Shown: piece after piece, positions 1 to 64,000 of the stretch | How the letters are laid out: the number at the start of each line of letters is the position of its first letter | How positions within the stretch are numbered: position 1 is the stretch's first letter | Origin: Candidatus Saccharimonadota bacterium | GTDB taxonomy: Bacteria > Patescibacteriota > Saccharimonadia > CAILAD01 > BJGX01 | Direction: 5' to 3' | DNA length: 64,000 nucleotides | Assembly: GCA_046350735.1 (NCBI GenBank) | Contig: JAXLZU010000001.1 | Location: 493,767 to 557,766 of the forward strand | Program-made: the position numbers and the translations under genes | The notes under the pieces: generated by a model | Databases searched by the model: none | Told to the model about the DNA's origin: nothing | Seen by the model: the letters and a program-made list of their open reading frames with translations, nothing else

Positions 1-198
1 ATCAATGAGACTTAATAGATGCTCACAGAGCTTCTTTAGCCCGTATTTTGTTTTGGCAGTGTCTACACCATGATCTTGCGCTATAGCGTTAATGGTATGT
101 ATTCTTTCCAAATAATTGTTACAAGCAACAATTTCGATAAGTCTCAATCTCTGAAGAGTAAGCTTGTTAAAATACGATTGATCGGTTGGTGTCTCCAT
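1..198 (-). CDS. Partial CDS (N-terminus in window, continues beyond position 1), hypothetical protein
   Basis: ATG (cat on plus) at 196-198 opens a minus-strand frame reading METPTDQSYFNKLTLQRL... to the window edge; not in the ORF track because truncated. Confidence 0.3.
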   Translation of the reverse strand, partial: METPTDQSYFNKLTLQRLRLIEIVACNNYLERIHTINAIAQDHGVDTAKTKYGLKKLCEHLLSLID

Positions 199-305
199 GT
201 TCCTCCAAGGTGCAAAACTAGTTAGTATCTAGCATAACAGAAAAAATAAACAAGTAAAAAGCCGTACATACTGTTGTGTACGGCGGTAAAAGTTAAGTGT
301 ACCTA

Positions 306-605
306 TTATCTACCTCTCAATCGGTCGCTAATCTGAAGCTGCAGTTTACGTCGCTCGGCTTCGAGCCGCTCAATCTCTTCGTTGTAGGTGTCAATATTCG
401 AGCAGATCTGGTCAATCTCGGCTTCGGCAGCCTCTTCGGCGGCTGACCCTGGGTCACTTTTATCACGCAGCTTTTGAGCGGCGTAGAGATTGTTTTGCTC
501 GGTAACAACTCTGCCTTGCAAATCCATGAGATTATCTTCGACGAGAAGAATCTCTAGCTCTGGGTCGGTCGTAGTGGGTGTAGTGCCTGAGGGCTGCTGA
601 CTCAT
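306..605 (-). CDS. Small coiled-coil protein, hypothetical
   Basis: 99 aa ORF; heptad-like EIERLEAERRKLQLQI segment; Thr/Pro-rich N-terminus; no recognisable catalytic motif. Confidence 0.45.
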   Translation of the reverse strand: MSQQPSGTTPTTTDPELEILLVEDNLMDLQGRVVTEQNNLYAAQKLRDKSDPGSAAEEAAEAEIDQICSNIDTYNEEIERLEAERRKLQLQISDRLRGR

Positions 606-692
606 CTCTATTCCTCTCCGGGTTGGTACAAATCGAACAAAGTTATAGTATCACAATTAATGTAATTTGTAAAGTATACAAATTGCTGGTCG

Positions 693-1241
693 CTAACGTT
701 GTGGAATGGTTTTATTTGTGAGGGCTTGTGTAATTATTGTAACGGTAGTTTTAATTATATCTGGCAATTCTTTTGTTTGTTGCTGAGAGAATGGTTGTAG
801 GACATATGCTTCTGAAGGAATATTCTCTGCACGGTTGCTCCCTACTCCAACACGAATACGTACAAAATTTGCCCCTACGCTATCAATAATATTCTGTAAA
901 CCATTATGACCTCCGCTGCCTCCGCCGGTTCTAACCCTAACCACTCCTTGATCGAGATCGATATCATCGCTCACTACCCATATATCTTCTGGTTGTAACT
1001 TATAAAACTGTGCTATTTTTTGCACAGCCACACCACTTAGGTTCATAAATGTTTGAGGCTTGGCTAATAGAATAGTCTCGCCATCGTACATAGTAGCGAG
1101 TACCTCACTCTTTAGTTTTTTGTTAGACTCAAAGTTAACACCCCACATTTCGGCTAGTGTATCAAGCACCATAAAGCCAATGTTATGGCGAGTATTTTCA
1201 TATTCCCTGCCAGGGTTACCGAGGCCGACAATTAGTTTCAT
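693..1241 (-). CDS. pth: Peptidyl-tRNA hydrolase
   Basis: N-terminal MKLIVGLGNPG...YENTRHNIGF motif and ~180 aa length typical of Pth. Confidence 0.9.
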   Translation of the reverse strand: MKLIVGLGNPGREYENTRHNIGFMVLDTLAEMWGVNFESNKKLKSEVLATMYDGETILLAKPQTFMNLSGVAVQKIAQFYKLQPEDIWVVSDDIDLDQGVVRVRTGGGSGGHNGLQNIIDSVGANFVRIRVGVGSNRAENIPSEAYVLQPFSQQQTKELPDIIKTTVTIITQALTNKTIPQR

Positions 1242-1329
1242 CTCGTTAGAAATTCCTTCATACAGGTGAGAGTAATTATGTTTATTTGTTTTCTAACAGG
1301 ATTCATATTATTAGTATAAAGCATCCTTA

Positions 1330-2682
1330 CTAATTACGTCGGTTCTCTTCAGAATATTTTGAGCGATACTCGATAATAATTGGCACACCAGAGAGTTCGT
1401 AATTTTGACGTAACCGATTTTGTAGAAACCGAGTGTAGCTCCAGTGCATTTGACTAGGGTGTGTACAAAAAATAGTAAACTTTGGTGGTCGTGTGCCGGT
1501 CTGAGTAGCGTAATTAACTTTTGGTCGGCGGGTTTTGACTGCACTAGGAGGGTTAATGGCATTGGCGTCTTCAATAAATCTATTTAATTTGGCAGTAGAC
1601 AGAGAGAAGTCTAGGCGAGTATATACTTCTACAATTAGCTTTTTTAGATCTTCTAGGTTTTGCCCTGTCTTGGCACTAGTAAAGATTAGCGGCGCCCAAT
1701 AAATATACTGAAGTTTGGCATGTAATATCTGAGTATACTCGGCCATAGTATTACTATCTTTGTCATCTATATTGTCCCATTTGGTAACTACTACAATACA
1801 CGCCTTATGCTCATCCTTAAGGAGGCCAAGAATTCGTTGATCTTGGGCTGTTAGAGGCTCGCTACCATCTACCAGAGCCAAGCAAATATCGGCCGACTCT
1901 ATAGCTTTCTTGGTACGCAGCGAAGAATAAAACTCTATCTCACTACCTACTCCTTTTCGACCAATCTTACCCGGCCGACGTAACCCTGCGGTGTCAATTA
2001 CCTCTATTGATTTACCATAGAAGTTAAGCGAAAATCGATTGGTATCACGAGTGGTATGTGCAATATCACTTTCTATGGCTAATTTTTCTCCAGCAAGTGC
2101 ATTAAGAAGACTAGATTTGCCCACATTTGGCCGACCAAGCAATGCGACACGAATAGGTTGTGATACTTTGGTTGGTTTGGCTACCGGTATCACCTTTAGT
2201 ACATCAGTTATTAGCTCATCAATACTACGGCCGTCCAAAGCAGCGATGGCATAGGTATTATTAAAACCAAGCTTACTAAACTCGCCACTTGGCTGTAATA
2301 GCTTTGTTCTATCTGACTTATTTATGGCAAAAAATATAGGTAATCCGCTCTTGTGGAGCTGCTTGGCTAGCTCTCTGTCTTTTTGAGTAAGCGATGTTGT
2401 ACCATCAACGAGAAAAATTACTGCCTGGCTCTTGGTAAGCTCATCAGTTAGTAATTGCATTGCCTCAGCAATAATTGGCTCATTTGGTTTGGTAAAACCA
2501 GCACTATCTACAACCAAGAATGCACGTTCGCCAAAGCGCGCCGTACCTTTATTGGTGTCACGCGTAGTATTTGGTTGCTTAGATGTAATCGCTGCACTCG
2601 AATGGGTTAGTCTATTAAAGAGTGTGCTCTTACCGCTATTGGGCAAGCCAACTAACAATACTTGGGGTAATTTTGTGCTCAT
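1330..2682 (-). CDS. der: Ribosome-biogenesis GTPase Der (EngA), tandem GTPase domains
   Basis: Two P-loops (GLPNSGKSTLFN and GRPNVGKSSLLN) with DxxG motifs and a C-terminal KH-like tail; 450 aa. Confidence 0.9.
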   Translation of the reverse strand: MSTKLPQVLLVGLPNSGKSTLFNRLTHSSAAITSKQPNTTRDTNKGTARFGERAFLVVDSAGFTKPNEPIIAEAMQLLTDELTKSQAVIFLVDGTTSLTQKDRELAKQLHKSGLPIFFAINKSDRTKLLQPSGEFSKLGFNNTYAIAALDGRSIDELITDVLKVIPVAKPTKVSQPIRVALLGRPNVGKSSLLNALAGEKLAIESDIAHTTRDTNRFSLNFYGKSIEVIDTAGLRRPGKIGRKGVGSEIEFYSSLRTKKAIESADICLALVDGSEPLTAQDQRILGLLKDEHKACIVVVTKWDNIDDKDSNTMAEYTQILHAKLQYIYWAPLIFTSAKTGQNLEDLKKLIVEVYTRLDFSLSTAKLNRFIEDANAINPPSAVKTRRPKVNYATQTGTRPPKFTIFCTHPSQMHWSYTRFLQNRLRQNYELSGVPIIIEYRSKYSEENRRN

Positions 2683-2688
2683 ACTAAA

Positions 2689-3624
2689 TTATTGCCAGAT
2701 ATAACTATTGAACGCATAGTTTACCATATTTTGGCTCTCAAGGAAACGGTTTGGGCTGTGTAATACTACTGTAATAATTTCGTGCCCGGCTTTATTTCGT
2801 CCTAGTAGTATTAGACACTCACCGGCGAGATCTGTCTGGCCGGTCTTAATACCATAGATAGTTGGCAGGGCTAAATCTTTATTGGTAGTGGTCAGTGTGT
2901 AAGTTTTGCCAGCCTGTGAAGTAATGCTGGTTTTGGGAGTATTTACAATTTCGCGTACTTGGGGGCTCTTCAAAAGTATGCTGCTTAGTGTAACTAAATC
3001 TTCAGTAGTTGAATAATGGCCTTCGGCATCGAGCCCTGTTGGGTTCTTATATTGACTGTTTTTAAGCTCCCACTTGCTTGCTTGTGTATTCATTTTTTCG
3101 GCAAAATTATCTATCGACCCTGCATCCCAAATTGCCAATGCATTGGCTGCATCATTGGCCGAATAGATAAGAGTTGCCTTTAGTAGGTCGCGCAAAGTAA
3201 ATTGTTCTCCAGGGGTAATACCTATTTTTTGGTCAGCTGCCTGTAAGGGAGGTAGATTATCTGGAATGGTTATGATTTCGTCGAGGTTATGATGGTTCTG
3301 CAAAAGTGTTAGTACAGTTGTTATCTTGGTAAGTGATGCCATAGGCAACTTGTCGGTAGTATTTTTGCCATACAATACTCTACCACTACTAACATCATAT
3401 ATTTCGGCAGCAGATGCACTGCTAATATAGTCAGTGCTACCTGGCTTTTTTGTAGCAATAACTGTCTTGGGAGATGATTGGTAAGTTACTTTTTGTACTT
3501 TAGGTAATGGTGTTTGAATAAGCGAATGTAGTTTTGTACTGAGTTTACCGCCAACCCCTTGTGTACCTAACAACGACTGTAATATTAGGCCTAGGGCTAG
3601 CAAACTATTAGTAATAGCATTCAT
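2689..3624 (-). CDS. D-alanyl-D-alanine carboxypeptidase (peptidase S11, low-MW PBP)
   Basis: Signal peptide; SxxK (ASLTK), SxN (SAND) and KTG (KTGQT) active-site motifs. Confidence 0.75.
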   Translation of the reverse strand: MNAITNSLLALGLILQSLLGTQGVGGKLSTKLHSLIQTPLPKVQKVTYQSSPKTVIATKKPGSTDYISSASAAEIYDVSSGRVLYGKNTTDKLPMASLTKITTVLTLLQNHHNLDEIITIPDNLPPLQAADQKIGITPGEQFTLRDLLKATLIYSANDAANALAIWDAGSIDNFAEKMNTQASKWELKNSQYKNPTGLDAEGHYSTTEDLVTLSSILLKSPQVREIVNTPKTSITSQAGKTYTLTTTNKDLALPTIYGIKTGQTDLAGECLILLGRNKAGHEIITVVLHSPNRFLESQNMVNYAFNSYIWQ

Positions 3625-4299
3625 TTACATTACCTCACTTGGTTGGATAACCGCATGTTTTCCGTTAGCAAGGGTGCCAAGCTGGTAGTTGCCAACTCGT
3701 ATGCGTTGTAAATGCATTACGTTGTAAGCTAGATTTTCAAACATTCGCCGAATCTGTCGATTTCTTCCCTCAGTAAGGATTACTCGAAGTGTAGTAGGAT
3801 TCAATTGGGATATCTTTTGAAATGTGCGTATCTCGCCGTCTATTTTAATACCTGCCTTTAGTCGTTTAAGATCAACACTTAATAAAGTCCTGTCTAAGCC
3901 AACAATGTACTCCTTTTCTTTCCGACTCGATGGATGTGAGAGAGAATGGATAAAATTACCATCAGAGCTAAGTATTACTAGCCCAGAACTATCTTCGTCC
4001 AGACGGCCAGCAATCTTAAGATGAGCAAATGTTTTTGGTAGTAGCACAAAGATAGTTTTGCTATTGCCTTGTGCCGTATGCGAACAAACATAACCAACAG
4101 GCTTATTAAATGCTACATAGATTGGCTTTTGGGCTATTCCTGACTTTCCACGAAGTTGAACGGTATCGTCTTCGGAGACAGGAGTGCCAAGACCAGCTAA
4201 TTGTCCATTTACTCGCACCTCTCCTGCCGCAATGGCTTCATCGGCTTTACGTCGGGACACCGCCAGACCCAGTTCTACAAGTCTTTTATTGAGTCGCAT
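3625..4299 (-). CDS. rRNA pseudouridine synthase (RsuA/RluB family) with S4 domain
   Basis: N-terminal S4-like MRLNKRLVELGLAVSRRKADEAI...VRVNG; catalytic GRLDxDSSGLVILSSDG motif. Confidence 0.8.
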   Translation of the reverse strand: MRLNKRLVELGLAVSRRKADEAIAAGEVRVNGQLAGLGTPVSEDDTVQLRGKSGIAQKPIYVAFNKPVGYVCSHTAQGNSKTIFVLLPKTFAHLKIAGRLDEDSSGLVILSSDGNFIHSLSHPSSRKEKEYIVGLDRTLLSVDLKRLKAGIKIDGEIRTFQKISQLNPTTLRVILTEGRNRQIRRMFENLAYNVMHLQRIRVGNYQLGTLANGKHAVIQPSEVM

Positions 4300-4801
4300 T
4301 GCTTGCCTTCTTTATTGAGAGTGGTGGCAACTCTTGAAGTGTAGTAATACCAAGATGAGCCAGAAATGCTTGTGTAGTAATGTAATGAGGTATTGATATA
4401 CCGTCTACCTTTTTAGCTTTAGTTGTAATAAGGTTTCGTTCTATCAACCCTCTAAGTGTCTGCTCGCTGCCAATACCACGCATAGTTTCTATTTCTAATT
4501 GAGATATGGGCTGGTGGTAGGCAACAATAGTCAGTACTTCAAGCAGAGCAGCACTCAGTTGTTCGCTTTGTAGCTCTTTTTGAATATCGGTTGGCAAAAT
4601 ACTGGTCTGTGCGGCTAATTGCAAGCTCGAATCTGTTTGCAGTAATACCACCCCACTCTTACTCAGGTAGGTAGACAGTTCTGCAATACTATTTTCTAAC
4701 TCTGCAGCTGAAGTGCCCAGTAAGTTTTGCACTTCTGTCTTTTCTAGGCCATTCGAATTAATCAGCAATAGGCTATGTAATTGTTGAGTGGTTATTTTCA
4801 T
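4286..4801 (-). CDS. scpB: Segregation and condensation protein B
   Basis: 171 aa winged-helix-type protein immediately downstream of scpA, overlapping by a few bases as in scpAB operons. Confidence 0.65.
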   Translation of the reverse strand: MKITTQQLHSLLLINSNGLEKTEVQNLLGTSAAELENSIAELSTYLSKSGVVLLQTDSSLQLAAQTSILPTDIQKELQSEQLSAALLEVLTIVAYHQPISQLEIETMRGIGSEQTLRGLIERNLITTKAKKVDGISIPHYITTQAFLAHLGITTLQELPPLSIKKASNATQ

Positions 4802-5475
4802 ATTAGCTTTACCATTACCGAGGTGTTGTTATCGACTATTTTAGCTTTGTTGTCTTTTAGCATCTCGAGGGCTAACAGAAAACAGACAACTGTTTCGTAA
4901 TGCGAATCGCAGTAGGTGTGTAATTTGCTAATGTCTAATTGTTGGCTAGATTGCCACATAGATTGAAGTTTTTTGCGAAGGTAAATTGGGTTTTGACGTT
5001 TTAGCTTGAATGGTTTAGTGGTGGGCTGTGGCTGTGTTTGTTTTGCCGGATAAAATTCAGCAAAGCTAGAAAAATCTAAATTTGTAAACACTGTTGGGTT
5101 TATTGGTGTAGACGGCTTTTTGGCAAACTGAAATGATGGCCGAGCAGCCTCTACTACTTGCTTCATTGTATTTCTAATAGCAGAGAGTTCTTGTAACTGT
5201 TCTGTGAGGTCTTCGAGGGGTTCTTGAGTGTCCTGGTCTTTATTTGGTAGCAAGGCTCGACTCTTATACAAAATAAGTCTACTAGCTATATCCAAAAACC
5301 AATTAGCTTGTGCTGGGTCGAGCTCGATATTTTGTATACTCTCTAGATAATCATTAGTAACCGTGGCAAGCGATATATCGCAAATATCTAGCTTGTTACG
5401 CTCGATTAGCTGTAGAAGCAGGTCGAGTGGACCTGCAAAGTTATCGAGTTGAACAGTATATGTCGAACCCTCCAC
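4798..5475 (-). CDS. scpA: Segregation and condensation protein A
   Basis: N-terminal FAGPLDLLLQLIERNKLDICDISLATVTNDYL signature of ScpA. Confidence 0.75.
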   Translation of the reverse strand: MEGSTYTVQLDNFAGPLDLLLQLIERNKLDICDISLATVTNDYLESIQNIELDPAQANWFLDIASRLILYKSRALLPNKDQDTQEPLEDLTEQLQELSAIRNTMKQVVEAARPSFQFAKKPSTPINPTVFTNLDFSSFAEFYPAKQTQPQPTTKPFKLKRQNPIYLRKKLQSMWQSSQQLDISKLHTYCDSHYETVVCFLLALEMLKDNKAKIVDNNTSVMVKLI

Positions 5476-5484
5476 TATGTGCCC

Positions 5485-6801
5485 CTATGGTGCCAAGCGC
5501 TGCATATCGCGCGGGAATAAGGTAGCCTCTTTAACGTTTTCGAGACCGATAATTTTTTGCGTAAGTCGCTCTAGGCCCAGACCAAACCCACCGTGCGAAG
5601 GCATGCCATACTGGAAGGCTTGCAAGTAATGTTTAAAGCCTGGGTGTTTTGGGTCTCCACCGATTTCCTCTAGCTGAGTTAATAAGGTTTCATAATTGTT
5701 TTCTCGCATAGAAAGTGTAGTTATCTCTACACCCCTAAAAATTAAGTCTGCACGGTCGGCAACATGGCTGTTTTGGGCATTTTTACGGTGATAAAACTTC
5801 ATTTCTGATGCCGGAAATTCTGTTATATATACAGCTTCGCTACCCCATTTCTTTAGTGCATATTCACTAGCAAAACGTTCTTCTGCAGGGGTTGGGTCTT
5901 TTTCGTGGCGGGTATCTTCGTTGGTGGCTTTAAAGTATTGCTCGTGCAATTCACTTAAGGTGATTTCTGGAATTTCTTTTGTTAGTTTTACTGGTTTGGC
6001 CTGTAGTTTTTCTAGCTCGCCCTTATGTTCGCTCCAAACTTTTTCACACACAAAGTTAATCATGCCACCTAGAAAATCACAGACTTCTTTTAGCTCTGTA
6101 ATAAATCCCATCTCGCCATCTACACTTATGTACTCGCTCATATGTCGTGTGGTTGTGCTTGGCTCGGCACGATATACCGGACCAATCTCATATACTCTCT
6201 CATATACCCCTACCATCATCTGTTTGTAAAACTGTGGGCTTTGGGCCAATGTGGCGGTTTTACCAAAATAATCCATCTTAAATACTTCTGCGCCACCCTC
6301 GGTAGGTTCGGCTAATAACTTTGGAGTATGAATTTGTACAAAATCGTAGCTTTCAAAATATTCTCGAATATAACGTTCTATAGCGGCCTGAATTTTAAAA
6401 ATAAGCTGTTCGCTAGTGTTGCGCAGCCCGATAGTACGATTTTCGAATAATGTAGTATGGTGCTCTGGTTTGTGGCTAATAGGCTTGTCAATTTCTATTG
6501 GCATTACATCTTTTACTGTACTTAAGATTTCGAGCTGTGGGTCGTGAATTTCTACACCACCAGGTGCTCTGTCGTCGGCCAATACTTCTCCAGTTACGGT
6601 TAAGACAGTACCAAGCTGCAGGCCATCAAGCTTTTTTAGTTCCTTTTCGTCTTCAAGTAATATCTGAACCAATCCGGTTCTATCTCGTAGAACTAAAAAA
6701 TTTAATCCGCCCAGTAAACGACGCTTATACAGCCAGCCAGAAACACTAGCGGTTTTTCCGGCATGTTTTTTTAGATCAGCAACTAATACTCTGTTTTTCA
6801 T
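5485..6801 (-). CDS. aspS: Aspartate--tRNA ligase, short archaeal/eukaryal-type (possibly non-discriminating)
   Basis: N-terminal OB anticodon-binding fold (SVSGWLYKRRLLGGLNFLVLRD); class II motifs; C-terminal GGFGLGLERL; 438 aa, lacking the bacterial-type insertion. Confidence 0.75.
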   Translation of the reverse strand: MKNRVLVADLKKHAGKTASVSGWLYKRRLLGGLNFLVLRDRTGLVQILLEDEKELKKLDGLQLGTVLTVTGEVLADDRAPGGVEIHDPQLEILSTVKDVMPIEIDKPISHKPEHHTTLFENRTIGLRNTSEQLIFKIQAAIERYIREYFESYDFVQIHTPKLLAEPTEGGAEVFKMDYFGKTATLAQSPQFYKQMMVGVYERVYEIGPVYRAEPSTTTRHMSEYISVDGEMGFITELKEVCDFLGGMINFVCEKVWSEHKGELEKLQAKPVKLTKEIPEITLSELHEQYFKATNEDTRHEKDPTPAEERFASEYALKKWGSEAVYITEFPASEMKFYHRKNAQNSHVADRADLIFRGVEITTLSMRENNYETLLTQLEEIGGDPKHPGFKHYLQAFQYGMPSHGGFGLGLERLTQKIIGLENVKEATLFPRDMQRLAP

Positions 6802-6843
6802 ATCACCCTATTATAGCTGACAGATACGATTTGCTCAAATATA

Positions 6844-7410
6844 TTATTGAGCAGGAGCTGTTGGAGGTGGAGTGTTGTCTTCGGTGGTTTGTGGAGTTGG
6901 TGGTTCGCTTGGCTTATCTCCAGCTTGTTGAGCTGACGTAGCCGTTGGAGCTGTTGGAGCTGGTGAATTATCTGCTGCAGGAGCTTCACTACGTTGGCCA
7001 CCACTACCTAGTACTTGCTCATTACCTGTAGTGGCAGGTGCTGCCGAAGCTAGTACTTGCTTAATAGCATCTACCATTTCCTCGAGAGTAACCTGAGATT
7101 TTACCAAATATTTGTCTACACCTAGCTTTTCACCACGCTCTTTGTCTTCTGGTGCCGACAATGCAGTCATCATTATTACTCTGGTATGAGCAATTTCTGG
7201 TGTAGTACGTACGATATCGAGTACATCAAAACCAGATATTTTAGGCATCATAACATCGAGCAAAATAAGGTCGGGACGCTCTTTTACTGCGGTTGCTAAG
7301 GCCTCCTCGCCATTCGCAGCAACAGCAATTTGATACCCTTCAGCCTCTAAGCGAGCCGAGTAGACATCTCGCAAGCTGACATCATCTTCTACAATTAATA
7401 TTTTTGACAT
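6844..7410 (-). CDS. Single-domain response regulator (CheY-like receiver) with disordered Pro/Thr/Ala-rich C-terminal tail
   Basis: ILIVEDD...phospho-acceptor D in LILLDVMMP...conserved K in KYLVKS; C-terminal ~60 aa low-complexity tail. Confidence 0.75.
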   Translation of the reverse strand: MSKILIVEDDVSLRDVYSARLEAEGYQIAVAANGEEALATAVKERPDLILLDVMMPKISGFDVLDIVRTTPEIAHTRVIMMTALSAPEDKERGEKLGVDKYLVKSQVTLEEMVDAIKQVLASAAPATTGNEQVLGSGGQRSEAPAADNSPAPTAPTATSAQQAGDKPSEPPTPQTTEDNTPPPTAPAQ

Positions 7411-7456
7411 ACGTATATTCTCCTTATCTACTTTGGCTTTATTGTACCACTTATGT

Positions 7457-9157
7457 TTAGCTTTTGACTAGCGGTAAGGTAAAGGTAAATGTCGAGCCTT
7501 TGCCGGGTGCTGAATCTACCCAGATTCTCCCACCATACAGTTCTACAAGCGTACGGGCTATATAAAGACCTAGCCCTGTCCCTCCTACTTCGCGGGTCAT
7601 AGAATTATTTACTCGATAAAATTTTTCAAACATGTGTTTTTGCTCTTCAGCGGGAATACCAATGCCAGTATCTCTCACACTTACTTTTACATTATTTCTA
7701 TCACCAGTCAGTGTAAGGTCTACACTACCATTTTGCGTATACTTAATAGAATTGCTTACTAAGTTAGTAATAATCTCTCGTACTCTGTCTGGGTCGGCAT
7801 TTACTTTAAACTGAGGCGCTACTACTAGCTCGGTACCACTACCTGCTCCCTCGCTACCAATATGGCTATAAAAACTCAGACCCTTCTTCTTGGCGGCTAT
7901 TTCCATTTCTGAAGCAACCTGACTAACTAAGTCGGTCATGTTAAAGACCTGACGTTGGTCATTTAGCCTCTGGTCTTCTATCTTTGTAACAGAGAGTAAA
8001 TCTTGAAACAGTTTACCTAGGTGTAATGCAGAGTTGCGAGCCTTCTCTAGAAAGTTTTTGGCCCTATCATCTACAGTAGCTAAATTCGGATTCGTTGCCA
8101 TAGAAAGGTACCCCTCAATAGCTGCAACTGGCGTGCGCATTTCGTGGCTAGCAGTAGACACAAACTCATTTCGTTGCCTCTGAAGAGCTTTTTGCTCGGA
8201 GATATCATGAAACACCGCTATAGCGCCATTTATCTCATTTTGCATATCAAATGTTGGTGCCACTGAGATAGAAAAACTTATTTTGGCATTATTGTGGGTA
8301 AGAATATGAAACTCATCGGTGGTAAGTTGTTCGCCAGTACTAAATACCTTTAAGAATGGATTATTGGCCTTGGTGGTTTGATTATCGTTTGTATCTAGCA
8401 ACTTAATTACATTGCTAAATAATGTATTCTGAGCATCTTTGGTGCTCCAATTCGTCAAATCTTCTGCAGCAGAATTAAACAAAATAATTTCGAGCTTTTT
8501 ATTAACCCCAATTACTGGGTCGGCAATTGCAGCTAGCATAAGTCGCTCGCTTAGTTGGGTGCTATCGAGTTGATTGGTAATGGTAGTTGCTAGGTGTGAG
8601 GTCTCTACGTAATGATCGATTGCCCTGGCTACCAGCAAGCCAAAGATAATAGCAATAAGTGAGTAAAATATCTCTGGCAAGAATAGGTTGAGCTTGTTTG
8701 TATTTATTACATTGAGAATAATTGCCGCAACGACAAAAAATGCCAACGCACTACTACTTATTAAGCAGGCACGAGCTCCAAGAATACAGCTTGCCATTAC
8801 TAAGATAACCAGAACCGGAAAATACATAGAGGCTAGCCCACCACTTAGCAATACGCCAATAATTAAACATATAGCCACAAAACTCAGCGAAATATATGTG
8901 CTGCCAAAAGGATATCTACCCTCTATTTTGGGCCAGAGAAAGAAGTTATATATTACCCCAAGCAATGCAATTGGAATTACTGTGTAGGCAATGGGTATTC
9001 TGTTAGTAATATCAATATTCAAAACAGCCACCACAGCAAAAAACACAATTGTAGCGGCCAAACTAAGTGTTGTGGCTGAAAGCACAAAGGTTTGTAAGCT
9101 TCTGTCGTAGCTTTGTTTGGTGGGTTTGTTTACAGTAGTTACCGGGGAATTTTCCAC
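7457..9157 (-). CDS. Sensor histidine kinase, multi-TM sensor, PAS-like region, HisKA and HATPase_c
   Basis: About 6 N-terminal TM helices; H-box SHEMRTPVAAIEGY; N, G1 and G2 boxes (NLVSNSIKYT, DTGIGIP, GGTGLGL). Directly upstream of the receiver gene. Confidence 0.8.
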   Translation of the reverse strand: MENSPVTTVNKPTKQSYDRSLQTFVLSATTLSLAATIVFFAVVAVLNIDITNRIPIAYTVIPIALLGVIYNFFLWPKIEGRYPFGSTYISLSFVAICLIIGVLLSGGLASMYFPVLVILVMASCILGARACLISSSALAFFVVAAIILNVINTNKLNLFLPEIFYSLIAIIFGLLVARAIDHYVETSHLATTITNQLDSTQLSERLMLAAIADPVIGVNKKLEIILFNSAAEDLTNWSTKDAQNTLFSNVIKLLDTNDNQTTKANNPFLKVFSTGEQLTTDEFHILTHNNAKISFSISVAPTFDMQNEINGAIAVFHDISEQKALQRQRNEFVSTASHEMRTPVAAIEGYLSMATNPNLATVDDRAKNFLEKARNSALHLGKLFQDLLSVTKIEDQRLNDQRQVFNMTDLVSQVASEMEIAAKKKGLSFYSHIGSEGAGSGTELVVAPQFKVNADPDRVREIITNLVSNSIKYTQNGSVDLTLTGDRNNVKVSVRDTGIGIPAEEQKHMFEKFYRVNNSMTREVGGTGLGLYIARTLVELYGGRIWVDSAPGKGSTFTFTLPLVKS

Positions 9158-9187
9158 ACAATAATTATAGCATAAGCTTGATAGCGC

Positions 9188-9916
9188 CTAGTACTTCTCT
9201 TTGTAGCCAGGGAACCAGTCTTGGTGGATGTTTTTTTCTGGCACGTTAATCTTTAACAAAATTTCTTTCATGCTATCTACCATTGGCTCGGGGCCAGAAA
9301 CAAATAGTTGTCTCTCTATGTAGTCTGGTACAGCTTTTTGAATAAGTGGTGCAGTTATATAGCCTGTATGGCCCTGCCAATTTGGTGGTTTAGATTCTGA
9401 AAGAACTTGCACTACCTTTAGATGGGGCATTACTGCCTCACATTGCTTAATAAGTCCGGCTGCTGGCTCTTCGTTGAGCGAGCGAACACCGTGCAGCAAT
9501 ACGATATTACGGCTGTACTCTTTGCTATCGAATAAATATTGCAATTGCGATATAAATGGCGTAACACCAATACCCCCTGCAATCCATAAAATATTGGCGG
9601 ATTTGGCTGGCAAAACAAAATCACCCATTGGGCCTTTTGCATCTAAAGTATCACCAGGCTTAAGGCCAAATAAGTCATCTTTAAATTCAGAATGTTGCTC
9701 TACAAGACGAGTAGTAATAATAATATCTGCCTGCGTTGGTGAGGCACTAATGGTAAACCAGCGTTGGTTTCCTCTCTCGTCAGGATTCGGATCGTCAACA
9801 GTAACTTCTAAATATTGGCCAGCCGTAAAGATAAACCCGCGCGGCTTTTTAAAGTGAAGTTGCCAGATATCTGCAGCAACATGATTACGACCAATAAATT
9901 CAAGTTTGATGTTCAT
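9188..9916 (-). CDS. FNR-like FAD/NAD(P)-binding oxidoreductase (ferredoxin reductase-type)
   Basis: RWFTISAS (RxYS-type FAD-binding motif) and GGIGVTPFIS NAD(P)-binding glycine motif; 242 aa. Confidence 0.6.
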   Translation of the reverse strand: MNIKLEFIGRNHVAADIWQLHFKKPRGFIFTAGQYLEVTVDDPNPDERGNQRWFTISASPTQADIIITTRLVEQHSEFKDDLFGLKPGDTLDAKGPMGDFVLPAKSANILWIAGGIGVTPFISQLQYLFDSKEYSRNIVLLHGVRSLNEEPAAGLIKQCEAVMPHLKVVQVLSESKPPNWQGHTGYITAPLIQKAVPDYIERQLFVSGPEPMVDSMKEILLKINVPEKNIHQDWFPGYKEKY

Positions 9917-9934
9917 CTGATATAATTATACCCT

Positions 9935-10975
9935 ATGAAAGACACAAAACCGTTAATTGAGCATAAAAAGATTCCTATAACTGTTATTCAGGGGTTTTTA
10001 GGTGCAGGCAAAACTACCCTACTAAATTACATCCTAAATCATAATCAAGGCATGAATATTGGCGTAGTAGTAAATGATTTTGGCGATATTAATATAGACA
10101 GTGAGCTAGTTAAGAGTAAAACCGATAAGAAGCTTGAGCTTACCAGTGGCTGCATTTGCTGTAGTCTTCAGACCCTCGATTTGCAAGAAGCTATTGATCA
10201 GTTTACGTACTCTGGCAGCAATATAGACTACATCATTATTGAAGCAAGTGGCTTAGCTGAGCCGAGGGATCTAGCTATGACACTCAAACAAACAATAGGT
10301 GTACGGGTGCGCTTAGATGGCATTGTAACTGTCTTAGATGCACACAATCTTACAGCAAATGCCAAAGACCATTCATCTATTGCGCGCGACCAATTGCTTT
10401 TTACCGACTTTGTGGTTATTAATAAAGTCGATTTGGCCAGTAAACAACAGCTTGGTGAGGTTCGAGACATGATAGCTTCTTTTAGCCCCAAAGCGCGAGT
10501 ACTCGAATCAGAAAACGGCAAAATTGATGTACGTCTAATTCTCGACCAAGACCAATATAAAGTCCGTAGCCAGTTAGAAAAAGACAAGGCAGATCATGAT
10601 CATAGGCATCATTCTCACTTGCACGAACACTACTCTACCTTCAGCTGGACTAGTCAAAAGCCACTCGACCCAATGAAGCTTCAAGAGTTTATTAACCGCA
10701 AAATTCCCGCTAATGTATATCGGGCTAAAGGCTTTATTGACTTTGGTACTAAGGGACATATGCGTAAATATATCTTTCAGCTGGTAGGCGCGCGCCCTGA
10801 GATAGTGTGGGAAAACTGGAAGAACGTTCGGCCAGAAACCAAGCTTGTATTTATTGGCCGTGATATAGATGAAGCTAAGATTTCTTCTGAGCTGAAAAAA
10901 TGTATTGATAGCGATCCGGATGGATCATTGCCTGAGGGCATCGAGCTACAATTGCCGCAAAAAGCCGAATTCTAG
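9935..10975 (+). CDS. COG0523 (CobW/ZigA/YeiR family) G3E metallochaperone GTPase
   Basis: P-loop GFLGAGKTTLLN; CxCC metal motif (GCICCS); His-rich stretch HDHRHHSHLHEH; C-terminal CobW_C-like region. Confidence 0.75.
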   Translation: MKDTKPLIEHKKIPITVIQGFLGAGKTTLLNYILNHNQGMNIGVVVNDFGDINIDSELVKSKTDKKLELTSGCICCSLQTLDLQEAIDQFTYSGSNIDYIIIEASGLAEPRDLAMTLKQTIGVRVRLDGIVTVLDAHNLTANAKDHSSIARDQLLFTDFVVINKVDLASKQQLGEVRDMIASFSPKARVLESENGKIDVRLILDQDQYKVRSQLEKDKADHDHRHHSHLHEHYSTFSWTSQKPLDPMKLQEFINRKIPANVYRAKGFIDFGTKGHMRKYIFQLVGARPEIVWENWKNVRPETKLVFIGRDIDEAKISSELKKCIDSDPDGSLPEGIELQLPQKAEF

Positions 10976-10978
10976 GGC

Positions 10979-11401
10979 TTATTGTGTGACTGTAACAATT
11001 CCTGTCATGCTTGGGTGAATAACGCAACGATATTTGTAGGTGCCAGGGGTATTAAAGGTATGACTATACGATTTACCGTTAGCTAAGCTATCACTCGCAA
11101 AGCTACCGTCGTTAGCTGTTACTGTATGAACAGTAGAGTCATTATTTGTCCAGGTAACAGTAGAACCTGCTTTAATAGTAATGTTATCGGGGCTAAAAGC
11201 CATATCTTTTATTGTTACTGCATTGGTAGTAACTGTAGAGCCTGTAGAACTTGCCGTGCTAGAAGCAGATGTTGTTGTGTTGGGTGCAGTGGCGGTTTTC
11301 TTTCTATTGAGCACATAAAATAAGCCAACAGCCAATAGAAGTACTGCTATTACGGCTATCACAACTAGTAATGCAGACCCTTGTCGTTTCTTAGCAACCA
11401 T
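10979..11401 (-). CDS. Membrane-anchored cupredoxin (blue type-1 copper protein, plastocyanin/amicyanin-like)
   Basis: N-terminal TM helix; Ser/Thr linker; C-terminal domain with His (TVHTV) and C-x2-H-x2-M (YRCVIHPSM) copper-ligand pattern. Confidence 0.65.
   Translation of the reverse strand: MVAKKRQGSALLVVIAVIAVLLLAVGLFYVLNRKKTATAPNTTTSASSTASSTGSTVTTNAVTIKDMAFSPDNITIKAGSTVTWTNNDSTVHTVTANDGSFASDSLANGKSYSHTFNTPGTYKYRCVIHPSMTGIVTVTQ
11126..11323 (+). other. Antisense ORF inside the cupredoxin gene, not called
   Basis: 65 aa Cys/Arg-rich ORF fully within the opposite-strand cupredoxin CDS; included only to mark it as spurious. Confidence 0.05.
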
Positions 11402-11457
11402 AAATACCTTCCTTGTTTAATACTTATGTTTATTTTAGCATTATACAATCTTATCAA

Positions 11458-11937
11458 CTAGCAATTAATAGAACGTAAATTATTTTGATACTGAGCGTTA
11501 ATAGAGCTAAGATTGGCTGCGTGGGTGGCATTTTCTGCAGCAATGGCGGCTGCTGACGCGCCACTAGAATTTAAGAAATTAATTACATTTTGATGGCGTG
11601 TATTCTCGGCTGCCACCTGAGAATTGTATTGAGCAGTAAACGAGTTACGTTGTGTAGTATTACAGCGCTGAGCCGTTGTACCTCCTCCCCCGGTATTTAC
11701 TTGGGGCTGGGCAATATTTGGATTGGTCTGATCATTGGTGGGTGTGCTGCTTTGGTTGGTACTTGTGTTAGAGGTGGCTTGTGTGTTGGTTTCTGTTTTA
11801 GGCAGAGTAGCTGCATATCTAGCTGTGCTACCTATGCCTACAATAGCTAATACAGAAAGTATTGCCACTGCTGCTATTCGCAATGGCAGACTAATATCAC
11901 TAAAGTGAAAATTAAACTGACCAGTATCTTGTTGCAT
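11458..11937 (-). CDS. Hypothetical membrane-anchored low-complexity (Thr/Asn/Gln-rich) protein
   Basis: One TM helix near the N-terminus (IAAVAILSVLAIVGI); remainder low complexity. Confidence 0.4.
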   Translation of the reverse strand: MQQDTGQFNFHFSDISLPLRIAAVAILSVLAIVGIGSTARYAATLPKTETNTQATSNTSTNQSSTPTNDQTNPNIAQPQVNTGGGGTTAQRCNTTQRNSFTAQYNSQVAAENTRHQNVINFLNSSGASAAAIAAENATHAANLSSINAQYQNNLRSINC

Positions 11938-12197
11938 AACTACCTACATTATAGTTCTATTATAGTAAAAAGCATAACTTTATTGGCAAATATATAAGAC
12001 AATAATTACTAAAGAAAACAATGCTAGACGTTCGCGTAACTTCGGCGTAATATTATATATAAGTTTTGTTTTTGAGGCGGAGTTCTACAGGGGGTATATT
12101 ATTGCTATTTACACGCGTGATACTGTGTTTTCGTACTATGTTCGTATATACTATTAGCTATAGATAGTATTGTATCGCACGGTTGACGGTGCAAAAA

Positions 12198-12246
12198 AAG
12201 CCATATATAGTGTCTATTAGTTATCATAAGCGCTATATGTAGTGAT
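12198..12246 (+). promoter_or_regulatory. Candidate tandem NrdR boxes upstream of nrdAB
   Basis: Two imperfect 16-bp palindromes (aagccatatatagtgt and gcgctatatgtagtga) resembling the NrdR-box consensus acaCwAtATaTwGtgt. Centre-to-centre spacing about 32 bp, about 40-85 bp upstream of the nrdA ATG. Confidence 0.35.
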
Positions 12247-12282
12247 AGTCACAACAATTAATAAGTCTTTTGGGGAGGGTAA

Positions 12283-15009
12283 ATGACTTTTACAAATATA
12301 AAAAAACGTAATGGACAAGTAGTAGATTTTGATCGTAAACGGATCGAATTGGCTATATCTAAAGCCAACACAACAGTTGGTCAAGAAATTCCTGCAGGCG
12401 AGATTACCTTGCTAGTAGATAATGTTATTTCTCATCTAGAAAGCTTTACCCAAGATGCTGTACCAGAAGTTGAAACCATTCAAGACTTGGTCGAGCAAGA
12501 GCTGATGCGTGCAGACTACTTTAAGACTGCGCGATGTTATATTCTTTATCGAGAAGAACATAAGGCCATGCGCGAGCTCGAAGCCGAACGTAGTGCCGAA
12601 AAACTCGAGCATAATGCACTTAAAGTTACTCAGCCCGATGGTAGCGTTGAAAACTTTAGTTACTCACGGCTTATTACCGATCTTGTCGAAACAAGTAGTG
12701 GGCTCGAAGCTGATATTGATATTGATGAACTGGCTCAGTTAGCCAAGAGTAATCTATACGACGGCATTACCGTAGATGAGCTGCAAGAAGCGCTAATAAT
12801 GGCAGCCAAAACAAATATCGAAAAAGACCCTGCCTACTCTGCTTTGGCTGCGCGTTTACTTTTGCGTAAAATTTATCGTGAAGTACTCGGTGACGATAGT
12901 GAGGCTAATCTAAAAGAGGCTTACAAATCTACCTTTGTTAGTTTTGTTAAGGACAATGTCAAAGGTAATCGTCTAGACAAACACCTCTTAGAGTTCGACC
13001 TTGAAGCCCTAGCCGACTATATCGAACCTAAGCGAGATCACGAGTTTGACTATATGGGGCTCGATATGCTCTATGATAGATATTTTATGCAGATAGAAGG
13101 TCGCGGTACTCGTTTGGAAGCTCCGCAGATATTCTGGATGCGCATTGCTATGGGTCTCTCTATTCTTGAGAAGAAAACAGAAAAAGATGCCTCTGCCAAG
13201 AAGTTTTATGATGTGCTCTCAACACTGCGTTATGTACCATCTACTCCTACTCTTTTTCACTCAGGTACTACTTTTGCACAGCTTAGCTCTTGCTTCTTAA
13301 ATACTGTAGAGGACGATCTAAAACACATCTTTAAGGTATATCTCGACACTGCACTTATGAGTAAATTCTCTGGTGGTATTGCAACTGACTGGACAAACAT
13401 ACGTGCTACTGGGTCGCTTATTAAGAAAGTTAATATCCCTTCACAAGGTGTAATTCCCTTCTTAAAGATTGCTAATGATACAACAGTAGCTATTAGCCGT
13501 TCTGGTAAGCGCAAAGGTGCTACTTGTGTGTATTTAGAGACTTGGCATCTAGATATTGAAGATTTCTTAGAGTTGCGTAAAAACACTGGTGACGAACGTC
13601 GCCGTACTCACGATATGAATACTGCCAACTGGATACCCGACTTATTTATGAAGAGAGTCGAAGCCAATGCCGAATGGACGCTATTTTCTCCTAATGATGT
13701 ACCCGAGCTACACCATCTTTATGGTAAGGAGTTTGAGAAAAAATATGAAGAATACGAAAAGTTAGCCGACGAGGGTAAGGTAGAAATGTTTCGTCGTGTA
13801 CCAGCTGCTCAGTTATGGCGTAAGATGTTAACAATGCTATTTGAGACGGGTCATCCTTGGGTTACTTTTAAAGATCCATGTAATGTACGAAGTCCACAAG
13901 ATCATGTCGGAGTTATTCATAATTCAAATCTTTGTACCGAAATCACGCTAAATAACTCCAAAGAAGAAACAGCGGTATGTAATTTAGGCTCGGTTAATCT
14001 TGGTCGACATATAAGTGAAGGTAAGCTCGATCAAAAACTTATGGAAGACACTGTAATAACAGCAATGCGTATGCTAGATAATGTTATTGATATTAACTAT
14101 TACACAACTAAAGAGTGCGAAACATCTAATATGCGACACCGCCCTGTCGGGCTCGGCATAATGGGTTTTGCCGACGCTCTCTTTATGCTCAATATCCCAT
14201 TCAATTCAGAAGAAGCTGTTACGTTTGGCGATGAATCGATGGAGCTTGTGAGCTACTATGCAATTCTTGGCTCTAGCCAATTAGCCAAAGAAAAAGGTAA
14301 ATATAAGAGCTACAAAGGTAGTAAGTGGGACAGAGGCCTATTACCAGTCGATACTCTAGATCTTCTCGAACAAGAGCGGGGCCAGAAAATTGATGTAAAA
14401 CGCCGTGGCAAGCTAAACTGGAAAATTGTACGAGACCATGTAAAGAAATATGGTATGCGCAATTCTAACACTATGGCTATTGCTCCAACTGCATCTATAA
14501 GTAATATTTCTGGCTGTTACCCATGCATTGAGCCTATTTATAAAAACCTCTATGTTAAGTCGAATATGAGTGGTGACTTTACGGTGATTAATAGCTATCT
14601 TATAGAAGATCTTAAGAAGTTAAATATGTGGAACGAAGAAATGTTAAAGAAAATCAAGTTCCACGACGGATCTATTCAGAAAATAACTGAAATTCCACAA
14701 GAAATTCGTGCCAAGTATCAAGAAGTATTCGAAATCGACCCAGAGTGGCTCGTAAAAATTGCTGCCTACCGTGGTAAATGGATAGACCAAAGCCAAAGTC
14801 TAAATATCTTTGTACAAGGAGTATCCGGCAAAAAACTAAGCGATATTTATACGTATGCATGGAAAATGGGCTTAAAGACCACCTACTACTTGCGCTCATT
14901 AGCAGTTAGTCAGGTAGAAAAATCCACAGTAGATACGGCCGAGTTTGGGTCTACTCACAAACGCGAGTTTGCTACTGTTGCTGAGATGGCGCCGCAAAAA
15001 CAAGAATAA
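12283..15009 (+). CDS. nrdA: Class I ribonucleoside-diphosphate reductase alpha subunit with N-terminal ATP-cone
   Basis: ATP-cone (VVDFDRKRIELAISKA); long catalytic domain; strong SD ggggaggg before the ATG; followed by nrdB. Confidence 0.9.
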   Translation: MTFTNIKKRNGQVVDFDRKRIELAISKANTTVGQEIPAGEITLLVDNVISHLESFTQDAVPEVETIQDLVEQELMRADYFKTARCYILYREEHKAMRELEAERSAEKLEHNALKVTQPDGSVENFSYSRLITDLVETSSGLEADIDIDELAQLAKSNLYDGITVDELQEALIMAAKTNIEKDPAYSALAARLLLRKIYREVLGDDSEANLKEAYKSTFVSFVKDNVKGNRLDKHLLEFDLEALADYIEPKRDHEFDYMGLDMLYDRYFMQIEGRGTRLEAPQIFWMRIAMGLSILEKKTEKDASAKKFYDVLSTLRYVPSTPTLFHSGTTFAQLSSCFLNTVEDDLKHIFKVYLDTALMSKFSGGIATDWTNIRATGSLIKKVNIPSQGVIPFLKIANDTTVAISRSGKRKGATCVYLETWHLDIEDFLELRKNTGDERRRTHDMNTANWIPDLFMKRVEANAEWTLFSPNDVPELHHLYGKEFEKKYEEYEKLADEGKVEMFRRVPAAQLWRKMLTMLFETGHPWVTFKDPCNVRSPQDHVGVIHNSNLCTEITLNNSKEETAVCNLGSVNLGRHISEGKLDQKLMEDTVITAMRMLDNVIDINYYTTKECETSNMRHRPVGLGIMGFADALFMLNIPFNSEEAVTFGDESMELVSYYAILGSSQLAKEKGKYKSYKGSKWDRGLLPVDTLDLLEQERGQKIDVKRRGKLNWKIVRDHVKKYGMRNSNTMAIAPTASISNISGCYPCIEPIYKNLYVKSNMSGDFTVINSYLIEDLKKLNMWNEEMLKKIKFHDGSIQKITEIPQEIRAKYQEVFEIDPEWLVKIAAYRGKWIDQSQSLNIFVQGVSGKKLSDIYTYAWKMGLKTTYYLRSLAVSQVEKSTVDTAEFGSTHKREFATVAEMAPQKQE

Positions 15010-15038
15010 ATAATACACACCCGAGAGGAGAAAACAAT

Positions 15039-16073
15039 ATGCCAGTTAAGATGACCAAAGTAAGACCAGACGTAAATAAGCGCCGTATTATTAACGGTGA
15101 AGATGCTGATGTAATTCAACTGCACCCCATGAAACATAGCTTTGCATGGGACGCTTATCTAGCCGGTAATGCCAACCACTGGCTACCGACAGAAATTGCT
15201 ATGCAAGATGATATAGAACTGTGGAAGTCCCCTCGCCTTTCTGATGACGAACGATTAGCATTTAAGACTGCTCTTGGGTTTTTTACAACTGCCGATAGTA
15301 TTGCTGCCAATAACTTAGTGCTGGCATTTTATAAGCATGTTACAAGCCCAGAATGTCGTATGTATCTGCTTCGTCAGGCTTTCGAAGAAGCCATTCATAC
15401 TCATGCCTATCAATATATTGTGGAGAGCTTAGGTATAGATGGTGGTGAGGTATTTAATATGTACCGCGAAAATACCGCTCATAATTCAAAGGCCAATTTT
15501 ATTCTTGGCTTTAATGAAGGTATTTTTGATGATAATTTTCATACCGGTACATTCGAAAACGATCAGAAATTTTTAGAAAATCTTTGTGTGTTCTCGCTAA
15601 TTCTAGAAGGTATATTTTTTTACAGTAGTTTTGCGGTAATATTCGGGTTTCAGCGTCAAAATAAACTAGTTGGTTCTGCCGAGCAGATTCAATACATTAT
15701 GCGCGACGAATCTCAGCATCTTAACTTTGGTATTAATATGATAAATGCCATAAAGGAAGAACAGCCAGAACTATGGAATGATGAATTCCAGAAACGAATT
15801 ATTAATTTAGTAAAAGAAGCGGCAAAATTAGAGTATAGCTATGCTCAACAGGTGTTTCCGAAAGGTATTTTTGGGATGAATTCGGATGGATTTAAGCAAT
15901 ATATTGAGCACATTGCAGATAGACGCCTTAGCGCCGTGGGTCTGCCAAAGCAGTTTAATGTTAAGAATCCATTCCCCTGGATGAGTGAAGCAGTAGACCT
16001 TTCTAAAGAAAAGAACTTCTTCGAAACTCGTGTTACTGAGTATCAAACAGGCGGCACACTTAGCTGGGATTAA
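15039..16073 (+). CDS. nrdB: Class I ribonucleotide reductase beta subunit (di-iron/tyrosyl radical)
   Basis: Ferritin-like iron ligands (EEAIHTHAY, DESQHLNF) and conserved Tyr region. Confidence 0.9.
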   Translation: MPVKMTKVRPDVNKRRIINGEDADVIQLHPMKHSFAWDAYLAGNANHWLPTEIAMQDDIELWKSPRLSDDERLAFKTALGFFTTADSIAANNLVLAFYKHVTSPECRMYLLRQAFEEAIHTHAYQYIVESLGIDGGEVFNMYRENTAHNSKANFILGFNEGIFDDNFHTGTFENDQKFLENLCVFSLILEGIFFYSSFAVIFGFQRQNKLVGSAEQIQYIMRDESQHLNFGINMINAIKEEQPELWNDEFQKRIINLVKEAAKLEYSYAQQVFPKGIFGMNSDGFKQYIEHIADRRLSAVGLPKQFNVKNPFPWMSEAVDLSKEKNFFETRVTEYQTGGTLSWD

Positions 16074-16192
16074 AAAGCTTATTCGATTCCTCGCGCGGAC
16101 AAGAAGAATTTAGACTATTTTTAGTCACCATTCTAATTTTTACTTGAGTGACCTTAGTTGTCTAATGAATATTATTAGTCCTCACTTGAGAA

Positions 16193-17101
16193 TTACATGG
16201 TAGCAAGCTGAGTATATAGCTCTAAAGTATGCTTCGCATTTGGTTCAATATTTATTTCTGCTAAAGCCTGTTCTGCTGGTGCCCAAATGTAGTCTTGGGC
16301 TTCATTATTTAATTTTACTTTTTTAGAATTTACCTGAGCAACGTAGTCTACAAACATATGATGTACGTAATCTTGGTAATAACCAGAGTTCTTAATTTGG
16401 TCGAAAGTAGCAATATGCTGGCCTATATTAGCATTCAGACCAGTTTCTTCGTTAATTTCTCGTACCAATGTCTGATGTAATCGCTCGCCTCGGCGTACTT
16501 TACCACCTACTATCGAATATTTACCACCCCATTTGTGTGTCTTAACTAAAAGAATTTCGGGTAGGCTCGTAGAGTTTGCTTGGTATTCAATAATTCCACC
16601 TGCAGCTACCACCGATCCTGGCCCGACTAATTTTTGCATCATTTTGTAAAGTTTTGATTTAGTAGTGGTCGAGCTTGCATGCGGAAGCAACCCGTTACTT
16701 ACTATGCTTTCAGCTAGATTTTGTGGACTAATAATATTTGAGTTCGGCACATAGACTGGTAAGTCTTTTGGTTTGTGGCTAAAATAACATGGCACGTTTA
16801 GACTAAGTGCTATGCCAAGTTCGAATGCTGCACTACGGCCAATGTAGCCACCAGGATTAACAAAATAGCTAAAACCATTGGGTGCCAGCTTGTGTAAGTT
16901 GTGCAAATATCTTAGCTCTACAAAACGCGGGTCTAACCCCTCCTCTTGCTCTAGCAGTAAAAAGCTTCCATTTATTGCAGTAATCTCTAGTGGGTCTGGC
17001 GCCACAATTTTTATGCCAGCAGTTTTGAAGGTATTAGCAGCCGATCGAATATCTTCGAAGTGTCTGCCAAAGCTACCATGCAGCACTGCTTTATATTTCA
17101 T
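16193..17101 (-). CDS. Fusion protein: N-terminal LOG/nucleoside 2-deoxyribosyltransferase-like (SLOG-fold) domain + C-terminal NUDIX hydrolase
   Basis: C-terminal Nudix box GGKVRRGERLHQTLVREINEETGL. N-terminal about 150 aa carry PGGYIGRSAAFELG, resembling the PGGxGTxxE / DxGTxFExG motif of LOG and NDT/DNPH1 families. Confidence 0.65.
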   Translation of the reverse strand: MKYKAVLHGSFGRHFEDIRSAANTFKTAGIKIVAPDPLEITAINGSFLLLEQEEGLDPRFVELRYLHNLHKLAPNGFSYFVNPGGYIGRSAAFELGIALSLNVPCYFSHKPKDLPVYVPNSNIISPQNLAESIVSNGLLPHASSTTTKSKLYKMMQKLVGPGSVVAAGGIIEYQANSTSLPEILLVKTHKWGGKYSIVGGKVRRGERLHQTLVREINEETGLNANIGQHIATFDQIKNSGYYQDYVHHMFVDYVAQVNSKKVKLNNEAQDYIWAPAEQALAEINIEPNAKHTLELYTQLATM

Positions 17102-17103
17102 AT

Positions 17104-18522
17104 CTAACTAATTATTTTTGTAATTCGTTTTAGCGATTCTTCTTTACCAAGTGTGGCGAGTATATCGAATAAGCCAGGTGCTTGCTCGCGACCTGTTAAG
17201 CTAATACGAATAACAGAAAATAATTGCCCTGTCTTAATACCAAGTTTTTCAACCAAATCTCTTAGATCTTTCTCTAAAGCATCATGTTGAAAACTATTAT
17301 TTTCTAATACGTTTACAGTTTCTTCTAACCAAAGCTTAATATCAGCAAGTGATTCCTTTTTACAAAGAAGTTTTGTATCTACTTTTGGAGTCTCAAAGAA
17401 TATTTCCATTACAAACTTGGCTTCATCTAGTCGCTTTAGTCGGTCTTTATCTAGATTTAGTACCTTTTCGAAATATGATTGGTTGGCGTACCATTCGGCT
17501 GGTACAAATGGTCGTACTTTTTCACTTAGATCAGATATAGAAAGTTTACGAATGTATTCCCCATTCATCCAGTCGAGTCGTTCTAGATCAAACCGGGCTG
17601 GTGACTTTTGCAATCGGCCCAAATCAAACTTGGCAATTAGCTCATCAAGGTTGAAAATTTCCTGCTCACTGCCATCGTTCCAGCCTAGAAGTGCTAAAAA
17701 GTTAACTAGGGCTTCTTTGAGATATCCTTTGGATTCGTATTCGAGTACATCCACATCACCATCTCGCTTACTTAACTTCTTTTTACCATCTGGGCCTAGA
17801 ATTGGTGGCAAGTGTACAAACTTTGGTTCTTTCCAGCCGAGCACTTTATATAATAATACGTGCTTGGCCGTACTGCTGAGAAACTCATCACCTCTAATAA
17901 CATGACTTATCTGCATTAAATGGTCATCAACTACGTTAGCGAAGTTATAGGTTGGGTAGCCGTCAGCTTTCATGATGATGAAGTCGTCAATCAGATTATT
18001 GTTGGTTTCAAAACTACCACGAATTTCGTCATGCCATTTAGTGCTACCTGTACTAACTTTTAGCCGAATTGGCAAACCTGTAGTGTCACCTGATGTCTTG
18101 GGCTCCATAGTGTACTTGTATACAAACGGACGTTTGGCTGCAATTGCTTCTTCACGCAGTGAAGAGAACGCCTCTGGCGTAATAGCCGAATAGTATGCTA
18201 AGCCCTTCTCCACTAGCTCTATGGCATATTTTTCATAATGTGGCAGCCGCTCTGATTGAATATACGGACCAACTTCACCGAGCTTTGGCTCGGTTTCATA
18301 CCATACACCTTCATCTGGGTGAAGACCAATCCAGTCAAGACTCTTAATAATCTGTTCTACGCCTTCGGCAACAAAACGCTCTCTATCAGTATCTTCAAGG
18401 CGTAAAATAAATTCACCATTATTTGCTTTGGCAAATACATAGTTAAATAGTGCGGTGCGCACCCCACCAATATGTAATAGCCCAGTTGGGCTGGGTGCAA
18501 ATCGAGTTCTTACTTTATTCAT
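17104..18522 (-). CDS. gltX: Glutamate--tRNA ligase
   Basis: RFAPSPTGLLHIGG (HIGH motif) and KLSKRDG (KMSKS). Likely start is the ATG encoding MNKVRTRFAPSP at 18522; the ORF track extends 22 codons further upstream. Confidence 0.9.
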   Translation of the reverse strand: MNKVRTRFAPSPTGLLHIGGVRTALFNYVFAKANNGEFILRLEDTDRERFVAEGVEQIIKSLDWIGLHPDEGVWYETEPKLGEVGPYIQSERLPHYEKYAIELVEKGLAYYSAITPEAFSSLREEAIAAKRPFVYKYTMEPKTSGDTTGLPIRLKVSTGSTKWHDEIRGSFETNNNLIDDFIIMKADGYPTYNFANVVDDHLMQISHVIRGDEFLSSTAKHVLLYKVLGWKEPKFVHLPPILGPDGKKKLSKRDGDVDVLEYESKGYLKEALVNFLALLGWNDGSEQEIFNLDELIAKFDLGRLQKSPARFDLERLDWMNGEYIRKLSISDLSEKVRPFVPAEWYANQSYFEKVLNLDKDRLKRLDEAKFVMEIFFETPKVDTKLLCKKESLADIKLWLEETVNVLENNSFQHDALEKDLRDLVEKLGIKTGQLFSVIRISLTGREQAPGLFDILATLGKEESLKRITKIIS

Positions 18523-18548
18523 AACGCCAATTATACCAGATTGGCTAA

Positions 18549-18887
18549 CTAATCGCTCATCATTTCTTCTGGTGAAATTTCGTTCCAATATCCATCAGGC
18601 ATTTGTCGATAAAAAACAATTTTTTTGCTTGTTTCTTCGCTGTCGTATATATACTCTACATAGTCAGCCGGCCCGCGGTGGTGATAAATGGTTTTCTTAT
18701 CGAGAATAGCTGGGCTTTCGATATTGTCTATTCTGTACTTGATATTATCTTTCTCAAATTCTATTCGCTCAATAGCCCTCTTATACTTTGGGTTATCAGG
18801 TAACTGCTCTGTAAATTTGTCTCTAACATCAATAGTATACATATCGTCGATACGCATTGTTAACTCGTCCCAGTTTTTTTCGTTCAT
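18549..18887 (-). CDS. Hypothetical small acidic protein
   Basis: 112 aa ORF; ATGA start/stop overlap with the upstream zinc-ribbon membrane protein gene suggests co-transcription. Confidence 0.4.
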   Translation of the reverse strand: MNEKNWDELTMRIDDMYTIDVRDKFTEQLPDNPKYKRAIERIEFEKDNIKYRIDNIESPAILDKKTIYHHRGPADYVEYIYDSEETSKKIVFYRQMPDGYWNEISPEEMMSD

Positions 18888-20413
18888 AAGCTGGTAGCCA
18901 TGCGAATAAGTTGATCTTGGCTAAGGTTGGTATTATCACCTTCAATTCGATACCAGGTGCCATTATTAACCCAGCTAGCTTGATTACCATACACGTAAAT
19001 AGTTAGTCCGGCAGCTTGCAGTGAGAGATATTTATCAGACTTATTACTAACATAGTTTTCAGCTAAGGCTTGGCTATCCCAGTCAGTTTTACTCTCATTA
19101 ACAGTAGCTGAGGCTTTGCCGTCTGCAGACCCTATTTGATAAGAGATGGTACCAGGGCCAGAGCTGATATTATTTGAAACCTGCCAACCATTAGGTAGGT
19201 AGCCAGGCATACTTGCATTTATACCAGCTTTTGAGCTAGCGACTTTGAGGGCTAAGTTAGGATAATTAACTTGCCAAACATAGGCTCCAAGAAGTAATAG
19301 ACCAGCCATGGTAAGAGTTACTGTGGCAGCTTTGGCACTTTTTTTGCCAAGCGAAGATTTCTTCTTAGCAACAGGCATTGGCTCATCTGGCACTCCTGGT
19401 AAACCTGTAGATGGGTTCTCGGTGAGTGTATTTGACTGTGGCTCAATTACACCTGGTGTAGTTGTAGAGGCCGAAGCAGCAACTGTATTAATACTATCTG
19501 GGTTAAGTACAGGTTGTGTAAGAGGTTGAGCCACTGGTGCTTGAGCAGGTGGTGAAGGGGTTTGTGGTGATGCGGTAAATGTAGTTACTTGAGTGGGTGC
19601 AAGAGTTGGTGTAGCTACTGATCTAATTGTATCCATAGGCACAACTACTGGAGGTGTAGACGGCTTTGTAGAAAGCTCTTGTACTGCCGCTGGGCGTTCA
19701 TTGTCTGAATTTGCCAATAGATTGAACTGATCATCTGAGAATACATGCTCATCTTTACTATCGAGGGATGCAAGTTCGCTACTCTGTGTATGTGTGTCTG
19801 GCAGATTGTCTGGTGTGTTTGACGAAGACTGTGTCATCGAATCAACAGCTGGGTTGCTAGTTTGTGGTACTGCTACCGATGGAGTCTGAGGTACCAAAGT
19901 ATTTGCAGGATTATTTGCAACAGGGCGTAAATCGGTAATATTAGCTGAAGGAGTAAATTTATTAATCGAGGACGATACTGGTGCTGCAGTGGGTTCTGGT
20001 GTGGGAGTAGGAGGTGTGGCCGGTGGCGTGGTGGCAGCAGGAGTATCCATTACCCAAGGAGTTGTAGATTGGCTATTAGTTGATGGTGGAGTATTTGTAT
20101 CTGGTGATTTGGTGGTAGCAGTTGTAGGTTCGGCTGGTTTGCCAGAAAGGCTGGCTGTTAGACTACTTACAATGTCATCTCCATTTGTTGAGGCAGTGCT
20201 GGTAGGACTAGAGCTTGACACATCGGTACTGGGCGCCATGCCAATGCTTGGTTGAAGGTTGTTGCTCGAATGGCTAGGTGCTGCACCACCTACAACTCCT
20301 TCATTACCACTAGCAGAAGCTGCAGCAGTACCACAATTAGCACAAAACGTTTTGCCGGCTATGCTAATTTGATCACTAGAGCTACAGTTTTGACAATTAT
20401 CAGATAAATTCAT
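18884..20413 (-). CDS. Membrane protein with N-terminal cytoplasmic zinc-ribbon, long Ser/Thr/Pro-rich linker, single TM helix and C-terminal extracytoplasmic domain
   Basis: CxxC...CxxC (CQNCSS...CANCGT) in the first 30 aa; about 300 aa low-complexity linker; TM ATVTLTMAGLLLLGAYVW; about 140 aa C-terminal domain. Confidence 0.55.
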   Translation of the reverse strand: MNLSDNCQNCSSSDQISIAGKTFCANCGTAAASASGNEGVVGGAAPSHSSNNLQPSIGMAPSTDVSSSSPTSTASTNGDDIVSSLTASLSGKPAEPTTATTKSPDTNTPPSTNSQSTTPWVMDTPAATTPPATPPTPTPEPTAAPVSSSINKFTPSANITDLRPVANNPANTLVPQTPSVAVPQTSNPAVDSMTQSSSNTPDNLPDTHTQSSELASLDSKDEHVFSDDQFNLLANSDNERPAAVQELSTKPSTPPVVVPMDTIRSVATPTLAPTQVTTFTASPQTPSPPAQAPVAQPLTQPVLNPDSINTVAASASTTTPGVIEPQSNTLTENPSTGLPGVPDEPMPVAKKKSSLGKKSAKAATVTLTMAGLLLLGAYVWQVNYPNLALKVASSKAGINASMPGYLPNGWQVSNNISSGPGTISYQIGSADGKASATVNESKTDWDSQALAENYVSNKSDKYLSLQAAGLTIYVYGNQASWVNNGTWYRIEGDNTNLSQDQLIRMATSL

Positions 20414-20508
20414 ACTTGCTTCATAACCTATTCTTTTATACCAATTACAAACTTTACCGTAAGCGGTTATCGTTATTGTAGCAAATATTACTTATGTTTA
20501 ACAGTTTT

Positions 20509-21348
20509 TTACTGATGTTTCGACTGTTTTTTTACTAGCCAAACAAATTTTGGAATAGCAGTTTGCCTCGCAATTCGTTTGGGCTGACGCATAAGCCGCC
20601 AAAACCACTCAGTACCACTCTTTTGCATCCATACTGGCGCACGCCTTATAGGTCCGCCCATTTCGCTATAGTCAAACGTTCCTCCCTCACCAATCATTAC
20701 TTTGGCTAATTTATGTTCTCTATTACGGTACATAAACCGTTCTTGACGAGGAAACCCCATAGCAACAAATAAAACATCGAGTTTGGCAGCAACAATCTCT
20801 TTAATTACATCAGCTTCTTTGTGTTGGGCAATCTCTTCTGGCTCAAAAAAACCTTTCCATGTTTTGAGATAAGCTAGTTTCGGAAAATTTTTTGCTACAG
20901 CTCTGTGAATTTCTTCTGGCGAGTTGATGCCACCAATAATACCTATACGCCACCCCTTTTCTTCAGCAAGCTTAAGTAGGGCCTTTGTTTGTGTAACACC
21001 TGCCATTTTTTCTGGTAAAACCTGGTTGCGCCAATCGGACTTTTGTAACCATCGCAAACCACTACGTGGTACTTTTAAGAATTTTTGGCCGGGTTCACCA
21101 TAGAGAAAGCTGGCAGCCCACTGCAGAGACACTCCATCTGCAATACAGAGGTCTGAAGTATTGAGGATATTTTTTATGAGTGGGTCTTTTTGTGCGGCAG
21201 TAAGAAATTCAACATACGGCTTTACAACGATGGCAGAACGCTTCTTGGGAGGATTATTTACCAACTCTGCAATGCTGTTGTTTGCCTCTACAATAGTAAG
21301 CTTATTTACTCTAATGCCCAGAATGTCTACAGTATTATTCTTTGTCAT
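20509..21348 (-). CDS. WecB/TagA/CpsF-family glycosyltransferase (N-acetylmannosaminyltransferase-like)
   Basis: Family-typical DILGIRV N-terminus and FVAMGFPRQE motif. Probable start is MTKNNTVD (ATG at 21348); the ORF-track extension would overlap the upstream GT4 gene by about 130 bp. Confidence 0.75.
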   Translation of the reverse strand: MTKNNTVDILGIRVNKLTIVEANNSIAELVNNPPKKRSAIVVKPYVEFLTAAQKDPLIKNILNTSDLCIADGVSLQWAASFLYGEPGQKFLKVPRSGLRWLQKSDWRNQVLPEKMAGVTQTKALLKLAEEKGWRIGIIGGINSPEEIHRAVAKNFPKLAYLKTWKGFFEPEEIAQHKEADVIKEIVAAKLDVLFVAMGFPRQERFMYRNREHKLAKVMIGEGGTFDYSEMGGPIRRAPVWMQKSGTEWFWRLMRQPKRIARQTAIPKFVWLVKKQSKHQ

Positions 21349-22468
21349 GTTGATATTGATTATATAATTTTGTGATGGTTTCAGGAAACTGTGTACAAAA
21401 ACTCTTAGTGGAAAACTTCGTAGCTGCGGCATGTAATGTTTTTGGGTTAAACGTGGTTTTAGCAAACGTATTGAGAGCCACTTGTAAAGATTGGGTGGTG
21501 GCAGTGTCGAAAAATATACCCGTCTTACCTTCTTGTATAGTCTCCAATAGGCCGCCTGCTCTTAAGGCGATTACTGGAGTGCCAGTAGATAGGGCTTCTA
21601 CGGGTGCAATACCAAAATCTTCAATGCTCGGAAATATAAAGGCTTTTGCGCCTTGTAATAACTCAACTTTTTGTTCTTCGCTAACCCGTCCAACAAATTT
21701 GATATTACTATTTTTGGCAGCTATGGCTTCAAGTCTCTGTCTGTCGGGGCCATCACCGGCAATAATAAGTTTTTCTTTGCTCTTTGCAAATGTACGAATT
21801 ACCAGCTCGATATTTTTGTATTGAGAAAGTGTAGATACGCATAAATAGTATTCTCTTGGTGTGTTATTTTCTGGTAATGAAAATATCTTTACTGGTGGAT
21901 ATACTAGCTTGCTGCTACGATGATAATATTTCTGAATACGTCTGGCAATGTAGTGACTAATAGCAATAAAGCTATCAACCTCTTTAGATTGGTAAAAATC
22001 CCAGAGTCTTAGTTTGGATACTCTACGGGTAATAATATAACGACTTATTGCTCCAAGTTTAAAGGGACCAATTTTTTGAGTGTCTAGGTATTTAGGCCAA
22101 CTGTCCCAAATCATTCTAGCTGGACTATAACAATAACTAATATGGCACGTTTCTTTTGGAACAGTAATGTTTTTTACCCATGCACTCGAAACAGAAATAA
22201 CCAGATCGTATCCGGTAAAATCTAGCTTGTCCACGGCTTTTTTAATGTGCGGCAATAATAGATATGGGCGTTTTTTTATAACGTTTGGGAATTTGTTTAG
22301 TCTGCTAGTAATGATAGTACGGTTCTTTAAGTATGGTGAAAATAATTTTTTGTTATACACCAGACAGTAAATGTCTGCTTGGGGGTATAATTTAGCAATC
22401 TCAAAAAATGTTGCCTCACCACCACCTACTTTTACATTTAGCCAATCGTATACTAAGGCAACTTTCAT
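21335..22468 (-). CDS. GT4-family glycosyltransferase (GT-B fold)
   Basis: C-terminal FIFPSxEDFGIAPVEALSTGTPVIA signature of GT4 enzymes. Confidence 0.8.
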   Translation of the reverse strand: MKVALVYDWLNVKVGGGEATFFEIAKLYPQADIYCLVYNKKLFSPYLKNRTIITSRLNKFPNVIKKRPYLLLPHIKKAVDKLDFTGYDLVISVSSAWVKNITVPKETCHISYCYSPARMIWDSWPKYLDTQKIGPFKLGAISRYIITRRVSKLRLWDFYQSKEVDSFIAISHYIARRIQKYYHRSSKLVYPPVKIFSLPENNTPREYYLCVSTLSQYKNIELVIRTFAKSKEKLIIAGDGPDRQRLEAIAAKNSNIKFVGRVSEEQKVELLQGAKAFIFPSIEDFGIAPVEALSTGTPVIALRAGGLLETIQEGKTGIFFDTATTQSLQVALNTFAKTTFNPKTLHAAATKFSTKSFCTQFPETITKLYNQYQHDKE

Positions 22469-23754
22469 GTATTTCTCCCCTTTATTATGCCAAACAGGCT
22501 AAAGCCAATAATAGACAAGGTAGAATCTGCAGGTGCATGTAAAAACATCGAGGCTACACCTATTGCAATTATTATGGCTAGACCAGCTGACGGCCAAATG
22601 TGGTCTGTGCTCTTACGACTTCTTATTTGATAAAATTCTCGTCCAAGTAAAACAAAGAATGCGAGATAGAGTAATAAGCCAAGCACCCCTATCTCGACGG
22701 CTATTTGCAAATACCAGTTCTCGGTAATTAGTGGTTTAGTATTATAAAAACTAGCAGGGCCGGCCGAACCGAGTCCATAACCAAACGGTTGCTTTGCTAT
22801 TGCAACAACGCCATTATGTTGCGACTCTACTCGCTGCTTGTCTGACCCGCTAAGCAATCCGCTCTCGCAGCTACCATGTATAAGTGACTTTGGTAGTGCA
22901 TCAACATAATTACACTGGTTTGGTGAAAGTAATAAAAAGAATAACCCGCCGAGTATTAGCGCTAGACTGACAAAGGTAGCTAGCCGCAGCTTAGAAGGTA
23001 GTTTTAGTGCTACTAAAACTGCTATGCCAAAAACAAGGCCAATTAATGCACTTCGTGAATAAGTAATATAAACTCCTACAGAAAATAGAATTGCCAAGCC
23101 CAAATACTGCCATTTTTTTTGGAAGATAAAAAATGATACAGCTGCAAGAGCCGGAATTAATAAGTATGTTCCTAGCTGATTAGGACCACCTAAGGTAGAA
23201 AAAGCTCTTACAGTTGTTGCAGCAGACTCAATATACTGTCCTGCAAGAATAGTTCCACTTGCTCCTTCTGGACCATAACCAATTTTTAGTAATAAACTAG
23301 GATGAAACAGATATGGTTGCAAAATAGCTAAAATGGTTACAAGAACAGCCGGAACAAACAATAGATAGCGCAGCTTTTTATCGGTAAAGCTTTCAGAAAA
23401 TACCTGTGCAACGGCAAAAAGGAATAAGGGAAATATGTTGGTCTTGAGACCCACAAGAAAAGATGTATGATAAGCGAGATTGGCTATACCAACAAGCAGG
23501 CTAAGCCCTACTATCCCTAGTGCAAGAGAGTTAACCGTATCAAGTTTAATTACCACACGATGCTTTAGCCAATATAGAAGCGCAGAAATACTTAGAATAA
23601 TTATCACAACCTCTTTCCAGGCCGAGATTGCACCTTTATATCCAAATACATGCCCAGCTACCGTTACGAAGAATGCATGGAAAGGCATTAAGATTAAGAG
23701 GACTGATAAAAGAGCGGCGCTCCACCAGACTAATCGAGAATACGTTTTTGTCAT
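22465..23754 (-). CDS. O-antigen ligase/polymerase-like (Wzy/WaaL-type) polytopic membrane protein
   Basis: About 10-12 TM helices with a central extracytoplasmic loop; embedded between glycosyltransferase genes. Confidence 0.55.
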   Translation of the reverse strand: MTKTYSRLVWWSAALLSVLLILMPFHAFFVTVAGHVFGYKGAISAWKEVVIIILSISALLYWLKHRVVIKLDTVNSLALGIVGLSLLVGIANLAYHTSFLVGLKTNIFPLFLFAVAQVFSESFTDKKLRYLLFVPAVLVTILAILQPYLFHPSLLLKIGYGPEGASGTILAGQYIESAATTVRAFSTLGGPNQLGTYLLIPALAAVSFFIFQKKWQYLGLAILFSVGVYITYSRSALIGLVFGIAVLVALKLPSKLRLATFVSLALILGGLFFLLLSPNQCNYVDALPKSLIHGSCESGLLSGSDKQRVESQHNGVVAIAKQPFGYGLGSAGPASFYNTKPLITENWYLQIAVEIGVLGLLLYLAFFVLLGREFYQIRSRKSTDHIWPSAGLAIIIAIGVASMFLHAPADSTLSIIGFSLFGIIKGRNT

Positions 23755-23757
23755 AAC

Positions 23758-24765
23758 CTATCTATTACTTATTACTGAGCGCATATAATCATCAAGGTTT
23801 TCGAGTGCAATACCTGTTCCTTTTGCAACACACAAGAGCGGCTCTTCGGCTACATAGCTAGGTACGCCGGTAACTTTTGTCATTAATTTGTCGATATTTC
23901 GCAGTAAGCTACCACCTCCGGTCATAATCATTCCGCGGTCAATTATATCCGAGGAAAGCTCTGGTGGTGTTTGTTCGAGTACTGCTTTTACTGCCAAAAT
24001 AATATCATCCAGTCTATCAGAAATTGCCGCTGTAATATCAGTAGAGTTAAGCTCGATTGTTTTTGGCAGACCAGCCACAACATCACGGCCACGAACCTTC
24101 ATTTTCATGGGCTTATCGAGTGGTAATGCTGAGCCAATTTCTTTTTTGATATCTTCAGCTGTCTGCGCGCCAACTACCAAACCATATTTTTTACGAATAA
24201 AGTCTGCAATAGCATTATCTATCTTGGCACCAGCTACTCGTACGCTATGTTCGGCGACTATTCCGCCCAAACTAATAATAGCTACCTCGGTAGTTCCCTC
24301 ACCTATATCTACAATTAAGTTACCAGCCGGTGCAGCAATTGGAACATTTGCCCCTATGGCAGCAGCGACGGGTGCGCGTATAATATATACTCTCCTGGCA
24401 CCGGCGCTCATTGCAGCATCAATTACTGCTCTTCGTTCGGTAGAAGTTATACCTGTCGGCACGCTAATCATTAACTCAGGTCTTGTAATACGGACTCGTC
24501 CGGCAATTTTGCTAATAAGATATTTTAATAAGGCCTGAGTGATACGATAATCAGCAATTACTCCATCTTTAAATGGACGACTAGCCGTAATAATATCTGG
24601 TGTACGACCAAGCATCTCTTTGGCTTCATTGCCAACGGCCACAATTCTATTATCATCTACACTTACAGCAACAACTGATGGCTCGTTTGCCACAATTCCT
24701 TTTTTGGGAAGATAGACTAGTGTATTGGCTGTTCCGAGATCGATTGCTAAACGTTTTTTTAACAT
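23758..24765 (-). CDS. mreB: MreB-family actin-like protein (second paralogue, Mbl-like)
   Basis: AIDLGTANTLVY phosphate-1 motif and DIGEGTTEVAIISLGG phosphate-2 motif; 335 aa. Confidence 0.85.
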   Translation of the reverse strand: MLKKRLAIDLGTANTLVYLPKKGIVANEPSVVAVSVDDNRIVAVGNEAKEMLGRTPDIITASRPFKDGVIADYRITQALLKYLISKIAGRVRITRPELMISVPTGITSTERRAVIDAAMSAGARRVYIIRAPVAAAIGANVPIAAPAGNLIVDIGEGTTEVAIISLGGIVAEHSVRVAGAKIDNAIADFIRKKYGLVVGAQTAEDIKKEIGSALPLDKPMKMKVRGRDVVAGLPKTIELNSTDITAAISDRLDDIILAVKAVLEQTPPELSSDIIDRGMIMTGGGSLLRNIDKLMTKVTGVPSYVAEEPLLCVAKGTGIALENLDDYMRSVISNR

Positions 24766-24854
24766 AGACTCTATTGTATCTAATAATTTCGTAAATTTAT
24801 AGACAGCTACTTAACCCTTTTTGTAATGTATTGTATAATTGCTACTGATTCATT

Positions 24855-26219
24855 ATGAAAAAAACACGTAAGCCCCTTCAGTGGTTAATGTACACTATCG
24901 CAATTGGTGTGTTAATTTTCGGTACTATAGGGCTGGTCTATTTTGCACAGGGATATAGCTATGATTTTAAGAGTGGCCAAATTCGCAATAGCGGATTAGT
25001 ATTGATAGACTCACATCCAAATGGCGCATCAATTTCACTTAATGGAAAAAGTATTAGCGATAAAACTCCATATCGATACGATAATGCCACAGGCGGCGAT
25101 ATTAGTGTGAATTTGCAAAAAAATGGTTATCGGGACTGGACTACTAAACAAACCGTTGTGCCAGGCGAAGTTACCTTCATAGAATATCCTCTATTATTGC
25201 CCGACAATTTGCCACGTCAACAAATTGCTGAGCCTGTTACATTGTCGGGGTTAAATAATGATTTCGAGCATAAAAAAGCAGTTAGTGTAAGCGGTCAGAA
25301 GGATGTTTACTTTATTACTGAAAATGGCACTGCTACACGTATTTACTCTGCTGGAGTTAATACAATAGACTCGGCAGAGATATCACCTGATGGTAATCGT
25401 GCACTTATTAGACAGACAAATACTGATAGCTCTATTAATCAAATTCTGGTTAGTACCAATGGTGCAACGGTAATTAATCTAACTGCTGAATATGGTTTTG
25501 TATTTAGTAACCTGCAGTTTAGTCCACAAAACTCTGCCGATCTATTCTGGCTTGAGAATGGGTTGGTCCGTAAGATTGACACTAACAATAAAAGCATCAG
25601 TTCTGCTCTACTTAGTGATGTAATAAGTTACTCCCTAAGTCGTGATCGTATAATTGCCACACTGCCCGGGACTATTCCCTCACTTACCAATATGATTGTC
25701 AGCACTAATCTGTCTGGTAGTGATAGATATGATGTTGCTGCGCTGCCTGCAGATACATTAGGATATAATGCAATATTGGTTCACTCACGATTTCATACAT
25801 ATTTAGCAGTGCTTGCAAATTCCGAACCAAAGAAATTGTATTATATCTATGAGCCACTGAGCAGAAATGCTCTTCCATTTAAGATAGCAGATAACGTGAC
25901 ATTCTTTAGTGCTAGTCCTAAGCAAAAGTTTCTTACCTATCTTACTACAGATGGTATTCACTCTATTGACTTAGAAACCAACCGTGAATATCATCATGCA
26001 TTAGATACTAAACCTATTACTGCAATTAACTGGTTTGATGACTACCATGTAATTCTACAGGCCGGCACAGTAGGCACGATTATCGATTTTGATGGTTATA
26101 ATCAACAGGTTATTACTACCAACTCAACTCCGGGGTATTTATTGCCTAACGACAGTAAGTCTTTACTGTATCTAGACCTGGCAAAAGGAATGGAAAAAGT
26201 TTTCTTAGAAGCGAAATAG
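24855..26219 (+). CDS. PEGA-domain protein with N-terminal TM anchor and C-terminal beta-rich (propeller-like) domain
   Basis: TM helix then PEGA-like segment (LVLIDSHPNGASISLNG...TPYRY...GYRDW...); remainder a repetitive beta-strand pattern. Confidence 0.5.
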   Translation: MKKTRKPLQWLMYTIAIGVLIFGTIGLVYFAQGYSYDFKSGQIRNSGLVLIDSHPNGASISLNGKSISDKTPYRYDNATGGDISVNLQKNGYRDWTTKQTVVPGEVTFIEYPLLLPDNLPRQQIAEPVTLSGLNNDFEHKKAVSVSGQKDVYFITENGTATRIYSAGVNTIDSAEISPDGNRALIRQTNTDSSINQILVSTNGATVINLTAEYGFVFSNLQFSPQNSADLFWLENGLVRKIDTNNKSISSALLSDVISYSLSRDRIIATLPGTIPSLTNMIVSTNLSGSDRYDVAALPADTLGYNAILVHSRFHTYLAVLANSEPKKLYYIYEPLSRNALPFKIADNVTFFSASPKQKFLTYLTTDGIHSIDLETNREYHHALDTKPITAINWFDDYHVILQAGTVGTIIDFDGYNQQVITTNSTPGYLLPNDSKSLLYLDLAKGMEKVFLEAK

Positions 26220-26228
26220 CAAATTACT

Positions 26229-27392
26229 CTAACTGACTTCTGGTAAGTGGTTGGGCTGTGTTGTATTTTGTTGGGTTGGTGTAGTCTCGCCATTATTCGA
26301 GCTAGACCCACCAAAGAAGCGCGAAAAGAATCCAGCAATAGTGCTTTGTATTTGTGACAGAATAGAAGGTGAAGCACTAGGAAGCGTGCCAGACTGTGTT
26401 GCAGCAACAGCATTAGTGTTGGTAGTGGTGGTTTGTGGGCTTGTGGCAGCTTGCTGACTACTTGGTGTGCTTGGAGCGGGTTCAATTTGATCAGCGCTCA
26501 CCACAAAGCGTCGCCAACTAGTACCGGGTGGTGTACAAGTAATAAGTGTTGAAGTGGGGGTGTTGGTTTGGGTTAGAACGCTTAAATCTGTCGGTGCAAC
26601 AACTTTTGTATTTGTAACTCTGTACACGTACTTGTGTGATTGGTAATGTATTTCATATGTGTCGCCCGGCACTAGCCTTTCTAATAATACAAATACAAAT
26701 TTAAAGTTACCCGGCTCCCACCAGTCGTTACTAGAGTGACCAAAAAAAACTGCATTACCATTCTCTCCTGGGTAGGCAGTGCCAGCATAGTGTACCACTC
26801 CATTTTGGAGTGCTTTTAACATTTCTGGCTCTGAGAGCGTGTTAATAAATATTAGTGGTGCTCGTACACCAATTTTAGGGATAATTAATACATCTTCTGG
26901 ACCAACTACCTCTCCAGGTGCAGGCGTAGAACTTGTATTCTGTACAACAGGAGTTGATGTTTGAGTTTGTGTAGATGTAGTCTTGGGGGTTATAAGAAAA
27001 AGAATTTGACTATAGATTACCTGAAAATTAAAAATTATCAGAAAAACCACAAAACTTAGTATTGCAAACCGTACGGTTCCATAATGTTTATGTTGGCGTA
27101 TTTTCTTAAGTTTTTCGCGGGCTTTTCTCTTCTTTTCTGTCTCTGATCTATTGGGATGAACGTTGCTAACAGGTGGAGGTGTTGTTGCTGTAGTATGTTG
27201 CTCGGTAGATGTATTATTTATGTGCTCGGCTTGTGTACTTACAGAAGTTTGCGGATTCACAAATGGTTTTATTCCATGAAGTACCTGCGAGGGTTCTTTC
27301 GAGGACTCTTGAGGCGGAACGGGATATTCATCTGGTTGGGGTGAGTTGGGGTGTACCATTTCTTTTTTGTAGTACTTTCTATTATAATACAC
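26229..27392 (-). CDS. Sortase (class E/A-like transpeptidase) with long low-complexity N- and C-terminal extensions
   Basis: TM anchor; catalytic His (FFGHSS) and TLITC catalytic Cys motif; conserved Arg downstream. Confidence 0.7.
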   Translation of the reverse strand: MYYNRKYYKKEMVHPNSPQPDEYPVPPQESSKEPSQVLHGIKPFVNPQTSVSTQAEHINNTSTEQHTTATTPPPVSNVHPNRSETEKKRKAREKLKKIRQHKHYGTVRFAILSFVVFLIIFNFQVIYSQILFLITPKTTSTQTQTSTPVVQNTSSTPAPGEVVGPEDVLIIPKIGVRAPLIFINTLSEPEMLKALQNGVVHYAGTAYPGENGNAVFFGHSSNDWWEPGNFKFVFVLLERLVPGDTYEIHYQSHKYVYRVTNTKVVAPTDLSVLTQTNTPTSTLITCTPPGTSWRRFVVSADQIEPAPSTPSSQQAATSPQTTTTNTNAVAATQSGTLPSASPSILSQIQSTIAGFFSRFFGGSSSNNGETTPTQQNTTQPNHLPEVS

Positions 27393-27428
27393 TTTAGCTT
27401 TCGAGTAATTTGTTTAAAAATATTTTAC

Positions 27429-27513
27429 GCCGCTGTGGTGGAACTGGTAGACACGCACGACTCAAAATCGTGTGTCGAAAGACATGTCGGTTCGAGTCCG
27501 ACCAGCGGCACCA
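27429..27513 (+). tRNA. tRNA-Leu (anticodon CAA), type II with long variable arm, CCA encoded
   Basis: Acceptor stem GCCGCTG/CAGCGGC; anticodon loop CTCAAAA; variable-arm hairpin GTC-GAAA-GAC; T-loop GGTTCGAGTCC; 3-prime ACCA. Confidence 0.85.
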
Positions 27514-27556
27514 AAAAATACACAATGCCAATTGTGTATTTTTTACTATGTCTAAC

Positions 27557-28510
27557 CTATTGTAATAAAGCCTGTTTTAAGTTTTGAATAAAATTATGCT
27601 TAGCATCTAGGCTTTTTCGCAGAAGATAACCAGAGGTAAGCACTCGGTCTAAGATATCTGTATTAGGGCTTGAGACATCACAGAGCAAGCTTAATAGTAT
27701 TGCAAGAAAATAATAGTCTAATGAGATATCGGCACTATTATGTATGTTTGTAATAGTTGCTTTGGTGGCATCTGTATAACTGCAGCTTAGTATTTGATAG
27801 TTTTCTATACAAACAATATGTGCTTGCAGATGCTGGGCTAATATTTTTAAAAGGCCAATTTTGTTATATATTCCGGCATTTGGCTTAAATGTGATCATTA
27901 CACCCAAATAATCGGCAAGCTGGATTAGGCTTTTTGTATTACATATATACATATCGTCTTTACGGTTCGATACTAAGTGCGGTGAGATTTTAAAAAGACT
28001 AATAGATTCTGATGTAAACACGATTGGTGCTTGCCTTGTACTAATCAGTTTTTCTAAAAATATCTGTAGACGTGAGCCAATCTCAATATCCATCCCCACC
28101 GTAACGTAGCTGCAGTCTTGTAATGCTTCAATAGCTTCATCAGAATTTGCATAAGGGTTAGATATTTTTTTGCCTGGCTCTAAATATACTTCGGCCGGAA
28201 CTCCAGCTGTTTTAAGCTCTGATTCAGCAATAATAACGGTATTATGATTCATGGCTAAGATAATTTCATGAATATCATTAATTTTCTTTAGGCGAGTATG
28301 TTTGCCTGCTAAAAGACCAATGCTTCTCGATTGCAATCTACTAATAGGTCGCTCAAATAGAATTTTTTGATAGATATCACTCTCTTTGTCATGAACTAAA
28401 TTAACATCCTCCATGTTTTTATTACCAATATTCATTAAGATTGGTAGGTATACTAGGTGACAATTGTTCTTTGAGCATCGGCTGAATAATAGTAAGTGCA
28501 TACAATACAC
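27557..28510 (-). CDS. Hypothetical protein (true start probably internal, near MEDVNLV)
   Basis: 317 aa ORF; the N-terminal about 30 codons overlap the upstream gene, so the start is likely downstream. No family recognised. Confidence 0.35.
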   Translation of the reverse strand: MYCMHLLLFSRCSKNNCHLVYLPILMNIGNKNMEDVNLVHDKESDIYQKILFERPISRLQSRSIGLLAGKHTRLKKINDIHEIILAMNHNTVIIAESELKTAGVPAEVYLEPGKKISNPYANSDEAIEALQDCSYVTVGMDIEIGSRLQIFLEKLISTRQAPIVFTSESISLFKISPHLVSNRKDDMYICNTKSLIQLADYLGVMITFKPNAGIYNKIGLLKILAQHLQAHIVCIENYQILSCSYTDATKATITNIHNSADISLDYYFLAILLSLLCDVSSPNTDILDRVLTSGYLLRKSLDAKHNFIQNLKQALLQ

Positions 28511-28802
28511 CAGAAACTCGATTTTCTGCCTCTACCCTGTCAGTCAATTTGAGAGTATGGACAATTCTATCTAGAAATATTTGTTGGTTAAACTGCTTAT
28601 TTTCTTTCTTGCGATGCAAGAAGAACTGTCGTTTTGACGGCATTTGTAGGTAGTCAGGTAAATAATAATTTATCCGACAAAAAATACTTTCGTCTAATGT
28701 TGCTGCTAAACTCGAGACAAACGCAGTCGCAGTACGCTCTGCCTCACTATTACTTGCTAAATTTGCCCTCTGTTTAATCAGTGCTAAAAAATGTTCTGGC
28801 AT
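28422..28802 (-). CDS. DUF2267-like protein
   Basis: Pattern SEAERTATAFVSSLAATLDE...YLPDYL resembles the conserved helical repeats of DUF2267 proteins. Confidence 0.4.
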   Translation of the reverse strand: MPEHFLALIKQRANLASNSEAERTATAFVSSLAATLDESIFCRINYYLPDYLQMPSKRQFFLHRKKENKQFNQQIFLDRIVHTLKLTDRVEAENRVSGVLYALTIIQPMLKEQLSPSIPTNLNEYW

Positions 28803-28853
28803 ATCTACCTTAATTTATTCGTCGATAGTACCATAAAAAACTGCAAAAGTCTA

Positions 28854-29090
28854 TTATTTCTTCTTGTCAAAACGGGTTTGAATAGTGGTAATTGTATTTT
28901 CAGCTTTAGTTAAATAGTCTTGAAGTTCTTGAGCGAGTTGACTGGCTTCTTTAAATTGTGCAAGCGCCTTTTCAACATCGGTGTCTGTTTCGAGTGTTTG
29001 AGTAATCTCTTCTAATCGATGCATTTTCTCGGCAAAGTTAAAAGAGTCGTTCTTGTGGGTTTTTGCTAAGTTGTTTTTTGTCATTACCAA
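28854..29090 (-). CDS. xseB: Exodeoxyribonuclease VII small subunit
   Basis: 78 aa; helical LEEITQTLE...EKALAQFKEASQLAQELQDYL typical of XseB; overlaps and follows xseA. Confidence 0.8.
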   Translation of the reverse strand: MVMTKNNLAKTHKNDSFNFAEKMHRLEEITQTLETDTDVEKALAQFKEASQLAQELQDYLTKAENTITTIQTRFDKKK

Positions 29091-30243
29091 TTTTCTTTGC
29101 TGTTAATCTTCCTTTGGCTAATTGTATCATAAGCAGTGCATTATCTTCGACACTACGTGCATCTCGTATTAGTTGACCATCTAGAGTAACTATAGCGTAA
29201 CCACGCTTTAGTACCTTGGCTGGGTCGAGTGTCTGAACAAGTTCGAGCTGATGCTGTACGTGTAAACGTTGCTGCTGCAAATAGAGCTTTAGATTTGATG
29301 AAATTTGTACATATAATTCATTAACTTTTTGTTGGCTAGAAGCAATAAATCGTTTGTAAACCTGCTGAAATTCATTAAGTTCTGATTGTAAGCGTAATAC
29401 TTGTTCTAATAGACGGTTGCCACTTTGCATTAGGGTGTCGCTAAGAGACGAAATAACGGCATCTTTGTCTGGTACAAGTATTCTTGCAGCATCCGTGGGT
29501 GTTGCTGCACGTACATCCGCCACAAGTTCGCTAAGACAGGTATCAGTCTCATGTCCTATACCTACTAATGTAGGTATTTTGCTGGCGTATACTGCACGTA
29601 CAATCTCTTCGGTGTTAAATGCTTGCAAATCTTCAGCACTTCCACCACCTCGTATTATTACCAAGCAGTCATACCAATCACTATGCAAATTAAAGTATTC
29701 AATTGCTTTTACAATTTGTCCTGGTGCATCCACTCCCTGTACCTGAACTTGAGCATGATCTATTGTTACCCCTGCCCAACGGTCATTAAGTATCTTATTA
29801 AAATCGGCAAAAGCAGCAGCTTCGGCAGAAGTAATGAGTGCAATTCTTGTTGGATAATCTGGTAGCGGTCGTTTACGGTCTAGAGCAAAAAGCCCTTCTT
29901 GCTCGAATTGTAGACGAAGTTTCTCAAATGCCTTTTGTACGCTGCCTTGACCAGCCAACTCTACAGCGCGAACCGTTAGTGAAAACTTTCCCCACTTGGT
30001 AATATTCGGATAAGCCCTTATACGTACCAACATACCATCTTCGACAACGGTTTTAAGTTGATAGATAGGCATAAAACACGAGATGGTTGTCTCAGTGTCC
30101 TTTATATCAAAGAATACCCATTTGCCCTGGTTAACTTTGTAACTGGATACTTCGCCTTCAATAATGACTTCTGGGTAAGCATATTGTAGAGTTTGGGTTA
30201 TGAGTGCATGAAACTCAGTTACGGTTAAAATTTGCTCTTGCAT
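29038..30243 (-). CDS. xseA: Exodeoxyribonuclease VII large subunit
   Basis: N-terminal OB-fold (VIIEGEVSSYKVNQGKWVFFDIKD); catalytic core; C-terminal coiled-coil. Confidence 0.85.
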   Translation of the reverse strand: MQEQILTVTEFHALITQTLQYAYPEVIIEGEVSSYKVNQGKWVFFDIKDTETTISCFMPIYQLKTVVEDGMLVRIRAYPNITKWGKFSLTVRAVELAGQGSVQKAFEKLRLQFEQEGLFALDRKRPLPDYPTRIALITSAEAAAFADFNKILNDRWAGVTIDHAQVQVQGVDAPGQIVKAIEYFNLHSDWYDCLVIIRGGGSAEDLQAFNTEEIVRAVYASKIPTLVGIGHETDTCLSELVADVRAATPTDAARILVPDKDAVISSLSDTLMQSGNRLLEQVLRLQSELNEFQQVYKRFIASSQQKVNELYVQISSNLKLYLQQQRLHVQHQLELVQTLDPAKVLKRGYAIVTLDGQLIRDARSVEDNALLMIQLAKGRLTAKKIGNDKKQLSKNPQERLF

Positions 30244-31265
30244 TACTCTAACTGACTTTTCTTATTATCTGCTTCATCAATGGTAGTGTGTTTGTAAAAA
30301 AACAAACCAATCGGGAGAAATAACCATAATGCTATTACGCGATACACAATCGTCACTGAAAATGCCAAGTCAAAAGGTATGCCCAACCCAGTAAATGTGG
30401 CTATCATGCCTGCCTCATAGGCACCTACTCCAGCAGTAAATATCGATGCTAGAGAAGTAAGTGTAGCAATAACGTAGGCTGTCATTACTACTCCGGGGTT
30501 TACTAACTTACCAAATGCAAGAAAAACTACAAATATTGAGGCCATATCAAAGAATACCATGAGAAAAGCATAGCCAAACGGTCTGTGTAAGCTAGACCAA
30601 TTAAGCCGTAAGAAATCAATAGAGGTACGCAGCTCGCTATAGAATTTTTCGATACGCTTCTTGCCGTACGGGCGCTTTTTGGCACGGCGTAAAATAGCGT
30701 TAACTGGTCTGGCAAAGAAATAGGTAATTTCTTCTGTTAGTCCTTTGTTAAATAAAAAGATTGCCAGACTAATAGCAATAAACAATAGCACAAAGACAAT
30801 TACAAGTAACAATCGTGAGCTAATTCTGACTATTTGATTACTGAGCAGCAATAGAATAAAGCCAAGACCAAGCATAATAACATAACTGAGAGCGGTTAAA
30901 AGATACCAGACTAGCTGAGCTAATGTGCTATCGGGCTTTTCGATATCAGGTGCTAGTTGTTGAGTAAAGTAGGTAATACCAGAGATGCCCGCTGTCGGGA
31001 AAGCGATATTAACAAAGTTAAGAGTTGTTGTAGCCGAAAAAAGCGGGTTAAAACGCAGTTTTTTCTTAAATACTTCAAAGAATCGCTTAAAGTAGAGTGT
31101 ATTTGCCCAGTAATAACAGAATCGTAGTAAAACAACAAAAATTAATACCCACCAGTGAGTCTTCTTTAGTAAGGAGACAAAATTCTGAATTTGCCCGAAT
31201 TGCGCAACAATGATAATAATAACCAAAATAAGACCAACAAAAAATAAAAAGTGGCGCACTTTCAT
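30243..31265 (-). CDS. UPF0104/lysylphosphatidylglycerol-synthase-TM-region-like (flippase-like) membrane protein
   Basis: About 8 TM helices; pattern typical of the YbhN/MprF-TM family; no synthase domain. Confidence 0.5.
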   Translation of the reverse strand: MKVRHFLFFVGLILVIIIIVAQFGQIQNFVSLLKKTHWWVLIFVVLLRFCYYWANTLYFKRFFEVFKKKLRFNPLFSATTTLNFVNIAFPTAGISGITYFTQQLAPDIEKPDSTLAQLVWYLLTALSYVIMLGLGFILLLLSNQIVRISSRLLLVIVFVLLFIAISLAIFLFNKGLTEEITYFFARPVNAILRRAKKRPYGKKRIEKFYSELRTSIDFLRLNWSSLHRPFGYAFLMVFFDMASIFVVFLAFGKLVNPGVVMTAYVIATLTSLASIFTAGVGAYEAGMIATFTGLGIPFDLAFSVTIVYRVIALWLFLPIGLFFYKHTTIDEADNKKSQLE

Positions 31266-32486
31266 ATGCTAATTGTAGCCTATTGCCCACCTATAGGCCA
31301 ATTACCTGATTGGTTGTATAATAAAGTGATGTTTATTGCTATTACAGGCCGTGAAAGAGATCTTGCTAATGCCGAGTTAGAAACAGTCTTCGGGAAAATT
31401 ACTCCAGTTAATCTGAGTGTTGTAGCCCTGGAGATCGATCAAGCTACGATGGCTCATTTTGAGTATCTAGGTTTTTCAAAAAAGATAGCTAAAGTCTCAA
31501 AATCATCTGTTAATAAAGATTTGCTAGCCAATGAGATTGCCACAGCTATACGAGAAAACTCTAGTGGAAGTGGCAAATTGTCTTTCGGCATTAGTTGGCA
31601 TTGTGCCAGAGGTACAAATAAAGGTTATTATTTAAAATTGGCAAAAAACGTAAAAAAACTCATTCAAGAAGCTGGCCGATCGGCGAGATTTATTCAGCCA
31701 AAAGATGGCTTTGAGCTTAATGCCGCTCAAATTCACTTTAACAAACTAACAGACAAAGGTTGTGAGGTAATTCTGTTTGGTAGTGCAGATTCACCAGGTA
31801 TTGCAATTACCAAGTGGGCATTTAATCCAAGTGCATATTCGCATCGAGACTATGACAGGCCGGCAAGATCGGCCAAAGTAGGTATGTTTCCGCCCAAACT
31901 TGCTCAGGTACTTATTAATCTTTCAGACAGTGACTCTAGTACTCTTATTTGCGATCCTTTCTGTGGTAGCGGAGTTGTCTTACAAGAAGCTATATATGCC
32001 GGACATAATGTAGTTGGGTCAGATTCATCTGAAGAAATGATAGCAGCATCACAAAAAAATCTAGATTGGTTTTTGCAAGTATTTCGCTTGCAAAATACAT
32101 TTACCCTGTCCCAGAATGATGCGCGTAATTTTACTCCTCCAAGTCAACCATATGCTATCGTTACAGAAGGATATTTGGGCCCTGGACTTAGCGAAAAACC
32201 AACCGAAGCCTTACTAGGCCCAATAAAGTCTAATTTAGAGAAGCTGTATGTTAGTTTTTTAGCAAATGTAATTAATCTAGCAAATGCACCAAAGTCTATA
32301 GTTATAACCCTACCTTTTTGGCAAACTACTACAGGAATAAGTTACCTAAAAGTTATTGACCAAATTACTGACTTAGGCTATACTATAAGGCAGTTCAATT
32401 CAGTAGATTCAATACAATTGTTCTATCGAAGAAGTCAACAAATTGTTGGTAGACAGGTGTTAGTTCTCGAATTAAAAAAAGACTAA
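31251..32486 (+). CDS. SAM-dependent RNA methyltransferase (UPF0020/Trm14-RlmL-like, THUMP-associated)
   Basis: Motif I ICDPFCGSGVVLQEA; downstream acidic and aromatic motifs of N6A/N2G-type MTases. Confidence 0.55.
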   Translation: MAHFHMLIVAYCPPIGQLPDWLYNKVMFIAITGRERDLANAELETVFGKITPVNLSVVALEIDQATMAHFEYLGFSKKIAKVSKSSVNKDLLANEIATAIRENSSGSGKLSFGISWHCARGTNKGYYLKLAKNVKKLIQEAGRSARFIQPKDGFELNAAQIHFNKLTDKGCEVILFGSADSPGIAITKWAFNPSAYSHRDYDRPARSAKVGMFPPKLAQVLINLSDSDSSTLICDPFCGSGVVLQEAIYAGHNVVGSDSSEEMIAASQKNLDWFLQVFRLQNTFTLSQNDARNFTPPSQPYAIVTEGYLGPGLSEKPTEALLGPIKSNLEKLYVSFLANVINLANAPKSIVITLPFWQTTTGISYLKVIDQITDLGYTIRQFNSVDSIQLFYRRSQQIVGRQVLVLELKKD

Positions 32487-32501
32487 AGAGAAAAGGAAGT
32501 T

Positions 32502-32777
32502 ATGTCACATACTAAAGCCGGCGGTACTACTAAAAATGGACGCGATTCACAAAGTAAACGCCTTGGAAATAAATTATATGGTGGTCAAACCGTTAAAGCC
32601 GGCGGTATTATTGTACGTCAGCGAGGAACCAAGTTTGTGGCTGGTAAGGGTGTTGAATTAGGCAAAGATTATACTATTTTTGCTACTCAAGATGGTAGAG
32701 TTGAATATTCTCAAAAGAGAATTCGTAAATTTACTTCAGCAAAAAAATACAAAACAGTTGTCTCGGTAGTTGCCTAG
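32502..32777 (+). CDS. rpmA: 50S ribosomal protein L27
   Basis: [22 protein letters not shown]...[12 protein letters not shown] signature. Confidence 0.92.
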
Positions 32778-32800
32778 AAATCTCCTACAAAGTCTTATTT

Positions 32801-32850
32801 AACAAAACAGCCGTCTTATTAGGGGGCTGTTTTGTTATACATTGTTTTTG
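32801..32850 (+). terminator. Rho-independent terminator for rpmA (overlaps pyrG stop)
   Basis: Perfect 12-bp inverted repeat aacaaaacagcc / ggctgttttgtt (32801-32812 / 32825-32836) followed by a T-rich tract. Confidence 0.6.
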
Positions 32851-34465
32851 AATTAGTTTGCGATCGGCTATAATGAGTGGCCGCACCAATAAAATCACGA
32901 AATAGCGGATGTGCCCTATTAGGTCGTGATTTAAATTCAGGATGAAACTGACTTGCAACAAAAAATGGATGATTTTTGAGTTCGATTATCTCTACTAATG
33001 TACCATCTGGGCTTAAACCACTAATGATCAGGCCATTTTTTTGTAATACTTCACGATAATCATTGTTAAATTCATACCGATGACGATGACGTTCGACAAT
33101 GTTCTGAGTACCATATGCCAAATATGCTCGAGATTGTTTTGTGAGTTTGGTAGGATAATCTCCAAGTCGCATTGTGCCACCCATATCTACACCTATCTGG
33201 TCTGGCATAATATGTACTACAGGGTGTGCAACATTAGGGTCTATTTCTGCCGAATTGGCGGCTTTGGTTTTTAGTACTTCTCGAGCAAATTCAATGACTG
33301 CTACTTGCATTCCTAGGCAAATACCCAGATATGGCACATTATTTTTACGAGCAAAGCGTGCAGCAGCAATTTTACCTTCTACTCCACGACTTCCAAAACC
33401 TCCCGGCACCAAAATGCCCTGTACTTCCGCTAATTCTTTCTCAATATAATGTACATTTTCTGCATTTATCCAGCGAATCATTACTTTTATATTATGATGC
33501 CAACCGGCAGCTCTGAGTGATTCAAAGATACTCATATAGGTGTCCTCGTGGTTCATATACTTGGCAATTACCCCAATATTGACAGTTTTGTCGACAGATT
33601 TTATTTTATCGACCAAATGGCTCCACTCGGCTAATTTGGCCTTGCGCTTAGGCAAATGTAAATGTTTACAGATATAATCTGCAATACCTGTTTCTTCCAT
33701 TCGCAAAGGCACTTCGTAGACCGTCTCAGCTGTCTCTAACCCTACTATCGCCTCTTTGGTTACATCGCAGTACAAACTCATCTTATCGAGCCCCTCGGCA
33801 TTGAGAGGGTGATCTGAGCGAACAAACAAGACATTAGGAGAAATACCTGCCTCACGAAGATCGCGCACACTATTTTGGGCTGGCTTAGTCTTAATTTCTT
33901 TACTAGCTTGCAAGTATGGTAAAAATACCAAGTGAGCATATAATACATTTTCTTCTCCAACCAAACGCTTCATTTGCCGTATAGCCTCAATAAAGGCCAT
34001 CGCTTCATAGTCACCCACCGTACCCCCAATTTCGACAATATGAATATCAAACTTTTTACCTGCTTCAATAATTCGGCGGTGAATTTCTGAGGTAACATGT
34101 GGAATTATTTGTACAGTTTTGCCTAGATAGAGACCTTTGCGTTCATTAGCAATTACTTGCGAATATATCTGTCCTGAGATGGTTGAGCTACTGCGTTCTA
34201 ACTCTTTATCGATAAATCGTTCGTAATGCCCAAGATCTAAATCGGTCTCTGCTCCATCGCGGGTAACAAAAACTTCACCATGTTCTGCTGGATTAAGCGT
34301 ACCGGCATCCGTGTTAAGATATGGGTCGCATTTTTGCATATTAACAGAAAAGCCTCGGGCTTTTAGAATTTTGCCGAGACTTGCTGCGGTGATACCTTTA
34401 CCGAGTCCAGAAACAACACCACCTGTTACAAAGATATATTTTGTCTTGGTCTTATTAGCTGACAT
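32819..34465 (-). CDS. pyrG: CTP synthase
   Basis: N-terminal KYIFVTGGVVSGLGKGI; GATase C-terminal domain with GICLGMQ catalytic Cys motif. Confidence 0.93.
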   Translation of the reverse strand: MSANKTKTKYIFVTGGVVSGLGKGITAASLGKILKARGFSVNMQKCDPYLNTDAGTLNPAEHGEVFVTRDGAETDLDLGHYERFIDKELERSSSTISGQIYSQVIANERKGLYLGKTVQIIPHVTSEIHRRIIEAGKKFDIHIVEIGGTVGDYEAMAFIEAIRQMKRLVGEENVLYAHLVFLPYLQASKEIKTKPAQNSVRDLREAGISPNVLFVRSDHPLNAEGLDKMSLYCDVTKEAIVGLETAETVYEVPLRMEETGIADYICKHLHLPKRKAKLAEWSHLVDKIKSVDKTVNIGVIAKYMNHEDTYMSIFESLRAAGWHHNIKVMIRWINAENVHYIEKELAEVQGILVPGGFGSRGVEGKIAAARFARKNNVPYLGICLGMQVAVIEFAREVLKTKAANSAEIDPNVAHPVVHIMPDQIGVDMGGTMRLGDYPTKLTKQSRAYLAYGTQNIVERHRHRYEFNNDYREVLQKNGLIISGLSPDGTLVEIIELKNHPFFVASQFHPEFKSRPNRAHPLFRDFIGAATHYSRSQTNSKTMYNKTAP

Positions 34466-34570
34466 AGTATTACCTCTCCCCTTTTAACTCAATTACTATT
34501 AATCATAATACTTGTGGTAGTGGAGGAGCAAGACAAAAAATGTAGTATTTTTTACACTTAGTACTAATTC

Positions 34571-35827
34571 TTATTGTGAAAGCTTTTGTTTGGCAACTTC
34601 TAACGCCTTATCGAGCTGTGGATCGCGACCAGCATTAATATCCTCAGATGTAATCTTAACTTCAACATCGGGCTTAATACCTTCTTTGCTAATATTAATG
34701 CCATTTGGTGTATACCAGTGTGCAACTGTTACTTTTAAGGCATCGTCTGCGCAACTAGATGAGAAGTTAAAGCCACTTAGACAGATAATTTCTTGTACAG
34801 AGCCTTTGCCAAAGGTCTTTTCGCCAACTAATGTTGCTCGATTATTGTCGTGCAGAGCACCTGCCATAATTTCTGATGCAGACGCAGAGCCACCATCTAC
34901 CAGCATCACAACAGGTATAGTTGTCATTTGCCCACCAGGTACAGCGTTAAATTTCTTGTTTTCGCCCTTGCGAGACCGCTCTTCTACAACAGTGCCAGAG
35001 CTCATAAATTGCGAGCTTATCTGTACTGCTCCATCGAGATAGCCACCAGGGTTGCCCCTGACGTCGATAATAACTGCTTTTGCACCCTGACTTTTGAGGT
35101 TTGTGATGGCATTTTCTACATCAGCAATTGTGTTTTGGCCAAATTCACTAATTTTAATGTAACCAATTTGCCCTGGCTTCATTTCGCTTTTTACACTAGG
35201 TACAGTAATGTCGGCACGGGTAATTGTGTACTCTTTAGGCTCGGCCCCTGCTCTGACAATTCCTAGTTTTACAGTTGTATCTTTTTGGCCGCGAATTTTT
35301 GTTACCGCCTCATCTATTGTCATCTTAGAAGTATCTGAACCATCTATTGTAGCAATAATATCTCCCGGCTTAAGACCGGCAGTTGCTGCTGGCGTACCCT
35401 CTATTGGTGCAATTACAGTAAGATGATTATTCTTTATGCCTACCTCTATACCAATGCCACTTAGCTTGCCTTTTAGCTGATCAGCTAGTTCTTGATTGGC
35501 TTTTTTATCGAGATAAACGGTGTAAGGATCGCCCAGTGAAGCAACCATACCGGTAATAGCACCTTCTGCTTGTTTTTTGGGGTCTATATCTCCATCAAAT
35601 TTCTGTTTGAGTAGAGTATTTACTTGCCAAAACTTGGTTAAATCTATAGGTTGTTGGTTAGCACCACCCGGCCCAAAGGTTATCTTGGCACCGAAGGCGT
35701 TAAAGCCAAAGCCAAGTGCAAAGAAAATTGCACCTACCACAATAAATTGCCAGGCTGGCGATATTTGCCGGCGAGGTTTTTTGGGGATAGAAGTAGATTG
35801 ATTATCTGAAGAGTTTGGATTTTCCAA
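34571..35827 (-). CDS. Carboxyl-terminal processing protease (peptidase S41) with PDZ domain
   Basis: TM anchor; PDZ (GLKPGDIIATIDG); catalytic GGSASASEI Ser and K in TFGKGSVQ. Confidence 0.85.
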   Translation of the reverse strand: MENPNSSDNQSTSIPKKPRRQISPAWQFIVVGAIFFALGFGFNAFGAKITFGPGGANQQPIDLTKFWQVNTLLKQKFDGDIDPKKQAEGAITGMVASLGDPYTVYLDKKANQELADQLKGKLSGIGIEVGIKNNHLTVIAPIEGTPAATAGLKPGDIIATIDGSDTSKMTIDEAVTKIRGQKDTTVKLGIVRAGAEPKEYTITRADITVPSVKSEMKPGQIGYIKISEFGQNTIADVENAITNLKSQGAKAVIIDVRGNPGGYLDGAVQISSQFMSSGTVVEERSRKGENKKFNAVPGGQMTTIPVVMLVDGGSASASEIMAGALHDNNRATLVGEKTFGKGSVQEIICLSGFNFSSSCADDALKVTVAHWYTPNGINISKEGIKPDVEVKITSEDINAGRDPQLDKALEVAKQKLSQ

Positions 35828-35835
35828 AATATTTC

Positions 35836-36978
35836 CTAAAAGTGGATAAACTGTAAGCCAGCTATAGAAACATCACTGGTGGAGTATTGACCATCCCAAT
35901 TTGCGTTATATTGACTAACGTGTACCTTGCCACCATTAACCGATTCAACATACATTGCATGGCCAAAACTACCCGCCATAGAGATTGCTACGTCTCCAGG
36001 CCGCGGATTACCATCAACAGGTATACCAGCCGCACGAGCATTACCAGGCCATTGATAGGCATTTCCTCTACCACCCCAATATGGCATATGTCGTCCGCTC
36101 GAAGCAACCTTCCAGGCTGTATAACTTACACACTGACGTTGATACATGCCCCATGGGTCAGCGATACTGTTTGGAAAAGGAGCTCCTGCCCAGGGATAAC
36201 CACCACTACCACCGTAATGTACATTACTCGAGAATGAGGCAATAATTGCGGCTTGTTGTCTACGTAAATCTGCTATTTTGGCATTATCTTGATCGGCTAG
36301 TTTACGATAGTTAGCCTCATCACCCTGTGTTTGTGCTAATAGGCTCTGTTGTTCAGCCTTTTTAGCATTAATCCCAGCCACAACGCTTACTTGTTGGTTA
36401 GATTGTGCATCGAGCTGGTCTTTTTTATTTCCTAGTTCTTTCTTAAGACTATCGATTTTCTTTAAATTATCATCAATTTTCTGTTTTATTGCACTTAGAT
36501 ATTCTTGCTGAGCAACAAAATCGCTTAGATCTCTAGAAGAAGCAACTACCTCTATAGGCGAAACATCCCCTTGCTTATAAATTGTTCGTAAATTATCTTT
36601 GAGAATTGCTTTTTGATGATCAAGCTCCTTGTTGGCAGCATCAATTCTGGCTTGAGTTTGTTTAATTTCTAGATTAGTCAAATCTAGCTGATGTTGAGCA
36701 GCATCAATTTCAGCTTGGATACCAGCGATTTTTCCTTTTAACGTATTGGCGTCGGCAGCCTTGGCGTCTGCAGCAGCCTGCGTAGCCTGGACTTGTTTTT
36801 TTAGTGCAGCGATCTGCGCATCAAACTGATCAGCTTTGGCAGGACGGCTATATACCGTAAGAACAGACAGCAATACAGCAATCATTCCAATTGCTGCAAA
36901 TGCTTTTGTTTTTGTAATCTTTAGCTGATATTTAGTTGTTTTCTGCGATTTTGTGTGAATAATCACTATATCTGTCAC
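35836..36978 (-). CDS. PcsB-like peptidoglycan hydrolase: signal/TM anchor + long coiled-coil + C-terminal CHAP domain
   Basis: About 230 aa coiled-coil; C-terminal CHAP with catalytic Cys (QCVSYTAWKV) and His (GHAMYVESV). Directly upstream of ftsX-ftsE. Confidence 0.7.
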   Translation of the reverse strand: MTDIVIIHTKSQKTTKYQLKITKTKAFAAIGMIAVLLSVLTVYSRPAKADQFDAQIAALKKQVQATQAAADAKAADANTLKGKIAGIQAEIDAAQHQLDLTNLEIKQTQARIDAANKELDHQKAILKDNLRTIYKQGDVSPIEVVASSRDLSDFVAQQEYLSAIKQKIDDNLKKIDSLKKELGNKKDQLDAQSNQQVSVVAGINAKKAEQQSLLAQTQGDEANYRKLADQDNAKIADLRRQQAAIIASFSSNVHYGGSGGYPWAGAPFPNSIADPWGMYQRQCVSYTAWKVASSGRHMPYWGGRGNAYQWPGNARAAGIPVDGNPRPGDVAISMAGSFGHAMYVESVNGGKVHVSQYNANWDGQYSTSDVSIAGLQFIHF

Positions 36979-37077
36979 CCTCCTTTGACATTGACTTATA
37001 GTATACCAAGTATAATGCTTATGTTCAAGCCGTTAGAGTTTTTTCTATCGGACTTCAGGTTCTGTAGCTATAATTGT

Positions 37078-37992
37078 TTACAATTTTAGATAGCGCATTA
37101 ATGCCAACCAGCTACTGACTACCCCAATAAATACACCTACTACCAACATACTAAGTGCTATTAGACCAAAATGCGCACCAAAGTACTCAAGTGTAGGCCC
37201 GGCACCAAGCTTGTCAATAAGAAATGGCCCTATTCCTCGGCTGAATGGCACTAACAGGACAAGAGCAATTATTGTACCAAATACGCCATACAGGGTTCCT
37301 TCTACCAAGAAAGGTCCGCGTATAAACCACTTGGTTGCACCAACGAGCTTCATAATTTCTACTTCTTCGCGACGTGTAAATATAGCCATTCTAATTGTAT
37401 TAAAAATAATCAGTAGAGCAATTACTAAGAATACTACACTTAGTGCTAAGCCAATCTTGCTTACTGCATTACTTATTTTAATAACATTCTCTACTACCCC
37501 CTGTCGGTTTTCATCACGATTATCAAAACTAGTATCGGTAATTATTTTTGATTCCTCTAAGCCTTTAATATCGCTATTCGTCTGACCAATAAGATCTATA
37601 TTAGTTAGTTTTACTTCAAAACTCGCCGGCAAAGGGTTGCCAATACTTTGAGCAGATTGAGCAAGCTTCTCACCCTCAGAGCTACTGTTAGAAAGTTTAT
37701 TTAAAGCATCGGCTTTTGAAACATAATCTACAGACTTTACGTTAGATAAGGTATTTATCTTACTCTGCAGGGCTTGTATCTGGTCAGCCGTTGCATCGTC
37801 AGAAATAAAAATACTAAGGTCTATCTTCTGACGCACCTGGGCAACTTGCTTTCGCACAAAAATTGTCGAAAAAGCAAAAAACGTCATTATAAGTAGTGTA
37901 ACTACCATAATTGCAGTGGCGGCAGTACTTAGCCAGGCATTGCGAAAGATATTGCGAAATCCAGTCCGCCAAATGCGCCAAAATGTAATCAT
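37078..37992 (-). CDS. ftsX: Cell division permease FtsX
   Basis: 4 TM helices with a large extracytoplasmic loop between TM1 and TM2; overlaps ftsE stop. Confidence 0.8.
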   Translation of the reverse strand: MITFWRIWRTGFRNIFRNAWLSTAATAIMVVTLLIMTFFAFSTIFVRKQVAQVRQKIDLSIFISDDATADQIQALQSKINTLSNVKSVDYVSKADALNKLSNSSSEGEKLAQSAQSIGNPLPASFEVKLTNIDLIGQTNSDIKGLEESKIITDTSFDNRDENRQGVVENVIKISNAVSKIGLALSVVFLVIALLIIFNTIRMAIFTRREEVEIMKLVGATKWFIRGPFLVEGTLYGVFGTIIALVLLVPFSRGIGPFLIDKLGAGPTLEYFGAHFGLIALSMLVVGVFIGVVSSWLALMRYLKL

Positions 37993-38669
37993 AGCGAGTA
38001 CTTTCCTATCTTCTCATCTTTTACTACACGTCCACGATTTATAGTAATTACCCGTTTCTTAAGAGCATCGACAATTTCTTTATTATGAGTGGTAAGAACT
38101 ACGGTAGTACCAAAGCGGTTAATCTTTAGCAGTAACTCAATAATATCCCATGAATTTTTAGGGTCTAAATTGCCAGTTGGCTCATCTGCTATGAGTATTT
38201 TTGGGTTACGCACCAGGGCGCGGGCAATTGCGGTGCGTTGCTTTTCGCCACCAGAAAGCTCACTCGGGTAATTGTGCATTTTCTCAGACAGGCCAACGAG
38301 TTGTAGTATCTTAGGGACAGCGCGTTTTATTTCGCTCGTCTTTACTCCTGAGACTTCTAATGCAAAAGCCACATTTTCGTATACTGTAAGGTTAGGTAAT
38401 AATTTAAAATCTTGAAACACCACCCCAATGCGTCGACGTAAATGAGGAATGTTAGCTTTGTCAATCGTATCGTAATCTATAGAACCAACAATAATCTTAC
38501 CCGAAGTAGGTACTTCTTCTTTAATTAAAAGCCGTATAAGGGTTGATTTGCCGGCACCTGAGGAACCGACAATTGTTACAAATTCTTTGGGGTTGATGTG
38601 AAGCGAGATTCCAGAGAGTGCTACCGTTTTGTTCGGATACATCACTGTCACTCGATCGAGCAATATCAT
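37989..38669 (-). CDS. ftsE: Cell division ATP-binding protein FtsE
   Basis: Walker A GSSGAGKST; ABC signature LSGGEKQR; Walker B ILIADEPT. Confidence 0.85.
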   Translation of the reverse strand: MILLDRVTVMYPNKTVALSGISLHINPKEFVTIVGSSGAGKSTLIRLLIKEEVPTSGKIIVGSIDYDTIDKANIPHLRRRIGVVFQDFKLLPNLTVYENVAFALEVSGVKTSEIKRAVPKILQLVGLSEKMHNYPSELSGGEKQRTAIARALVRNPKILIADEPTGNLDPKNSWDIIELLLKINRFGTTVVLTTHNKEIVDALKKRVITINRGRVVKDEKIGKYSL

Positions 38670-38743
38670 ATTGTCTTATTGTAACAGAAAAACCCTTGTC
38701 CTTTCAAAGCACAATTTAATCTTTTTGTTGTTACAATAGAGAA

Positions 38744-39829
38744 ATGAAACAATTTATTAGTAAGCTTAGCAATATGTTAGAGGCAGTAACTCTAGCAATG
38801 CATCAGCTAGGCCTCGATAATGATAGAAAAACATTATCTCAGCTCGAAACACAAATGCTTGAGAGTGATTTTTGGAGCAACCCTGATTCTGCCGAAGTAA
38901 TAACTCGCCAAGCTGCCGAATTGCGTCGCTATATCGATACCTGGCAGACATTAGCTGAAGACCTTTCTCTTACACTAGAGCTTATCGAGATAGAAGCTGA
39001 TGATTCTGCAGAAGCACAATTTGCGTCTACGGTGGCTGATTTGGAAAAGCGCTATGATGAGTTAATGATAGCCACCAAGCTAAACGGTGAGTTTGATAAA
39101 AACCCAGCATTAGTACAAATTTCCGCTGGTGTTGGTGGGACTGATGCTCAAGACTGGGCCGAAATGCTTATGACGATGTATATAAAATATGCCAATTCTC
39201 ATAATCTTGCTGTGGAGGTATTAGAAACCAGCTATGGCGAAGAGGCCGGCATCAAGTCTGCTACATTACGTATTTCAGGGCCTTTTGCCTATGGCAAATT
39301 ACTAGCAGAGAAAGGCGTGCACCGTCTAGTGCGGCTCAGCCCTTTTAATAGTGATAACTTGCGACAAACAAGTTTTGCTCTAGTAGATGTTGTGCCCGAA
39401 CTAACCGACACACACATTCATCTTGATGAGAAAGATTTAAAAATTGACACATATCGTAGTAGTGGGCATGGCGGACAAAGTGTTAATACTACCGATTCTG
39501 CTGTGCGTATAACTCACCTCCCCACTGGCCTAACAGTAGCTATTCAAAATGAACGTTCGCAGCTAAAAAATAAGCAACGTGCCCTGAGTATTTTGCAATC
39601 TAAATTAGCAGAATTAGCACGTTCACAAAAACTCGATGATATTTCTAAACTTCGAGGAACGGTAAAGTCGGCAGATTGGGGTGCCCAAATTAGAAGTTAC
39701 GTGCTACATCCCTATAATAAAGTAAAAGACCATCGTACTAGTTATGAAACAAGTGATACCGCTGGTGTATTAGGTGGTGAGATTGAGCCGTTTATAGAGG
39801 CATATTTAGATCAGAAAATTAAAAAATAA
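38744..39829 (+). CDS. prfB: Peptide chain release factor 2 (contiguous ORF, no programmed frameshift)
   Basis: SPF tripeptide (RLSPFNSD) and GGQ (SGHGGQSVNTT); full N-terminal domain in-frame. Confidence 0.85.
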   Translation: MKQFISKLSNMLEAVTLAMHQLGLDNDRKTLSQLETQMLESDFWSNPDSAEVITRQAAELRRYIDTWQTLAEDLSLTLELIEIEADDSAEAQFASTVADLEKRYDELMIATKLNGEFDKNPALVQISAGVGGTDAQDWAEMLMTMYIKYANSHNLAVEVLETSYGEEAGIKSATLRISGPFAYGKLLAEKGVHRLVRLSPFNSDNLRQTSFALVDVVPELTDTHIHLDEKDLKIDTYRSSGHGGQSVNTTDSAVRITHLPTGLTVAIQNERSQLKNKQRALSILQSKLAELARSQKLDDISKLRGTVKSADWGAQIRSYVLHPYNKVKDHRTSYETSDTAGVLGGEIEPFIEAYLDQKIKK

Positions 39830-39879
39830 GTAAACAAAAAGACCCAAGAAACATAGTTCTGGGTCTTTTTTGCAAAGTA

Positions 39880-41139
39880 TTATCGAGATTTGTTAACTTT
39901 GGTGGTAACTAAACCTTTTTTACTTTTACGATACGCACGGGTAAATCCGGCAAGTCCGGTCATACCAAGAGCAGCAGCCAAGCCAGACTCCATACCAGTT
40001 GCTGGCAAACTAGGTGAGCCAGGAGTTGGTGTAGGAGTTGGGGTTGGAGGAATTGGAGTTGGTGTAGGCGTTGGGGTTACTACATTGGCAGTATCACAAA
40101 CTGGGAATGGTTCTTCGTTAGAACGAACACATGCACTATTTGTAAATGTACCAGTTGCATCAGGCTTTACAGTTACCTGCATCAGCACGTAGCCATTTAC
40201 CTTTGCGGTGTAGTCGCCAACACTTTGGCCACCAGCAGTAAAGAGCGTATTGTCTGGCAATGCCATACCATTTGGGTTCTCGGTATTGTAGAGCTTAATC
40301 GTACCTGGGATAAGCTGCACTTGAGCAGGTAATTTATCGGTTAGGGCAAGATTGTGCTGTACAACGTTTGCTGAGTTGTTAAAGTCGATTTTGTAGTATA
40401 GTCTATCACCTGGTTTAGCTTCTACAGATTTTGCAAAAGCCTGACTAGGATGAGCAACTGTCTTAGTAATTGCAAGCGGAACAGCTTCTACTTTTACTTT
40501 AACAATTACATACTCGGCATACTCAAAACATCCTGGAATGTTACCATCAGCTTGGTTTTCACCAATTAATGCACCGGTAGTAACAATACTATCAGAGAGC
40601 TTTAAGTTAGCATTTTGGCGGGTAACGGCATGAGCCGAACCAGCAACATAGCTAAGATGGAATGGTGTACCATTAGCACTTTTAAACTCGGTGGTGTCAA
40701 ACACACTGCCTGGTTGTGCATTCGATGCACTAATCTGACTAACTGCATTCATAGCAGTACCAACTGTACTGGGTAGTTGGATTTTAACTGTCGTATTACG
40801 GGCTACACCCGGACCATCAAAGTTGGCACCGTTTAGGTTGGGGCCAGCGTTGTTGTGTACATATGTACGCAAGTAAATTTCTTGTCCAGGTTGTACATTT
40901 TGTACGTCTGTATAGGTAGGATTAGCACTTTGGGCGCTATCGAAGAATTCTGTTTCGTTACCATACCCTGGGGTATTGTAAAACGAGTTAAAGGTTACAT
41001 GATCAAAGCCTGGGGTATTTGGACCGTCCCATTTACGGGTTTCTCGGTTAGGATACCAACCAGCAATGGTCATAAGCGGCGCTGCAATGGCAACAAGGGT
41101 TGCAAGTGAGGCCAAACCTATCTTGGTTGCGAGTTTCAT
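39880..41139 (-). CDS. LPXTG-anchored cell-surface protein (sortase substrate)
   Basis: N-terminal signal peptide; beta-rich body; PT-repeat linker (PTPTPTPIPPTPTPTPTP); LPATG followed by a hydrophobic segment and basic tail RAYRKSKKG. Confidence 0.7.
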   Translation of the reverse strand: MKLATKIGLASLATLVAIAAPLMTIAGWYPNRETRKWDGPNTPGFDHVTFNSFYNTPGYGNETEFFDSAQSANPTYTDVQNVQPGQEIYLRTYVHNNAGPNLNGANFDGPGVARNTTVKIQLPSTVGTAMNAVSQISASNAQPGSVFDTTEFKSANGTPFHLSYVAGSAHAVTRQNANLKLSDSIVTTGALIGENQADGNIPGCFEYAEYVIVKVKVEAVPLAITKTVAHPSQAFAKSVEAKPGDRLYYKIDFNNSANVVQHNLALTDKLPAQVQLIPGTIKLYNTENPNGMALPDNTLFTAGGQSVGDYTAKVNGYVLMQVTVKPDATGTFTNSACVRSNEEPFPVCDTANVVTPTPTPTPIPPTPTPTPTPGSPSLPATGMESGLAAALGMTGLAGFTRAYRKSKKGLVTTKVNKSR

Positions 41140-41300
41140 AAAAAACTCCTTTCATTGGTTAAAAAATTGGCACTGTTTTGACAAACTCCAATTAATATTT
41201 CAAAGATCGTGCGTTCGCTATAAATAATATCATACATAAGCGCTTATGTCAATACTTTTTATGGTAGTTTATTATCGAGAGTATATCTGTTAAATTTTTC

Positions 41301-41338
41301 ACAAAAAGAAAAGCCCCCTACCGAATTTCGGTAGGGGG
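41301..41338 (-). terminator. Rho-independent terminator downstream of the 41357-42298 gene
   Basis: Perfect 10-bp stem ccccctaccg / cggtaggggg with loop aattt (41314-41338); on the minus strand followed by cttttctttttgt. Confidence 0.6.
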
Positions 41339-41356
41339 TATAAGGTTTTGTCACAC

Positions 41357-42298
41357 TCAGGCGGGTGCCGTCGGTGGTGAAGTAATGGGCACTGACACTG
41401 TCGGCTGCGGTTGAGGCAGTGGTGCCGGCGGCGGAAGAACCGTCGATGGCGGCGTAACAGTGACAGTCGGCTGCGTAGAATCCGGCGGGCGTGGCGTCGG
41501 CGGACCCACCCCAGGCTGACAGGGACGGGCCGGATCGGCACACTGCGCCGGTGTAGGCGGCACATACGGCTTACAGCCCTGCGGGACCGTACATGTCACG
41601 ATAGAAGTAGTGGTTGTAGACGGTAGTGGTGGCGGTGTCGTCGTCGGAACACAATCACTCTTACAGCCGGGCGTTGGAGTCGGTCCACCACTGGGTGGTG
41701 GGCCACCAGGTACCTCTGGAGGAGGCGGAAACTGTCCCACGGGCTGATAGCCGCAGTCGAGCTTGTAGTTCCACTCGCTCCCATCCGGGCACGAGAAGCG
41801 CAACACCTGGTAACTCGGTCGGTCAGGATCGGCTGGGTAGCTCGACGGAATCGGCTGAGTGCCACGCATATACATCGTCTGATACGGACCAGACATGTCC
41901 ACCACCGAAGCAGAACACTTCGCCTCTGCGGCTTCCATCATGCCGACGGCACCTGCCCAAGAGGCACGGTCGTTGACATAGTTGTTGGTCGCATCGAGCA
42001 TCGACTCGGTAGAGGCATATGCCCTCGACTGATATGCGGCGTGCTGCGCTACCAGAGCGGGGTCGCTACAACGACGGGTGTGCAACTCGGCCTTGGCAGC
42101 ATCCACCTCGGTGGGGGCAGCAGGACCGTTGTTGTCAACATCTACCTTATAGCGATAGTAATCCACCGTAGAAGCGCACTCACCAGCTGGCGGTCCACCG
42201 GGTGGCGGCTGCGCGTCCACTCGTGCCACAATGGGCACGATGAGGAGCAGTGCCACTACTGCCGCCAAACTAAAACCAAGCAAAAATCGCCTTCGCAT
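41357..42298 (-). CDS. Secreted Cys- and Pro-rich hypothetical protein (GC-rich gene)
   Basis: Real start ATG at 42298 gives MRRRFLLGFSLAAVVALLLIVPIVARVDAQ signal peptide. Mature protein has paired Cys and a PT/P-rich C-terminus. The ORF-track N-terminal 133 codons are an upstream read-through. Confidence 0.5.
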   Translation of the reverse strand: MRRRFLLGFSLAAVVALLLIVPIVARVDAQPPPGGPPAGECASTVDYYRYKVDVDNNGPAAPTEVDAAKAELHTRRCSDPALVAQHAAYQSRAYASTESMLDATNNYVNDRASWAGAVGMMEAAEAKCSASVVDMSGPYQTMYMRGTQPIPSSYPADPDRPSYQVLRFSCPDGSEWNYKLDCGYQPVGQFPPPPEVPGGPPPSGGPTPTPGCKSDCVPTTTPPPLPSTTTTSIVTCTVPQGCKPYVPPTPAQCADPARPCQPGVGPPTPRPPDSTQPTVTVTPPSTVLPPPAPLPQPQPTVSVPITSPPTAPA

Positions 42299-42388
42299 CT
42301 GATCTGTATTCAAGGTACATCCTTCCTTTTCGGGAACTTGGGAACAGGACACTTTCTCACATACCATATATGAGAAAGTCGCTATTAG

Positions 42389-42433
42389 CAAGAAAAAAAT
42401 CTCTGGTGGGGGTCTTTTGCAAGACCCCCACCA
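42389..42433 (-). terminator. Rho-independent terminator downstream of the 42454-43182 gene
   Basis: Perfect 13-bp stem tggtgggggtctt / aagacccccacca with loop ttgc (42404-42433); a T7 tract follows on the minus strand. Confidence 0.65.
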
Positions 42434-42453
42434 GGACAAAAAAGTGAGAAAAA

Positions 42454-43182
42454 TTACTGGGCAGCCGCTGCCGGTGCATTGCCAGCTTGGCCAGCGTTGG
42501 CTGGAGCTGGTGCCGGTGCCGGTGCCGGCGGAGCTGCAGGCAACTCGAGCGTCGGCGCAGGTGCCGGTGCCGGATTGGCAGCAGCATTGGCCGGCGGAGC
42601 CGCATCGGCGCGATTCTGGCCGCGGTTGACGACAAAACTCAGCACGAAGGCAAGAGCAAACATCAACACCACACCACAGGCAGTAGAAACAATCCACATT
42701 CGTGCCGGGTCGGCCGGGATATCCACAATCAACTTGTTCTGAGCATCAGCGAAGTGCTTGCCCAGACCGTACTGCTCGAACACCCAGAAGTACCAGAACG
42801 GAATCGAAACGAGACCAATCACAAACGAGACCAGCATCACCATCGCCCAGTCAACACGGTCGCCCATGCGCTCGAAGATGGCAATAAACCAGTTATCATG
42901 GGTGGCGATCTGCTGATCGTGACGATCAACATGGGTCGCAGTGGTCTCATGCGCCTGGCGGAGCATGTCCTGCTGCTGGCCCTGACGATCAACCAGACCA
43001 GTCAAATCACCCAAATGGGTCTCAACCACATCAACACGACCCTCAAGTGCGCCAATCTGTGCACCCTGAGCCTGAAAACGACGACCAACTGCCTGATTGT
43101 GCGCGTGCTGTGCCCGATCACGGGCCTCGACACGCTCAGCAATACGGCGCAAATTGGCTTGAATTCGCTCTGCCTCTGTCAT
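42454..43182 (-). CDS. Hypothetical membrane protein: N-terminal coiled-coil, two TM helices, Ala/Pro-rich C-terminal tail (GC-rich gene)
   Basis: ATG at 43182 with GGAGA SD; heptad N-terminus; TM helices MVMLVSFVIGLVSIPFWYFWVF and IVSTACGVVLMFALAFVLSFVV; tail PAPAPAPAPA. Confidence 0.5.
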   Translation of the reverse strand: MTEAERIQANLRRIAERVEARDRAQHAHNQAVGRRFQAQGAQIGALEGRVDVVETHLGDLTGLVDRQGQQQDMLRQAHETTATHVDRHDQQIATHDNWFIAIFERMGDRVDWAMVMLVSFVIGLVSIPFWYFWVFEQYGLGKHFADAQNKLIVDIPADPARMWIVSTACGVVLMFALAFVLSFVVNRGQNRADAAPPANAAANPAPAPAPTLELPAAPPAPAPAPAPANAGQAGNAPAAAAQ

Positions 43183-43275
43183 TCTATTTGTTCTCCTCTA
43201 TCGGGGACTAGAAGGTACCGCGTACGTGTCACAACCTAAGTTATGCCACGTAGTAAGACTTCTATAAGTAAAGCT

Positions 43276-43305
43276 GGCAGAGGTGGGTGTTACCCCACCC
43301 CTGCC
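43276..43305 (-). terminator. Probable terminator downstream of the 43319-44209 gene
   Basis: 12-bp stem ggcagaggtggg / cccacccctgcc (one mismatch) with loop tgttac; weak T-run on the minus strand. Confidence 0.45.
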
Positions 43306-43318
43306 GAAAAAAGAGATA

Positions 43319-44209
43319 CTAGCTATCGAGTAGCTCGACCAAGCTGCGACAACCCTTCACAAACCAATCATCATCAAGATCACTCAGAGGGTCAGCAGGG
43401 TCGACAGTGATGTACTCGAGGCCAGTCACCGGCGAGGAGTCATCAGTCTGCAGACTGTCATCGGTCGGGTCGGCCTTTGCGGTCGGCTTTGCATCGCCTT
43501 CACCCAACCCGTTGCCAGGCTCTTCGTAATCGAACGGCTTCTTGTCGTCTGGCTTAGAAACGCTTTGCAGCGCCTCAGCAACCTTCTTACGTGAAACCAT
43601 AGTCTTGGCATTACTGCCCTTAGCTGCATCAGCAAGAGCCAGTACATCAACTACGGTACACTTCAGAAAGGCTGCCAACTCACCAGCAGCAACCAAATCG
43701 GCATCGACATCCGGCTTCGGTTCGACGTACTCGCGCGGAGTGATATCGTTCCAGGCCAACTTACCCTGCAAGAAGCTTCTCACCTGCGCATTCAAATTAG
43801 CATAATCAACTCGCTTGCCATCTCGCTTGAGCTCGCAACGGCGATACACCAAGCCACTCAAGACACGAACGACAGCAATAATGGGTAGATCCTGCTGATT
43901 GCTCAGCGTAATAACCAGCATTTGTGTTTCAGCATCTGACGCCGCAATGGCATCGAGAGCTGGTGAGATCTGACGGTCAAACTTGCGCAAGTCAGTAGGG
44001 TCAGCACTAGCAATCGCAGTCAGCACCAAGCTAATTGAGTCAGATACCGCACTGGCTTCAGAATCATCATCAGCAGCAGCTTCATCGCCCTGACTATCTG
44101 CATCATCTGTGTGTTCGTCAGAAGCATCCGGCCTTGACTCATTCAGAACTTCATCAAAAGCCTTGCTGAGATCATCATCATTCAAACCAAGATCATCATC
44201 AGCCATCGT
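43319..44209 (-). CDS. Hypothetical highly acidic protein (GC-rich gene)
   Basis: Probable start ATG (MADDDLGL) at 44209 preceded by aagaagagagagg SD; the track start is an upstream TTG. Asp/Glu-rich termini, central alpha-helical core. Confidence 0.45.
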   Translation of the reverse strand, partial: TMADDDLGLNDDDLSKAFDEVLNESRPDASDEHTDDADSQGDEAAADDDSEASAVSDSISLVLTAIASADPTDLRKFDRQISPALDAIAASDAETQMLVITLSNQQDLPIIAVVRVLSGLVYRRCELKRDGKRVDYANLNAQVRSFLQGKLAWNDITPREYVEPKPDVDADLVAAGELAAFLKCTVVDVLALADAAKGSNAKTMVSRKKVAEALQSVSKPDDKKPFDYEEPGNGLGEGDAKPTAKADPTDDSLQTDDSSPVTGLEYITVDPADPLSDLDDDWFVKGCRSLVELLDS

Positions 44210-44267
44210 TGCCTCTCTCTTCTTTCGGTTCAAGGAACCTGGTTACCGGAATTGATAACCAAGTAAT

Positions 44268-44317
44268 TAAATCGAAAAAAAACTTGGTGTTGGGGCACCC
44301 TCGCACCCCAACACCAA
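44268..44317 (-). terminator. Rho-independent terminator downstream of the 44329-45618 gene
   Basis: Perfect 12-bp stem ttggtgttgggg / ccccaacaccaa (44284-44317); a T8 tract follows on the minus strand. Confidence 0.6.
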
Positions 44318-44328
44318 ACACAATTACG

Positions 44329-45618
44329 TTACAAAAGAGCTTTGGCCTTCTTAATAATCTCAGCCTTACGGGCACGTGCCTCTTCGGGACTAAGACCATC
44401 AATCTCGCTACGCATAAAGGCCTTAACAGAGCGAAGTAGACGCTCGCGCGCTTCGCTACCACTCTCGTCGGCAACTAGCGCCGGGGCGGACGGGGTCTGC
44501 ACGGGCCGCCGAGCAAGCAAGTTCTTCTCTTTGGCAGCATCTCGCTCAGCCCACTCGCGTTGCTTTTCAGCAAGAAGTGCACGAAGTTGATTGGCATCAG
44601 CACCCTTAATCAGTTCGCTCCTTAGCCAACCGAGAAGAGTGCTATCTACTGAAAGATCAAGTAGCCGAGCAATGTCTTCCATGAGCGCTTCATTGTCCGT
44701 GCGTGTCATGAGGATGTAATTGCGAGGAGTATCACTGTCCTCACTACGCGGAACCGATTCGCGAATAAGTTGACGAAGAGCTTCAGTATCACCAGGGTTA
44801 GTGCCGGCGGCCAACTCTTGATCGGCAACCCGCCTGTCAAACTGACCCTGGTAACGCGAACCCTCACTGCCCTTCCAGGGATTGTTATCCTCACCTAGAA
44901 TGGAATCATAACTCAGCAGCCAAACACCATTACTGCGGGCTTGGCGCAAGCGAACCGTCTCGGCCCGGGGCACCAGGACATGTACATCGCCAATCTCAAC
45001 TTCTTCTACTTTACTAGCAAACTCACCAGCAAGATGAGAAAGATAGGCAGCAAGCTGTGTCAGATAATCTTCTTTGGGCTCATCGCCAGACTTAGTAGTT
45101 TCTTCACTATCAGTCTGCACTGGGTTTGCACCGGCCTTAATTGCAGCAATTTCCTCATCTGTGTACGTCAGCCAGTACACCTGGCTATACACACACATTA
45201 GTGCCTGATCAATAGTTTCGCTTGCAGCTAGACATTCCATAATCTTATCGGCGGCCTGACCATTGTTAGGTCGGACTACCTTATAATTATCATCAAGCTT
45301 CATATAGCGATGGTGAACCTTGGCGGTTTGTACCATCTCAAGAACAAGAGCCCGAACTTCATTACTGTCAACACCATTTTCGAGTAGACCCTTACACGCA
45401 GTAAGAGTTTCATCGAGCATAGATTTTGCAACTTCAAAGTGGGCAGTCAGGCTGGCTTCATAAAGAGATTTCTTGTCATCTTTATCAATGTCAGGATCTT
45501 CGCTCAACGGTTCTTCTCCTCGTTCGGCAGCGAGTGCTTTCGCAATTCGCTTCTGGTTCTGCCTGACAATTTCGGACACTTCTTCACCTCTCGCTTGTCC
45601 AAGTGGAGCCCTAAGCAC
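44329..45618 (-). CDS. Hypothetical protein, 429 aa (moderately GC-rich gene)
   Basis: Long ORF with GTG start in the track; a later in-frame start is possible; charged, alpha-helical; no family recognised. Confidence 0.45.
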   Translation of the reverse strand: MLRAPLGQARGEEVSEIVRQNQKRIAKALAAERGEEPLSEDPDIDKDDKKSLYEASLTAHFEVAKSMLDETLTACKGLLENGVDSNEVRALVLEMVQTAKVHHRYMKLDDNYKVVRPNNGQAADKIMECLAASETIDQALMCVYSQVYWLTYTDEEIAAIKAGANPVQTDSEETTKSGDEPKEDYLTQLAAYLSHLAGEFASKVEEVEIGDVHVLVPRAETVRLRQARSNGVWLLSYDSILGEDNNPWKGSEGSRYQGQFDRRVADQELAAGTNPGDTEALRQLIRESVPRSEDSDTPRNYILMTRTDNEALMEDIARLLDLSVDSTLLGWLRSELIKGADANQLRALLAEKQREWAERDAAKEKNLLARRPVQTPSAPALVADESGSEARERLLRSVKAFMRSEIDGLSPEEARARKAEIIKKAKALL

Positions 45619-45801
45619 ATTACTACGCTCAGAGCTCCACTCAGAAATTACAAGAAGTAAAAAAAACTATGCATCTATCACTAGATCTTTTGTACTAAAG
45701 TAATTGTAATGTAAACATTTCTACAAAGCTTTTAACAAAACCTCATCAGGTATGATGGTACTACAAAAACTTAAAAAAGTCAATAGTTTTTAACAGGAAT
45801 A

Positions 45802-46146
45802 TTAATCTGTTGGAGTACTGATGTTTTGTATTGCGTCAGCTTCAGCCAACACAGCCTTTCGATTATTCTCGAGCTCGTTAATAGTATCGAGCTCTATCTG
45901 GGCATTCCACTGCTCATAGTTATCTACTTTAGACCTAATAAACTCTTCTACTTGGTCGTCTTGCCCGGAGTCAATAAGCGAGTTGAGCTTATCAATATCT
46001 TCGTCAGAAAGCATTTCGGTAATCTTTTGCATAACACGAGTTGCAACAGTATCGGCTAGTTGTTGTAGCTGTACTTCTTGCTCGTCGGGAGGTAAGTTTT
46101 CGATACCAAGTTTTTGTATAATTTCTTCTTTAGTAATCATATTCAT
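45802..46146 (-). CDS. Hypothetical small acidic helical protein
   Basis: 114 aa; AAAGG SD overlapping the stop of the upstream 548-aa gene, suggesting an operon. Confidence 0.4.
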   Translation of the reverse strand: MNMITKEEIIQKLGIENLPPDEQEVQLQQLADTVATRVMQKITEMLSDEDIDKLNSLIDSGQDDQVEEFIRSKVDNYEQWNAQIELDTINELENNRKAVLAEADAIQNISTPTD

Positions 46147-46152
46147 CCTTTG

Positions 46153-47799
46153 TTAAGATCCAAACCCTTCTGGGGCAGGAGGTAATTTAGAAAGTGCTTC
46201 GGCTATCTTGGCATCTGTCCAGCCTTGCGCCTTCATAGATTCTGTCCAAGACATAAATTTCTGGAATGTATTTGGATGATGAACCATTTCGGCAAACTCT
46301 CGAGAGTTCAACCAGTCTGGTGGTTTGGGTGCAGTTGGCGGCGCTTCTGGTGTGGCATGCAAAGCATTACCAATTATCGGTGCGGCGGCCAAACCTGCTC
46401 CTGCTACAGCTGCGCCTCTACTCCATCGACGTTTGCGGCGAGTTTGTCGTTGAGCAGCAGTAGTGTAGTCTTCAATACTATCAATATCCGCCTTATTAAA
46501 TTGCCTATCAGCCAACCATTCGCCGCCTGCCTTGGTAGCAGTGTAACCACCAAAGCCTCTCAGCGCAGCACGCCCTGCAACTGCGGCAGATACTAGCGGA
46601 ACGTTACCCGTAGCTGCCCCTACAAAACCAAGCCCTGTTAGTGCTACACCGGCTGCAATTCGAGTTTTCTTATGATTACGTAGCCATTCACCCACTCTTG
46701 CAAGCCTAGGGTGTCGTCGCTCTCTCTCGGCAATCATCTCAAAATCAACTCTAGCACGTACTTCCATAAGCTTTTCGTTAACCATAGCGTTGAGACCAGC
46801 CCGAATTTGTGCTTCTAGCTGTTCGTTTTGAGAGTTCTGATTTTCTAATCGACGAATCAGATCTCCAACCATTCTTACTTGATCATCAAAATCGGCCGGA
46901 CGAGCGTCGTCTGGTAGGGCCTCTAGATCTCTTAAATTCTGATGAGCATCGTCTAGGTCGGCGCGAATTGCTTGGGTTTGCTCGTAAACTGCTCTATTTT
47001 GCTCTGTAATAAGTCTTGCAAGAGCAGCCGACCACTCACCAAATGCCTCATTAAGCTCTTGGGCTGAATGCTCCATTTCATTAGTAGCCGTCTTGCCAGA
47101 AAACATTCGTTCACTTTCTACTCTTCGGCGAGCAAAGTCTGTAACAATACCTTCTAATCGAGCAGCTTGTTCTCGCAATGCTTCTTGTGCACCCAATATA
47201 GCCTGGGCTTCTAATTCGCCTCTATTAGGTTCTCTTGGTGCTGGTGGCTCAACATCACCGACCTGGTTACCATTATAGAATTCTTCTTCGTGTGCTGGAG
47301 CGGTATCTTGTGTCATACCTGCTTGGCGCATTCTTGCACCAAATTGTTCCCAGGTTCTTTCGGTCTGAGATGGTGCACCTGGGCGATTATAAAATTCATC
47401 TTCGTCAGCAGGGCCGTTATCGTTATTCATGCCCGCCTCACGCATTTTTTTGCCTAATTCAGCATATGGATCGAGCCGGGTATCGGCTCTACCTGCTTGC
47501 TCTTCTCGAAATTTTGCCATACCCTCCGCATATCTGCTTGCACCAGAGCTATAATGTGGTCTCACTTGGTCGTTATTTCTATCAACCTCACCTGGTGTAG
47601 GTGCTTTTGGTTTTTTCGTAATCGAATCTAATCTATCGCGTACCTCGACAAGAGATTTTGTTAGAACTCCATTTTTTCTTTCTAAACTAGCAATCTTTTG
47701 TTGGTCTTTAGCCCTGTCAGCCTCTAGCTTAGCTAATTTTTTCTTTAGATCGGCTGGTGTTTCAAATTCTGTAGTGCCGCCTGGATCTTTTTCTGACAT
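46153..47799 (-). CDS. Hypothetical protein: N-terminal coiled-coil, Gly/Ala-zipper membrane segments near the C-terminus
   Basis: ATG at 47799 with AGAGGG SD; KLAKLEADRAKDQQKIASLERK coiled-coil; IAAGVALTGLGFVGAATG and GAAVAGAGLAAAPIIG hydrophobic Gly-zipper segments. Confidence 0.5.
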   Translation of the reverse strand: MSEKDPGGTTEFETPADLKKKLAKLEADRAKDQQKIASLERKNGVLTKSLVEVRDRLDSITKKPKAPTPGEVDRNNDQVRPHYSSGASRYAEGMAKFREEQAGRADTRLDPYAELGKKMREAGMNNDNGPADEDEFYNRPGAPSQTERTWEQFGARMRQAGMTQDTAPAHEEEFYNGNQVGDVEPPAPREPNRGELEAQAILGAQEALREQAARLEGIVTDFARRRVESERMFSGKTATNEMEHSAQELNEAFGEWSAALARLITEQNRAVYEQTQAIRADLDDAHQNLRDLEALPDDARPADFDDQVRMVGDLIRRLENQNSQNEQLEAQIRAGLNAMVNEKLMEVRARVDFEMIAERERRHPRLARVGEWLRNHKKTRIAAGVALTGLGFVGAATGNVPLVSAAVAGRAALRGFGGYTATKAGGEWLADRQFNKADIDSIEDYTTAAQRQTRRKRRWSRGAAVAGAGLAAAPIIGNALHATPEAPPTAPKPPDWLNSREFAEMVHHPNTFQKFMSWTESMKAQGWTDAKIAEALSKLPPAPEGFGS

Positions 47800-47961
47800 A
47801 CTGTTACCCTCTTACTAATTAAATATACTTATGTTTAATTGTACCAAGTTATTGCAAGACCGGTCAATAAAGCTTAAAGATTTTCCTGTATAACTTAAAC
47901 CCTCTACGCCTCTCCACTAACAGTAATAGTTTTTAAATATAGGGCACGCATCTATGCATTT

Positions 47962-48034
47962 TGTACAAAAAAAGAAGCCCCGCCAAAACGAGTTAACCAC
48001 ATTTTGGTGGAAGCTTCTTGTCTTTGCGGGGCTA
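47962..48034 (-). terminator. Structured terminator (nested hairpins) downstream of the 48048-48482 gene
   Basis: Outer GC stem agccccgc / gcggggct enclosing inner hairpin ccaaaa...ttttgg; T-rich tract (ttcttttttt) on the minus strand. Confidence 0.45.
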
Positions 48035-48047
48035 AAATGATTTGTTA

Positions 48048-48482
48048 TTAGAGGTACAGTGGTTTGCTATTGAGAAAAACGCCCGTTACGCTACCGACAA
48101 ACTCCATATTCTTTAGCTGTGCATTATACTTACTGGCAGGAATAGAACGTGCGCCCAATACTGCCAAACAAATGCTCTCGCACCTCTCACTCATTGGGCA
48201 ATCTACCTCATAACATGACTCAGCAAAACGGGCAGCGCCCATTCGTTCCTCTTCGATACAATCCGGACAATCGTAGTAACCAAGAATGAAAGCATCGAGG
48301 ATACCCGCATTAGCACGGGCTATGCATTCAGCTTCTAGTTCTGTACCGGGTACTACTTCGTACATATGTTCGCCAGAAATACACTGTGCAAGATAGGTTT
48401 CTGGACTCACGCTCTCTTCTCCTTGACTTTGAGTCGGCATCAAAACTAAAAATATAATAGCATAAATACTACTAAATTGCAA
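48048..48482 (-). CDS. Small secreted Cys-rich protein, hypothetical
   Basis: Signal peptide MQFSSIYAIIFLVLMPTQSQG; 9 Cys in about 120 mature residues (CxDC, CxxxC patterns). Confidence 0.45.
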   Translation of the reverse strand: MQFSSIYAIIFLVLMPTQSQGEESVSPETYLAQCISGEHMYEVVPGTELEAECIARANAGILDAFILGYYDCPDCIEEERMGAARFAESCYEVDCPMSERCESICLAVLGARSIPASKYNAQLKNMEFVGSVTGVFLNSKPLYL

Positions 48483-48505
48483 TATTATAGATTGTTACTA
48501 AGTGA

Positions 48506-49198
48506 CTACTGTATTCCCATAAGCTGTGTGTCAAAAACAAGTGGTGTGTTGGGAGCAATAGTTGGCGGATATCCGCGAGCACCATAAGCCAATGCTGCCG
48601 GAATAGTTAATCTTCGTACTGCACCAACCTTCATGTCTTGCAGGCCAATATCCCACCCTTGAATTACTTGCCCGGCACCAAGCTTAAAAGCAAAGGGTTG
48701 TTTTTGACCCTTTAGGCTAGTGTCGAATACTTTGCCATCTGGTAAATAGCCAATATAGTGTACGGCGATGGTATCTCCCACTTTTGTTATACGCGTACCT
48801 GCCCCAAGGTTATACTCGTCTATCTTTAGACCATTAGGGAGTGTTTGACTTCGTATTGGTTGTTGATTTTGTGTGGTATCTTGAGTGTTCGCAGATGACC
48901 CCGATGTGGTTGGTGTAGTAGCAGAACCGGCAGCAGAACTATTACTCGAATTTGTAGACTGACCAGGTATAGGCAACCCTTGTAAACTCAACCCACTATC
49001 ACCACTTTCTGATGTACCCAGACCATTGCCGTTGTCTTTTTTGTTCTCGTCATTATAGATAGTAGTTTGAGGCTGGTCGTGAGTAACACGAATAATTAAC
49101 CAGCCAACAATAATAATTAAAGCAACCACGATAAGCGCGCCTACAATGAGGATTATTTTTGTACGCTTAGACCTCTGGTGTGTATAAAAACTTTGCAT
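48506..49198 (-). CDS. Membrane-anchored FKBP-type peptidyl-prolyl cis-trans isomerase
   Basis: N-terminal TM; Ser/Thr linker; C-terminal FKBP domain (GDTIAVHYIGYLPDGKVFDTS...GWDIGLQDMKVG). Confidence 0.8.
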   Translation of the reverse strand: MQSFYTHQRSKRTKIILIVGALIVVALIIIVGWLIIRVTHDQPQTTIYNDENKKDNGNGLGTSESGDSGLSLQGLPIPGQSTNSSNSSAAGSATTPTTSGSSANTQDTTQNQQPIRSQTLPNGLKIDEYNLGAGTRITKVGDTIAVHYIGYLPDGKVFDTSLKGQKQPFAFKLGAGQVIQGWDIGLQDMKVGAVRRLTIPAALAYGARGYPPTIAPNTPLVFDTQLMGIQ

Positions 49199-49212
49199 AC
49201 CCCCTCTAGTCT

Positions 49213-51801
49213 CTAACGGCGCTTTTTCTTTTTCTTTTTAGACTTACGCATTGGCTTTAAATTGGGTCGAGCATTAGCAACACTACGACGATCTGACCGA
49301 GTTTTGGTTTTTACCTCTTCAGCCTCGCTTGCACCCTCGCTTTTAGCATACTTGGCACCCTCGGTAATTTCGGTTTGCACCATTTCTTGAGGTATCTGGT
49401 CTTGTATTTGTACCTTGAATATCGTTGCCGCTATTTCGGCGTCTATCCCAGCCTGTAATTGCCTAAAAATACGAAATGCCTCTGCCTTATATTCCACTAA
49501 GGGATCTTTTTGGGCATAGCCTCTTAGCCCAATACCTTCACGCAAATGATCCATAGTTTCGAGATGTTGCAACCAAGCTGAATCTATTACCTTTAAACAG
49601 ACCAGGCGTTCGATAAGTCGGGTTGTTTCTTCACCAAACATTTTTTCTCGAGCACCATACTCTTTGTCTGCAATCTTGTACAGGTTTTCCGCTAAATCTT
49701 CTGGTAGCTTTTTGGTGACAGTTTTTGCCCAATTTTTTGGCAACTCTACTATAGTACTCGCATTTTTTTGCACAGTTTCTAGATTGAGCTCACCAGTTTC
49801 TGCATCGGTACTAGAATTAGCTATGGCTAAAAACTGAGCTTTTACCATGCCGAGTACTGTAGAACGTAGGTTTTTATTTACCAACACCTCACGTCTTAGC
49901 TTATATATCACCTCTCGGTGCGAGTTCATAACATCATCGTATTCTACTAAGTGCTTGCGAATATCAAAGTTGTGGCCCTCGACACGTTTTTGTGCGGTTT
50001 CGAGTGCTCGGGTAATTACTTTGTTCTCAATAGGGGTGTCTTCGGGAACATTAAGCGTATTCATAAGACTACCAATACGTTCACCACCAAATACCCGCAT
50101 TAAATCGTCTTCTAAGCTAACATAAAATTGGGTGCTACCAGGGTCACCTTGACGACCCGCCCTACCACGCAATTGGTTATCAATTCGTCTCGACTCGTGT
50201 CGTTCGGTACCAATAACATGTAGCCCACCTAGCTTCTTGACACCCTCGCCAAGCACAATATCGGTACCACGACCGGCAATATTGGTAGCCAATGTAACCG
50301 CACCTTTTTGTCCTGCGCTGGCAATAATCTCTGCTTCTGCCTCATTGTTTTTAGCATTCAAAACTGTATGAGGCACGCCTGCCTTGCGCAACATTTGGCC
50401 CATCAATTCATTCTTTTCGATACTTACAGTACCTATTAAAACCGGTTGGCCGGCCTTGTTGCGTTCTGCAACCTCTTCTGCTACCGCCTGGTATTTTGCA
50501 ATCTCGGTCTTATATATTCTATCGCGCTCATCTTTACGAATCATCGGCTGATGGGTTGGTACCTTAGTAACCTCCAACTTGTAGATTTTGGCAAATTCCT
50601 CGGCTTCGGTTAAGGCAGTACCTGTCATACCAGCAAGTTTTTTGTACAAACGAAACAGATTCTGAAAAGTAATGGTAGCCAAAGTCTGGCTCTCTGCCTG
50701 AATTTGCACATCTTCTTTGGCTTCTATTGCTTGATGTAAACCCTCGCTATAACGACGACCTGGCAATAGACGGCCAGTAAACTCATCGACAATAATAATC
50801 TCACCGTCTGGACTAACCACGTAATCTTTGTCGCGCGTAAAAATTGCTTCTGCTTTTAGTGCCGCCTCTACGTGATGCACATCTTCTATACGGCCTGCCT
50901 CGTAAATATTCTTTACTCCAATAGCTTTTTCTATCTTTTTAATTCCATCCTCAGTAAGACTTACAGCTTTTTGTTTTTCATCTACTGTGTAGTCTTTTTC
51001 GGGTTGTAAGGTTTTAGCAATACGTGCAAAGTTATAATACCGTTCGGCAGGCTTGGCATTGGGTTGAGAGATAATAAGCGGTGTGCGAGCTTCATCGATA
51101 AGGATAGAGTCTACTTCGTCGACAATAGCAAAGTTCAGAGGTCGTTGCACCATCTGTTCGGCCTCTTGCACCATATTATCGCGTAAATAATCAAAGCCAA
51201 ACTCGTTATTAGTGCCGTAGGTAATATCGGCATCATACGCTTCTTTACGTGTAACTGGTTTGAGATGTCGTAAGCGCTCGTCGTGATGAGACTCATTACT
51301 AAATTCGGGGTCGTATATAAATGCCGAGTCGTGCATAATAACTGCAGTTGAAAGCCCTAGAAAATAATATATTTGTGCCATCCAGCCGGCATCTCGACGC
51401 GCCAAATAATCGTTAACAGTTACCAAATGAACACCTTTGCCAGTTAGGGCATTAAGATACACAGGCAAGGTAGCTACGAGAGTTTTGCCTTCGCCTGTTC
51501 GCATCTCAGCTATCTTACCTTCGTGCAATACAATTCCACCAATTAACTGCACATCAAAATGACGCATATTAAGTTTTCGCTTTGATGCCTCTCGTACCAC
51601 CGCGAAGGCTTCTTCTAAAATGTCGTCTAGTTTTGTTTTACCGGCTAGTCGTTTTTTAAACTCACCAGTTTTGGCTGCTAGCTGTTTGTCGGTTAACTTC
51701 TGTAGTTTTGCTTCTAGAGCATTAATCTTCTCTACACGAAGTCGCGCTTTTTTTATTTCACGCTCATTAGGGTCACCAAAAATTTTACTTAGTAACGACA
51801 T
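49213..51801 (-). CDS. secA: Preprotein translocase ATPase SecA
   Basis: DEAD-motor motifs ([31 protein letters not shown]); preprotein cross-linking, helical scaffold and wing domains; Lys-rich C-terminus. Confidence 0.93.
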
Positions 51802-51859
51802 TTATACCTTATTTTAACCTGATTATTATAGCAGATATAGTTGCTCTATTCGAGCCAAA

Positions 51860-52219
51860 TTACTTCTTTTGACGTATCAGCCGCCACAGCTCTTTGCTGC
51901 GTATTTTACTAGGAGCATGCTTGTCTTTGTATTTCTTTATCTGTAAACGGAGTTTTTGCTCGACAATATCAACAGCCGAATGTGGGTTGATAGTAGCGGT
52001 TTCGGCAACAATATCAGGACCAGGTACTTCAAGTACGGCCTTTACCTTATAGCGATTATCTTCTCTACCAGAAGGGTCACGAAAAATTTCTACGTTCATG
52101 CCAATTGCTTTATGAGTACGGGGTAAGTATTTGTCTAGATGACCAAGCTTTTTTGTAATGTATTTCTCAAGTTCTGTATCTATGTCGTATTTTCTTCCGG
52201 TTAATTGAATCTTGATCAT
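51860..52219 (-). CDS. hpf: Ribosome hibernation promoting factor (HPF/RaiA, short form)
   Basis: 119 aa; beta-alpha-beta-beta-beta-alpha pattern with conserved basic residues (LEKYITKKLGHLDKY). Confidence 0.8.
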   Translation of the reverse strand: MIKIQLTGRKYDIDTELEKYITKKLGHLDKYLPRTHKAIGMNVEIFRDPSGREDNRYKVKAVLEVPGPDIVAETATINPHSAVDIVEQKLRLQIKKYKDKHAPSKIRSKELWRLIRQKK

Positions 52220-52237
52220 TTTACTCCTTTCAATTAT

Positions 52238-53461
52238 CTATAGTGTACTCGAGCCATAATATTTTTGTAGTGCCCTTGGAATGTTTACCGTGCCATCTTT
52301 TTGTTGGTGATTTTCTAGAACAGCTATAATACTACGGCTAGACGTTACTGCAGTACCATTAAGAGTATGTACAAACTCTAGTTTGCCATCTGAGTTGCGA
52401 TAACGAATATTAAGATTACGTGCCTGATAATCGGTGCAATTACTACAACTCGTTAACTCTCGGTATTCATTTTCGGCTGGAGCAAAGTATTCAATATCGT
52501 ATTTCTCGAATGCAGGGGCACTCATATCGCCAGCAGCAATTCGTACTACACGGTAGGGGATCTCGAGTGCTTGGGTAATTTTTTCTTCAATAGCAAGAAT
52601 CTTTTGAAGCCACTCGGCACTTTCATTAGGGTGGCAAAAAACGTACATTTCGAGTTTTTCGAACTGATGTGTTCTGTATAACCCCTTACTGAATTTACCA
52701 TACGCTCCAGCTTCTAACCGATAACACGTGCTCAATCCTCCATATAGTTTTGGCTTGGCGAGATCTATTACATCATCTTTGTGATAGCCGGTTAGTGGCA
52801 ACTCTGAAGTGGCAATCATTACAAGCCTCTGGGCCTCGTCAATATAGTTTTGGTTTTCTTCACCTCTAGGCATATAACCAGTGCCATCAGCAATTTCATA
52901 GTTGACCATGTGTGGTACCTGCATTACCTCAAAGCCTTCAGCACGAATTATATCTTGGCTGGCAAGTTCGATAGCTTGCCAGAGTCGTACTGCTTTGTCT
53001 TTGAGAAAGTAAAACTTAGCCCCGGCTACTTTAGCTCCGGCCTCAAAATTGTACAAATCATGTATTTCGTTAAGAGCTTCGTGGTCTTTAGCGGTAAAAC
53101 CAAGCTTAGTTTTACCCCATTTTCGCTCCTCTCGATTGTTTTCTTCGCCACCATCTGGAGTATTCTCGGCTAAGAGGTTAGGCACCTGGCTAAGTAACTC
53201 ACTATACTTCTCATCAAGAGAAGCAAATTCTGATTGCAACTTGTCTTGCTCTTTTTTGAGTTTTTGCAGTTTTGCCAACTCGGCAGGTGTAGGCTTACCA
53301 CTAAGCTTTAGCTTAGCCCTACCCTGTTCTAATTGGGTTAATAGCTCTCGACGAGTTTTATCGAGCGAAAGCAAATGAGTAATATCTATATCTAAACCTC
53401 TTCGGGCAATGCTGTCTTGCACAATCTTGGGATTATCACGAATTAGTTGAATATCTATCAT
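52238..53461 (-). CDS. serS: Serine--tRNA ligase
   Basis: N-terminal coiled-coil arm (MIDIQLIRDNP...); class II motifs 1-3 in the catalytic domain. Confidence 0.9.
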   Translation of the reverse strand: MIDIQLIRDNPKIVQDSIARRGLDIDITHLLSLDKTRRELLTQLEQGRAKLKLSGKPTPAELAKLQKLKKEQDKLQSEFASLDEKYSELLSQVPNLLAENTPDGGEENNREERKWGKTKLGFTAKDHEALNEIHDLYNFEAGAKVAGAKFYFLKDKAVRLWQAIELASQDIIRAEGFEVMQVPHMVNYEIADGTGYMPRGEENQNYIDEAQRLVMIATSELPLTGYHKDDVIDLAKPKLYGGLSTCYRLEAGAYGKFSKGLYRTHQFEKLEMYVFCHPNESAEWLQKILAIEEKITQALEIPYRVVRIAAGDMSAPAFEKYDIEYFAPAENEYRELTSCSNCTDYQARNLNIRYRNSDGKLEFVHTLNGTAVTSSRSIIAVLENHQQKDGTVNIPRALQKYYGSSTL

Positions 53462-53476
53462 ACCTTTTATTATACC

Positions 53477-55084
53477 TTATGCTTTTAGTATTTCTTCTAG
53501 TCTAGCAATAACAAACTCTTTACCAAGACTCGATAAAAAGTACCCTGCCCTAGGGCCCGAGTCTTTACCAATAAAAATCTGATAAATAAGAGTAAAAGCT
53601 TCTTTGCCGCCAAGACCAGTTGTCACTGCAACATCATAAATTGTGCCATGAATAATGTCGGCCATAAATTCTTGCGAAGTTAATTTGGCTAAAAGTTGAG
53701 TAATAAACTCTTTCTGTGTTTCATTGAGTCGTAACTCTGGCGCTGATTGAAGCACTTCAAACTTAATATTATCTGGTGCATAGCTATCTAACCATTTTTC
53801 TAGATAGGTTAGTTCTTTTTCGATAGCTGATTTTTGTAATTTTACCGCTTCTGCATGGCCAGATCTATTGAGTAAGGCAAATATTTCTTCTTTCTCGCCT
53901 CGAGCAGTCTGATAACAACTAACTAGATGAGAGAAAGGTACAGTACTAACAACATGGTCTCTTCCTGACAATGAAGAAATTTGCCATGCTTCTTTAAATT
54001 CGGGTGAATTACCAGCAAGCGTCTCTGATTCTGTCTTGGCATATTCGTCTATGAGATTATACAAACCAAGGCCGGTGTCAAAAAATAATTGACGCTCTGG
54101 CCGGCTTTTGAAAGTAAAGTAACGCAAAACCTCTGGAGGAATAACACTGAGGGCATCTTTAATACTAACCAGATTGCCAAGACTAGAACTCATTTTCTTA
54201 GTTTCGCCTTTGAGATTTATTGTTTCGTATGGAACAGGATACGGTGCCTCTCTACCAAATATTTTTCGAGCAATCTCTACCCCGGTGTCATAACTACCGC
54301 CCTTAGTTGCATGCTCTCTACCAAAACCTTCTACCTGATTACCCCAAATGCTCCACCAGGCCGGCCAGTGTACACGCCAGTCGAGCTTAACTTGGCCTTT
54401 ATGTATATCTGCTTGATATTCTGTATTGTCAGCACCCAAATACTTTACCTTACCACTAGATTTATCAAATTCAATAAATTTTGCAGTGCGCAAATTATTA
54501 TTAGAGGCATCGAGTATCTGAACAGGCTGCCAGTCTGTATCTACTGCACGACCACTGACCTCTTCTAATATAGCCGCTATCTCGTCTCGTCTCTCCAAGC
54601 TTATAGAAATATACTTACTAAATGTGCCTTTCTGATATTCTTTGTGTATTCGAACAACTGTCATTTCTACACCAAGCTGCTTAATTGCTTCTTGATATTC
54701 ACCAAAATATTGATCGGCATAACTTTCTGCCTTACCATCTGGGGCTGGTACAAGATAAAGTGGCTTACCAACTTCGTCTTCATACTTCTCAGGAAGGTAG
54801 GGGTATCGCTTGCGAAGTGCATCAAAATCATCAACAAAATGTATATGGTCAACTTTCCGTCCCCGTCTAATTAGGCCTCGTAGCACTGCATCGGCCGTTA
54901 AAACTTCCCTGGTATGACCAATATGATATGGGCCTGAGGGCGAAATACCACTACAAACTCTAAGATTACCACTTGGATGTTTGGCTTCTATTGCATCACA
55001 GACAATATCTACCCAATAACTTGACTGGCTTTGTGTTTCACTATTCATATTAGTATTATACGCACTTTTCATAATTTGCTCCAT
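53477..55084 (-). CDS. lysK: Class I lysine--tRNA ligase (archaeal-type LysRS)
   Basis: HIGH-like SPSGPYHIGHTRE and KMSKS-like KKMSSSLGN; about 535 aa; no class II motifs. Confidence 0.8.
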   Translation of the reverse strand: MEQIMKSAYNTNMNSETQSQSSYWVDIVCDAIEAKHPSGNLRVCSGISPSGPYHIGHTREVLTADAVLRGLIRRGRKVDHIHFVDDFDALRKRYPYLPEKYEDEVGKPLYLVPAPDGKAESYADQYFGEYQEAIKQLGVEMTVVRIHKEYQKGTFSKYISISLERRDEIAAILEEVSGRAVDTDWQPVQILDASNNNLRTAKFIEFDKSSGKVKYLGADNTEYQADIHKGQVKLDWRVHWPAWWSIWGNQVEGFGREHATKGGSYDTGVEIARKIFGREAPYPVPYETINLKGETKKMSSSLGNLVSIKDALSVIPPEVLRYFTFKSRPERQLFFDTGLGLYNLIDEYAKTESETLAGNSPEFKEAWQISSLSGRDHVVSTVPFSHLVSCYQTARGEKEEIFALLNRSGHAEAVKLQKSAIEKELTYLEKWLDSYAPDNIKFEVLQSAPELRLNETQKEFITQLLAKLTSQEFMADIIHGTIYDVAVTTGLGGKEAFTLIYQIFIGKDSGPRAGYFLSSLGKEFVIARLEEILKA

Positions 55085-55141
55085 TAAGACAAAAGCGCCT
55101 CATATTATAGAGGCGCTTTTGTAGACATTATCTAGACTAAC

Positions 55142-55603
55142 TTATTCAACCTTCATAATCTTATATGTCATTGTTCCTGCTGGTACCTCTACATCCGCAA
55201 CCTCGCCTACCTTTTTACCAAGTAGGGCCTTACCAATAGGTGATTCATCTGATATCTTACCTGTTTCTGGGTCGGCTTCAGTACTGCCAACAATATGAAA
55301 CACTTGTTTGCCATCATCAAGACTAACATGCACTTTCGAGCCTACCGATACTACACCGCCTTCACTTTTCGTAATAGTTTTGGCGTGCTTTAAGATATTG
55401 CCAATCTCGGCAATTCGACCCTCGATAAACGCTTGGCGTTCTTTGGCATCATCCCAGCTAGAGTTTTCGGATAAATCACCGAATTCTTTGGCTTCGCGAA
55501 GAGCTTTTGCGACTTCCTTTCGTTTGTTCTTAACCAAATCTTCGAGCTCTGCTTCGAGATCTTTGATTCCCTGGGGTGTCAGATAAAAATCTTGTTGTGA
55601 CAT
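55142..55603 (-). CDS. greA: Transcription elongation factor GreA
   Basis: N-terminal coiled-coil with acidic tip (FGDLSENSSWDDAKE); C-terminal FKBP-like domain. Confidence 0.88.
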   Translation of the reverse strand: MSQQDFYLTPQGIKDLEAELEDLVKNKRKEVAKALREAKEFGDLSENSSWDDAKERQAFIEGRIAEIGNILKHAKTITKSEGGVVSVGSKVHVSLDDGKQVFHIVGSTEADPETGKISDESPIGKALLGKKVGEVADVEVPAGTMTYKIMKVE

Positions 55604-55804
55604 GAAATTCTTACTACTCCTTATACTTCTCGATTACTTAAGTTCTATATGCTCTTCAAGAAAAATGACCCTTGGCCGCACTACATTGGTTTGGCTTTCA
55701 GGTCGCAATAAAACCCGAGAATATTGTTGTTATTATTCTACTGGTGTTTGTTTTTTATTCTCGCAAATCACACCCCTTATGTCAAGCGGGCCAGCACATA
55801 ATTT

Positions 55805-57781
55805 TTAGTTTCTTGGTGTAGAAAAGTACCACTTAAGGATTTCTTTGGTTGTTGGTACAGCAAATTCAGCACCCTCACCAGAGTTTTCTATTAGAACAAC
55901 GGTAACTATCTTGGGGTTGTTAGCAGGTGCATAGGCGGTAAACCAAGCGTGTGGCTTAGTAATAGGATTCTTACCGTCAAAACCTTGCGAGCTAGTTTCT
56001 GCAGTGCCAGTCTTGCCGGCTACTGGTACCGGTACCTCTCGCTTCATACTACAACACGCTGTACCAGATGCTACTACACCTTCCATACCAGCCCGCACTA
56101 CCGCCAAACTTGCGGGTGAAGCAATATTTGCAGTCTGTACTACTGGGTCTAGAGTGCGTACCACCTGACCCTGTGCATCTTTAACCGCCATAGCAAAGTG
56201 TGGCTGATACAGTGTGCCGCCATTTGCTACAGCTGCAGTTGCCATTGCTAGCTGAAGAGGAGTTACACGAATATCTCCCTGGCCGATAGAAATATTGTAT
56301 GTATCGCCAACAAACCAAGGGTCGGTAGAATATTTTTTCTTGGCATCTGGCGTGGGTACAAATCCAGAAGACTGATCGCCAATATCCGCTTTTAGGCTAG
56401 TACCAAAGCCAAACTTTTTATACCAATTAGTTAGCTTAGTTGGTCCAAGACCAGTAAAACTTTCAAAGCCACCGCCCACCATATAATAGAAAATATCAGA
56501 GCTCCAGGTAAGTGCCCTTACTACATTTACTGGCCCTAAGCCCCCGGGCTCCCATCCCTTAAAGGTATACACAATGCTTGGGTCGTACTGGTTTTTAACA
56601 TCAAGCTTACCGTTATCGACTAGAGTTGTATTGGCATTAATTACACCTTCTTCTAGTCCTGCAGTAGAAATAAATGGCTTAATAGTTGAGCCAATAGGGT
56701 ATCCGCCCGATGCTACACGATTAAATAATGGCTTAGATGGATCATTTAGTAGTGCATTATATTCGCTCTGGCTAATACCTTTGGCAAATAAATTACCATC
56801 ATAGCTTGGATAATTAACAGCCGCTAATACTTGTCCGTTGCGCGGATCTACCGCTACCGCAGCACCGCCTTTTGAACCAGCTCGTTCTACCGCTGCCTTT
56901 AGCTGTGCGGCCATTTGGTCTTGCAAACCTTTATCGATACTTAATACTAGGTTATTACCAGCCACTGGATCTTGCTTGGCCAAATATCGTACGGGTGTAC
57001 CAGTAGCATCTACCTCAACCTGTTCCTTACCATACTGACCCCTCAGATCAGTCTCGTAAAACTTCTCGAGACCAGTTTTGCCAATTGTATCGATAGGGCG
57101 ATAACTTGGGTTAGATGCCCATTCTTCTTGAGAAATTCGACCAGTATAACCAAGAAAGGGTGCCAGTGTACCACCATCGAGATATTGCCGTGATGGGTTT
57201 ACTTCTACACTAAAGCCGTTAAGTCTTGCAGCCGCTTCCTCGGTATTGAGTGCAACATCACGACTAACATTTTCAGCAATAACTATGGGCTGTGAATTTT
57301 TTAACCCCTTCTTTTCGACTATTTGCTGAACCTCGGTAGGAGATTTTGCTAATATTCCTCCCAAGATTTGATATGCTGTGGCTCTATCAGTCTTATTTGT
57401 ACTTACTTGGCTAGGAATAACAACAATGTCAAATCTCGCATCATTGCGAACCAACAAGACACCATTACGATCGTACATAGCACCTCTTGGAGCAGGTATA
57501 TCAGAAATTCGTACCCTATTGCTACTTGCCAGCAATGAATGCTGTTGTCCAGTTAAAATCTGCAAATACCCTAATCGTAATACCAAAACAGATGAAACCA
57601 ACATAAGTAAAACAACCATCACCCAGAAAAACGACATTCGTACTGGTTCTTCGAGTTGAATTTTTTCTGAGCTGCCCGCCAAGATTGCCGCCGACCAGTC
57701 TTCGCTCTTCTGAACACGCTGCTCTTTTTTTGAGAACCGAAACTCTATTGCTCTGTCATAGAATTCTCCGAATATATTCAT
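55805..57781 (-). CDS. mrdA: Penicillin-binding protein 2 (elongasome transpeptidase)
   Basis: TM anchor; dimerisation domain; transpeptidase SxxK (STIKPF), SxN and KTG(T) motifs. Probable start near MNIFGEF; the track start is an upstream GTG overlapping mreD. Confidence 0.85.
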   Translation of the reverse strand: MNIFGEFYDRAIEFRFSKKEQRVQKSEDWSAAILAGSSEKIQLEEPVRMSFFWVMVVLLMLVSSVLVLRLGYLQILTGQQHSLLASSNRVRISDIPAPRGAMYDRNGVLLVRNDARFDIVVIPSQVSTNKTDRATAYQILGGILAKSPTEVQQIVEKKGLKNSQPIVIAENVSRDVALNTEEAAARLNGFSVEVNPSRQYLDGGTLAPFLGYTGRISQEEWASNPSYRPIDTIGKTGLEKFYETDLRGQYGKEQVEVDATGTPVRYLAKQDPVAGNNLVLSIDKGLQDQMAAQLKAAVERAGSKGGAAVAVDPRNGQVLAAVNYPSYDGNLFAKGISQSEYNALLNDPSKPLFNRVASGGYPIGSTIKPFISTAGLEEGVINANTTLVDNGKLDVKNQYDPSIVYTFKGWEPGGLGPVNVVRALTWSSDIFYYMVGGGFESFTGLGPTKLTNWYKKFGFGTSLKADIGDQSSGFVPTPDAKKKYSTDPWFVGDTYNISIGQGDIRVTPLQLAMATAAVANGGTLYQPHFAMAVKDAQGQVVRTLDPVVQTANIASPASLAVVRAGMEGVVASGTACCSMKREVPVPVAGKTGTAETSSQGFDGKNPITKPHAWFTAYAPANNPKIVTVVLIENSGEGAEFAVPTTKEILKWYFSTPRN

Positions 57782-57785
57782 ATAA

Positions 57786-58289
57786 TTAGCCTCGCAACCA
57801 ACGTTTTTTAGCTTGCCCACTCGACTGATACGTTTGTAGCCACATTGCCGCCATATATAACAGAGCACCTGCTAGTAGGGTCAATATTACCTGAGTTATG
57901 CCATTAGCTAGATACACACTAAGCTGTCGAAATTGTTCTGCCGAGAATACCATTACGAGTTGAATAAATACATATAGGATCTCCAAAAGACCAAGTGTTA
58001 TCATTACATTCCAAAATCCAACTGCTCGTTCTCCAAGACGTAAGACATACTTAGCCGTAAGTGAAGCAAATAGCAGAAATAATATATTAAATCCAAAAAA
58101 AGTGCCAGAATGTATGTCTAGTAATAACCCACTTATTATAGCAATTGGCGCTACATCTGAAGCTCGTAGCTGCAATGTAGATACAACAATAACTGCCAAA
58201 ACGAGATTAAAAGTAAAATTACCCCCAAGCAGGGTTACCTGAAGCAAAACTGCTGTTAAAGCTGCCAGATAAAAAACTACTAATTTCAC
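57786..58289 (-). CDS. mreD: Rod shape-determining protein MreD
   Basis: 167 aa polytopic membrane protein between mreC and mrdA in the conserved order. Confidence 0.6.
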   Translation of the reverse strand: MKLVVFYLAALTAVLLQVTLLGGNFTFNLVLAVIVVSTLQLRASDVAPIAIISGLLLDIHSGTFFGFNILFLLFASLTAKYVLRLGERAVGFWNVMITLGLLEILYVFIQLVMVFSAEQFRQLSVYLANGITQVILTLLAGALLYMAAMWLQTYQSSGQAKKRWLRG

Positions 58290-59089
58290 TGCTTGAGACC
58301 TGTTACCACAAACACAAGTTCGAGGGTGTTTAGATTAACTAAAGGTTTTAAATTGGCGCTTTGAAACACTGCATTATCTGCTTTTGTAACTGCTTCTACC
58401 TGGCCTATTAGAATGCCCTGGGGCACCAAACCAGAGCCCGCCGAAACAATCTGTTCTCCCTGCGTAACCACCTCTCCCTGGGCTACATCTTCAAAACTAT
58501 AGCCCTGTCCAATTTGGCCACGTACTATTCCCTGAGCTCTACCATCCTGACCAATTGCTCGAATACGAAATTCTGGGTCGCTTACCAAAAAGACTTTGCT
58601 ACTATAATCATTTACCTGATAAATAGTACCAACTAAGACCCCACTACTAATTACAGCCTGACCTACTTGCACGCCACTACTACTTCCTCTATCGATTGTA
58701 ATAAACCGCCGGCTGTCATCTGGCTCTGTACTTACAACTCTAGCTGGCAATAACTGCAAGTTAAGACGCGAGTTGAAGTTAAGTTGCGCACGCAAGAGTT
58801 CATTCTCGTGCCCAACTTCTTTGAGGGCCGAGAGTTGATTGCGCAAGTCGAGCACCTCGCCTTGCAAGCTCTTATTATCTTCACCCAAATGAGAGATAGA
58901 ACCCAAAAAACTAAACTCATCGGTAATAGCATTGCGCACACTTATCAAGCGAGAACCAATAGGGTTAAATACCTGGTCGTGCACTAAGCGAAACGGCCAA
59001 CCAATACCGGCAGCATTAATAACAATAATAATAAGTGCAACTGCTGCAGCTATGCCGACAAATAGTATCGATCGGTTCTTCATACCCAC
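58286..59089 (-). CDS. mreC: Rod shape-determining protein MreC
   Basis: N-terminal TM; coiled-coil (LQGEVLDLRNQLSALKE); two beta-barrel domains. Confidence 0.8.
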   Translation of the reverse strand: MGMKNRSILFVGIAAAVALIIIVINAAGIGWPFRLVHDQVFNPIGSRLISVRNAITDEFSFLGSISHLGEDNKSLQGEVLDLRNQLSALKEVGHENELLRAQLNFNSRLNLQLLPARVVSTEPDDSRRFITIDRGSSSGVQVGQAVISSGVLVGTIYQVNDYSSKVFLVSDPEFRIRAIGQDGRAQGIVRGQIGQGYSFEDVAQGEVVTQGEQIVSAGSGLVPQGILIGQVEAVTKADNAVFQSANLKPLVNLNTLELVFVVTGLKQ

Positions 59090-59098
59090 CCCCTCCGC

Positions 59099-60151
59099 TT
59101 AATGTGGTACTTTTTCGTACTGCGTACTTACCAACACATCTTTTAGACTATCTAGATCTTCGAGTACCATACCCGTACCGCGCACCACAGCAGTTAGTGG
59201 ATCGTCAGCAATATGCACTGGCATTTTGGTCTGGGCAGCCAAGAGTACATCTAGTCCACGTAATAATGCACCCCCACCAGCAAGATAAATTCCTTTGTCC
59301 ATAATATCTGCTAGTAACTCTGGTGGTGTTTCTTCGATAGTGTGTTTTACAGCATCTACAATAGCTCGCACAGACCGAGACAATGCCTTTCTTGTTTGAT
59401 CAGAATTGATAGTCATTTCTTTGGGTAACCCGGTTATCATATCACGCCCTCTAATAGGGGCCTCGAGCATCTTACTAAGCTTGGCAGCCGAGCCAATATT
59501 TATTTTTATGGTTTCGGCAGTACGCTCGCCTATTTGCAAGCTAAATTCTTCTTTTGCATAAGCAATAACATCATCGGTAAGTTCGTCCCCAGCAATTCTT
59601 ACCGAACGAGATGAGACAATTCCACCTAAGGAAATCACCGCTACTTCTGAAGTACCGCCACCAATATCTACAATCATACTGCCTGCAGCATCATGTACGG
59701 GCAAGCCTGTACCCACAGCTGCTGCCATAGGCTCTTCTATTAAAAAGGCCTGGCGAGCACCGGCATTCATAGCGGCTTCTTCTACGGCACGCTTTTCTAC
59801 CTCGGTAACACCAGAAGGAATACCTACCACCACGCGCGGACGCGGAAAGAGTACAAAACTTTCTTTGTGCACCTTCTCGATAAAATACTTTAACATCTGC
59901 TCGGTTATCTCAAAGTCAGATACCACACCATCTACCAATGGACGTGTAGCCACAATATTAGCCGGAGTTTTACCAACCATCCGCTTGGCCTCGTCGCCAA
60001 TGGCTAAAATCTGCTTATTTTTGGTGTTAATTGCTACCACTGAGGGCTCGTTAATAACGATGCCTTTACCACGCACGTACACTAAAGTATTGGCCGTACC
60101 AAGGTCAATACCAATATCATGACTAAAATTACCCAGAAGCTGTTGTATCAT
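59099..60151 (-). CDS. mreB: Rod shape-determining protein MreB
   Basis: IGIDLGTANTLVYVRGKGIV and DIGGGTSEVAVISLGG actin-fold motifs; heads the mreBCD-mrdA operon. Confidence 0.9.
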   Translation of the reverse strand: MIQQLLGNFSHDIGIDLGTANTLVYVRGKGIVINEPSVVAINTKNKQILAIGDEAKRMVGKTPANIVATRPLVDGVVSDFEITEQMLKYFIEKVHKESFVLFPRPRVVVGIPSGVTEVEKRAVEEAAMNAGARQAFLIEEPMAAAVGTGLPVHDAAGSMIVDIGGGTSEVAVISLGGIVSSRSVRIAGDELTDDVIAYAKEEFSLQIGERTAETIKINIGSAAKLSKMLEAPIRGRDMITGLPKEMTINSDQTRKALSRSVRAIVDAVKHTIEETPPELLADIMDKGIYLAGGGALLRGLDVLLAAQTKMPVHIADDPLTAVVRGTGMVLEDLDSLKDVLVSTQYEKVPH

Positions 60152-60245
60152 CTCTATTTAGTGTAACAAATCTTAGCCATCTGTTGCTAGGGTAAATGTA
60201 AGAATAATAAAAAACTGCTAGCCATTCGCTAGCAGTACTAACTTT

Positions 60246-60485
60246 TTATCTTAAAAAGAGTGCTCTCCTCACATTGTCCTTTGCTACATTAAAAGGTACC
60301 TGCTTATCTTTCTCTTGCTCCCAAAGCTCCCACTCTCTATTAATACGTTCTTCATCTCTTACATCGGCAAAGGTTAGGCAGCGATTGCAGCGTTTGGCAG
60401 TAAAAAACATTGAAGACTCGACGTACCATTGATGAAAACCAAGTTTACAAAGTAATGGCTTTTTTACTGTTTCTTCAACAGCCAT
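60246..60485 (-). CDS. Small hypothetical protein with possible Cys/His metal-binding motif
   Basis: 79 aa; C-x4-H...C-x2-C spacing (CKLGFHQW...CNRC). Confidence 0.35.
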   Translation of the reverse strand: MAVEETVKKPLLCKLGFHQWYVESSMFFTAKRCNRCLTFADVRDEERINREWELWEQEKDKQVPFNVAKDNVRRALFLR

Positions 60486-60558
60486 TCTAACCCCCTTTAG
60501 GAGAGGTGAGGTTCTTATTAATAATAGGTATCAAACCCTAATTAGTCAACCTAACTAT

Positions 60559-61317
60559 TTAATGTAGCCAGCCTGCAATTATCGAGAAGGCAATAAGATT
60601 ATTGAGGACGTGCAATAGCATACTTGGAATAACACTTTTTAGACGCAGACGGATAATTGCCAAAATGATTGCCAAGATAAACGTATAAATCACCACGTTG
60701 GGCTGAAAGTGCAATAATGCAAAAAGTAAACTGGTTAGAAAAATACCAAAAAACGTACCAAATCTGCGCATTAATACCGGCAAAATTAGGCCTCTAAAAT
60801 ACAATTCTTCTACAAATGGCGCTACAATTACCGCCGCCGCAAAACTTAGCCACAAACCAACCCCGCTACTACCGTACGTAAGTGCATTACTCTGGGCCTG
60901 GTCAGCATTAAAACTCGGCACTAGCCAGACCACCAGACTAAAAATTAGGATTACACTTGTCGTTAATATAAGTAACCCGCCAACTACAAATAGTAAAAAC
61001 CGCCACCAAGAGAAGCCATTTAGACCAAGGGTTTGGCGTGATGCATGATATTTTTTTACCAGCCAAAACAACAACCCAAACTCGGTGGCTAGGGTTGCCA
61101 AGTCTATAATTGCTTCAACCAGTTGTTTGTTATTAATTACGCTCAATACTTGCGTAGGCAATACTAGGTGCTTTAGTCCAAACCAAACTACAGCCAGGAA
61201 TACTGGTACAAATATAGTTACCCCCAATACAATACCAATATCACGTATACGCCAAGGCACTTCTGGCTTTGGTAACCAAGGTTGTCTTTTGGGTTTAACT
61301 GGCACCTCGGCCTGCAT
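60559..61317 (-). CDS. CPBP-family intramembrane glutamic endopeptidase (CAAX protease/Abi-like)
   Basis: EELYFRG (EExxxR), FALLHF (FxxxH) and HVLNN motifs in a multi-TM scaffold. Confidence 0.7.
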   Translation of the reverse strand: MQAEVPVKPKRQPWLPKPEVPWRIRDIGIVLGVTIFVPVFLAVVWFGLKHLVLPTQVLSVINNKQLVEAIIDLATLATEFGLLFWLVKKYHASRQTLGLNGFSWWRFLLFVVGGLLILTTSVILIFSLVVWLVPSFNADQAQSNALTYGSSGVGLWLSFAAAVIVAPFVEELYFRGLILPVLMRRFGTFFGIFLTSLLFALLHFQPNVVIYTFILAIILAIIRLRLKSVIPSMLLHVLNNLIAFSIIAGWLH

Positions 61318-61319
61318 GG

Positions 61320-62402
61320 CTAAAACAACTTGCGTATATCAGAAACTGATACGATTATCATCAGACCAATAAGAGCTACAAAGCCAATAATATGCACCAC
61401 ATTTTCGCGCTCGGGCGAAATCTTAACACCTAGTTTGCGCAAAATCATCATAAATTCTCTCCCACCATCCAAAGCAGGAAGTGGTAATGCATTTATAACT
61501 GCTAGACTAAGAGAGATAGAGGCAATAAACAGCCAAATATATGTAGAGCCAAAGCGTACAATTTGCGAGAAAAGACTAACTATACCAATTGGCCCAGCTA
61601 CACCGTCACTTACTTTGGCATGAGTAAAGAGACCAAGTATGAGATTGCCAAAAACAGCAAGAGTGGCTACTACTAGCTCTAACATTAGTACAAATGCAGC
61701 AAATGGTGCCGCCCACCAGCTGTAACGAGTTATTTGTATAGGCTCGGCAACCAAGCCAAGCACCCCAGCATTTTCGTCTCTACCCAATACCACCGTCTTA
61801 GTTTGCGTATCTCTGCCATGACTATATACCAACACTGTACTTTGGCCTGCATGCGACTTAGTATAGTTACGTAAATCAGTACTATTCGTAAACGACTGAC
61901 CATCAACAGAAATTAGCTTATCTCCCTCTACTATACCGGCACTTTGAGCTGCCGAGTTTTTACTTACATTAAAGACTGTCAGGCCAGTAGAGGTTTCGGT
62001 AATAGGTTTAACCGGGCCAAATGAAGGTAAATTTTGAATAATTGGTGGCACACCTACAATTAAAAGAGCGGTAAAAATAATATAGGCAATAAGAAAATTT
62101 ACCGTTACACCAGCCATAACAATACGTGTTTTTTGCCAAAAACCCTTAGAATTAAAACTCTTGGGGCCGGTCTGGGCGTCATCCTCACCAAAGAGCCGCA
62201 CAAACCCACCAATAGGAAACAGATTTATGCTATAGCGAGTATCGCCCTTTTTAACAGACCAAATACGTGGCGGAAAACCAATACCAAACTCTAAAACACG
62301 CACACCCTCTCTACGCGCCACTAAAAAATGCCCGAGCTCATGGGCAATAACTAACAAAGAAAAAATGATAATTACGCCAAGTATAACTGGTAACCAGCTC
62401 AT
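61320..62402 (-). CDS. rseP: Site-2 protease RseP (zinc metalloprotease with PDZ domain)
   Basis: HELGHFLVARREG HExxH in TM1; PDZ (AGIVEGDKLISVDG); LDGG motif in the C-terminal TM. Confidence 0.85.
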   Translation of the reverse strand: MSWLPVILGVIIIFSLLVIAHELGHFLVARREGVRVLEFGIGFPPRIWSVKKGDTRYSINLFPIGGFVRLFGEDDAQTGPKSFNSKGFWQKTRIVMAGVTVNFLIAYIIFTALLIVGVPPIIQNLPSFGPVKPITETSTGLTVFNVSKNSAAQSAGIVEGDKLISVDGQSFTNSTDLRNYTKSHAGQSTVLVYSHGRDTQTKTVVLGRDENAGVLGLVAEPIQITRYSWWAAPFAAFVLMLELVVATLAVFGNLILGLFTHAKVSDGVAGPIGIVSLFSQIVRFGSTYIWLFIASISLSLAVINALPLPALDGGREFMMILRKLGVKISPERENVVHIIGFVALIGLMIIVSVSDIRKLF

Positions 62403-63094
62403 TTACCAAACCTTCTACCACGATTAGCATAGTCAGTTAAGACGGCATCTAGTCGAGTCTCGTCAAACTCCGGCCAAAACTCATCTACAAAAGCAAACTC
62501 AGAATATGCACTTTGCCATAGTAAAAAATTACTTAGACGTTTTTCGCCACTTGTACGAACAATTAAGTCTGGAGCCGGCACTTCGGGACAATACAAATGT
62601 TTAGTAATAACTTCGTCATTAATATCATCGGGATGAATATTTTCTCGCACAATTGCGCGTAGTGAGTCTACAATTTCTTGCCGTCCACCATAGTTAAAAC
62701 ATGCCAAAAATGTACCGGCAGTATTATTTTTAGTTAGCTCTTCAGCTTCTTCTATAGCAGCTTTTAATTTATCGCTTATTTTTTCTCTGCTACCTACAAT
62801 ACGCAAACGTACATTTTTTTTGTGTAATTCTTTGGCATCTTTGAGTACTACCTTGAGAGCCATCTTCATCAATATTCCCACCTCATCACTAGCACGTTGC
62901 CAGTTTTCGCTAGAAAACACAAAGGCCGAAAAATAGGGAATATTTCTATCAAAACATGCCTGAGCTACTACACGTAACTGCTCATAACCCCGCTTGTATG
63001 CTTGGTTAATAGAAAAGCCATTGGCCTTAGCCCAACGCCGATTGCCGTCTGGAATAAATGCAATATGCTGCAGTTGGTGGTTAGAATCGGCCAT
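62399..63094 (-). CDS. uppS: Undecaprenyl diphosphate synthase
   Basis: HIAFIPDGNRRWAK and the cis-prenyltransferase motifs. Confidence 0.9.
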   Translation of the reverse strand: MADSNHQLQHIAFIPDGNRRWAKANGFSINQAYKRGYEQLRVVAQACFDRNIPYFSAFVFSSENWQRASDEVGILMKMALKVVLKDAKELHKKNVRLRIVGSREKISDKLKAAIEEAEELTKNNTAGTFLACFNYGGRQEIVDSLRAIVRENIHPDDINDEVITKHLYCPEVPAPDLIVRTSGEKRLSNFLLWQSAYSEFAFVDEFWPEFDETRLDAVLTDYANRGRRFGK

Positions 63095-63099
63095 ATATA

Positions 63100-63660
63100 T
63101 TAGGTTTGCAGTAGTTCAGCTTCTTTTTCTTTAGAAATCTCACTCACCTGTGCTTGATATGAATCAATTAGGCTATTGAGATCTTTTTCTAAGCTCGTTA
63201 CATCGTCTTCGGTAAGTTTTTTTGCCTTGGCAGCAGACTTACCATCATTGAGAGCCTCATGTCGAGCATTGCGTAGTGAAATATTACATTCTTCACTCTT
63301 CTGATGCAACACTTTCACCATCTGAGTGCGGGTTTCTTCGCTCATTGGCGGCACGTTAATACGAATAACATGACCATCGTTATTGGGCGTAAATGCCATG
63401 GTTGGGTTTTCTGAAATAGCTTTTTCTATAGCTGCCAGGTTACTGGCATCCCATGGCTGAATTTGCAGTGTCTTAGCATCTGGAGTAGACACATTGGCTA
63501 TTGCTTTTAGCACCATTTCTTGGCCATATACATTTACTTTTAGTCCATCTATCATTGCAGCATTTGCTCGACCAGATCGAAGCCCAGCCAACTCATTGGT
63601 AAAATGATCAATTGATGCTTTCATTTTGGTTTCGGCAGATTTGAGATATTCTTGATTCAT
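63100..63660 (-). CDS. frr: Ribosome recycling factor
   Basis: 186 aa; ...FTNELAGLRSGRANAAMIDGLKVNVYG... signature. Confidence 0.9.
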   Translation of the reverse strand: MNQEYLKSAETKMKASIDHFTNELAGLRSGRANAAMIDGLKVNVYGQEMVLKAIANVSTPDAKTLQIQPWDASNLAAIEKAISENPTMAFTPNNDGHVIRINVPPMSEETRTQMVKVLHQKSEECNISLRNARHEALNDGKSAAKAKKLTEDDVTSLEKDLNSLIDSYQAQVSEISKEKEAELLQT

Positions 63661-63731
63661 ATGCTTGGTATTATACCGAAAAGTAAAAACTATAGCTAGC
63701 TTTTAGCCAGTATCAAATCTATAGTAATGTT

Positions 63732-64000
63732 ATGACAAAAGTATCCAAACGACAGTGGCAACAACAGCTAGTAAATTTAGGAAAAACTACTGATGGTCTT
63801 GGGCTTGGTATAGACCCAGGCATTATTGAACTAGTTGCAGGTCTCAATTTGATAGGAGTAAATACAACAGCTTCTTGCGAAGGTCATCTTGACTGGGGTC
63901 TACCATATCCGTGGATTGACATAGAGGGCATTGGTGCTTTTGAGCTTAATGAAAAGATGCAAAAAGTTAAGGCTGACTCTAATGATCATAAAGCATTGAT
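63732..64000 (+). CDS. Partial CDS, hypothetical protein (runs off the window end)
   Basis: ATG at 63732 opens MTKVSKRQWQQQLVNLGKTTDGLGLGIDPG... with no stop before position 64000. Confidence 0.3.
   Translation, partial: MTKVSKRQWQQQLVNLGKTTDGLGLGIDPGIIELVAGLNLIGVNTTASCEGHLDWGLPYPWIDIEGIGAFELNEKMQKVKADSNDHKAL

Follow-up and report, generated by a model that had tools for sequence, protein, structure and literature searches.

The gene at positions 16193..17101 (minus strand) of the window, that is, of the whole stretch of 64,000 nucleotides from an ultra-small symbiotic bacterium (Candidatus Saccharimonadota) which was analysed, encodes a two-domain protein that may well be a bifunctional nucleotide-dismantling enzyme, taking (d)NTP to (d)NMP and then to base and (deoxy)ribose-5-phosphate. 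Known modules make up this uncharacterised protein, in which a NUDIX hydrolase half is preceded by an N-terminal domain that was previously without annotation and is here placed in the NDT/DNPH1 superfamily. This account starts from both folds, the intact Nudix box, a conserved Glu, the distribution of the family and the recurrent fusions to pyrophosphatases, all of which are observed, and extends to the substrates, to which step comes first, to the choice between hydrolase and transferase chemistry and to the physiological role, all of which we infer.

The open reading frame is complete (302 amino acids and a stop codon), begins with ATG and ends with the stop codon at 16193-16195; its layout of NDT-like domain, helical linker and NUDIX domain was deduced from the ORF list, the homologs and an AF2 model. 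The N-terminal NDT/DNPH1-superfamily (DrHyd) domain, hereafter the N-domain, covers residues 1 to about 137 (16691..17101, minus strand); its alpha/beta core is flavodoxin-like and carries an inserted beta-hairpin (residues 40-50). The linker, residues 138-163 (16613..16690, minus strand), was modelled with helices at 144-147 and 150-159 and a pLDDT of 72-83, and it is followed by the NudI-like NUDIX hydrolase domain, residues 164-302 (16196..16612, minus strand). The model of the full-length protein had a mean pLDDT of 84 and a pTM of 0.56, a value which leaves it uncertain how the two domains are oriented to each other, so that substrate channelling cannot be claimed.

The C-terminal half is a member of the NUDIX superfamily, and the two-domain fusion with a canonical Nudix box described in the sequence-only reading was confirmed. 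Pfam NUDIX (PF00293) matched residues 182-293 with an E value of 6.8e-15 and a score of 55.7 bits (cut-off 21.1), and the domain shows the Nudix alpha/beta/alpha fold together with the box that carries the catalytic Glu residues. The box, G200-L222 (GKVRRGERLHQTLVREINEETGL; 16436..16504, minus strand), was assigned from the translation and from family invariance; it reads G200-KVRRG-E206-RLHQTLV-R214-E215-I-N-E218-E219-T-G-L and is an exact fit to GX5EX7REUXEEXGU. Among 40 homologs G200, E206, R214, E218 and E219 are invariant and E215 is kept in at least 90%, and the half appears to be catalytically intact. Its closest characterised relatives were NudI, in 20/20 members (best E 4.9e-13), then MutT1 and NudG. 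The NudI equivalog NF012016 scored 40.8-43.2 bits, far short of its cut-off of 95 bits; NudI is the closest family and not an ortholog. The enzyme in question, the E. coli nucleoside triphosphatase YfaO, aligned over the whole domain (PDB 6dt3, E 1.4e-9) and has a Nudix box of the same form, whereas the fusion family has invariant motifs of its own (THKW, TFDQIKNSGYY and IEPNA) and the extra N-terminal domain. Models of the ADP-ribose type matched much more weakly, the NadM-type ADPR pyrophosphatase reaching only 1e-3 to 1e-6, and the match to NAD diphosphatase spanned the Nudix box only. PADLOC, run on the whole protein, gave a Nudix-level match to PDC-S07 only.

The N-domain is invisible to such direct searches. 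Comparison of the whole protein with Pfam, NCBIfam, PHROG, PADLOC and PDB sequences found the NUDIX half alone, and residues 1-160 had no match in any of these collections, even when used as a 27-sequence profile; PF05014 gave no match to the query domain at E<=10. When 1.84 billion cluster representatives were searched exhaustively with a profile, 878 relatives of the N-domain were recovered, many of them standalone proteins of 130-180 amino acids. PF05014 matched 38 of the 63 sequences formed by the query domain and 62 standalone relatives (best E 2.4e-6) and 10 of 62 multidomain relatives (best E 6.4e-8), mostly below its gathering cut-off of 28.8 bits; PF15891 matched 5 of the same 63 sequences. 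The top match of the representative search, P0121, was rejected as a repeat-protein artefact.

Structural comparison pointed in the same direction. The top 16 PDB matches obtained with Foldseek were all NDTs, at weak E values of about 0.01 and with probabilities of up to 0.99, and the nearest neighbours are the transferases 6evs, 7o62, 1f8x and 1s2d; the modelled domain thus has a flavodoxin-like NDT fold with NDT-family nearest structures. By hhalign, the broad-family profile aligned with the single sequence of human DNPH1 at E 3.1e-4 and with a small DNPH1 profile at E 8.2e-5 (probability 61%), the range of probabilities, 39-61%, denoting a weak sequence-profile link. In the human DNPH1 sequence used, ten residue numbers agree with PMC10603095, and database entries named DNPH1 are 99-100% identical to it. 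Against PDB sequences the broad-family profile gave sub-significant matches only (6evs, E 0.83; PycTIR, E 0.59). Four independent lines, of which the sequence links are weak and partly transitive, place the N-domain in the NDT/DNPH1 superfamily, called 'DrHyd' and treated as the sister of SLOG/LOG in Aravind's scheme (PMC9503650). Within it the domain is a divergent branch, neither canonical NDT nor canonical DNPH1.

The nature of this divergence is best seen at the active site. In LlNDT the triad equivalents are Y7, D72 and E98. The triad of human DNPH1 comprises Y24 at the end of beta1, D80 in alpha3 and the nucleophile E104, the phosphate being held by S98 and S128' (PMC10603095). A Glu at the position of the nucleophile, at the helix start after beta4, is present in the N-domain as E94 (codon 16820-16822), the predicted nucleophile, within the P83-G96 'NPxGYIGxSxxxELG' loop and helix start (PGGYIGRSAAFELG; 16814..16855, minus strand) that was delimited from the translation and alignments. 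Both hhalign runs aligned E94-L-G with E104-L-G of DNPH1, a weak HMM alignment set E94 opposite the Glu in 'TGTAWELG' of the NDT 6evs, and E94 and G88 are each conserved in 63/63 family members. The string which had earlier been compared with PGGxGTxxE/FExG does occur at 83-96 and its Glu has stood up, while the 'PGG' is unconserved: position 84 is Glu in 22/40 homologs, and only P83, G85, Y86, G88, S90, E94 and G96 are conserved in the motif.

Around this Glu the canonical set is altered. In the hhalign alignment G88 lies opposite G100 of DNPH1 and Y86 opposite S98, and K89-S90 form a two-residue insertion before the Glu helix. The triad Asp (hDNPH1 D80, LlNDT D72) was not found at the aligned position, where both the hhalign and the 6evs HMM alignments have Y65, which is invariant and no acid. 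E62, one helical turn upstream of Y65, is E or Q in 61/63 members, and D57, D/E53 and D/E113 are further conserved acids; D57 and E62, which lie one or two helical turns upstream of Y65, may substitute for the Asp. The triad Tyr (hDNPH1 Y24, LlNDT Y7) is, by the inferred register of beta1, replaced by V6, with V or I in 40/40 fusion proteins and the invariant H8 close by. As the triad Tyr and Asp are off their aligned positions, the acid/base function would come from elsewhere (candidates D57, E62, D/E53, D113) or the chemistry would be different. The N-glycosidase-type site suggested by the sequence-only reading is supported as to the Glu of 'E-L-G'; a canonical NDT/DNPH1 active site, with its Tyr and Asp, is not supported.

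The beta1 loop is H8-G9-S10-F11-G12-R13-H14 in the window (17060..17080, minus strand); the translation and the conservation in 63 members give a family consensus GSF[RG]K[H], i.e. G9-S10-F11-(R/G)12-K13-H14, with G9 and S10 in 62/63 members, F11 in 50/63 and K/R13 in 58/63. Its putative register, which takes the loop as equivalent to G27-S28-I29-R30 of DNPH1 (G9-S10-F11 to G27-S28-I29) and to P-F22-R23 of MilB, was set by motif comparison. In MilB the Phe of P-F22-R23 stacks on the base and the Arg touches the phosphate (PMC4081090), and by analogy F11 is the predicted base-stacking Phe and K/R13 the predicted phosphate-contacting basic residue. A comparison of the 5'-phosphate pocket, for which the reference residues were taken from PMC10603095 and PMC4081090, gave a mixed picture: G88 faces the Gly at -4 (G100) and K/R13 offers a basic residue in the beta1 loop, but at -6 Y86 faces the small S98, and the K89-S90 insertion lies in between. 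The invariant D113, P115 and Y117 follow beta5, in the region where the neighbouring subunit completes the active site of NDT and DNPH1. The superfamily Tyr at the triad position excludes a 2'-OH, and a Phe there makes the enzymes ribo-specific, as in MilB, AvNRT and the Y5F variant of TbPDT (PMC4081090, PMC7308715); conversely, the F17Y exchange flips the preference of MilB from CMP to dCMP (PMC4081090). The lack of the excluding Tyr in the N-domain may therefore be compatible with ribonucleotide substrates. Overall, the domain seems to keep the predicted nucleophile and a phosphate-friendly basic beta1 loop and to have lost the canonical Tyr/Asp pair.

Set beside the characterised members of the superfamily, the N-domain differs from each. 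DNPH1/Rcl (2'-deoxynucleoside 5'-phosphate N-hydrolase, PF05014) has the Tyr24 and Asp80 for which V6 and Y65 stand in the N-domain, which is further distinguished by the K89-S90 insertion, the beta-hairpin at 40-50, a similarity below the Pfam level and the covalent fusion to NUDIX. The CMP/hmCMP N-glycosidases MilB, BlsM and BcmB are of the NDT family, and their sequence similarity to the N-domain family is undetectable; MilB is a standalone enzyme of antibiotic biosynthesis which keeps Asp78. The Tyr7/Asp72/Asp92 set of the classical NDTs of types I and II (6evs, 1f8x) is absent from the N-domain family and, since the basic residues of the latter suit a phosphate, a nucleoside-level transferase is not expected.

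The strongest functional clue for the N-domain is offered by its fusion partners. Among the 62 multidomain relatives there were 13 with NUDIX, nine with MazG, one with a MazG-like domain and one with NTPase_I-T, the remainder including combinations with SMEK_N, LOG and NrtR-WHD. Nine of ten relatives of about 250 amino acids consist of an N-domain (1-140) and a C-terminal MazG (170-240), and two MazG-fused relatives are named 'NTP pyrophosphatase (non-canonical NTP hydrolase)' by JGI. The order of the domains is not fixed, as P0193 has NUDIX before the N-domain with both motifs intact and P0194 has NTPase_I-T before the N-domain; P0235 consists of N-domain, NUDIX and an NrtR winged helix. The MazG fusions share the layout of the window protein with another pyrophosphatase. 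Their contigs offered uninformative gene contexts, and the cluster-member names of the relatives are generic labels only. NUDIX, MazG and NTPase_I-T (a YjjX-type ITPase/XTPase) are structurally unrelated and have in common the conversion of NTP to NMP and PPi. The repeated joining of the N-domain to three unrelated NTP pyrophosphatase folds leads to the model in which NTP is converted to NMP and NMP to base, and it lends independent support to the combination of N-glycosidic and pyrophosphohydrolase chemistry that had been proposed at the outset and remains plausible.

In the favoured scheme, the NudI-like NUDIX half would hydrolyse a canonical or non-canonical (d)NTP to (d)NMP and PPi, after which E94 of the N-domain would attack C1' of the monophosphate, and a covalent E94-ribosyl intermediate would be resolved into the free base and (deoxy)ribose-5-phosphate. 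Nucleotides would in this way be removed irreversibly, for pool sanitation, for the recovery of base and pentose phosphate, or for both. In mammalian sanitation, separate enzymes precede DNPH1. To our knowledge, characterisation of a 'pyrophosphatase + N-glycosidase' module has so far been confined to Z-genome phages and to mammals, where the enzymes are separate. In the phages the NDT-like DmtZ converts dAMP to adenine and deoxyribose-5-phosphate, and can also transfer the deoxyribose-5-phosphate to another base; its gene lies beside, or is fused with, that of DutZ, an enzyme acting hydrolytically on dATP and dGTP (PMC12884076). The logic proposed for the window protein is the same, an NTP-hydrolysing module being coupled, sometimes by fusion, to a base-removing module of the NDT superfamily. 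The two systems differ in the first module (a dUTPase-like fold in DutZ, NUDIX here), in the setting (phage Z-genome biosynthesis as against a cellular gene of Patescibacteria and DPANN) and in the Tyr and Asn of the triad, which DmtZ keeps, unlike the N-domain. The recurrent coupling to three pyrophosphatase folds would extend the module to cellular organisms.

The way in which Patescibacteria and DPANN clean, rebalance and burn the nucleotides that they scavenge is poorly known, and an NDT/DNPH1-type reading of the Pfam-invisible N-terminal half provides the testable hypothesis of a path from NTP through NMP to base and pentose phosphate. As a divergent branch of the NDT superfamily with a non-canonical catalytic set, the domain could also be of interest for the NDT biocatalysis of nucleoside analogues.

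A fairly low probability is given to a second reading, in which the N-domain is a transferase exchanging bases on (deoxy)nucleosides, as NDTs do, or on (d)NMPs, as DmtZ does, and the NUDIX half supplies the (d)NMP donors, so that a salvaged pool is rebalanced. That the nearest structural neighbours are transferases would suit it, as would the coexistence of hydrolase and dR5P-transferase activities in the NDT-like DmtZ (PMC12884076) and the habits of the host lineage, Patescibacteria and DPANN being devoid of de novo nucleotide synthesis and reliant on host-derived nucleotides (PMC10633639). It is opposed by the absence of the residue (Asp/Asn) with which NDTs bind the 5'-OH, the aligned positions being taken by G88 and Y86, and by the basic residue in the beta1 loop, which is as in the NMP hydrolases. 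Transfer and hydrolysis are indistinguishable by sequence.

It is tempting to speculate further, at a low probability, that Patescibacteria and DPANN, the two radiations of ultra-small symbionts, share a nucleotide-harvesting route as yet unrecognised and that the protein is its signature enzyme, or else that the protein is a natural phosphoribosyl/phosphodeoxyribosyl transferase, in either case with a new residue set (H8, D57, E62, Y65 and D113) replacing Tyr and Asp. A harvesting route would turn scavenged NTPs, on a single polypeptide, into base and ribose-5-phosphate and feed the pentose-phosphate and fermentative core; a nucleotide-level transferase would swap bases on nucleotides.

Two other functions are quite improbable, and to an equal degree. 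The first is that of an NAD+/ADP-ribose enzyme, in which cleavage of the nicotinamide-ribose bond of NAD+ or NMN would fall to the DrHyd-type domain, and ADP-ribose or NAD(H) would be cleaved by the NUDIX half. Some DrHyd members are indeed NADases or ADP-ribosyl cyclases (PMC9503650), the architecture of P0235 is one tied to NAD regulation, and many members bear the JGI auto-annotation 'ADP-ribose pyrophosphatase YjhB'; but this name is a generic COG label, the NUDIX half scored best against enzymes of the NTP type, and the alternative partners MazG and NTPase_I-T act on NTPs, not on ADP-ribose. The second is a non-catalytic N-domain, which would serve as a nucleotide-sensing, regulatory or oligomerisation module on a house-cleaning NUDIX enzyme. 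The N-domain has only one of the three residues of the canonical triad, and ligand sensing is at times the role of TIR, DrHyd and SLOG domains (PMC9503650); against this, the Glu and the glycine-rich loop are invariant in 63 diverse members and in every architecture examined, as is typical of an active site, and some 20 residues of the N-domain are invariant within the fusion family. The dismantling enzyme is for these reasons preferred to both.

Membership of the N-domain in the LOG family (SLOG) of nucleotide phosphoribohydrolases, the other half of the LOG/NDT-like assignment whose NDT/DNPH1 half was borne out by Foldseek, by PF05014 on the relatives and by hhalign, is extremely improbable and was rejected: LOG and NDT are sister superfamilies (PMC9503650) and PGGYIGRSAAFE superficially resembles PGGxGTxxE, but the loop reads P83-x-G85-Y-I-G88-x-S-x-x-x-E94, with a second Gly that is mostly Glu in the homologs, with no Thr and so without the PGGxGTxxE motif, and neither the LOG family PF03641 in the Pfam scans nor a LOG structure among the top structural matches was found. 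The relative P0244 has an N-domain beside a bona fide LOG domain bearing PGGFGTLAE and so carries both motifs, which are therefore different. LOG and PpnN, the SLOG nucleotide 5'-monophosphate nucleosidases, nevertheless catalyse an analogous reaction, from NMP to base and ribose-5-phosphate, with a related Rossmannoid fold class, although they belong to a different superfamily and the N-domain lacks their PGGxGTxxE motif and has no sequence match to them.

The fusion is the property of a large family, for which the only existing annotation is 'NUDIX domain-containing protein'. A full-length search gave 683 homologs, of which the best 120 align over 97-100% of the query, a few truncated entries excepted; the best match is 97% identical, the closest homologs 71-77%, and a broad plateau follows at 53-57%. 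When 40 members were aligned, 62 columns across both halves proved invariant, those of the N-terminal half including H8-G9-S10-F11, D57, E62, Y65, G76-F77-S78, P83, G85-Y86, G88, E94, C105, D113 and P115. The 683 homologs and the invariant residues in both halves indicate that the two-domain feature is far beyond chance.

The distribution across genomes, which the sequence-only reading had recommended as a check, proved wide. The source names and titles of 80 genomic loci, from which the lineages were assigned, give as carriers among the Patescibacteria (CPR) the Saccharibacteria, Paceibacterota, Giovannoni-, Yanofsky-, Nealson-, Zambryski-, Terry-, Uhr- and Daviesbacteria and WWE3, and among the DPANN archaea the Woesearchaeota and Nanoarchaeia. 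More than 50% identity is kept in many lineages of Patescibacteria, about 42% (41-43%) in the distinct DPANN group; the protein of the window groups with Saccharibacteria-labelled contigs. One archaeal locus, L074, also encodes a Cbf5/dyskerin-type pseudouridine synthase, which shows the contig to be genuinely archaeal. Some record titles, such as 'Gammaproteobacteria' and 'Methanosarcinales' for binchicken MAGs, probably name the source too coarsely or wrongly. A pattern-based scan of 185,579 species genomes, to be read as a lower bound, yielded at least 104 confirmed matching stretches, and the viral contigs scanned contained no relative of the fusion. Southlakia epibionticum, the closest cultivated Saccharibacterium with Tn-seq data and the only one for which such data exist, is without the fusion and carries only small standalone NUDIX genes and NDT-like genes of other kinds.

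As to the neighbourhood of the gene, nrdA (12283-15009, plus strand) and nrdB (15039-16073, plus strand) lie on one side, and the adjacency noted previously is correct. The functional meaning attached to it is not borne out: the fusion gene and nrdAB are convergent on opposite strands, with 119 bp between both stop codons, which puts the former outside the nrdAB operon, and among 79 other loci nrdAB adjoins the fusion gene in no more than three, each closely related to the window. No conserved gene partner was found in 80 loci, where no neighbour family occurs in more than 8/80, and hence the links with both nrdAB and gltX are ones of local synteny. Around the fusion gene no notable terminator, promoter or Rfam element was found. 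The glutamyl-tRNA synthetase gene gltX (17104..18588, minus strand) lies upstream, as it does in only two other loci (L001 and L035), close relatives of the window, and is genomic context, not a functional partner. On the same strand, 2 nt separate its TAG stop codon from the ATG with which the fusion gene begins, and from this spacing the two genes are probably co-transcribed.

Homologs of the whole fusion were found in DPANN archaea at five loci (L073-L077), with identities of 41-43%, and one of these loci, L074 (cited at 8077-9009), additionally encodes an archaeal Cbf5-type pseudouridine synthase. The occurrence of the DPANN homologs at this level of identity, together with the archaeal Cbf5-type gene, suggests from sequence comparison that the fusion gene may be shared across domains, between CPR bacteria and DPANN archaea.

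In the cultivated Saccharibacterium Southlakia epibionticum the NUDIX fusion was absent from the gene tables searched (PMC10633639, Table S2). The organism has one standalone NDT-like/DUF4406 protein and a fusion of a Ppx/GppA-like (RNase H-fold) domain with an NDT-like domain, for which the loci SEML1_0813 and SEML1_0356, both listed in the same table, are cited. Alongside the NUDIX fusion of the window, the Ppx/GppA-like fusion is a further phosphatase-NDT pairing from the same phylum.

Further architectures were observed among the relatives of the N-terminal domain. In eight proteins of about 325-345 aa (P0150, P0158, P0161, P0165, P0171, P0180, P0228 and P0243) the domain is apparently tandem-duplicated, and in P0186 and P0268 it is located at the C-terminus of SMEK_N-domain proteins of about 760 aa, a setting typical of conflict systems. 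The highest score of the profile search belonged to P0121, a repetitive, adhesin-like protein of 7,573 aa with 43 matched stretches, all of them weak and none of the family motifs present; it was rejected as a relative, the score being an artefact of repeat scores added together.

Upstream of nrdAB the window encodes a PAS histidine kinase (7457-9157, minus strand), a FAD/NAD-binding oxidoreductase (9188-9916, minus strand), possibly a flavodoxin/ferredoxin reductase-like partner of the ribonucleotide reductase, and a CobW/HypB/UreG-family metallochaperone GTPase (9935-10975, plus strand). In a 509-aa protein (18884-20413, minus strand) a Cys-rich motif at the N-terminus resembles a zinc ribbon. 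The protein also has a low-complexity region of great length, rich in Pro/Thr/Ser, one transmembrane segment and a weak C-terminal match to DUF4367.

A GC-elevated island (39883-47799, minus strand; GC 0.45-0.60 against a background of about 0.40) contains six large ORFs in a row, none of which matched a Pfam family at E<=1e-5. The encoded proteins are rich in Ala/Pro/Asp, of low complexity or coiled-coil-like. Possibly the island is an element that was acquired.

Follow-up and report, generated by a model that had tools for sequence, protein, structure and literature searches.

What could eight adjacent genes of no recognisable function be doing at a fixed place in the genome of a bacterium that may live on another cell, and do they belong together at all? 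The question is raised by a 64,000-nucleotide stretch (the window) from an uncultured groundwater Saccharimonadia bacterium. Members of the CPR, Saccharimonadia among them, are believed to live attached to the cells of a host, and to our knowledge almost nothing is known about the genes that set partner specificity in the CPR. For the order CAILAD01 an epibiotic lifestyle is assumed here, and the proposal of an earlier note on this DNA, that the run serves attachment or host manipulation, is speculation.

Gene order is informative. In every relative recovered it reads secA–FKBP–[548 aa]–[DUF5663]–[416]–[295]–[242]–[318]–[LPATG]–prfB–ftsEX (identical in L003, L004, L005, L010, L012, L015, L018 and L020–L026), which indicates that the run is not random. 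The earlier note had named lack of co-conservation and homology to unrelated housekeeping families as grounds for abandoning its proposal; the order is strictly shared in all relatives found, and no member matches a housekeeping family. The shared strand itself is uninformative, because almost all genes from 32.8 to 63.7 kb lie on the minus strand. Relatives carrying the cluster all come from a single narrow branch of the Saccharimonadia (GTDB order CAILAD01; the nearest MAG is classified c_Saccharimonadia; o_CAILAD01). Among 185,579 GTDB species representatives there was one match, and homologues of the 548-aa protein form only 8 clusters among 5.8 billion proteins. The clade is rare and uncultured, with ~10 populations in public data. 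The cluster is inherited vertically and confined to this narrow lineage of Saccharimonadia, which occurs in groundwater and soil.

Predicted products of the eight genes

All eight open reading frames exist where they had first been placed, on the minus strand (as are all features below), and the starts of three of them (p429, p304 and pPro) needed correction. Database scans agree with the earlier note that no enzyme, ATPase or integrase family is detectable in the cluster. The first reading frame (48048–48482) is small and Cys-rich, 120–144 aa depending on the start chosen (120 aa in the NCBI annotation), and lies between FKBP and p548, at a position whose content varies. It is kept in L012 (97%) and L015 (71%), with 8/8 Cys retained, and is missing from L003 and L005, where the slot holds a murD-like gene or nothing. 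It had been described as secreted; the N-terminus is hydrophobic but short, lacks a basic n-region, and gives no clear signal peptide. Next comes p548 (46153–47799), which has normal codon usage (GC3 0.31) and encodes a helical coiled-coil protein containing stretches that are rich in Gly and Ala but weakly hydrophobic. Its final 50 residues are nearly invariant across the four closest lineages. The AlphaFold2 model has a pLDDT of 54.9 and is confident only for helices 193–360; with this low-confidence model and a KD of 1.5, membrane association of p548 is weak. Starting 12 nt downstream of p548, the DUF5663 gene (45802–46140) encodes 112 aa with a pI of 4.1. The match to PF18908 (E = 2.3e-5, 25.3 bits against a gathering threshold of 23.7) covers profile positions 1–72 of 84, precomputed matches to the family exist in all orthologues, and NCBI names the product 'DUF5663 domain-containing protein'.

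At the other end of the run lies the gene for a 419-aa protein (39880–41139), a surface protein that is a sortase substrate and carries a DUF11-type repeat (TIGR01451, E = 1.3e-7; the PF01345 match is weak). A hydrophobic segment at residues 7–25 follows MKLATK, as expected of a signal peptide, and the LPATG motif (39994–40008, residue 378) is followed by the hydrophobic GMESGLAAALGMTGLAGF and the basic tail TRAYRKSKKG…. A sortase gene (26229–27392; PF04203, E = 3.1e-22) lies outside the cluster, 12.5 kb from it, and is the candidate processing enzyme. The LPXTG assignment and the presence of a sortase in the same window had both been claimed before and both stand. A predicted signal peptide, a sorting signal of motif, hydrophobic stretch and basic tail, and a sortase, the three features tested for a sortase substrate, are all present.

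The four genes in between form a core. The first of them, p429 (44329–45579), encodes an acidic protein with a helical N-domain and an alpha/beta middle domain. Its start is most likely GTG 45579, giving 416 aa and not the 429-aa reading frame: the ribosome-binding site GAGAGGTG precedes it, homologues begin with MSE or MSD, and NCBI also annotates 416 aa. For p304 (43319–44206) the start was corrected to ATG 44206 (295 aa, not 304). Its product has a net charge of −34, and it is the most variable gene, with a 90%-identity cluster that is a singleton. An invariant YxxxD at the C-terminus of p304 had raised the idea of a type VII secretion substrate, which was rejected since no FtsK-like EssC/EccC ATPase and no WXG100/LXG hairpin was found in the cluster or in the scanned open reading frames of the window. 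The product of p242 (42454–43182) has an N-terminal coiled coil and predicted TM helices at 114–132 and 167–185; its tail is rich in Ala and Pro. The last core gene, pPro (41357–42313; 318 aa, TTG start), encodes a signal peptide or anchor, then a Cys-containing globular domain of ~170 aa, then a tail rich in Pro and Thr whose C-terminus is conserved. It is unannotated in the NCBI MAG; the 318-aa frame is preferred to one of 446 aa, and the N-terminal NTDQ is kept in L018, which has no ATG.

How much of this would be at the surface? A clear N-terminal hydrophobic signal is found only in pPro and the LPATG protein, and p242 has its two TM helices. This much of the earlier 'secreted and membrane' description stands; it is weak for p548 and finds no basis in DUF5663, p429 and p304, which are acidic (pI 4.1–4.9) and have no hydrophobic segment of TM character. 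These three and most of p548 are predicted to be acidic and cytoplasmic. To speak of an unbroken run of new surface proteins, as the earlier note did, is an overstatement: with four of the eight proteins predicted to be cytoplasmic and acidic, the idea of a surface island is only partly right.

Three evolutionary strata and alleles exchanged between strains

The eight genes are not one unit. The cluster consists of three strata: p548 and the DUF5663 gene, with normal codon usage and 70–90% identity among relatives; the four-gene core; and the LPATG/DUF11 gene, which has its own promoter. The last has normal codon usage and evolves slowly, like housekeeping genes (94–100% identical in relatives). 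Amino-acid identities to relatives are 93% for secA, 100% for ftsE and 94–98% for the LPATG protein. In the other members of the cluster they fall from DUF5663 (79–90%) to p548 (70–75%), p242 (70–81%), pPro (73–76%), p304 (51–59%) and p429 (42–63%). Core genes change at 3–10 times the rate of the flanks. Their dN/dS is 0.09–0.42, compared with values of 0.00–0.06 in most housekeeping genes (FKBP reaches 0.19), and marks the core genes as real, fast-evolving genes under purifying but relaxed selection. No gene-wide dN/dS above 1 was found.

Closely related strains tell more. Tracts in which identity drops to 67–90% are embedded in a background of 96–100%, and near-identical strains differ in their combination of alleles from gene to gene, while the spacers remain 95–100% identical. 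Between the window and L024, for example, dS is 0 for p429 and pPro, 0.32 for p242 and 0.07–0.12 for the flanks. When strains are compared, p304 proves to be a mosaic within the gene itself, and one metagenome contains a hybrid of the N-terminal part of p429 with p304 (P0015). Alleles and pieces of alleles have thus been swapped between strains through homologous recombination, and the well-conserved spacers are the likely junctions. No silent partial copies of the variable genes, such as the donor cassettes of RepMP/MgPar or pilS loci, and no paralogous DNA, were found in the 64-kb window. A target of a diversity-generating retroelement was considered and rejected: the region 39–49.5 kb has no TR/VR-like repeat, the scanned window ORFs encode no reverse-transcriptase domain, and strain differences show no A↔G or A-specific excess.

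Codon usage and transcription signals of the core

Over 41.3–45.1 kb GC rises from ~0.40 to 0.51–0.64, a jump that the earlier note had overlooked. In the four core genes (41357–45579, p429 being the first) GC3 is 0.43–0.59, compared with 0.28–0.37 elsewhere, and G-ending codons, the rarest of the genome, stand in place of A-ending ones. In the core, third positions are A.13, G.30, C.22 and T.35, whereas the background has A.31, G.16, C.17 and T.37; p242 has A3 0.09 and G3 0.34. The codons ATA and TTA do not occur, AGA occurs once, CAA codons are few, and Lys is written AAA in 16% of cases, as against 61% in the background. This dialect runs through all of the ~1,270 core codons and resembles the codon usage of mid-GC bacteria. 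Its edges are sharp, and the spacers are far nearer normal (A.25, GC.42–.47, GC-rich hairpins included). The shift is asymmetric between strands, A to G with T unchanged, and confined to coding sequence. Because TTA, CTA and TCA codons are absent, an antisense frame is stop-free along the entire p242 gene.

The dialect is found in every lineage, including L010 and L018, and since dS of housekeeping genes is saturated it must be at equilibrium. Strain differences in p242 and pPro include more C↔T than A↔G changes, consistent with a constraint against A at third positions. Neither amelioration nor strand-symmetric GC-biased gene conversion explains a dialect that persists through saturated synonymous divergence. 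It may instead reflect selection at the level of translation or mRNA (such as reliance on C34 tRNAs, or a pressure to keep mRNA from being A-rich) and not a foreign origin; the part of the genome covered, the 64-kb window, holds one tRNA gene (27429). If the dialect does reflect selection on decoding or mRNA survival, it would be a rare case of codon selection specific to a gene set in a minimal genome.

Each core cistron has a conserved 5' hairpin and a terminator of its own. Upstream of p429 a consensus scan found a near-invariant promoter-like block, TATTGACT-N17-TACCAT (45755–45785), which is kept in seven lineages despite saturated synonymous sites. It is followed by a conserved leader block (45700–45754) and a 22-bp hairpin (45598–45646) immediately 5' of the ribosome-binding site, with compensatory changes by RNAalifold in 10/39 pairs. 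A predicted intrinsic terminator, a hairpin with T-run and compensatory pairs, follows the gene (44282–44319). The leader hairpin of p304 (44237–44264) precedes a conserved CCTTGAACCGAAAG at 44222–44236, and a terminator hairpin lies at 43276–43305. For p242 the corresponding elements are a leader hairpin (43223–43252), GGTACCTTCTAG at 43208–43219, and a 14-bp terminator hairpin with T-run (42403–42434); for pPro they are a leader hairpin (42351–42380) and a terminator hairpin (41314–41338). Compensatory changes were seen in 5/39, 5/36, 11/50 and 10/39 pairs of the core hairpin regions. The consensus scan picked out no sigma-70-like promoter in three of the four core spacers. The LPATG gene has its own (41224–41252), TTGACA-17-TATTAT with a TG upstream, matching at 11/12 positions and kept in L010. 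Judged from the hairpins, the cluster would split into several transcription units, a further departure from the single block first proposed.

Possible roles and known counterparts

Most plausibly, though with low confidence (a probability of about 0.4), the cluster would be a clade-specific, envelope-spanning module under diversifying exchange. The DUF5663 protein, p429 and p304 would be acidic cytoplasmic adaptors or scaffolds, p548 and p242 the membrane-associated coiled-coil parts, and the Pro-rich pPro the exported part; diversity of the variable parts could be kept by frequency-dependent pressure from a biotic partner, be it host cell or phage. A site fixed throughout the lineage, combined with alleles shuffled gene by gene, makes the cluster a concrete candidate for a function in specificity or conflict. 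A surface-antigen arms race would not be expected to give the present pattern, in which the most variable proteins, p429 and p304, are predicted to be cytoplasmic.

Cell-wall and morphogenesis genes surround the cluster, and a reading that has nothing to do with a host is therefore about equally supported. Directly downstream are ftsE and ftsX together with genes for a CtpB-like S41 peptidase and for a CHAP protein that has a PcsB coiled coil; secA and FKBP are upstream, and mreB, mreC and PBP2 lie at 55.8–60.2 kb. In L003, L015 and an ERZ contig a murD-like gene is inserted between FKBP and p548. The cluster could then be a lineage-specific scaffold for division or morphogenesis, with cytoskeletal or divisome adaptors like DivIVA, EzrA or SepF acting with FtsEX–PcsB, the MurD paralogue and MreBCD–PBP2. 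Purifying selection, a site fixed in every lineage and the predominance of cytoplasmic or membrane coiled-coil products would fit. Fast evolution would reflect low-complexity sequence alone, and disordered acidic and coiled-coil proteins do evolve fast under many functions. No member resembles any known divisome or cytoskeletal family, however; in small genomes a shared gene order says little about function, essential division proteins are seldom kept as divergent alleles shuffled among near-identical strains, and the codon dialect is left unexplained. We regard this scaffold as possible, though doubtful.

An intracellular conflict system of the defence, exclusion or toxin–immunity type would make p429 and p304 the cytoplasmic specificity parts, diversifying against phage or competitors, with p242 in the membrane and pPro exported. 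It would account for the peak of allelic diversity and recombination in cytoplasmic proteins, for the hybrid P0015 as modular domain exchange, and for insulated cistrons and rare codons like those of tightly controlled genes. It is nonetheless unlikely, given that Pfam, NCBIfam, PADLOC and PHROGs show no defence, toxin, nuclease, ATPase, protease or other effector domain in any member, that no enzymatic effector is recognisable, and that the cluster is universal at a fixed site, where defence islands are usually patchy. Known anti-phage systems were rejected, as PADLOC gave only coiled-coil noise against LmuB and ZorA (E = 4e-4 to 6e-3).

A bolder idea, and in our view quite a long shot, takes the core as a translationally insulated regulon, nearly free of A-ending codons that depend on U34 tRNAs and with each cistron in its own hairpins. 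Its expression would depend on C34 tRNAs or resist anticodon nucleases or A-specific mRNA interferases, providing an ultra-small epibiont with a codon-level switch for a recombination-shuffled recognition apparatus that sets specificity for a partner, host or phage.

More improbable still is a horizontally acquired island, its GC-rich core being foreign DNA (of phage or plasmid, or of a donor with higher GC such as a host bacterium) that is either not yet ameliorated or repeatedly re-imported. The raised GC and GC3, the mid-GC-like codon usage and the Ala/Pro-rich tails invite it. Against this, there is no integrase, adjacent tRNA gene, flanking repeat or att-like site, and the composition change is strand-asymmetric and coding-only. 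The searches run gave no homologue outside the clade (p429 by exhaustive HMMER; p429, p242 and p548 in IMG/VR; phages and plasmids by tblastn; BFVD by fold search). The site is the same in every lineage. Among these is L010, with identities of 69% for prfB and 62% for FKBP and a saturated dS, so that simple amelioration should have erased the composition signal. As a recent event it is largely refuted. Chance open frames in stop-poor GC-rich DNA, suggested by the many overlapping frames on both strands at 41.3–43.3 kb, the open antisense of p242 and the missing NCBI annotation of pPro, are refuted for practical purposes by a dN/dS far under 1 in the annotated frames, by protein conservation that reaches distant lineages, and by a correctly positioned ribosome-binding site, leader and terminator for each gene.

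The practical impact is limited by a rare uncultured clade that offers no functional handles. Several known systems invite comparison. The cytadherence loci of Mycoplasma pneumoniae and M. genitalium comprise the P1 and MgPa operons and the HMW terminal-organelle proteins. They share with the present cluster a reduced low-GC genome, a surface-attached bacterium (attachment here being putative) and a lineage-specific locus with a local rise in GC. In both, acidic or Pro-rich and coiled-coil cytoplasmic proteins occur alongside membrane or surface proteins, and variation arises via homologous recombination. There is no sequence or fold similarity, though, and the GC rise here is specifically from A to G at third positions. 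Unlike the RepMP/MgPar arrangement, no silent donor repeats exist in the 64-kb window, and alleles are exchanged between strains. Replacement-type flexible genomic islands, such as O-antigen, S-layer and pilin loci, are under phage-driven frequency-dependent selection and usually AT-rich. The cluster resembles them in its fixed position, its conserved flanks for homologous replacement and its divergent alleles in near-identical strains. It differs in that gene content and order are constant and only alleles change, that the most variable products are predicted to be cytoplasmic, that it is GC-rich, and that recombination junctions seem to lie within the structured spacers between genes. The 419-aa protein, with its signal peptide, repeat, LPATG, hydrophobic stretch and basic tail, is like sortase-anchored LPXTG proteins with DUF11/B_ant repeats, a likeness limited to this one gene, whose promoter, codon usage and rate of evolution are unlike those of the rest of the cluster. 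Finally, in the bldA/TTA system of Streptomyces one rare codon is read by one tRNA. There too a small set of genes is marked off by codon choice, whereas in the core of this cluster the shift is a global one from A to G at third positions.

Gene models, family searches and neighbourhood

All eight minus-strand reading frames that the earlier note placed between 48482 and 39880 exist, with boundaries corrected for p429, p304 and the Pro-rich gene (pPro). The first starts at a GTG (45579) behind the ribosome binding site GAGAGGTG and encodes 416 aa, the length also called by NCBI, and its homologues begin with MSE or MSD. The start of p304 is the ATG at 44206, giving 295 aa. pPro occupies 41357–42313 (minus strand) and begins with a TTG 7 nt past AAGGAAGG; its N-terminal NTDQ is kept in L018, a relative's contig where the ATG is absent. 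It is unannotated in the NCBI record of the MAG, in which the cluster has locus tags U0516_03030–03060 and those of the LPATG gene (U0516_03030) and p242 (U0516_03035) are consecutive. Despite the missing annotation, pPro is conserved in relatives with a dN/dS of 0.12–0.16. The eight genes do share one strand, but this is uninformative, because almost every gene from 32.8 to 63.7 kb is on the minus strand.

A 250-aa antisense frame (42487–43239, plus strand) is stop-free across the whole of p242, because the sense codons TTA, CTA and TCA are missing. It is open in six lineages (the window, L012, L015, L003, L004 and L005) and closed in L010 and L018; together with its junk-like Cys/Arg-rich translation, this led to its rejection as a real gene.

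The description of the products as secreted or membrane proteins holds for part of the cluster. By hydropathy, an N-terminal signal-like segment is found only in pPro and the LPATG protein, p242 has two transmembrane helices, and p548 shows nothing beyond weak hydrophobic stretches rich in Gly/Ala, whereas DUF5663, p429 and p304 are acidic (pI 4.1–4.9, with a net charge of −34 in p304) and predicted to be cytoplasmic. The surface protein encoded at 39880–41139 was confirmed to have the LPATG motif, hydrophobic stretch and basic tail of a sortase substrate, and a sortase lies in the window at 26229–27392.

As claimed from the sequence, known families are nearly absent. Pfam, NCBIfam, PHROGs and PADLOC, run on all eight proteins, returned only an above-threshold DUF5663 match and, for the LPATG protein, a repeat of DUF11 type, and the most divergent orthologues added nothing. 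Membership is established for the sortase substrate and DUF5663 only. An excisionase/MerR-like helix-turn-helix seen by eye in p304 (ELAAFLKCTVVDVLALA…KTMVS) was unsupported, with zero matches at E ≤ 10 for all 11 p304 relatives. PDB sequence searches were empty for p429, p304, pPro, LPATG, p548, p242 and DUF5663, and the AlphaFold2 model of p548, mostly of low confidence, was too poor for a fold search. A profile of p429, run exhaustively with HMMER on 1.84 billion cluster representatives, matched six proteins, each a family member or a fragment, and p548 is represented by eight clusters among 5.8 billion. Zero matches came from IMG/VR (p429, p242, p548) and from tblastn against phages (p242, p304, pPro) and plasmids (pPro), and genome and metagenome scans recovered only contigs known beforehand. 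A word-indexed search with the 152-aa globular domain of pPro was also empty, but it missed even the protein's own 11-member cluster in the same collection. This is a sensitivity failure and no proof of absence, and negatives of such searches for Pro-rich or low-complexity proteins are therefore not readable as absence. The literature searched on DUF5663, on codon usage in Saccharimonadia and on hypervariable loci contained nothing of relevance.

The carriers are rare, uncultured organisms. The closest GTDB species representative is the New Zealand groundwater MAG nzgw507, classified as p_Patescibacteria; c_Saccharimonadia; o_CAILAD01; g_JAHFOQ01 (PMC12455944, supplement). The cluster is surrounded by housekeeping genes strongly weighted towards the cell wall and morphogenesis: prfB, ftsE, ftsX, a CHAP protein with a PcsB coiled coil and a CtpB-like S41 peptidase directly downstream, FKBP and secA directly upstream, and farther away GreA, PBP2, mreC, two mreB, RseP, UppS, a Wzy-like ligase, glycosyltransferases and a PEGA protein. 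The two MreB paralogues (23758–24765 and 59099–60151, minus strand) thus lie within 64 kb of a genome of about 0.8 Mb, one next to mreC and PBP2 and the other next to the Wzy-like ligase, glycosyltransferases, PEGA-domain protein and sortase. A 509-aa frame at 18884–20413 (minus strand), unusual in its second-position GC (GC2 0.55, GC3 0.28), probably encodes another low-complexity envelope protein; its one match, to DUF4367, is weak and C-terminal.

A conserved order and exchange of alleles gene by gene

The locus is clade-restricted, vertically inherited and composite. Every contig carrying any member has the same order, secA–FKBP–(small ORF and/or murD-like gene)–p548–DUF5663–p429–p304–p242–pPro–LPATG–prfB (opposite strand)–ftsE–ftsX–CHAP–S41, as read in the relatives' contigs and MAGs L003, L004, L005, L010, L012, L015, L018 and L020–L026. 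It is kept even in L010, whose identity to the window is just 69% in prfB and 62% in FKBP, so the genes are not shuffled among relatives and the co-conservation expected of a module is found. Judged by amino-acid identity to relatives other than near-identical strains, the cluster falls into three strata: p548 (70–75%) with DUF5663 (79–90%), the core of p242 (70–81%), pPro (73–76%), p304 (51–59%) and p429 (42–63%), and the LPATG gene (94–98%). Among the neighbours, ftsE is 100% and secA and ftsX both 93% identical. The four core genes (p429, p304, p242 and pPro, 41357–45579) are genuine yet fast-evolving, since their dN/dS is 0.09–0.26 against 0.00–0.06 in housekeeping genes. The LPATG gene evolves slowly behind a conserved TTGACA-17-TATTAT promoter of its own and is therefore a separate unit.

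The slot between FKBP and p548 is variable (47800–48505 in the window, which has the small Cys-rich ORF only). With or without this ORF, a murD-like Mur ligase paralogue is found there in L003 (3479–4777), L015 (3175–4479) and an ERZ contig; a murD pseudogene at 47.8–48.5 kb was rejected, as the window has no similarity to it and no remnant. In L012, whose flanks are 98–99% identical, an extra 452-aa gene (4548–5906) without a Pfam match, absent in the window, lies between the hibernation-factor gene and secA. In the near-identical MAG GCA_964570715.1 (L020, 3339–5031) p548 is uncalled and only a 66-aa antisense ORF is present, while p548 is intact, at 548 aa, on the sister contig L022; the loss is either an assembly frameshift error or a pseudogene.

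Among strains with flanks 97–99% identical, core alleles are exchanged gene by gene. Nucleotide identities are 100, 96 and 90.7% in p429, 95.7, 87 and 83.5% in p304 and 90.9 and 97% in p242, with 90–98.6% in p548, 95–100% in the spacers and about 99% in the LPATG gene. Between the window and the near-identical strain L024, dS is 0 in p429 and pPro, 0.32 in p242 and 0.07–0.12 in FKBP and ftsX, and a sliding comparison with L012 confines divergent tracts (67–90%) to the cluster. p304 is mosaic within the gene, built from two allele classes or more, and it stands alone in its 90%-identity cluster. Silent donor copies were not found within the 64-kb window. A 318-aa protein, P0015 (L019, 331–1287; the 1.4-kb Logan contig ERR15009265), joins the p429 N-domain (hhalign probability 99.4%) to the central 'ELAAxLKxTVVDVL…MVS' segment of p304 (97%), and may be a true deletion/fusion variant or an assembly chimera.

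Codon dialect and insulated cistrons of the core

GC climbs from about 0.40 to 0.51–0.64 across 41.3–45.1 kb, and not through amino-acid composition alone, because GC3 reaches 0.43–0.59 in the four core genes and stays at 0.28–0.37 in each of the other 29 that were tested. G-ending codons replace A-ending ones and T-ending codons are unchanged (third-position A.132, G.296, C.219 and T.353 in the core, against.305,.161,.167 and.367 in the background). ATA and TTA are never used and AGA once; AAA makes up 16% of Lys codons (background 61%), CAA 19% of Gln codons (63%) and CCG 51% of Pro codons (11%). The dialect sets in about 60 codons inside p429 and ends at the pPro stop codon. p548, DUF5663 and the LPATG gene are much nearer the background, and so are the spacers within the core (A.25, GC.42–.47 with the GC-rich hairpins counted in).

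All lineages share this dialect, including L010 and L018, and housekeeping synonymous sites are saturated between them. It is therefore a maintained equilibrium and not un-ameliorated foreign DNA. Plain GC-biased gene conversion was rejected because T3 is not depleted and the change is strand-asymmetric. Differences between close strains have no A↔G excess, and in p242 and pPro C↔T exceeds A↔G; this symmetric or C↔T-rich spectrum speaks against A-specific hypermutation and argues for constraint against third-position A.

Each core gene is an insulated cistron. Upstream of p429 lies a near-invariant TATTGACT-N17-TACCAT block. A leader block, also conserved, comes next, and a hairpin of 22 bp abuts the ribosome binding site; 10 of 39 predicted pairs here have compensatory changes. 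A GC-rich hairpin and T-run follow each of the four genes, and each downstream spacer has a second conserved hairpin and a GTACCTT-type motif ahead of the start codon, with 5/39, 5/36 and 11/50 compensatory pairs. As no sigma-70-like promoter is evident in these three spacers, the four genes may form one attenuated or processed transcript.

The motif, of GTACCTT(GAA)/CCTTGAAC type, recurs after the leader hairpins of p304 (44222–44236), p242 (43208–43219) and pPro (42309–42319, all minus strand). In the RNAalifold consensus the p304 and p242 copies pair with sequence adjoining the upstream terminator, and the TTG of the pPro copy is the probable start codon. The p429 leader block (45700–45754, minus strand) contains CCUGAUGAGG…GAAA, which resembles the core of a hammerhead. 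Rfam gave no family for this block even at E ≤ 1 and nothing credible overall, and CUGAUGAG in the leader was dropped as a hammerhead, being undetectable by Rfam.

Possible function and comparison with known systems

The evolutionary behaviour of the locus is real and unusual. Tentatively, with a probability of roughly 0.4, it encodes a clade-specific envelope-spanning assembly, in which acidic adaptors in the cytoplasm would be joined by coiled-coil proteins of the membrane and by a Pro-rich protein that is exported, and a biotic partner would keep the variable parts diverse. A division or morphogenesis scaffold, which the gene neighbourhood fits and the allele shuffling does not, is rather unlikely, and a novel intracellular conflict system is more doubtful still. 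An island gained by horizontal transfer is improbable, as dS is saturated and all lineages show the signal, and an artefact is hardly credible.

Among known systems, the locus comes closest to the cytadherence loci of Mycoplasma, which are GC-elevated and vary by recombination, and to envelope islands of the replacement type. Unlike these, the locus described here has no donor cassettes detected in the 64-kb window, its hypervariable members are predicted to be cytoplasmic, its gene content is constant, and it has an A3→G3 codon dialect.

Follow-up and report, generated by a model that had tools for sequence, protein, structure and literature searches.

Runs of contiguous genes with unusual GC content, GC3 and codon usage, sharp edges and no assigned function are usually described as genomic islands, DNA taken up horizontally and now ameliorating. 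In the mycobacterial PE_PGRS proteins, a lineage-specific envelope family with low-complexity Ala/Gly/Pro regions, GC rises above the genome mean through repeats that encode Gly-Ala, and the genome as a whole is itself GC-rich. GC-biased gene conversion can likewise raise the synonymous GC of native genes above mutational equilibrium (Lassalle et al. 2015; PMC4450053), a plausible process for genes with surface roles. Rare-codon regulons such as the Streptomyces bldA/TTA system are gene sets enriched in rare codons, whose expression could depend on particular tRNAs (PMC2000904). Here we analyse a four-gene block in a 64,000-nucleotide stretch of Saccharibacteria DNA (the window) that has features in common with each of these systems. 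Its genes also resemble loci of sortase-anchored fibrillar adhesins built with the CLIPPER domain, a stalk domain formerly called DUF11 (PMC12617251), in that an LPXTG/CLIPPER or PKD surface protein is always encoded immediately downstream of the module, which includes a secreted protein with a Pro/Thr stalk.

Results

A preliminary description of the window reported a GC-rich block of four minus-strand genes, and comparison of GC and GC3 with the background bears this out. Between 41 and 45 kb, GC is 0.51–0.57 in 1-kb windows versus 0.36–0.47 over the remaining window, and the four genes, referred to as g1–g4 herein, have GC contents of 0.50–0.60 versus ~0.41 elsewhere. The locus contains the following features:

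39880..41139, minus strand: partner gene, sortase-anchored (LPATG) surface protein with a CLIPPER/DUF11 domain
41314..41338, minus strand: intrinsic terminator 3' of g1, hairpin of 11 base pairs followed by a T-run
41357..42313, minus strand: g1, predicted secreted protein, 318 aa from the probable start TTG 42313 (ORF and translation)
42403..42434, minus strand: intrinsic terminator 3' of g2, hairpin of 14 base pairs
42454..43182, minus strand: g2, predicted membrane protein, 242 aa (ORF and translation)
43276..43305, minus strand: intrinsic terminator 3' of g3, hairpin of 12 base pairs
43319..44206, minus strand: g3, very acidic protein, 295 aa (ORF and translation)
44282..44319, minus strand: intrinsic terminator 3' of g4, hairpin of 17 base pairs
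44329..45579, minus strand: g4, acidic, mostly helical protein, 416 aa, from GTG 45579 after the RBS GAGAGGTG
45755..45783, minus strand: promoter-like site 5' of g4, TTGACT-17-TACCAT, a consensus match only
45802..47799, minus strand: upstream neighbours, conserved in the window's clade and marking the sharp upstream edge of the block
45802-46146, minus strand: DUF5663 protein, with a normal GC3 of 0.37
46153-47799, minus strand: 548-aa coiled-coil/TM protein, with a normal GC3 of 0.31

The block has a GARP-rich amino-acid composition and its GC is raised at every codon position. Expected GC3 was therefore calculated for each gene from its own amino acids and background codon usage. This control gave 0.33–0.34 for g1–g4, within the 0.22–0.41 of background genes, and observed GC3 lay above it by +0.27 (g1), +0.24 (g2), +0.17 (g3) and +0.09 (g4). 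With a standard deviation of 0.033 for the same difference across 46 other genes, these values correspond to z scores of ~8, ~7, ~5 and ~2.7, and thus amino-acid content accounts for only part of the signal. The reported CCG bias in proline codons is likewise present (29/60 in g1), while the PT repeat of the adjacent LPXTG gene uses only CCA and CCT. The block ends abruptly: GC3 is a normal 0.32 in the CLIPPER gene, which lies 217 nt away. Once terminator stems are removed, the spacers inside the block have GC of 0.37–0.41, compared with a window intergenic mean of 0.33 ± 0.05.

Within the window's clade, block genes differ in synonymous usage almost wholly by having G in place of A at the end of codons. 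Values of G3/(G3+A3) are 0.58–0.79 in the block genes versus 0.16–0.46 in other genes, while the choice between C and T is nearly the same (C3/(C3+T3) 0.33–0.46 versus 0.23–0.41). AAA falls from a fraction of 0.63 in the background to 0.16 in the block and CAA from 0.65 to 0.19, CCG rises from 0.12 to 0.51, and ATA (0), TTA (0) and AGA (0.01) are essentially absent; GAT is flat (0.71 versus 0.67 in the background). The signature is strand-asymmetric, with a deficit of coding-strand A at codon positions 1 and 3 and retention of T, and AT skew over the region runs opposite to that of other minus-strand genes. No gene in the window has a lower G3/(G3+A3) than that for ribosomal protein L27 (0.16), so the G-ending codons appear to be the rare, non-optimal set; the window also encodes a tRNA-Leu(CAA), whose target codon ends in G. 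The bias spans entire genes, is weaker over codons 2–41 in 7/9 lineages, and is carried by globular and coiled-coil protein parts as well, and low complexity does not account for the GC3 excess.

The g1 gene (GC 0.60, GC3 0.59, G3/(G3+A3) 0.72) probably starts at TTG 42313 rather than at ATG 42298 (313 aa), as supported by the conserved N-terminus MNxxDDQMRRR. A signal peptide or signal anchor, a ~150-residue conserved domain and a disordered Pro/Thr-rich tail make up its product. The domain is predicted to comprise four helices and a beta-sheet (core pLDDT 70–93), and the model had no fold match in the PDB. Every named member among the family's 276 cluster representatives is a Saccharibacteria hypothetical protein. 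The g2 product (GC 0.59, GC3 0.58, G3/(G3+A3) 0.79) combines two TM helices with a coiled coil at the N-terminus and a tail rich in Ala and Pro; conservation among the four is highest here, with 71–81% identity inside the clade and an identical protein on 9 contigs from independent samples, and the g2 terminator is kept in lineage L009 via compensatory changes. The g3 product (GC 0.51, GC3 0.50, G3/(G3+A3) 0.72; start corrected to ATG 44206) has a net charge of about −34, is probably cytoplasmic and gave no family matches. It evolves fast, with 10/11/15 within-species SNPs at codon positions 1/2/3. g4 (GC 0.50, GC3 0.43, G3/(G3+A3) 0.58) also probably encodes a cytoplasmic protein; its start was corrected to GTG 45579, where all orthologues begin MSE..., and a search of 5.8 billion clusters turned up just three relatives that were not identical. 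Of the four products, only those of g1 and g2 look envelope-located. Their topology and the gene neighbourhood suggest a surface or host-contact role.

Synteny of the block was found across at least six diverged lineages. L008, L009 and L010 have the order secA-FKBP-(murD)-5xx aa-DUF5663-g4-g3-g2-g1-LPXTG-prfB-ftsEX; in L094 the block and its prfB-ftsEX side are retained, and the upstream genes are murD, a small ORF and a 1579-aa gene; the four-gene series is all that the short contig L099 carries; and in L012 two unrelated genes of similar architecture occupy the same slot. All g1-family loci examined have a gene for a CLIPPER/PKD or LPXTG-type surface protein immediately 3' of g1. The GC3 excess is found in all syntenic relatives (block 0.43–0.70, flanks 0.24–0.37), and the pair of g2-like membrane protein and secreted g1 is GC-rich in 10/11 lineages examined; the most distant family member examined, in L102, is not (GC3 0.33). 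The shape of the bias depends on the clade. In four deep lineages (L095, L097, L101 and L103), g1 GC3 reaches 0.72–0.79 against a genome level of 0.4–0.5 with G3 and C3 both raised, in contrast to the A3-to-G3 shift of the window's clade. The spacer between the pair genes is itself GC-rich in L095, L097 and L103 (0.53–0.63), and a 200-nt GC profile of L103 steps from 0.43 to 0.70 and then from 0.71 to 0.47.

Synonymous sites are saturated between these lineages, so a donor signature could not have survived. Excess identity at four-fold sites within the clade is 0.136 in the flanks and 0.165 in the block, and Lys/Gln/Glu codons of g2, 83% of which end in G, have an excess of just 0.074. When the window is compared with L094, the flanks retain an excess identity of 0.045, yet G3/(G3+A3) stays at 0.6–0.83 in both. 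Among the four deep lineages, the PK/PGK/TIM genes give −0.01 to 0.03. A relic model demands an ancestral G3/(G3+A3) above 1. The divergence of g1 tracks that of the host, with pairwise g1/flank identities of 0.68/0.50, 0.58/0.38, 0.58/0.35, 0.52/0.27, 0.50/0.26 and 0.48/0.30. Polarised third-position changes within the window's species are balanced (13 AT>GC versus 11 GC>AT), where amelioration would predict ~2.5:1 in favour of GC>AT.

Discussion

These data indicate that the block is very probably native and maintained in place. We propose that it would represent a vertically inherited, Saccharibacteria-specific module whose ancient core may be the pair of a g2-like coiled-coil membrane protein and a secreted g1-domain protein with a Pro/Thr stalk; the acidic, cytoplasmic g3 and g4 products would have joined this pair in the window's clade. 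Each block gene has its own strong terminator hairpin of 11–17 base pairs, and the four may form separate transcription units. Among the earlier suggestions, that of a native set of unusual surface-associated proteins is favoured, but an envelope location looks likely for g1 and g2 only, and low complexity is not the cause of the GC3 excess.

The preliminary description had also raised foreign or artefactual origins. A chimera or binning artefact, to which only the abrupt change in composition points, has a negligible probability and was ruled out by independent assemblies over both junctions and by conservation across species: a JGI contig (L001) covers 40807-51840 at 97.9% identity, a Logan contig (L002) covers 37000-43545 at 100%, and L003 and L004 cross the left edge, all four coming from unrelated samples and the JGI and Logan assemblies together crossing both edges at 97.5–100% identity. 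An old transfer from a high-GC donor such as an actinobacterial host, still ameliorating, is consistent with the GARP-rich proteins and the raised GC at all codon positions, with g1/g2-like codon preferences in the four deep lineages that resemble those of genes in a 60–65% GC genome, and with a rough calculation, limited to the four closest lineages and the pooled block, in which a very GC-rich donor is just possible. However, syntenic orthologues, proposed at the outset as the observation that would speak against transfer, are present in every related genome found, and saturation bars a relic for g1, g2 and g3 within the clade, between the window and L094 and among the four deep lineages. 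Co-divergence of g1 with host genes and the balanced recent substitutions also argue against it, as does the C/T choice, which is unshifted in the window's clade; in measured Actinomycetota genes, G3/(G3+A3) and C3/(C3+T3) climb together. None of the 276 g1-family representatives names a homologue outside Saccharibacteria. Transfer from a high-GC donor is thus largely refuted, and we consider it highly improbable. Scarcely better placed, and still very unlikely, is a model in which the resident copy is repeatedly replaced, at the same site, by imports from a phage, a plasmid or another lineage serving as a mobile GC-rich reservoir. The natural competence of Saccharibacteria (PMC10633639), a synonymous identity in g1 and g2 slightly above that of the flanks (0.24–0.28 versus 0.14) and the two unrelated, similarly built genes in the L012 slot would fit such replacement. 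Yet searches of IMG/VR (with g1, g2 and g4), phage records, plasmids and PHROGs gave no matches, which also speaks against the suggested phage or element cargo. The block edges showed no repeats, integrase/recombinase or tRNA, g1 diverges in parallel with the host, and no lineage was found in which the block genes match a GC-rich genome.

The coding sequence would be held in situ at 10–25 GC points above the genome by a force specific to these genes, which in the window's clade disfavours codons ending in A and favours the G-ending codons that are rare in the genome. Selection on the transcript or its codons is our leading, still tentative candidate, possibly through mRNA stability or structure, or through deliberately non-optimal decoding that needs rare tRNAs; a regional DNA-level process is less likely. 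Block transcripts are predicted to fold much more strongly, but their z scores versus synonymous shuffles (−2.2 to −4.2) are equalled by control genes, and the odds ratio of an Akashi-type test is weak and alike in block (1.32) and flanks (1.26). If effective population size is small, strong synonymous selection would be unexpected in a small-genome epibiont; the GC-rich pair spacer of L095, L097 and L103 would also fit a regional force; and one mechanism may not fit both clade-dependent shapes of bias.

Two mutational or repair processes could act instead. GC-biased gene conversion at a recombination hotspot, where surface-related genes subject to diversifying selection often recombine and GC-biased heteroduplex repair lifts GC3, is unlikely. 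It draws on the documented link between GC3 and recombination in bacteria (PMC4450053), on mosaic within-species SNP densities (g1 3.7%, g2 0.1%, g3 4.0%, g4 0%), and on the symmetric excess of the deep lineages, which extends into the inter-gene spacer. The flanks, however, are equally mosaic (ftsE 3.3%, LPXTG 0.2%), the edges coincide with gene boundaries with normal neighbours 200 nt away, and the A3-to-G3 change of the window's clade is strand-asymmetric where gene conversion should be symmetric. To our knowledge, a GC3 excess of 20–40 points is also far above the effects reported for bacteria. More doubtful still is gene-specific, transcription-linked mutation, in which high transcription exposes the non-template strand and A>G changes there enrich the coding strand in G. 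The loss of coding-strand A with retention of T, the inverted AT skew and the confinement of the excess to transcribed sequence agree with this model, and a separate unit with a strong terminator for each gene fits high expression. Bacterial transcription-associated damage is mainly C>T on the non-template strand, which would cut C3 and raise T3; neither is observed, and the excess of the deep lineages is symmetric. A native surface-associated module under transcript or codon selection is the best explanation overall, and we hold it with slightly better than even confidence.

Comparison with the described systems sets this block apart from each. The g1–g4 products contain no detected adhesin, pilin, sortase or isopeptide domain or structural relative, unlike the CLIPPER adhesin loci, and gene order suggests that they may be functionally tied to the adjacent adhesin. 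The bias differs from that of PE_PGRS genes in extending to globular and coiled-coil parts and in residing in an AT-rich genome. It involves hundreds of codons from many families, whereas bldA concerns a single codon, and a similar dependence on tRNAs could be a resemblance in logic only. Relative to GC3 elevation by gene conversion, the excess is much larger, ends at gene ends and, in the window's clade, reflects only the coding-strand choice between A and G. Finally, in contrast to genomic islands, the block has no mobility genes, repeats, tRNA or identifiable donor; its position is conserved and its genes co-diverge with the genome in many lineages, its bias outlasts synonymous saturation, and its recent substitutions are balanced. 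The usual rule that odd composition marks foreign DNA would thus be broken by natively inherited, long-kept GC-rich genes, whose composition appears to have been held over very long evolutionary time, inherited rather than borrowed from a host or phage.

Organization and codon usage of the block

As the preliminary description had it, the GC-rich block consists of four genes on the minus strand; its start for the third was 3 nt off. We refer to these genes as g1 to g4:

41357-42313, minus strand: g1, with a TTG start behind GGAAGGA; the N-terminus MNxxDDQMRRR is kept in homologues
42454-43182, minus strand: g2
43319-44206, minus strand: g3
44329-45579, minus strand: g4, with a GTG start behind GAGAGGTG; an MSE start lies at that position in all orthologues

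Downstream of every gene lies a strong hairpin of its own (stem, 11-17 base pairs) with a T-run, and in a sister genome these hairpins are kept via compensatory changes. Since every gene has its own terminator, the four are separate transcription units.

The GC content of the window is approximately 41%, while the four 1-kb bins at 41-45 kb reach 0.51-0.57. GC3 is 0.59, 0.58, 0.50 and 0.43 in g1, g2, g3 and g4, respectively, versus 0.22-0.41 in the other genes of the window. When the expected GC3 of each gene was computed from its own amino acids and background codon usage, the block genes had expected values of 0.33-0.34 and an excess of +0.09 to +0.27; the same difference in 46 other genes has a standard deviation of 0.033. 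This excess indicates that the observation is real and reflects more than amino-acid content alone. The bins and the GC3 excess thus bear out the preliminary claim that the block is far more GC-rich than the rest of the window. Amino-acid content, which had been put forward as a source of the signal, accounts for part of it, but codon usage was not uniform once amino acids were controlled for.

We found that the synonymous shift is almost entirely from A-ending to G-ending codons. The share of AAA is 0.16 in the block versus 0.63 in the background, that of CAA 0.19 versus 0.65 and that of GTA 0.13 versus 0.46, and ATA, TTA and AGA are almost missing. CCG rises to 0.51 from 0.12, in agreement with the CCG-biased proline usage noted previously. 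The choice between C and T is hardly shifted (GAT, 0.71 versus 0.67). Expressed as third-position purine choice, G3/(G3+A3) is 0.72, 0.79, 0.72 and 0.58 in g1 to g4 versus 0.16-0.46 in the other ORFs (n = 53), and the pyrimidine choice, C3/(C3+T3), is 0.46, 0.42, 0.36 and 0.33 versus 0.23-0.41 (up to 0.56 with the outlier ORF 306-605). Codon position 1 is also depleted in A. The bias spans globular and coiled-coil regions, beyond the Pro/Ala tails, and is lower over the initial 40-60 codons. In a chance sample of high-GC Actinomycetota genes both ratios are raised together (G3/(G3+A3), 0.64-0.87; C3/(C3+T3), 0.56-0.77), and the codon usage of the block is unlike that of these genes. rpmA (L27, 32502-32777), the window's sole ribosomal-protein gene, has a G3/(G3+A3) of 0.16, the window minimum, and a C3/(C3+T3) of 0.23. 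Since L27 shows the lowest G3 preference, the G-ending codons are the rare set in this window rather than the optimal one; the block does not share the codon preferences of ribosomal-protein genes, although with rpmA as the single gene this comparison is thin.

Three further compositional features were observed in the window. The neighbouring gene at 46153-47799 (minus strand), which encodes a 548-aa coiled-coil/transmembrane protein, has a GC1 of 0.63, like the block, and a normal GC3 of 0.31, so a similar amino-acid make-up alone brings no synonymous bias. ORF 306-605 (minus strand) is a second outlier, encoding a 99-aa coiled coil without a family match; its GC is 0.51, its GC3 0.54, and its G3 and C3 preferences are both raised (0.52 and 0.56). 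Cumulative GC skew reaches its maximum near 33 kb and declines steadily from there to the window end; this maximum may mark a replication-related strand switch.

Predicted proteins and gene neighbourhood

No usable match to g1-g4 was found in Pfam, PHROGs, NCBIfam or PADLOC, nor was there a sequence or fold relative in the PDB. Pilin, sortase, adhesin and isopeptide domains were absent from all four proteins in Pfam and NCBIfam searches, with CLIPPER and LPATG confined to the neighbouring gene. The confident model of the g1 core has four helices and a sheet of six strands, after which comes a predicted disordered Pro/Thr stalk. g4 is helical apart from a small beta domain, and both g3 and g4 are strongly acidic. 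g1-family members of 550-625 aa were considered as g2+g1 fusions and rejected as such, as they carry other N-terminal extensions and a transmembrane anchor or signal peptide instead.

The g1 family comprises 276 cluster representatives (E<=1e-3). In every readable locus, a gene for a CLIPPER/DUF11/PKD or LPXTG-type surface protein lies directly downstream of g1; fibrillar adhesins carry CLIPPER as an isopeptide-bonded stalk domain (PMC12617251). A gene of g2 architecture (coiled coil, two transmembrane helices, low-complexity tail) precedes g1, except in L102, the most distant member examined. The pair of g2-like gene and g1 adjoins a CLIPPER gene in four deep lineages (L095, L097, L101 and L103). 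By comparison, g3 and g4 are limited to the window clade and two further lineages, L094 and L099. g4 has 4 matches, all within the clade, with only three non-identical relatives (62, 55 and 42% identity), which share the order secA-FKBP-(murD)-5xx aa-DUF5663-g4-g3-g2-g1-LPXTG-prfB-ftsEX. g2 has 8 matches, and a g2 profile search of metagenomes returned two contigs only, both among those analysed here. In L094 and L099 a block of four genes includes homologous g1 and/or g2, and the remaining two genes resemble g3 and g4 by position and length only (21-40% aligned identity). Taken together, the topology of the proteins and the invariant adhesin neighbour lead us to infer an envelope or surface role for the g1-family module, with a probable link to sortase-anchored adhesins and a possible one to host contact.

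Sister genomes were also sought via prfB; among the matches listed, most were from distant phyla, and the most distant syntenic genome, L012, was the useful one. In L012 alone, the slot between the DUF5663 and LPXTG genes (1887-3590) holds two other genes, for a coiled-coil/transmembrane protein of 218 aa and a secreted, Pro-rich one of 298 aa. These are g2-like and g1-like in architecture, but no sequence similarity to g1 or g2 was detectable, so the slot represents either extreme divergence or non-orthologous replacement. In the window clade and L094, prfB itself (38744-39829) runs opposite to its neighbours; in L012, which is of UBA4664 type, it has the same orientation as the adhesin gene and ftsEX.

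Among strains of the window's species (L001-L007), SNPs in g3 fall 10/11/15 by codon position versus 3/1/41 in secA; selection on g3 is relaxed or diversifying. SNP densities form a mosaic (g1 3.7%, g2 0.1%, g3 4.0%, g4 0%), a pattern seen in block and flanks alike across the 7 partial strain sequences. Strain L001 (JGI 3300006092; 12379-13279) shows no alignment to two segments of the window's LPXTG/CLIPPER adhesin gene, 39909-40324 and 40696-40806; the surroundings are approximately 98-100% identical, and the gene is called there as fragments of 111 and 123 aa. This adhesin is either hypervariable or disrupted.

Evidence for vertical inheritance of the biased composition

The bias recurs well beyond the window. 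In all sister genomes the block has a GC3 of 0.43-0.70 versus 0.24-0.37 in the flanks. The A3-to-G3 pattern and a gradient in which g4 is lower than g3, and g3 lower than g2 and g1, are common to the window clade and L094, while the bias of L099 is nearer symmetric. In the four deep lineages, whose genomes are 0.43-0.51 GC, the g2-like gene and g1 have a GC of 0.63-0.67 and a GC3 of 0.72-0.79, with G3 and C3 both raised, sharp edges and normal adjacent CLIPPER genes. L102 carries the only member examined that is not GC-rich, and by a crude amino-acid proxy (GARP versus FYMINK) most of the g1 family would resemble the GC-rich type. Public annotations place ORFs of 288 aa (L095, 9097-9963, minus strand) and 337 aa (L103, 8895-9908, minus strand) antisense to the g2-like genes; since the plus strand encodes the coiled coil, two transmembrane helices and low-complexity tail, these deposited calls are probably wrong. 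In L101, two small called ORFs just upstream of the pair (7527-8605, minus strand; 149 and 140 aa; GC3 0.76-0.82) could be either additional genes of the GC-rich kind or artefacts of antisense calling.

The preliminary description had offered an acquisition from a high-GC actinobacterial host, gradually ameliorated, as one reading. SecA identity across the four closest lineages is 93%, and at four-fold sites identity is just 36-40%, exceeding random by 0.136 (flanks) and 0.165 (block). When decay of a donor signature was taken as approximately the square root of excess identity per lineage, the G3 preference of g1, g2 and g3 required an ancestral value above 1. Lys, Gln and Glu codons of g2 are 83% G-ending, yet they are approximately randomised between lineages (excess identity 0.074). 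For the window and L094, flank excess identity amounts to 0.045, with the bias retained in each. Among the deep lineages, PK, PGK and TIM are saturated (excess identity -0.01 to 0.03; protein identity 48-68%), and despite this each lineage retains its g1 GC3 of 0.72-0.79. Pairwise g1 identity follows flank identity across these lineages. Polarised third-position changes within the species, a small and crudely polarised sample, number 13 AT>GC versus 11 GC>AT in the block, where decay would give approximately 2.5:1. Saturation with retained bias, co-divergence of g1 with its flanks and balanced changes together indicate that the block was inherited vertically and its composition held in place.

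The remaining evidence likewise lends no support to a foreign source. The block is syntenic in L008, L009, L010, L094 and L099, and the pair is found beside a CLIPPER gene in the deep lineages, rather than being patchy as in a genomic island; these syntenic orthologues, like the codon usage and the saturated sites, argue against transfer from an actinobacterium. The composition shows no decay toward that of the genome, as the bias outlasts synonymous saturation. No donor lineage of matching composition was found among the closest homologues of g4, g2 and g1, and where best matches in Actinomyces/Schaalia or phages had been suggested as a check, the g1 relatives that bear an organism name (a sample, most being nameless) are all Candidatus Saccharibacteria hypothetical proteins. 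The reading of phage- or element-borne cargo fared no better: there are no flanking repeats, no tRNA gene near the block (the window's one lies at 27.4 kb) and no recombinase among its neighbours, the LPXTG adhesin and DUF5663 genes. In PHROGs, g1, g3 and g4 had no match and g2 only weak matches to families of unknown function (E 9e-4). IMG/VR was scanned with g1, g2 and g4 without a match, and blastn against phage and plasmid records and PADLOC defence models (g1-g4) likewise found none. An assembly chimera is contradicted by independent assemblies, as L001 (JGI) and L002-L004 (Logan) cross both block edges at 97.5-100% identity, and the exact g2 protein is present on nine contigs from unrelated samples.

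Forces that may maintain the bias

A regional force acting on the DNA fits poorly in the window clade, where spacers without terminator stems have a GC of 0.37-0.41 versus an intergenic mean of 0.33 +/- 0.05 and genes 200 nt away are normal. GC-biased gene conversion (PMC4450053) is possible in the symmetric deep lineages, in which G3 and C3 are both raised and the inter-gene spacer is GC-rich. In the window clade and L094, however, G3/(G3+A3) is 0.58-0.83 and C3/(C3+T3) 0.33-0.49, where such conversion should be strand-symmetric. Its known effects are also much smaller than a shift of 20-40 points. Ordinary translational optimisation, in which the block would use the favoured codons of the genome, is contradicted by L27, and transcription-linked deamination mainly turns C into T, a shift that is absent from the block. 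Dual coding, in which avoidance of A3 would guard an antisense ORF, was considered and rejected: the avoidance extends to every A-ending codon, beyond TTA, CTA and TCA, and translating the antisense strand yields what looks like Arg/Cys-rich junk.

Under selection on the transcript, GC would be expected in any transcribed sequence; such selection could act through stability, structure or decoding by rare tRNAs similar to the bldA/TTA system (PMC2000904). Of the features of such a rare-codon regulon, the window shows the codon enrichment and one tRNA-Leu(CAA) gene. The gene-bounded edges, the relaxation at the 5' end and the anti-optimal codon set fit transcript- or codon-level selection, which we rank first as the maintaining force with modest confidence. 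Block transcripts were predicted to fold more stably than synonymous shuffles, as were control genes, so this effect is not block-specific. An Akashi-type test did not discriminate either, since conserved residues in block and flanks showed an equal enrichment in GC-ending codons, and Rfam gave no credible RNA family in the block or its leaders.

Discussion

We conclude that the block is a conserved, native compositional outlier in an uncharacterised surface module of Saccharibacteria; literature searches returned no description of it or of GC-rich native genes in this group. Unusual GC content and codon usage are routinely taken as signs of horizontal transfer, which in Saccharibacteria leads to claims of gene capture from the actinobacterial host. 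The block provides a clear counter-example: it deviates strongly in composition and yet has been inherited vertically and maintained over divergences that fully randomise synonymous sites. It calls for caution with composition-based transfer calls in Patescibacteria. The same caution applies to gene calling, because probably spurious antisense ORFs were called on these genes in two genomes. The pair tied to sortase-anchored adhesin genes across Saccharibacteria is a reasonable candidate for a host-contact surface component. The block also poses the question of what force keeps synonymous sites of a few genes in a tiny genome 20-40 points off genomic equilibrium, which is testable in Saccharibacteria now that they are genetically tractable.

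It is conceivable, though we consider it improbable, that the GC- and G-ending enrichment is functional, a conserved codon- or transcript-level control device that marks the genes of the surface module off from the rest of an AT-rich, reduced epibiont genome. Whether the host-contact apparatus is made would then depend on the physiological state of the cell, and gene-specific synonymous composition would be a phylum-wide regulatory signal, kept where synonymous sites are otherwise randomised. Such control could rest on exceptional stability of the block mRNAs. Alternatively, translation of the block could require rare tRNAs specific for G-ending codons. tRNA-Leu(CAA) (27429-27513, plus strand), a dedicated decoder of the G-ending TTG, is the window's sole tRNA gene and bears on this idea.
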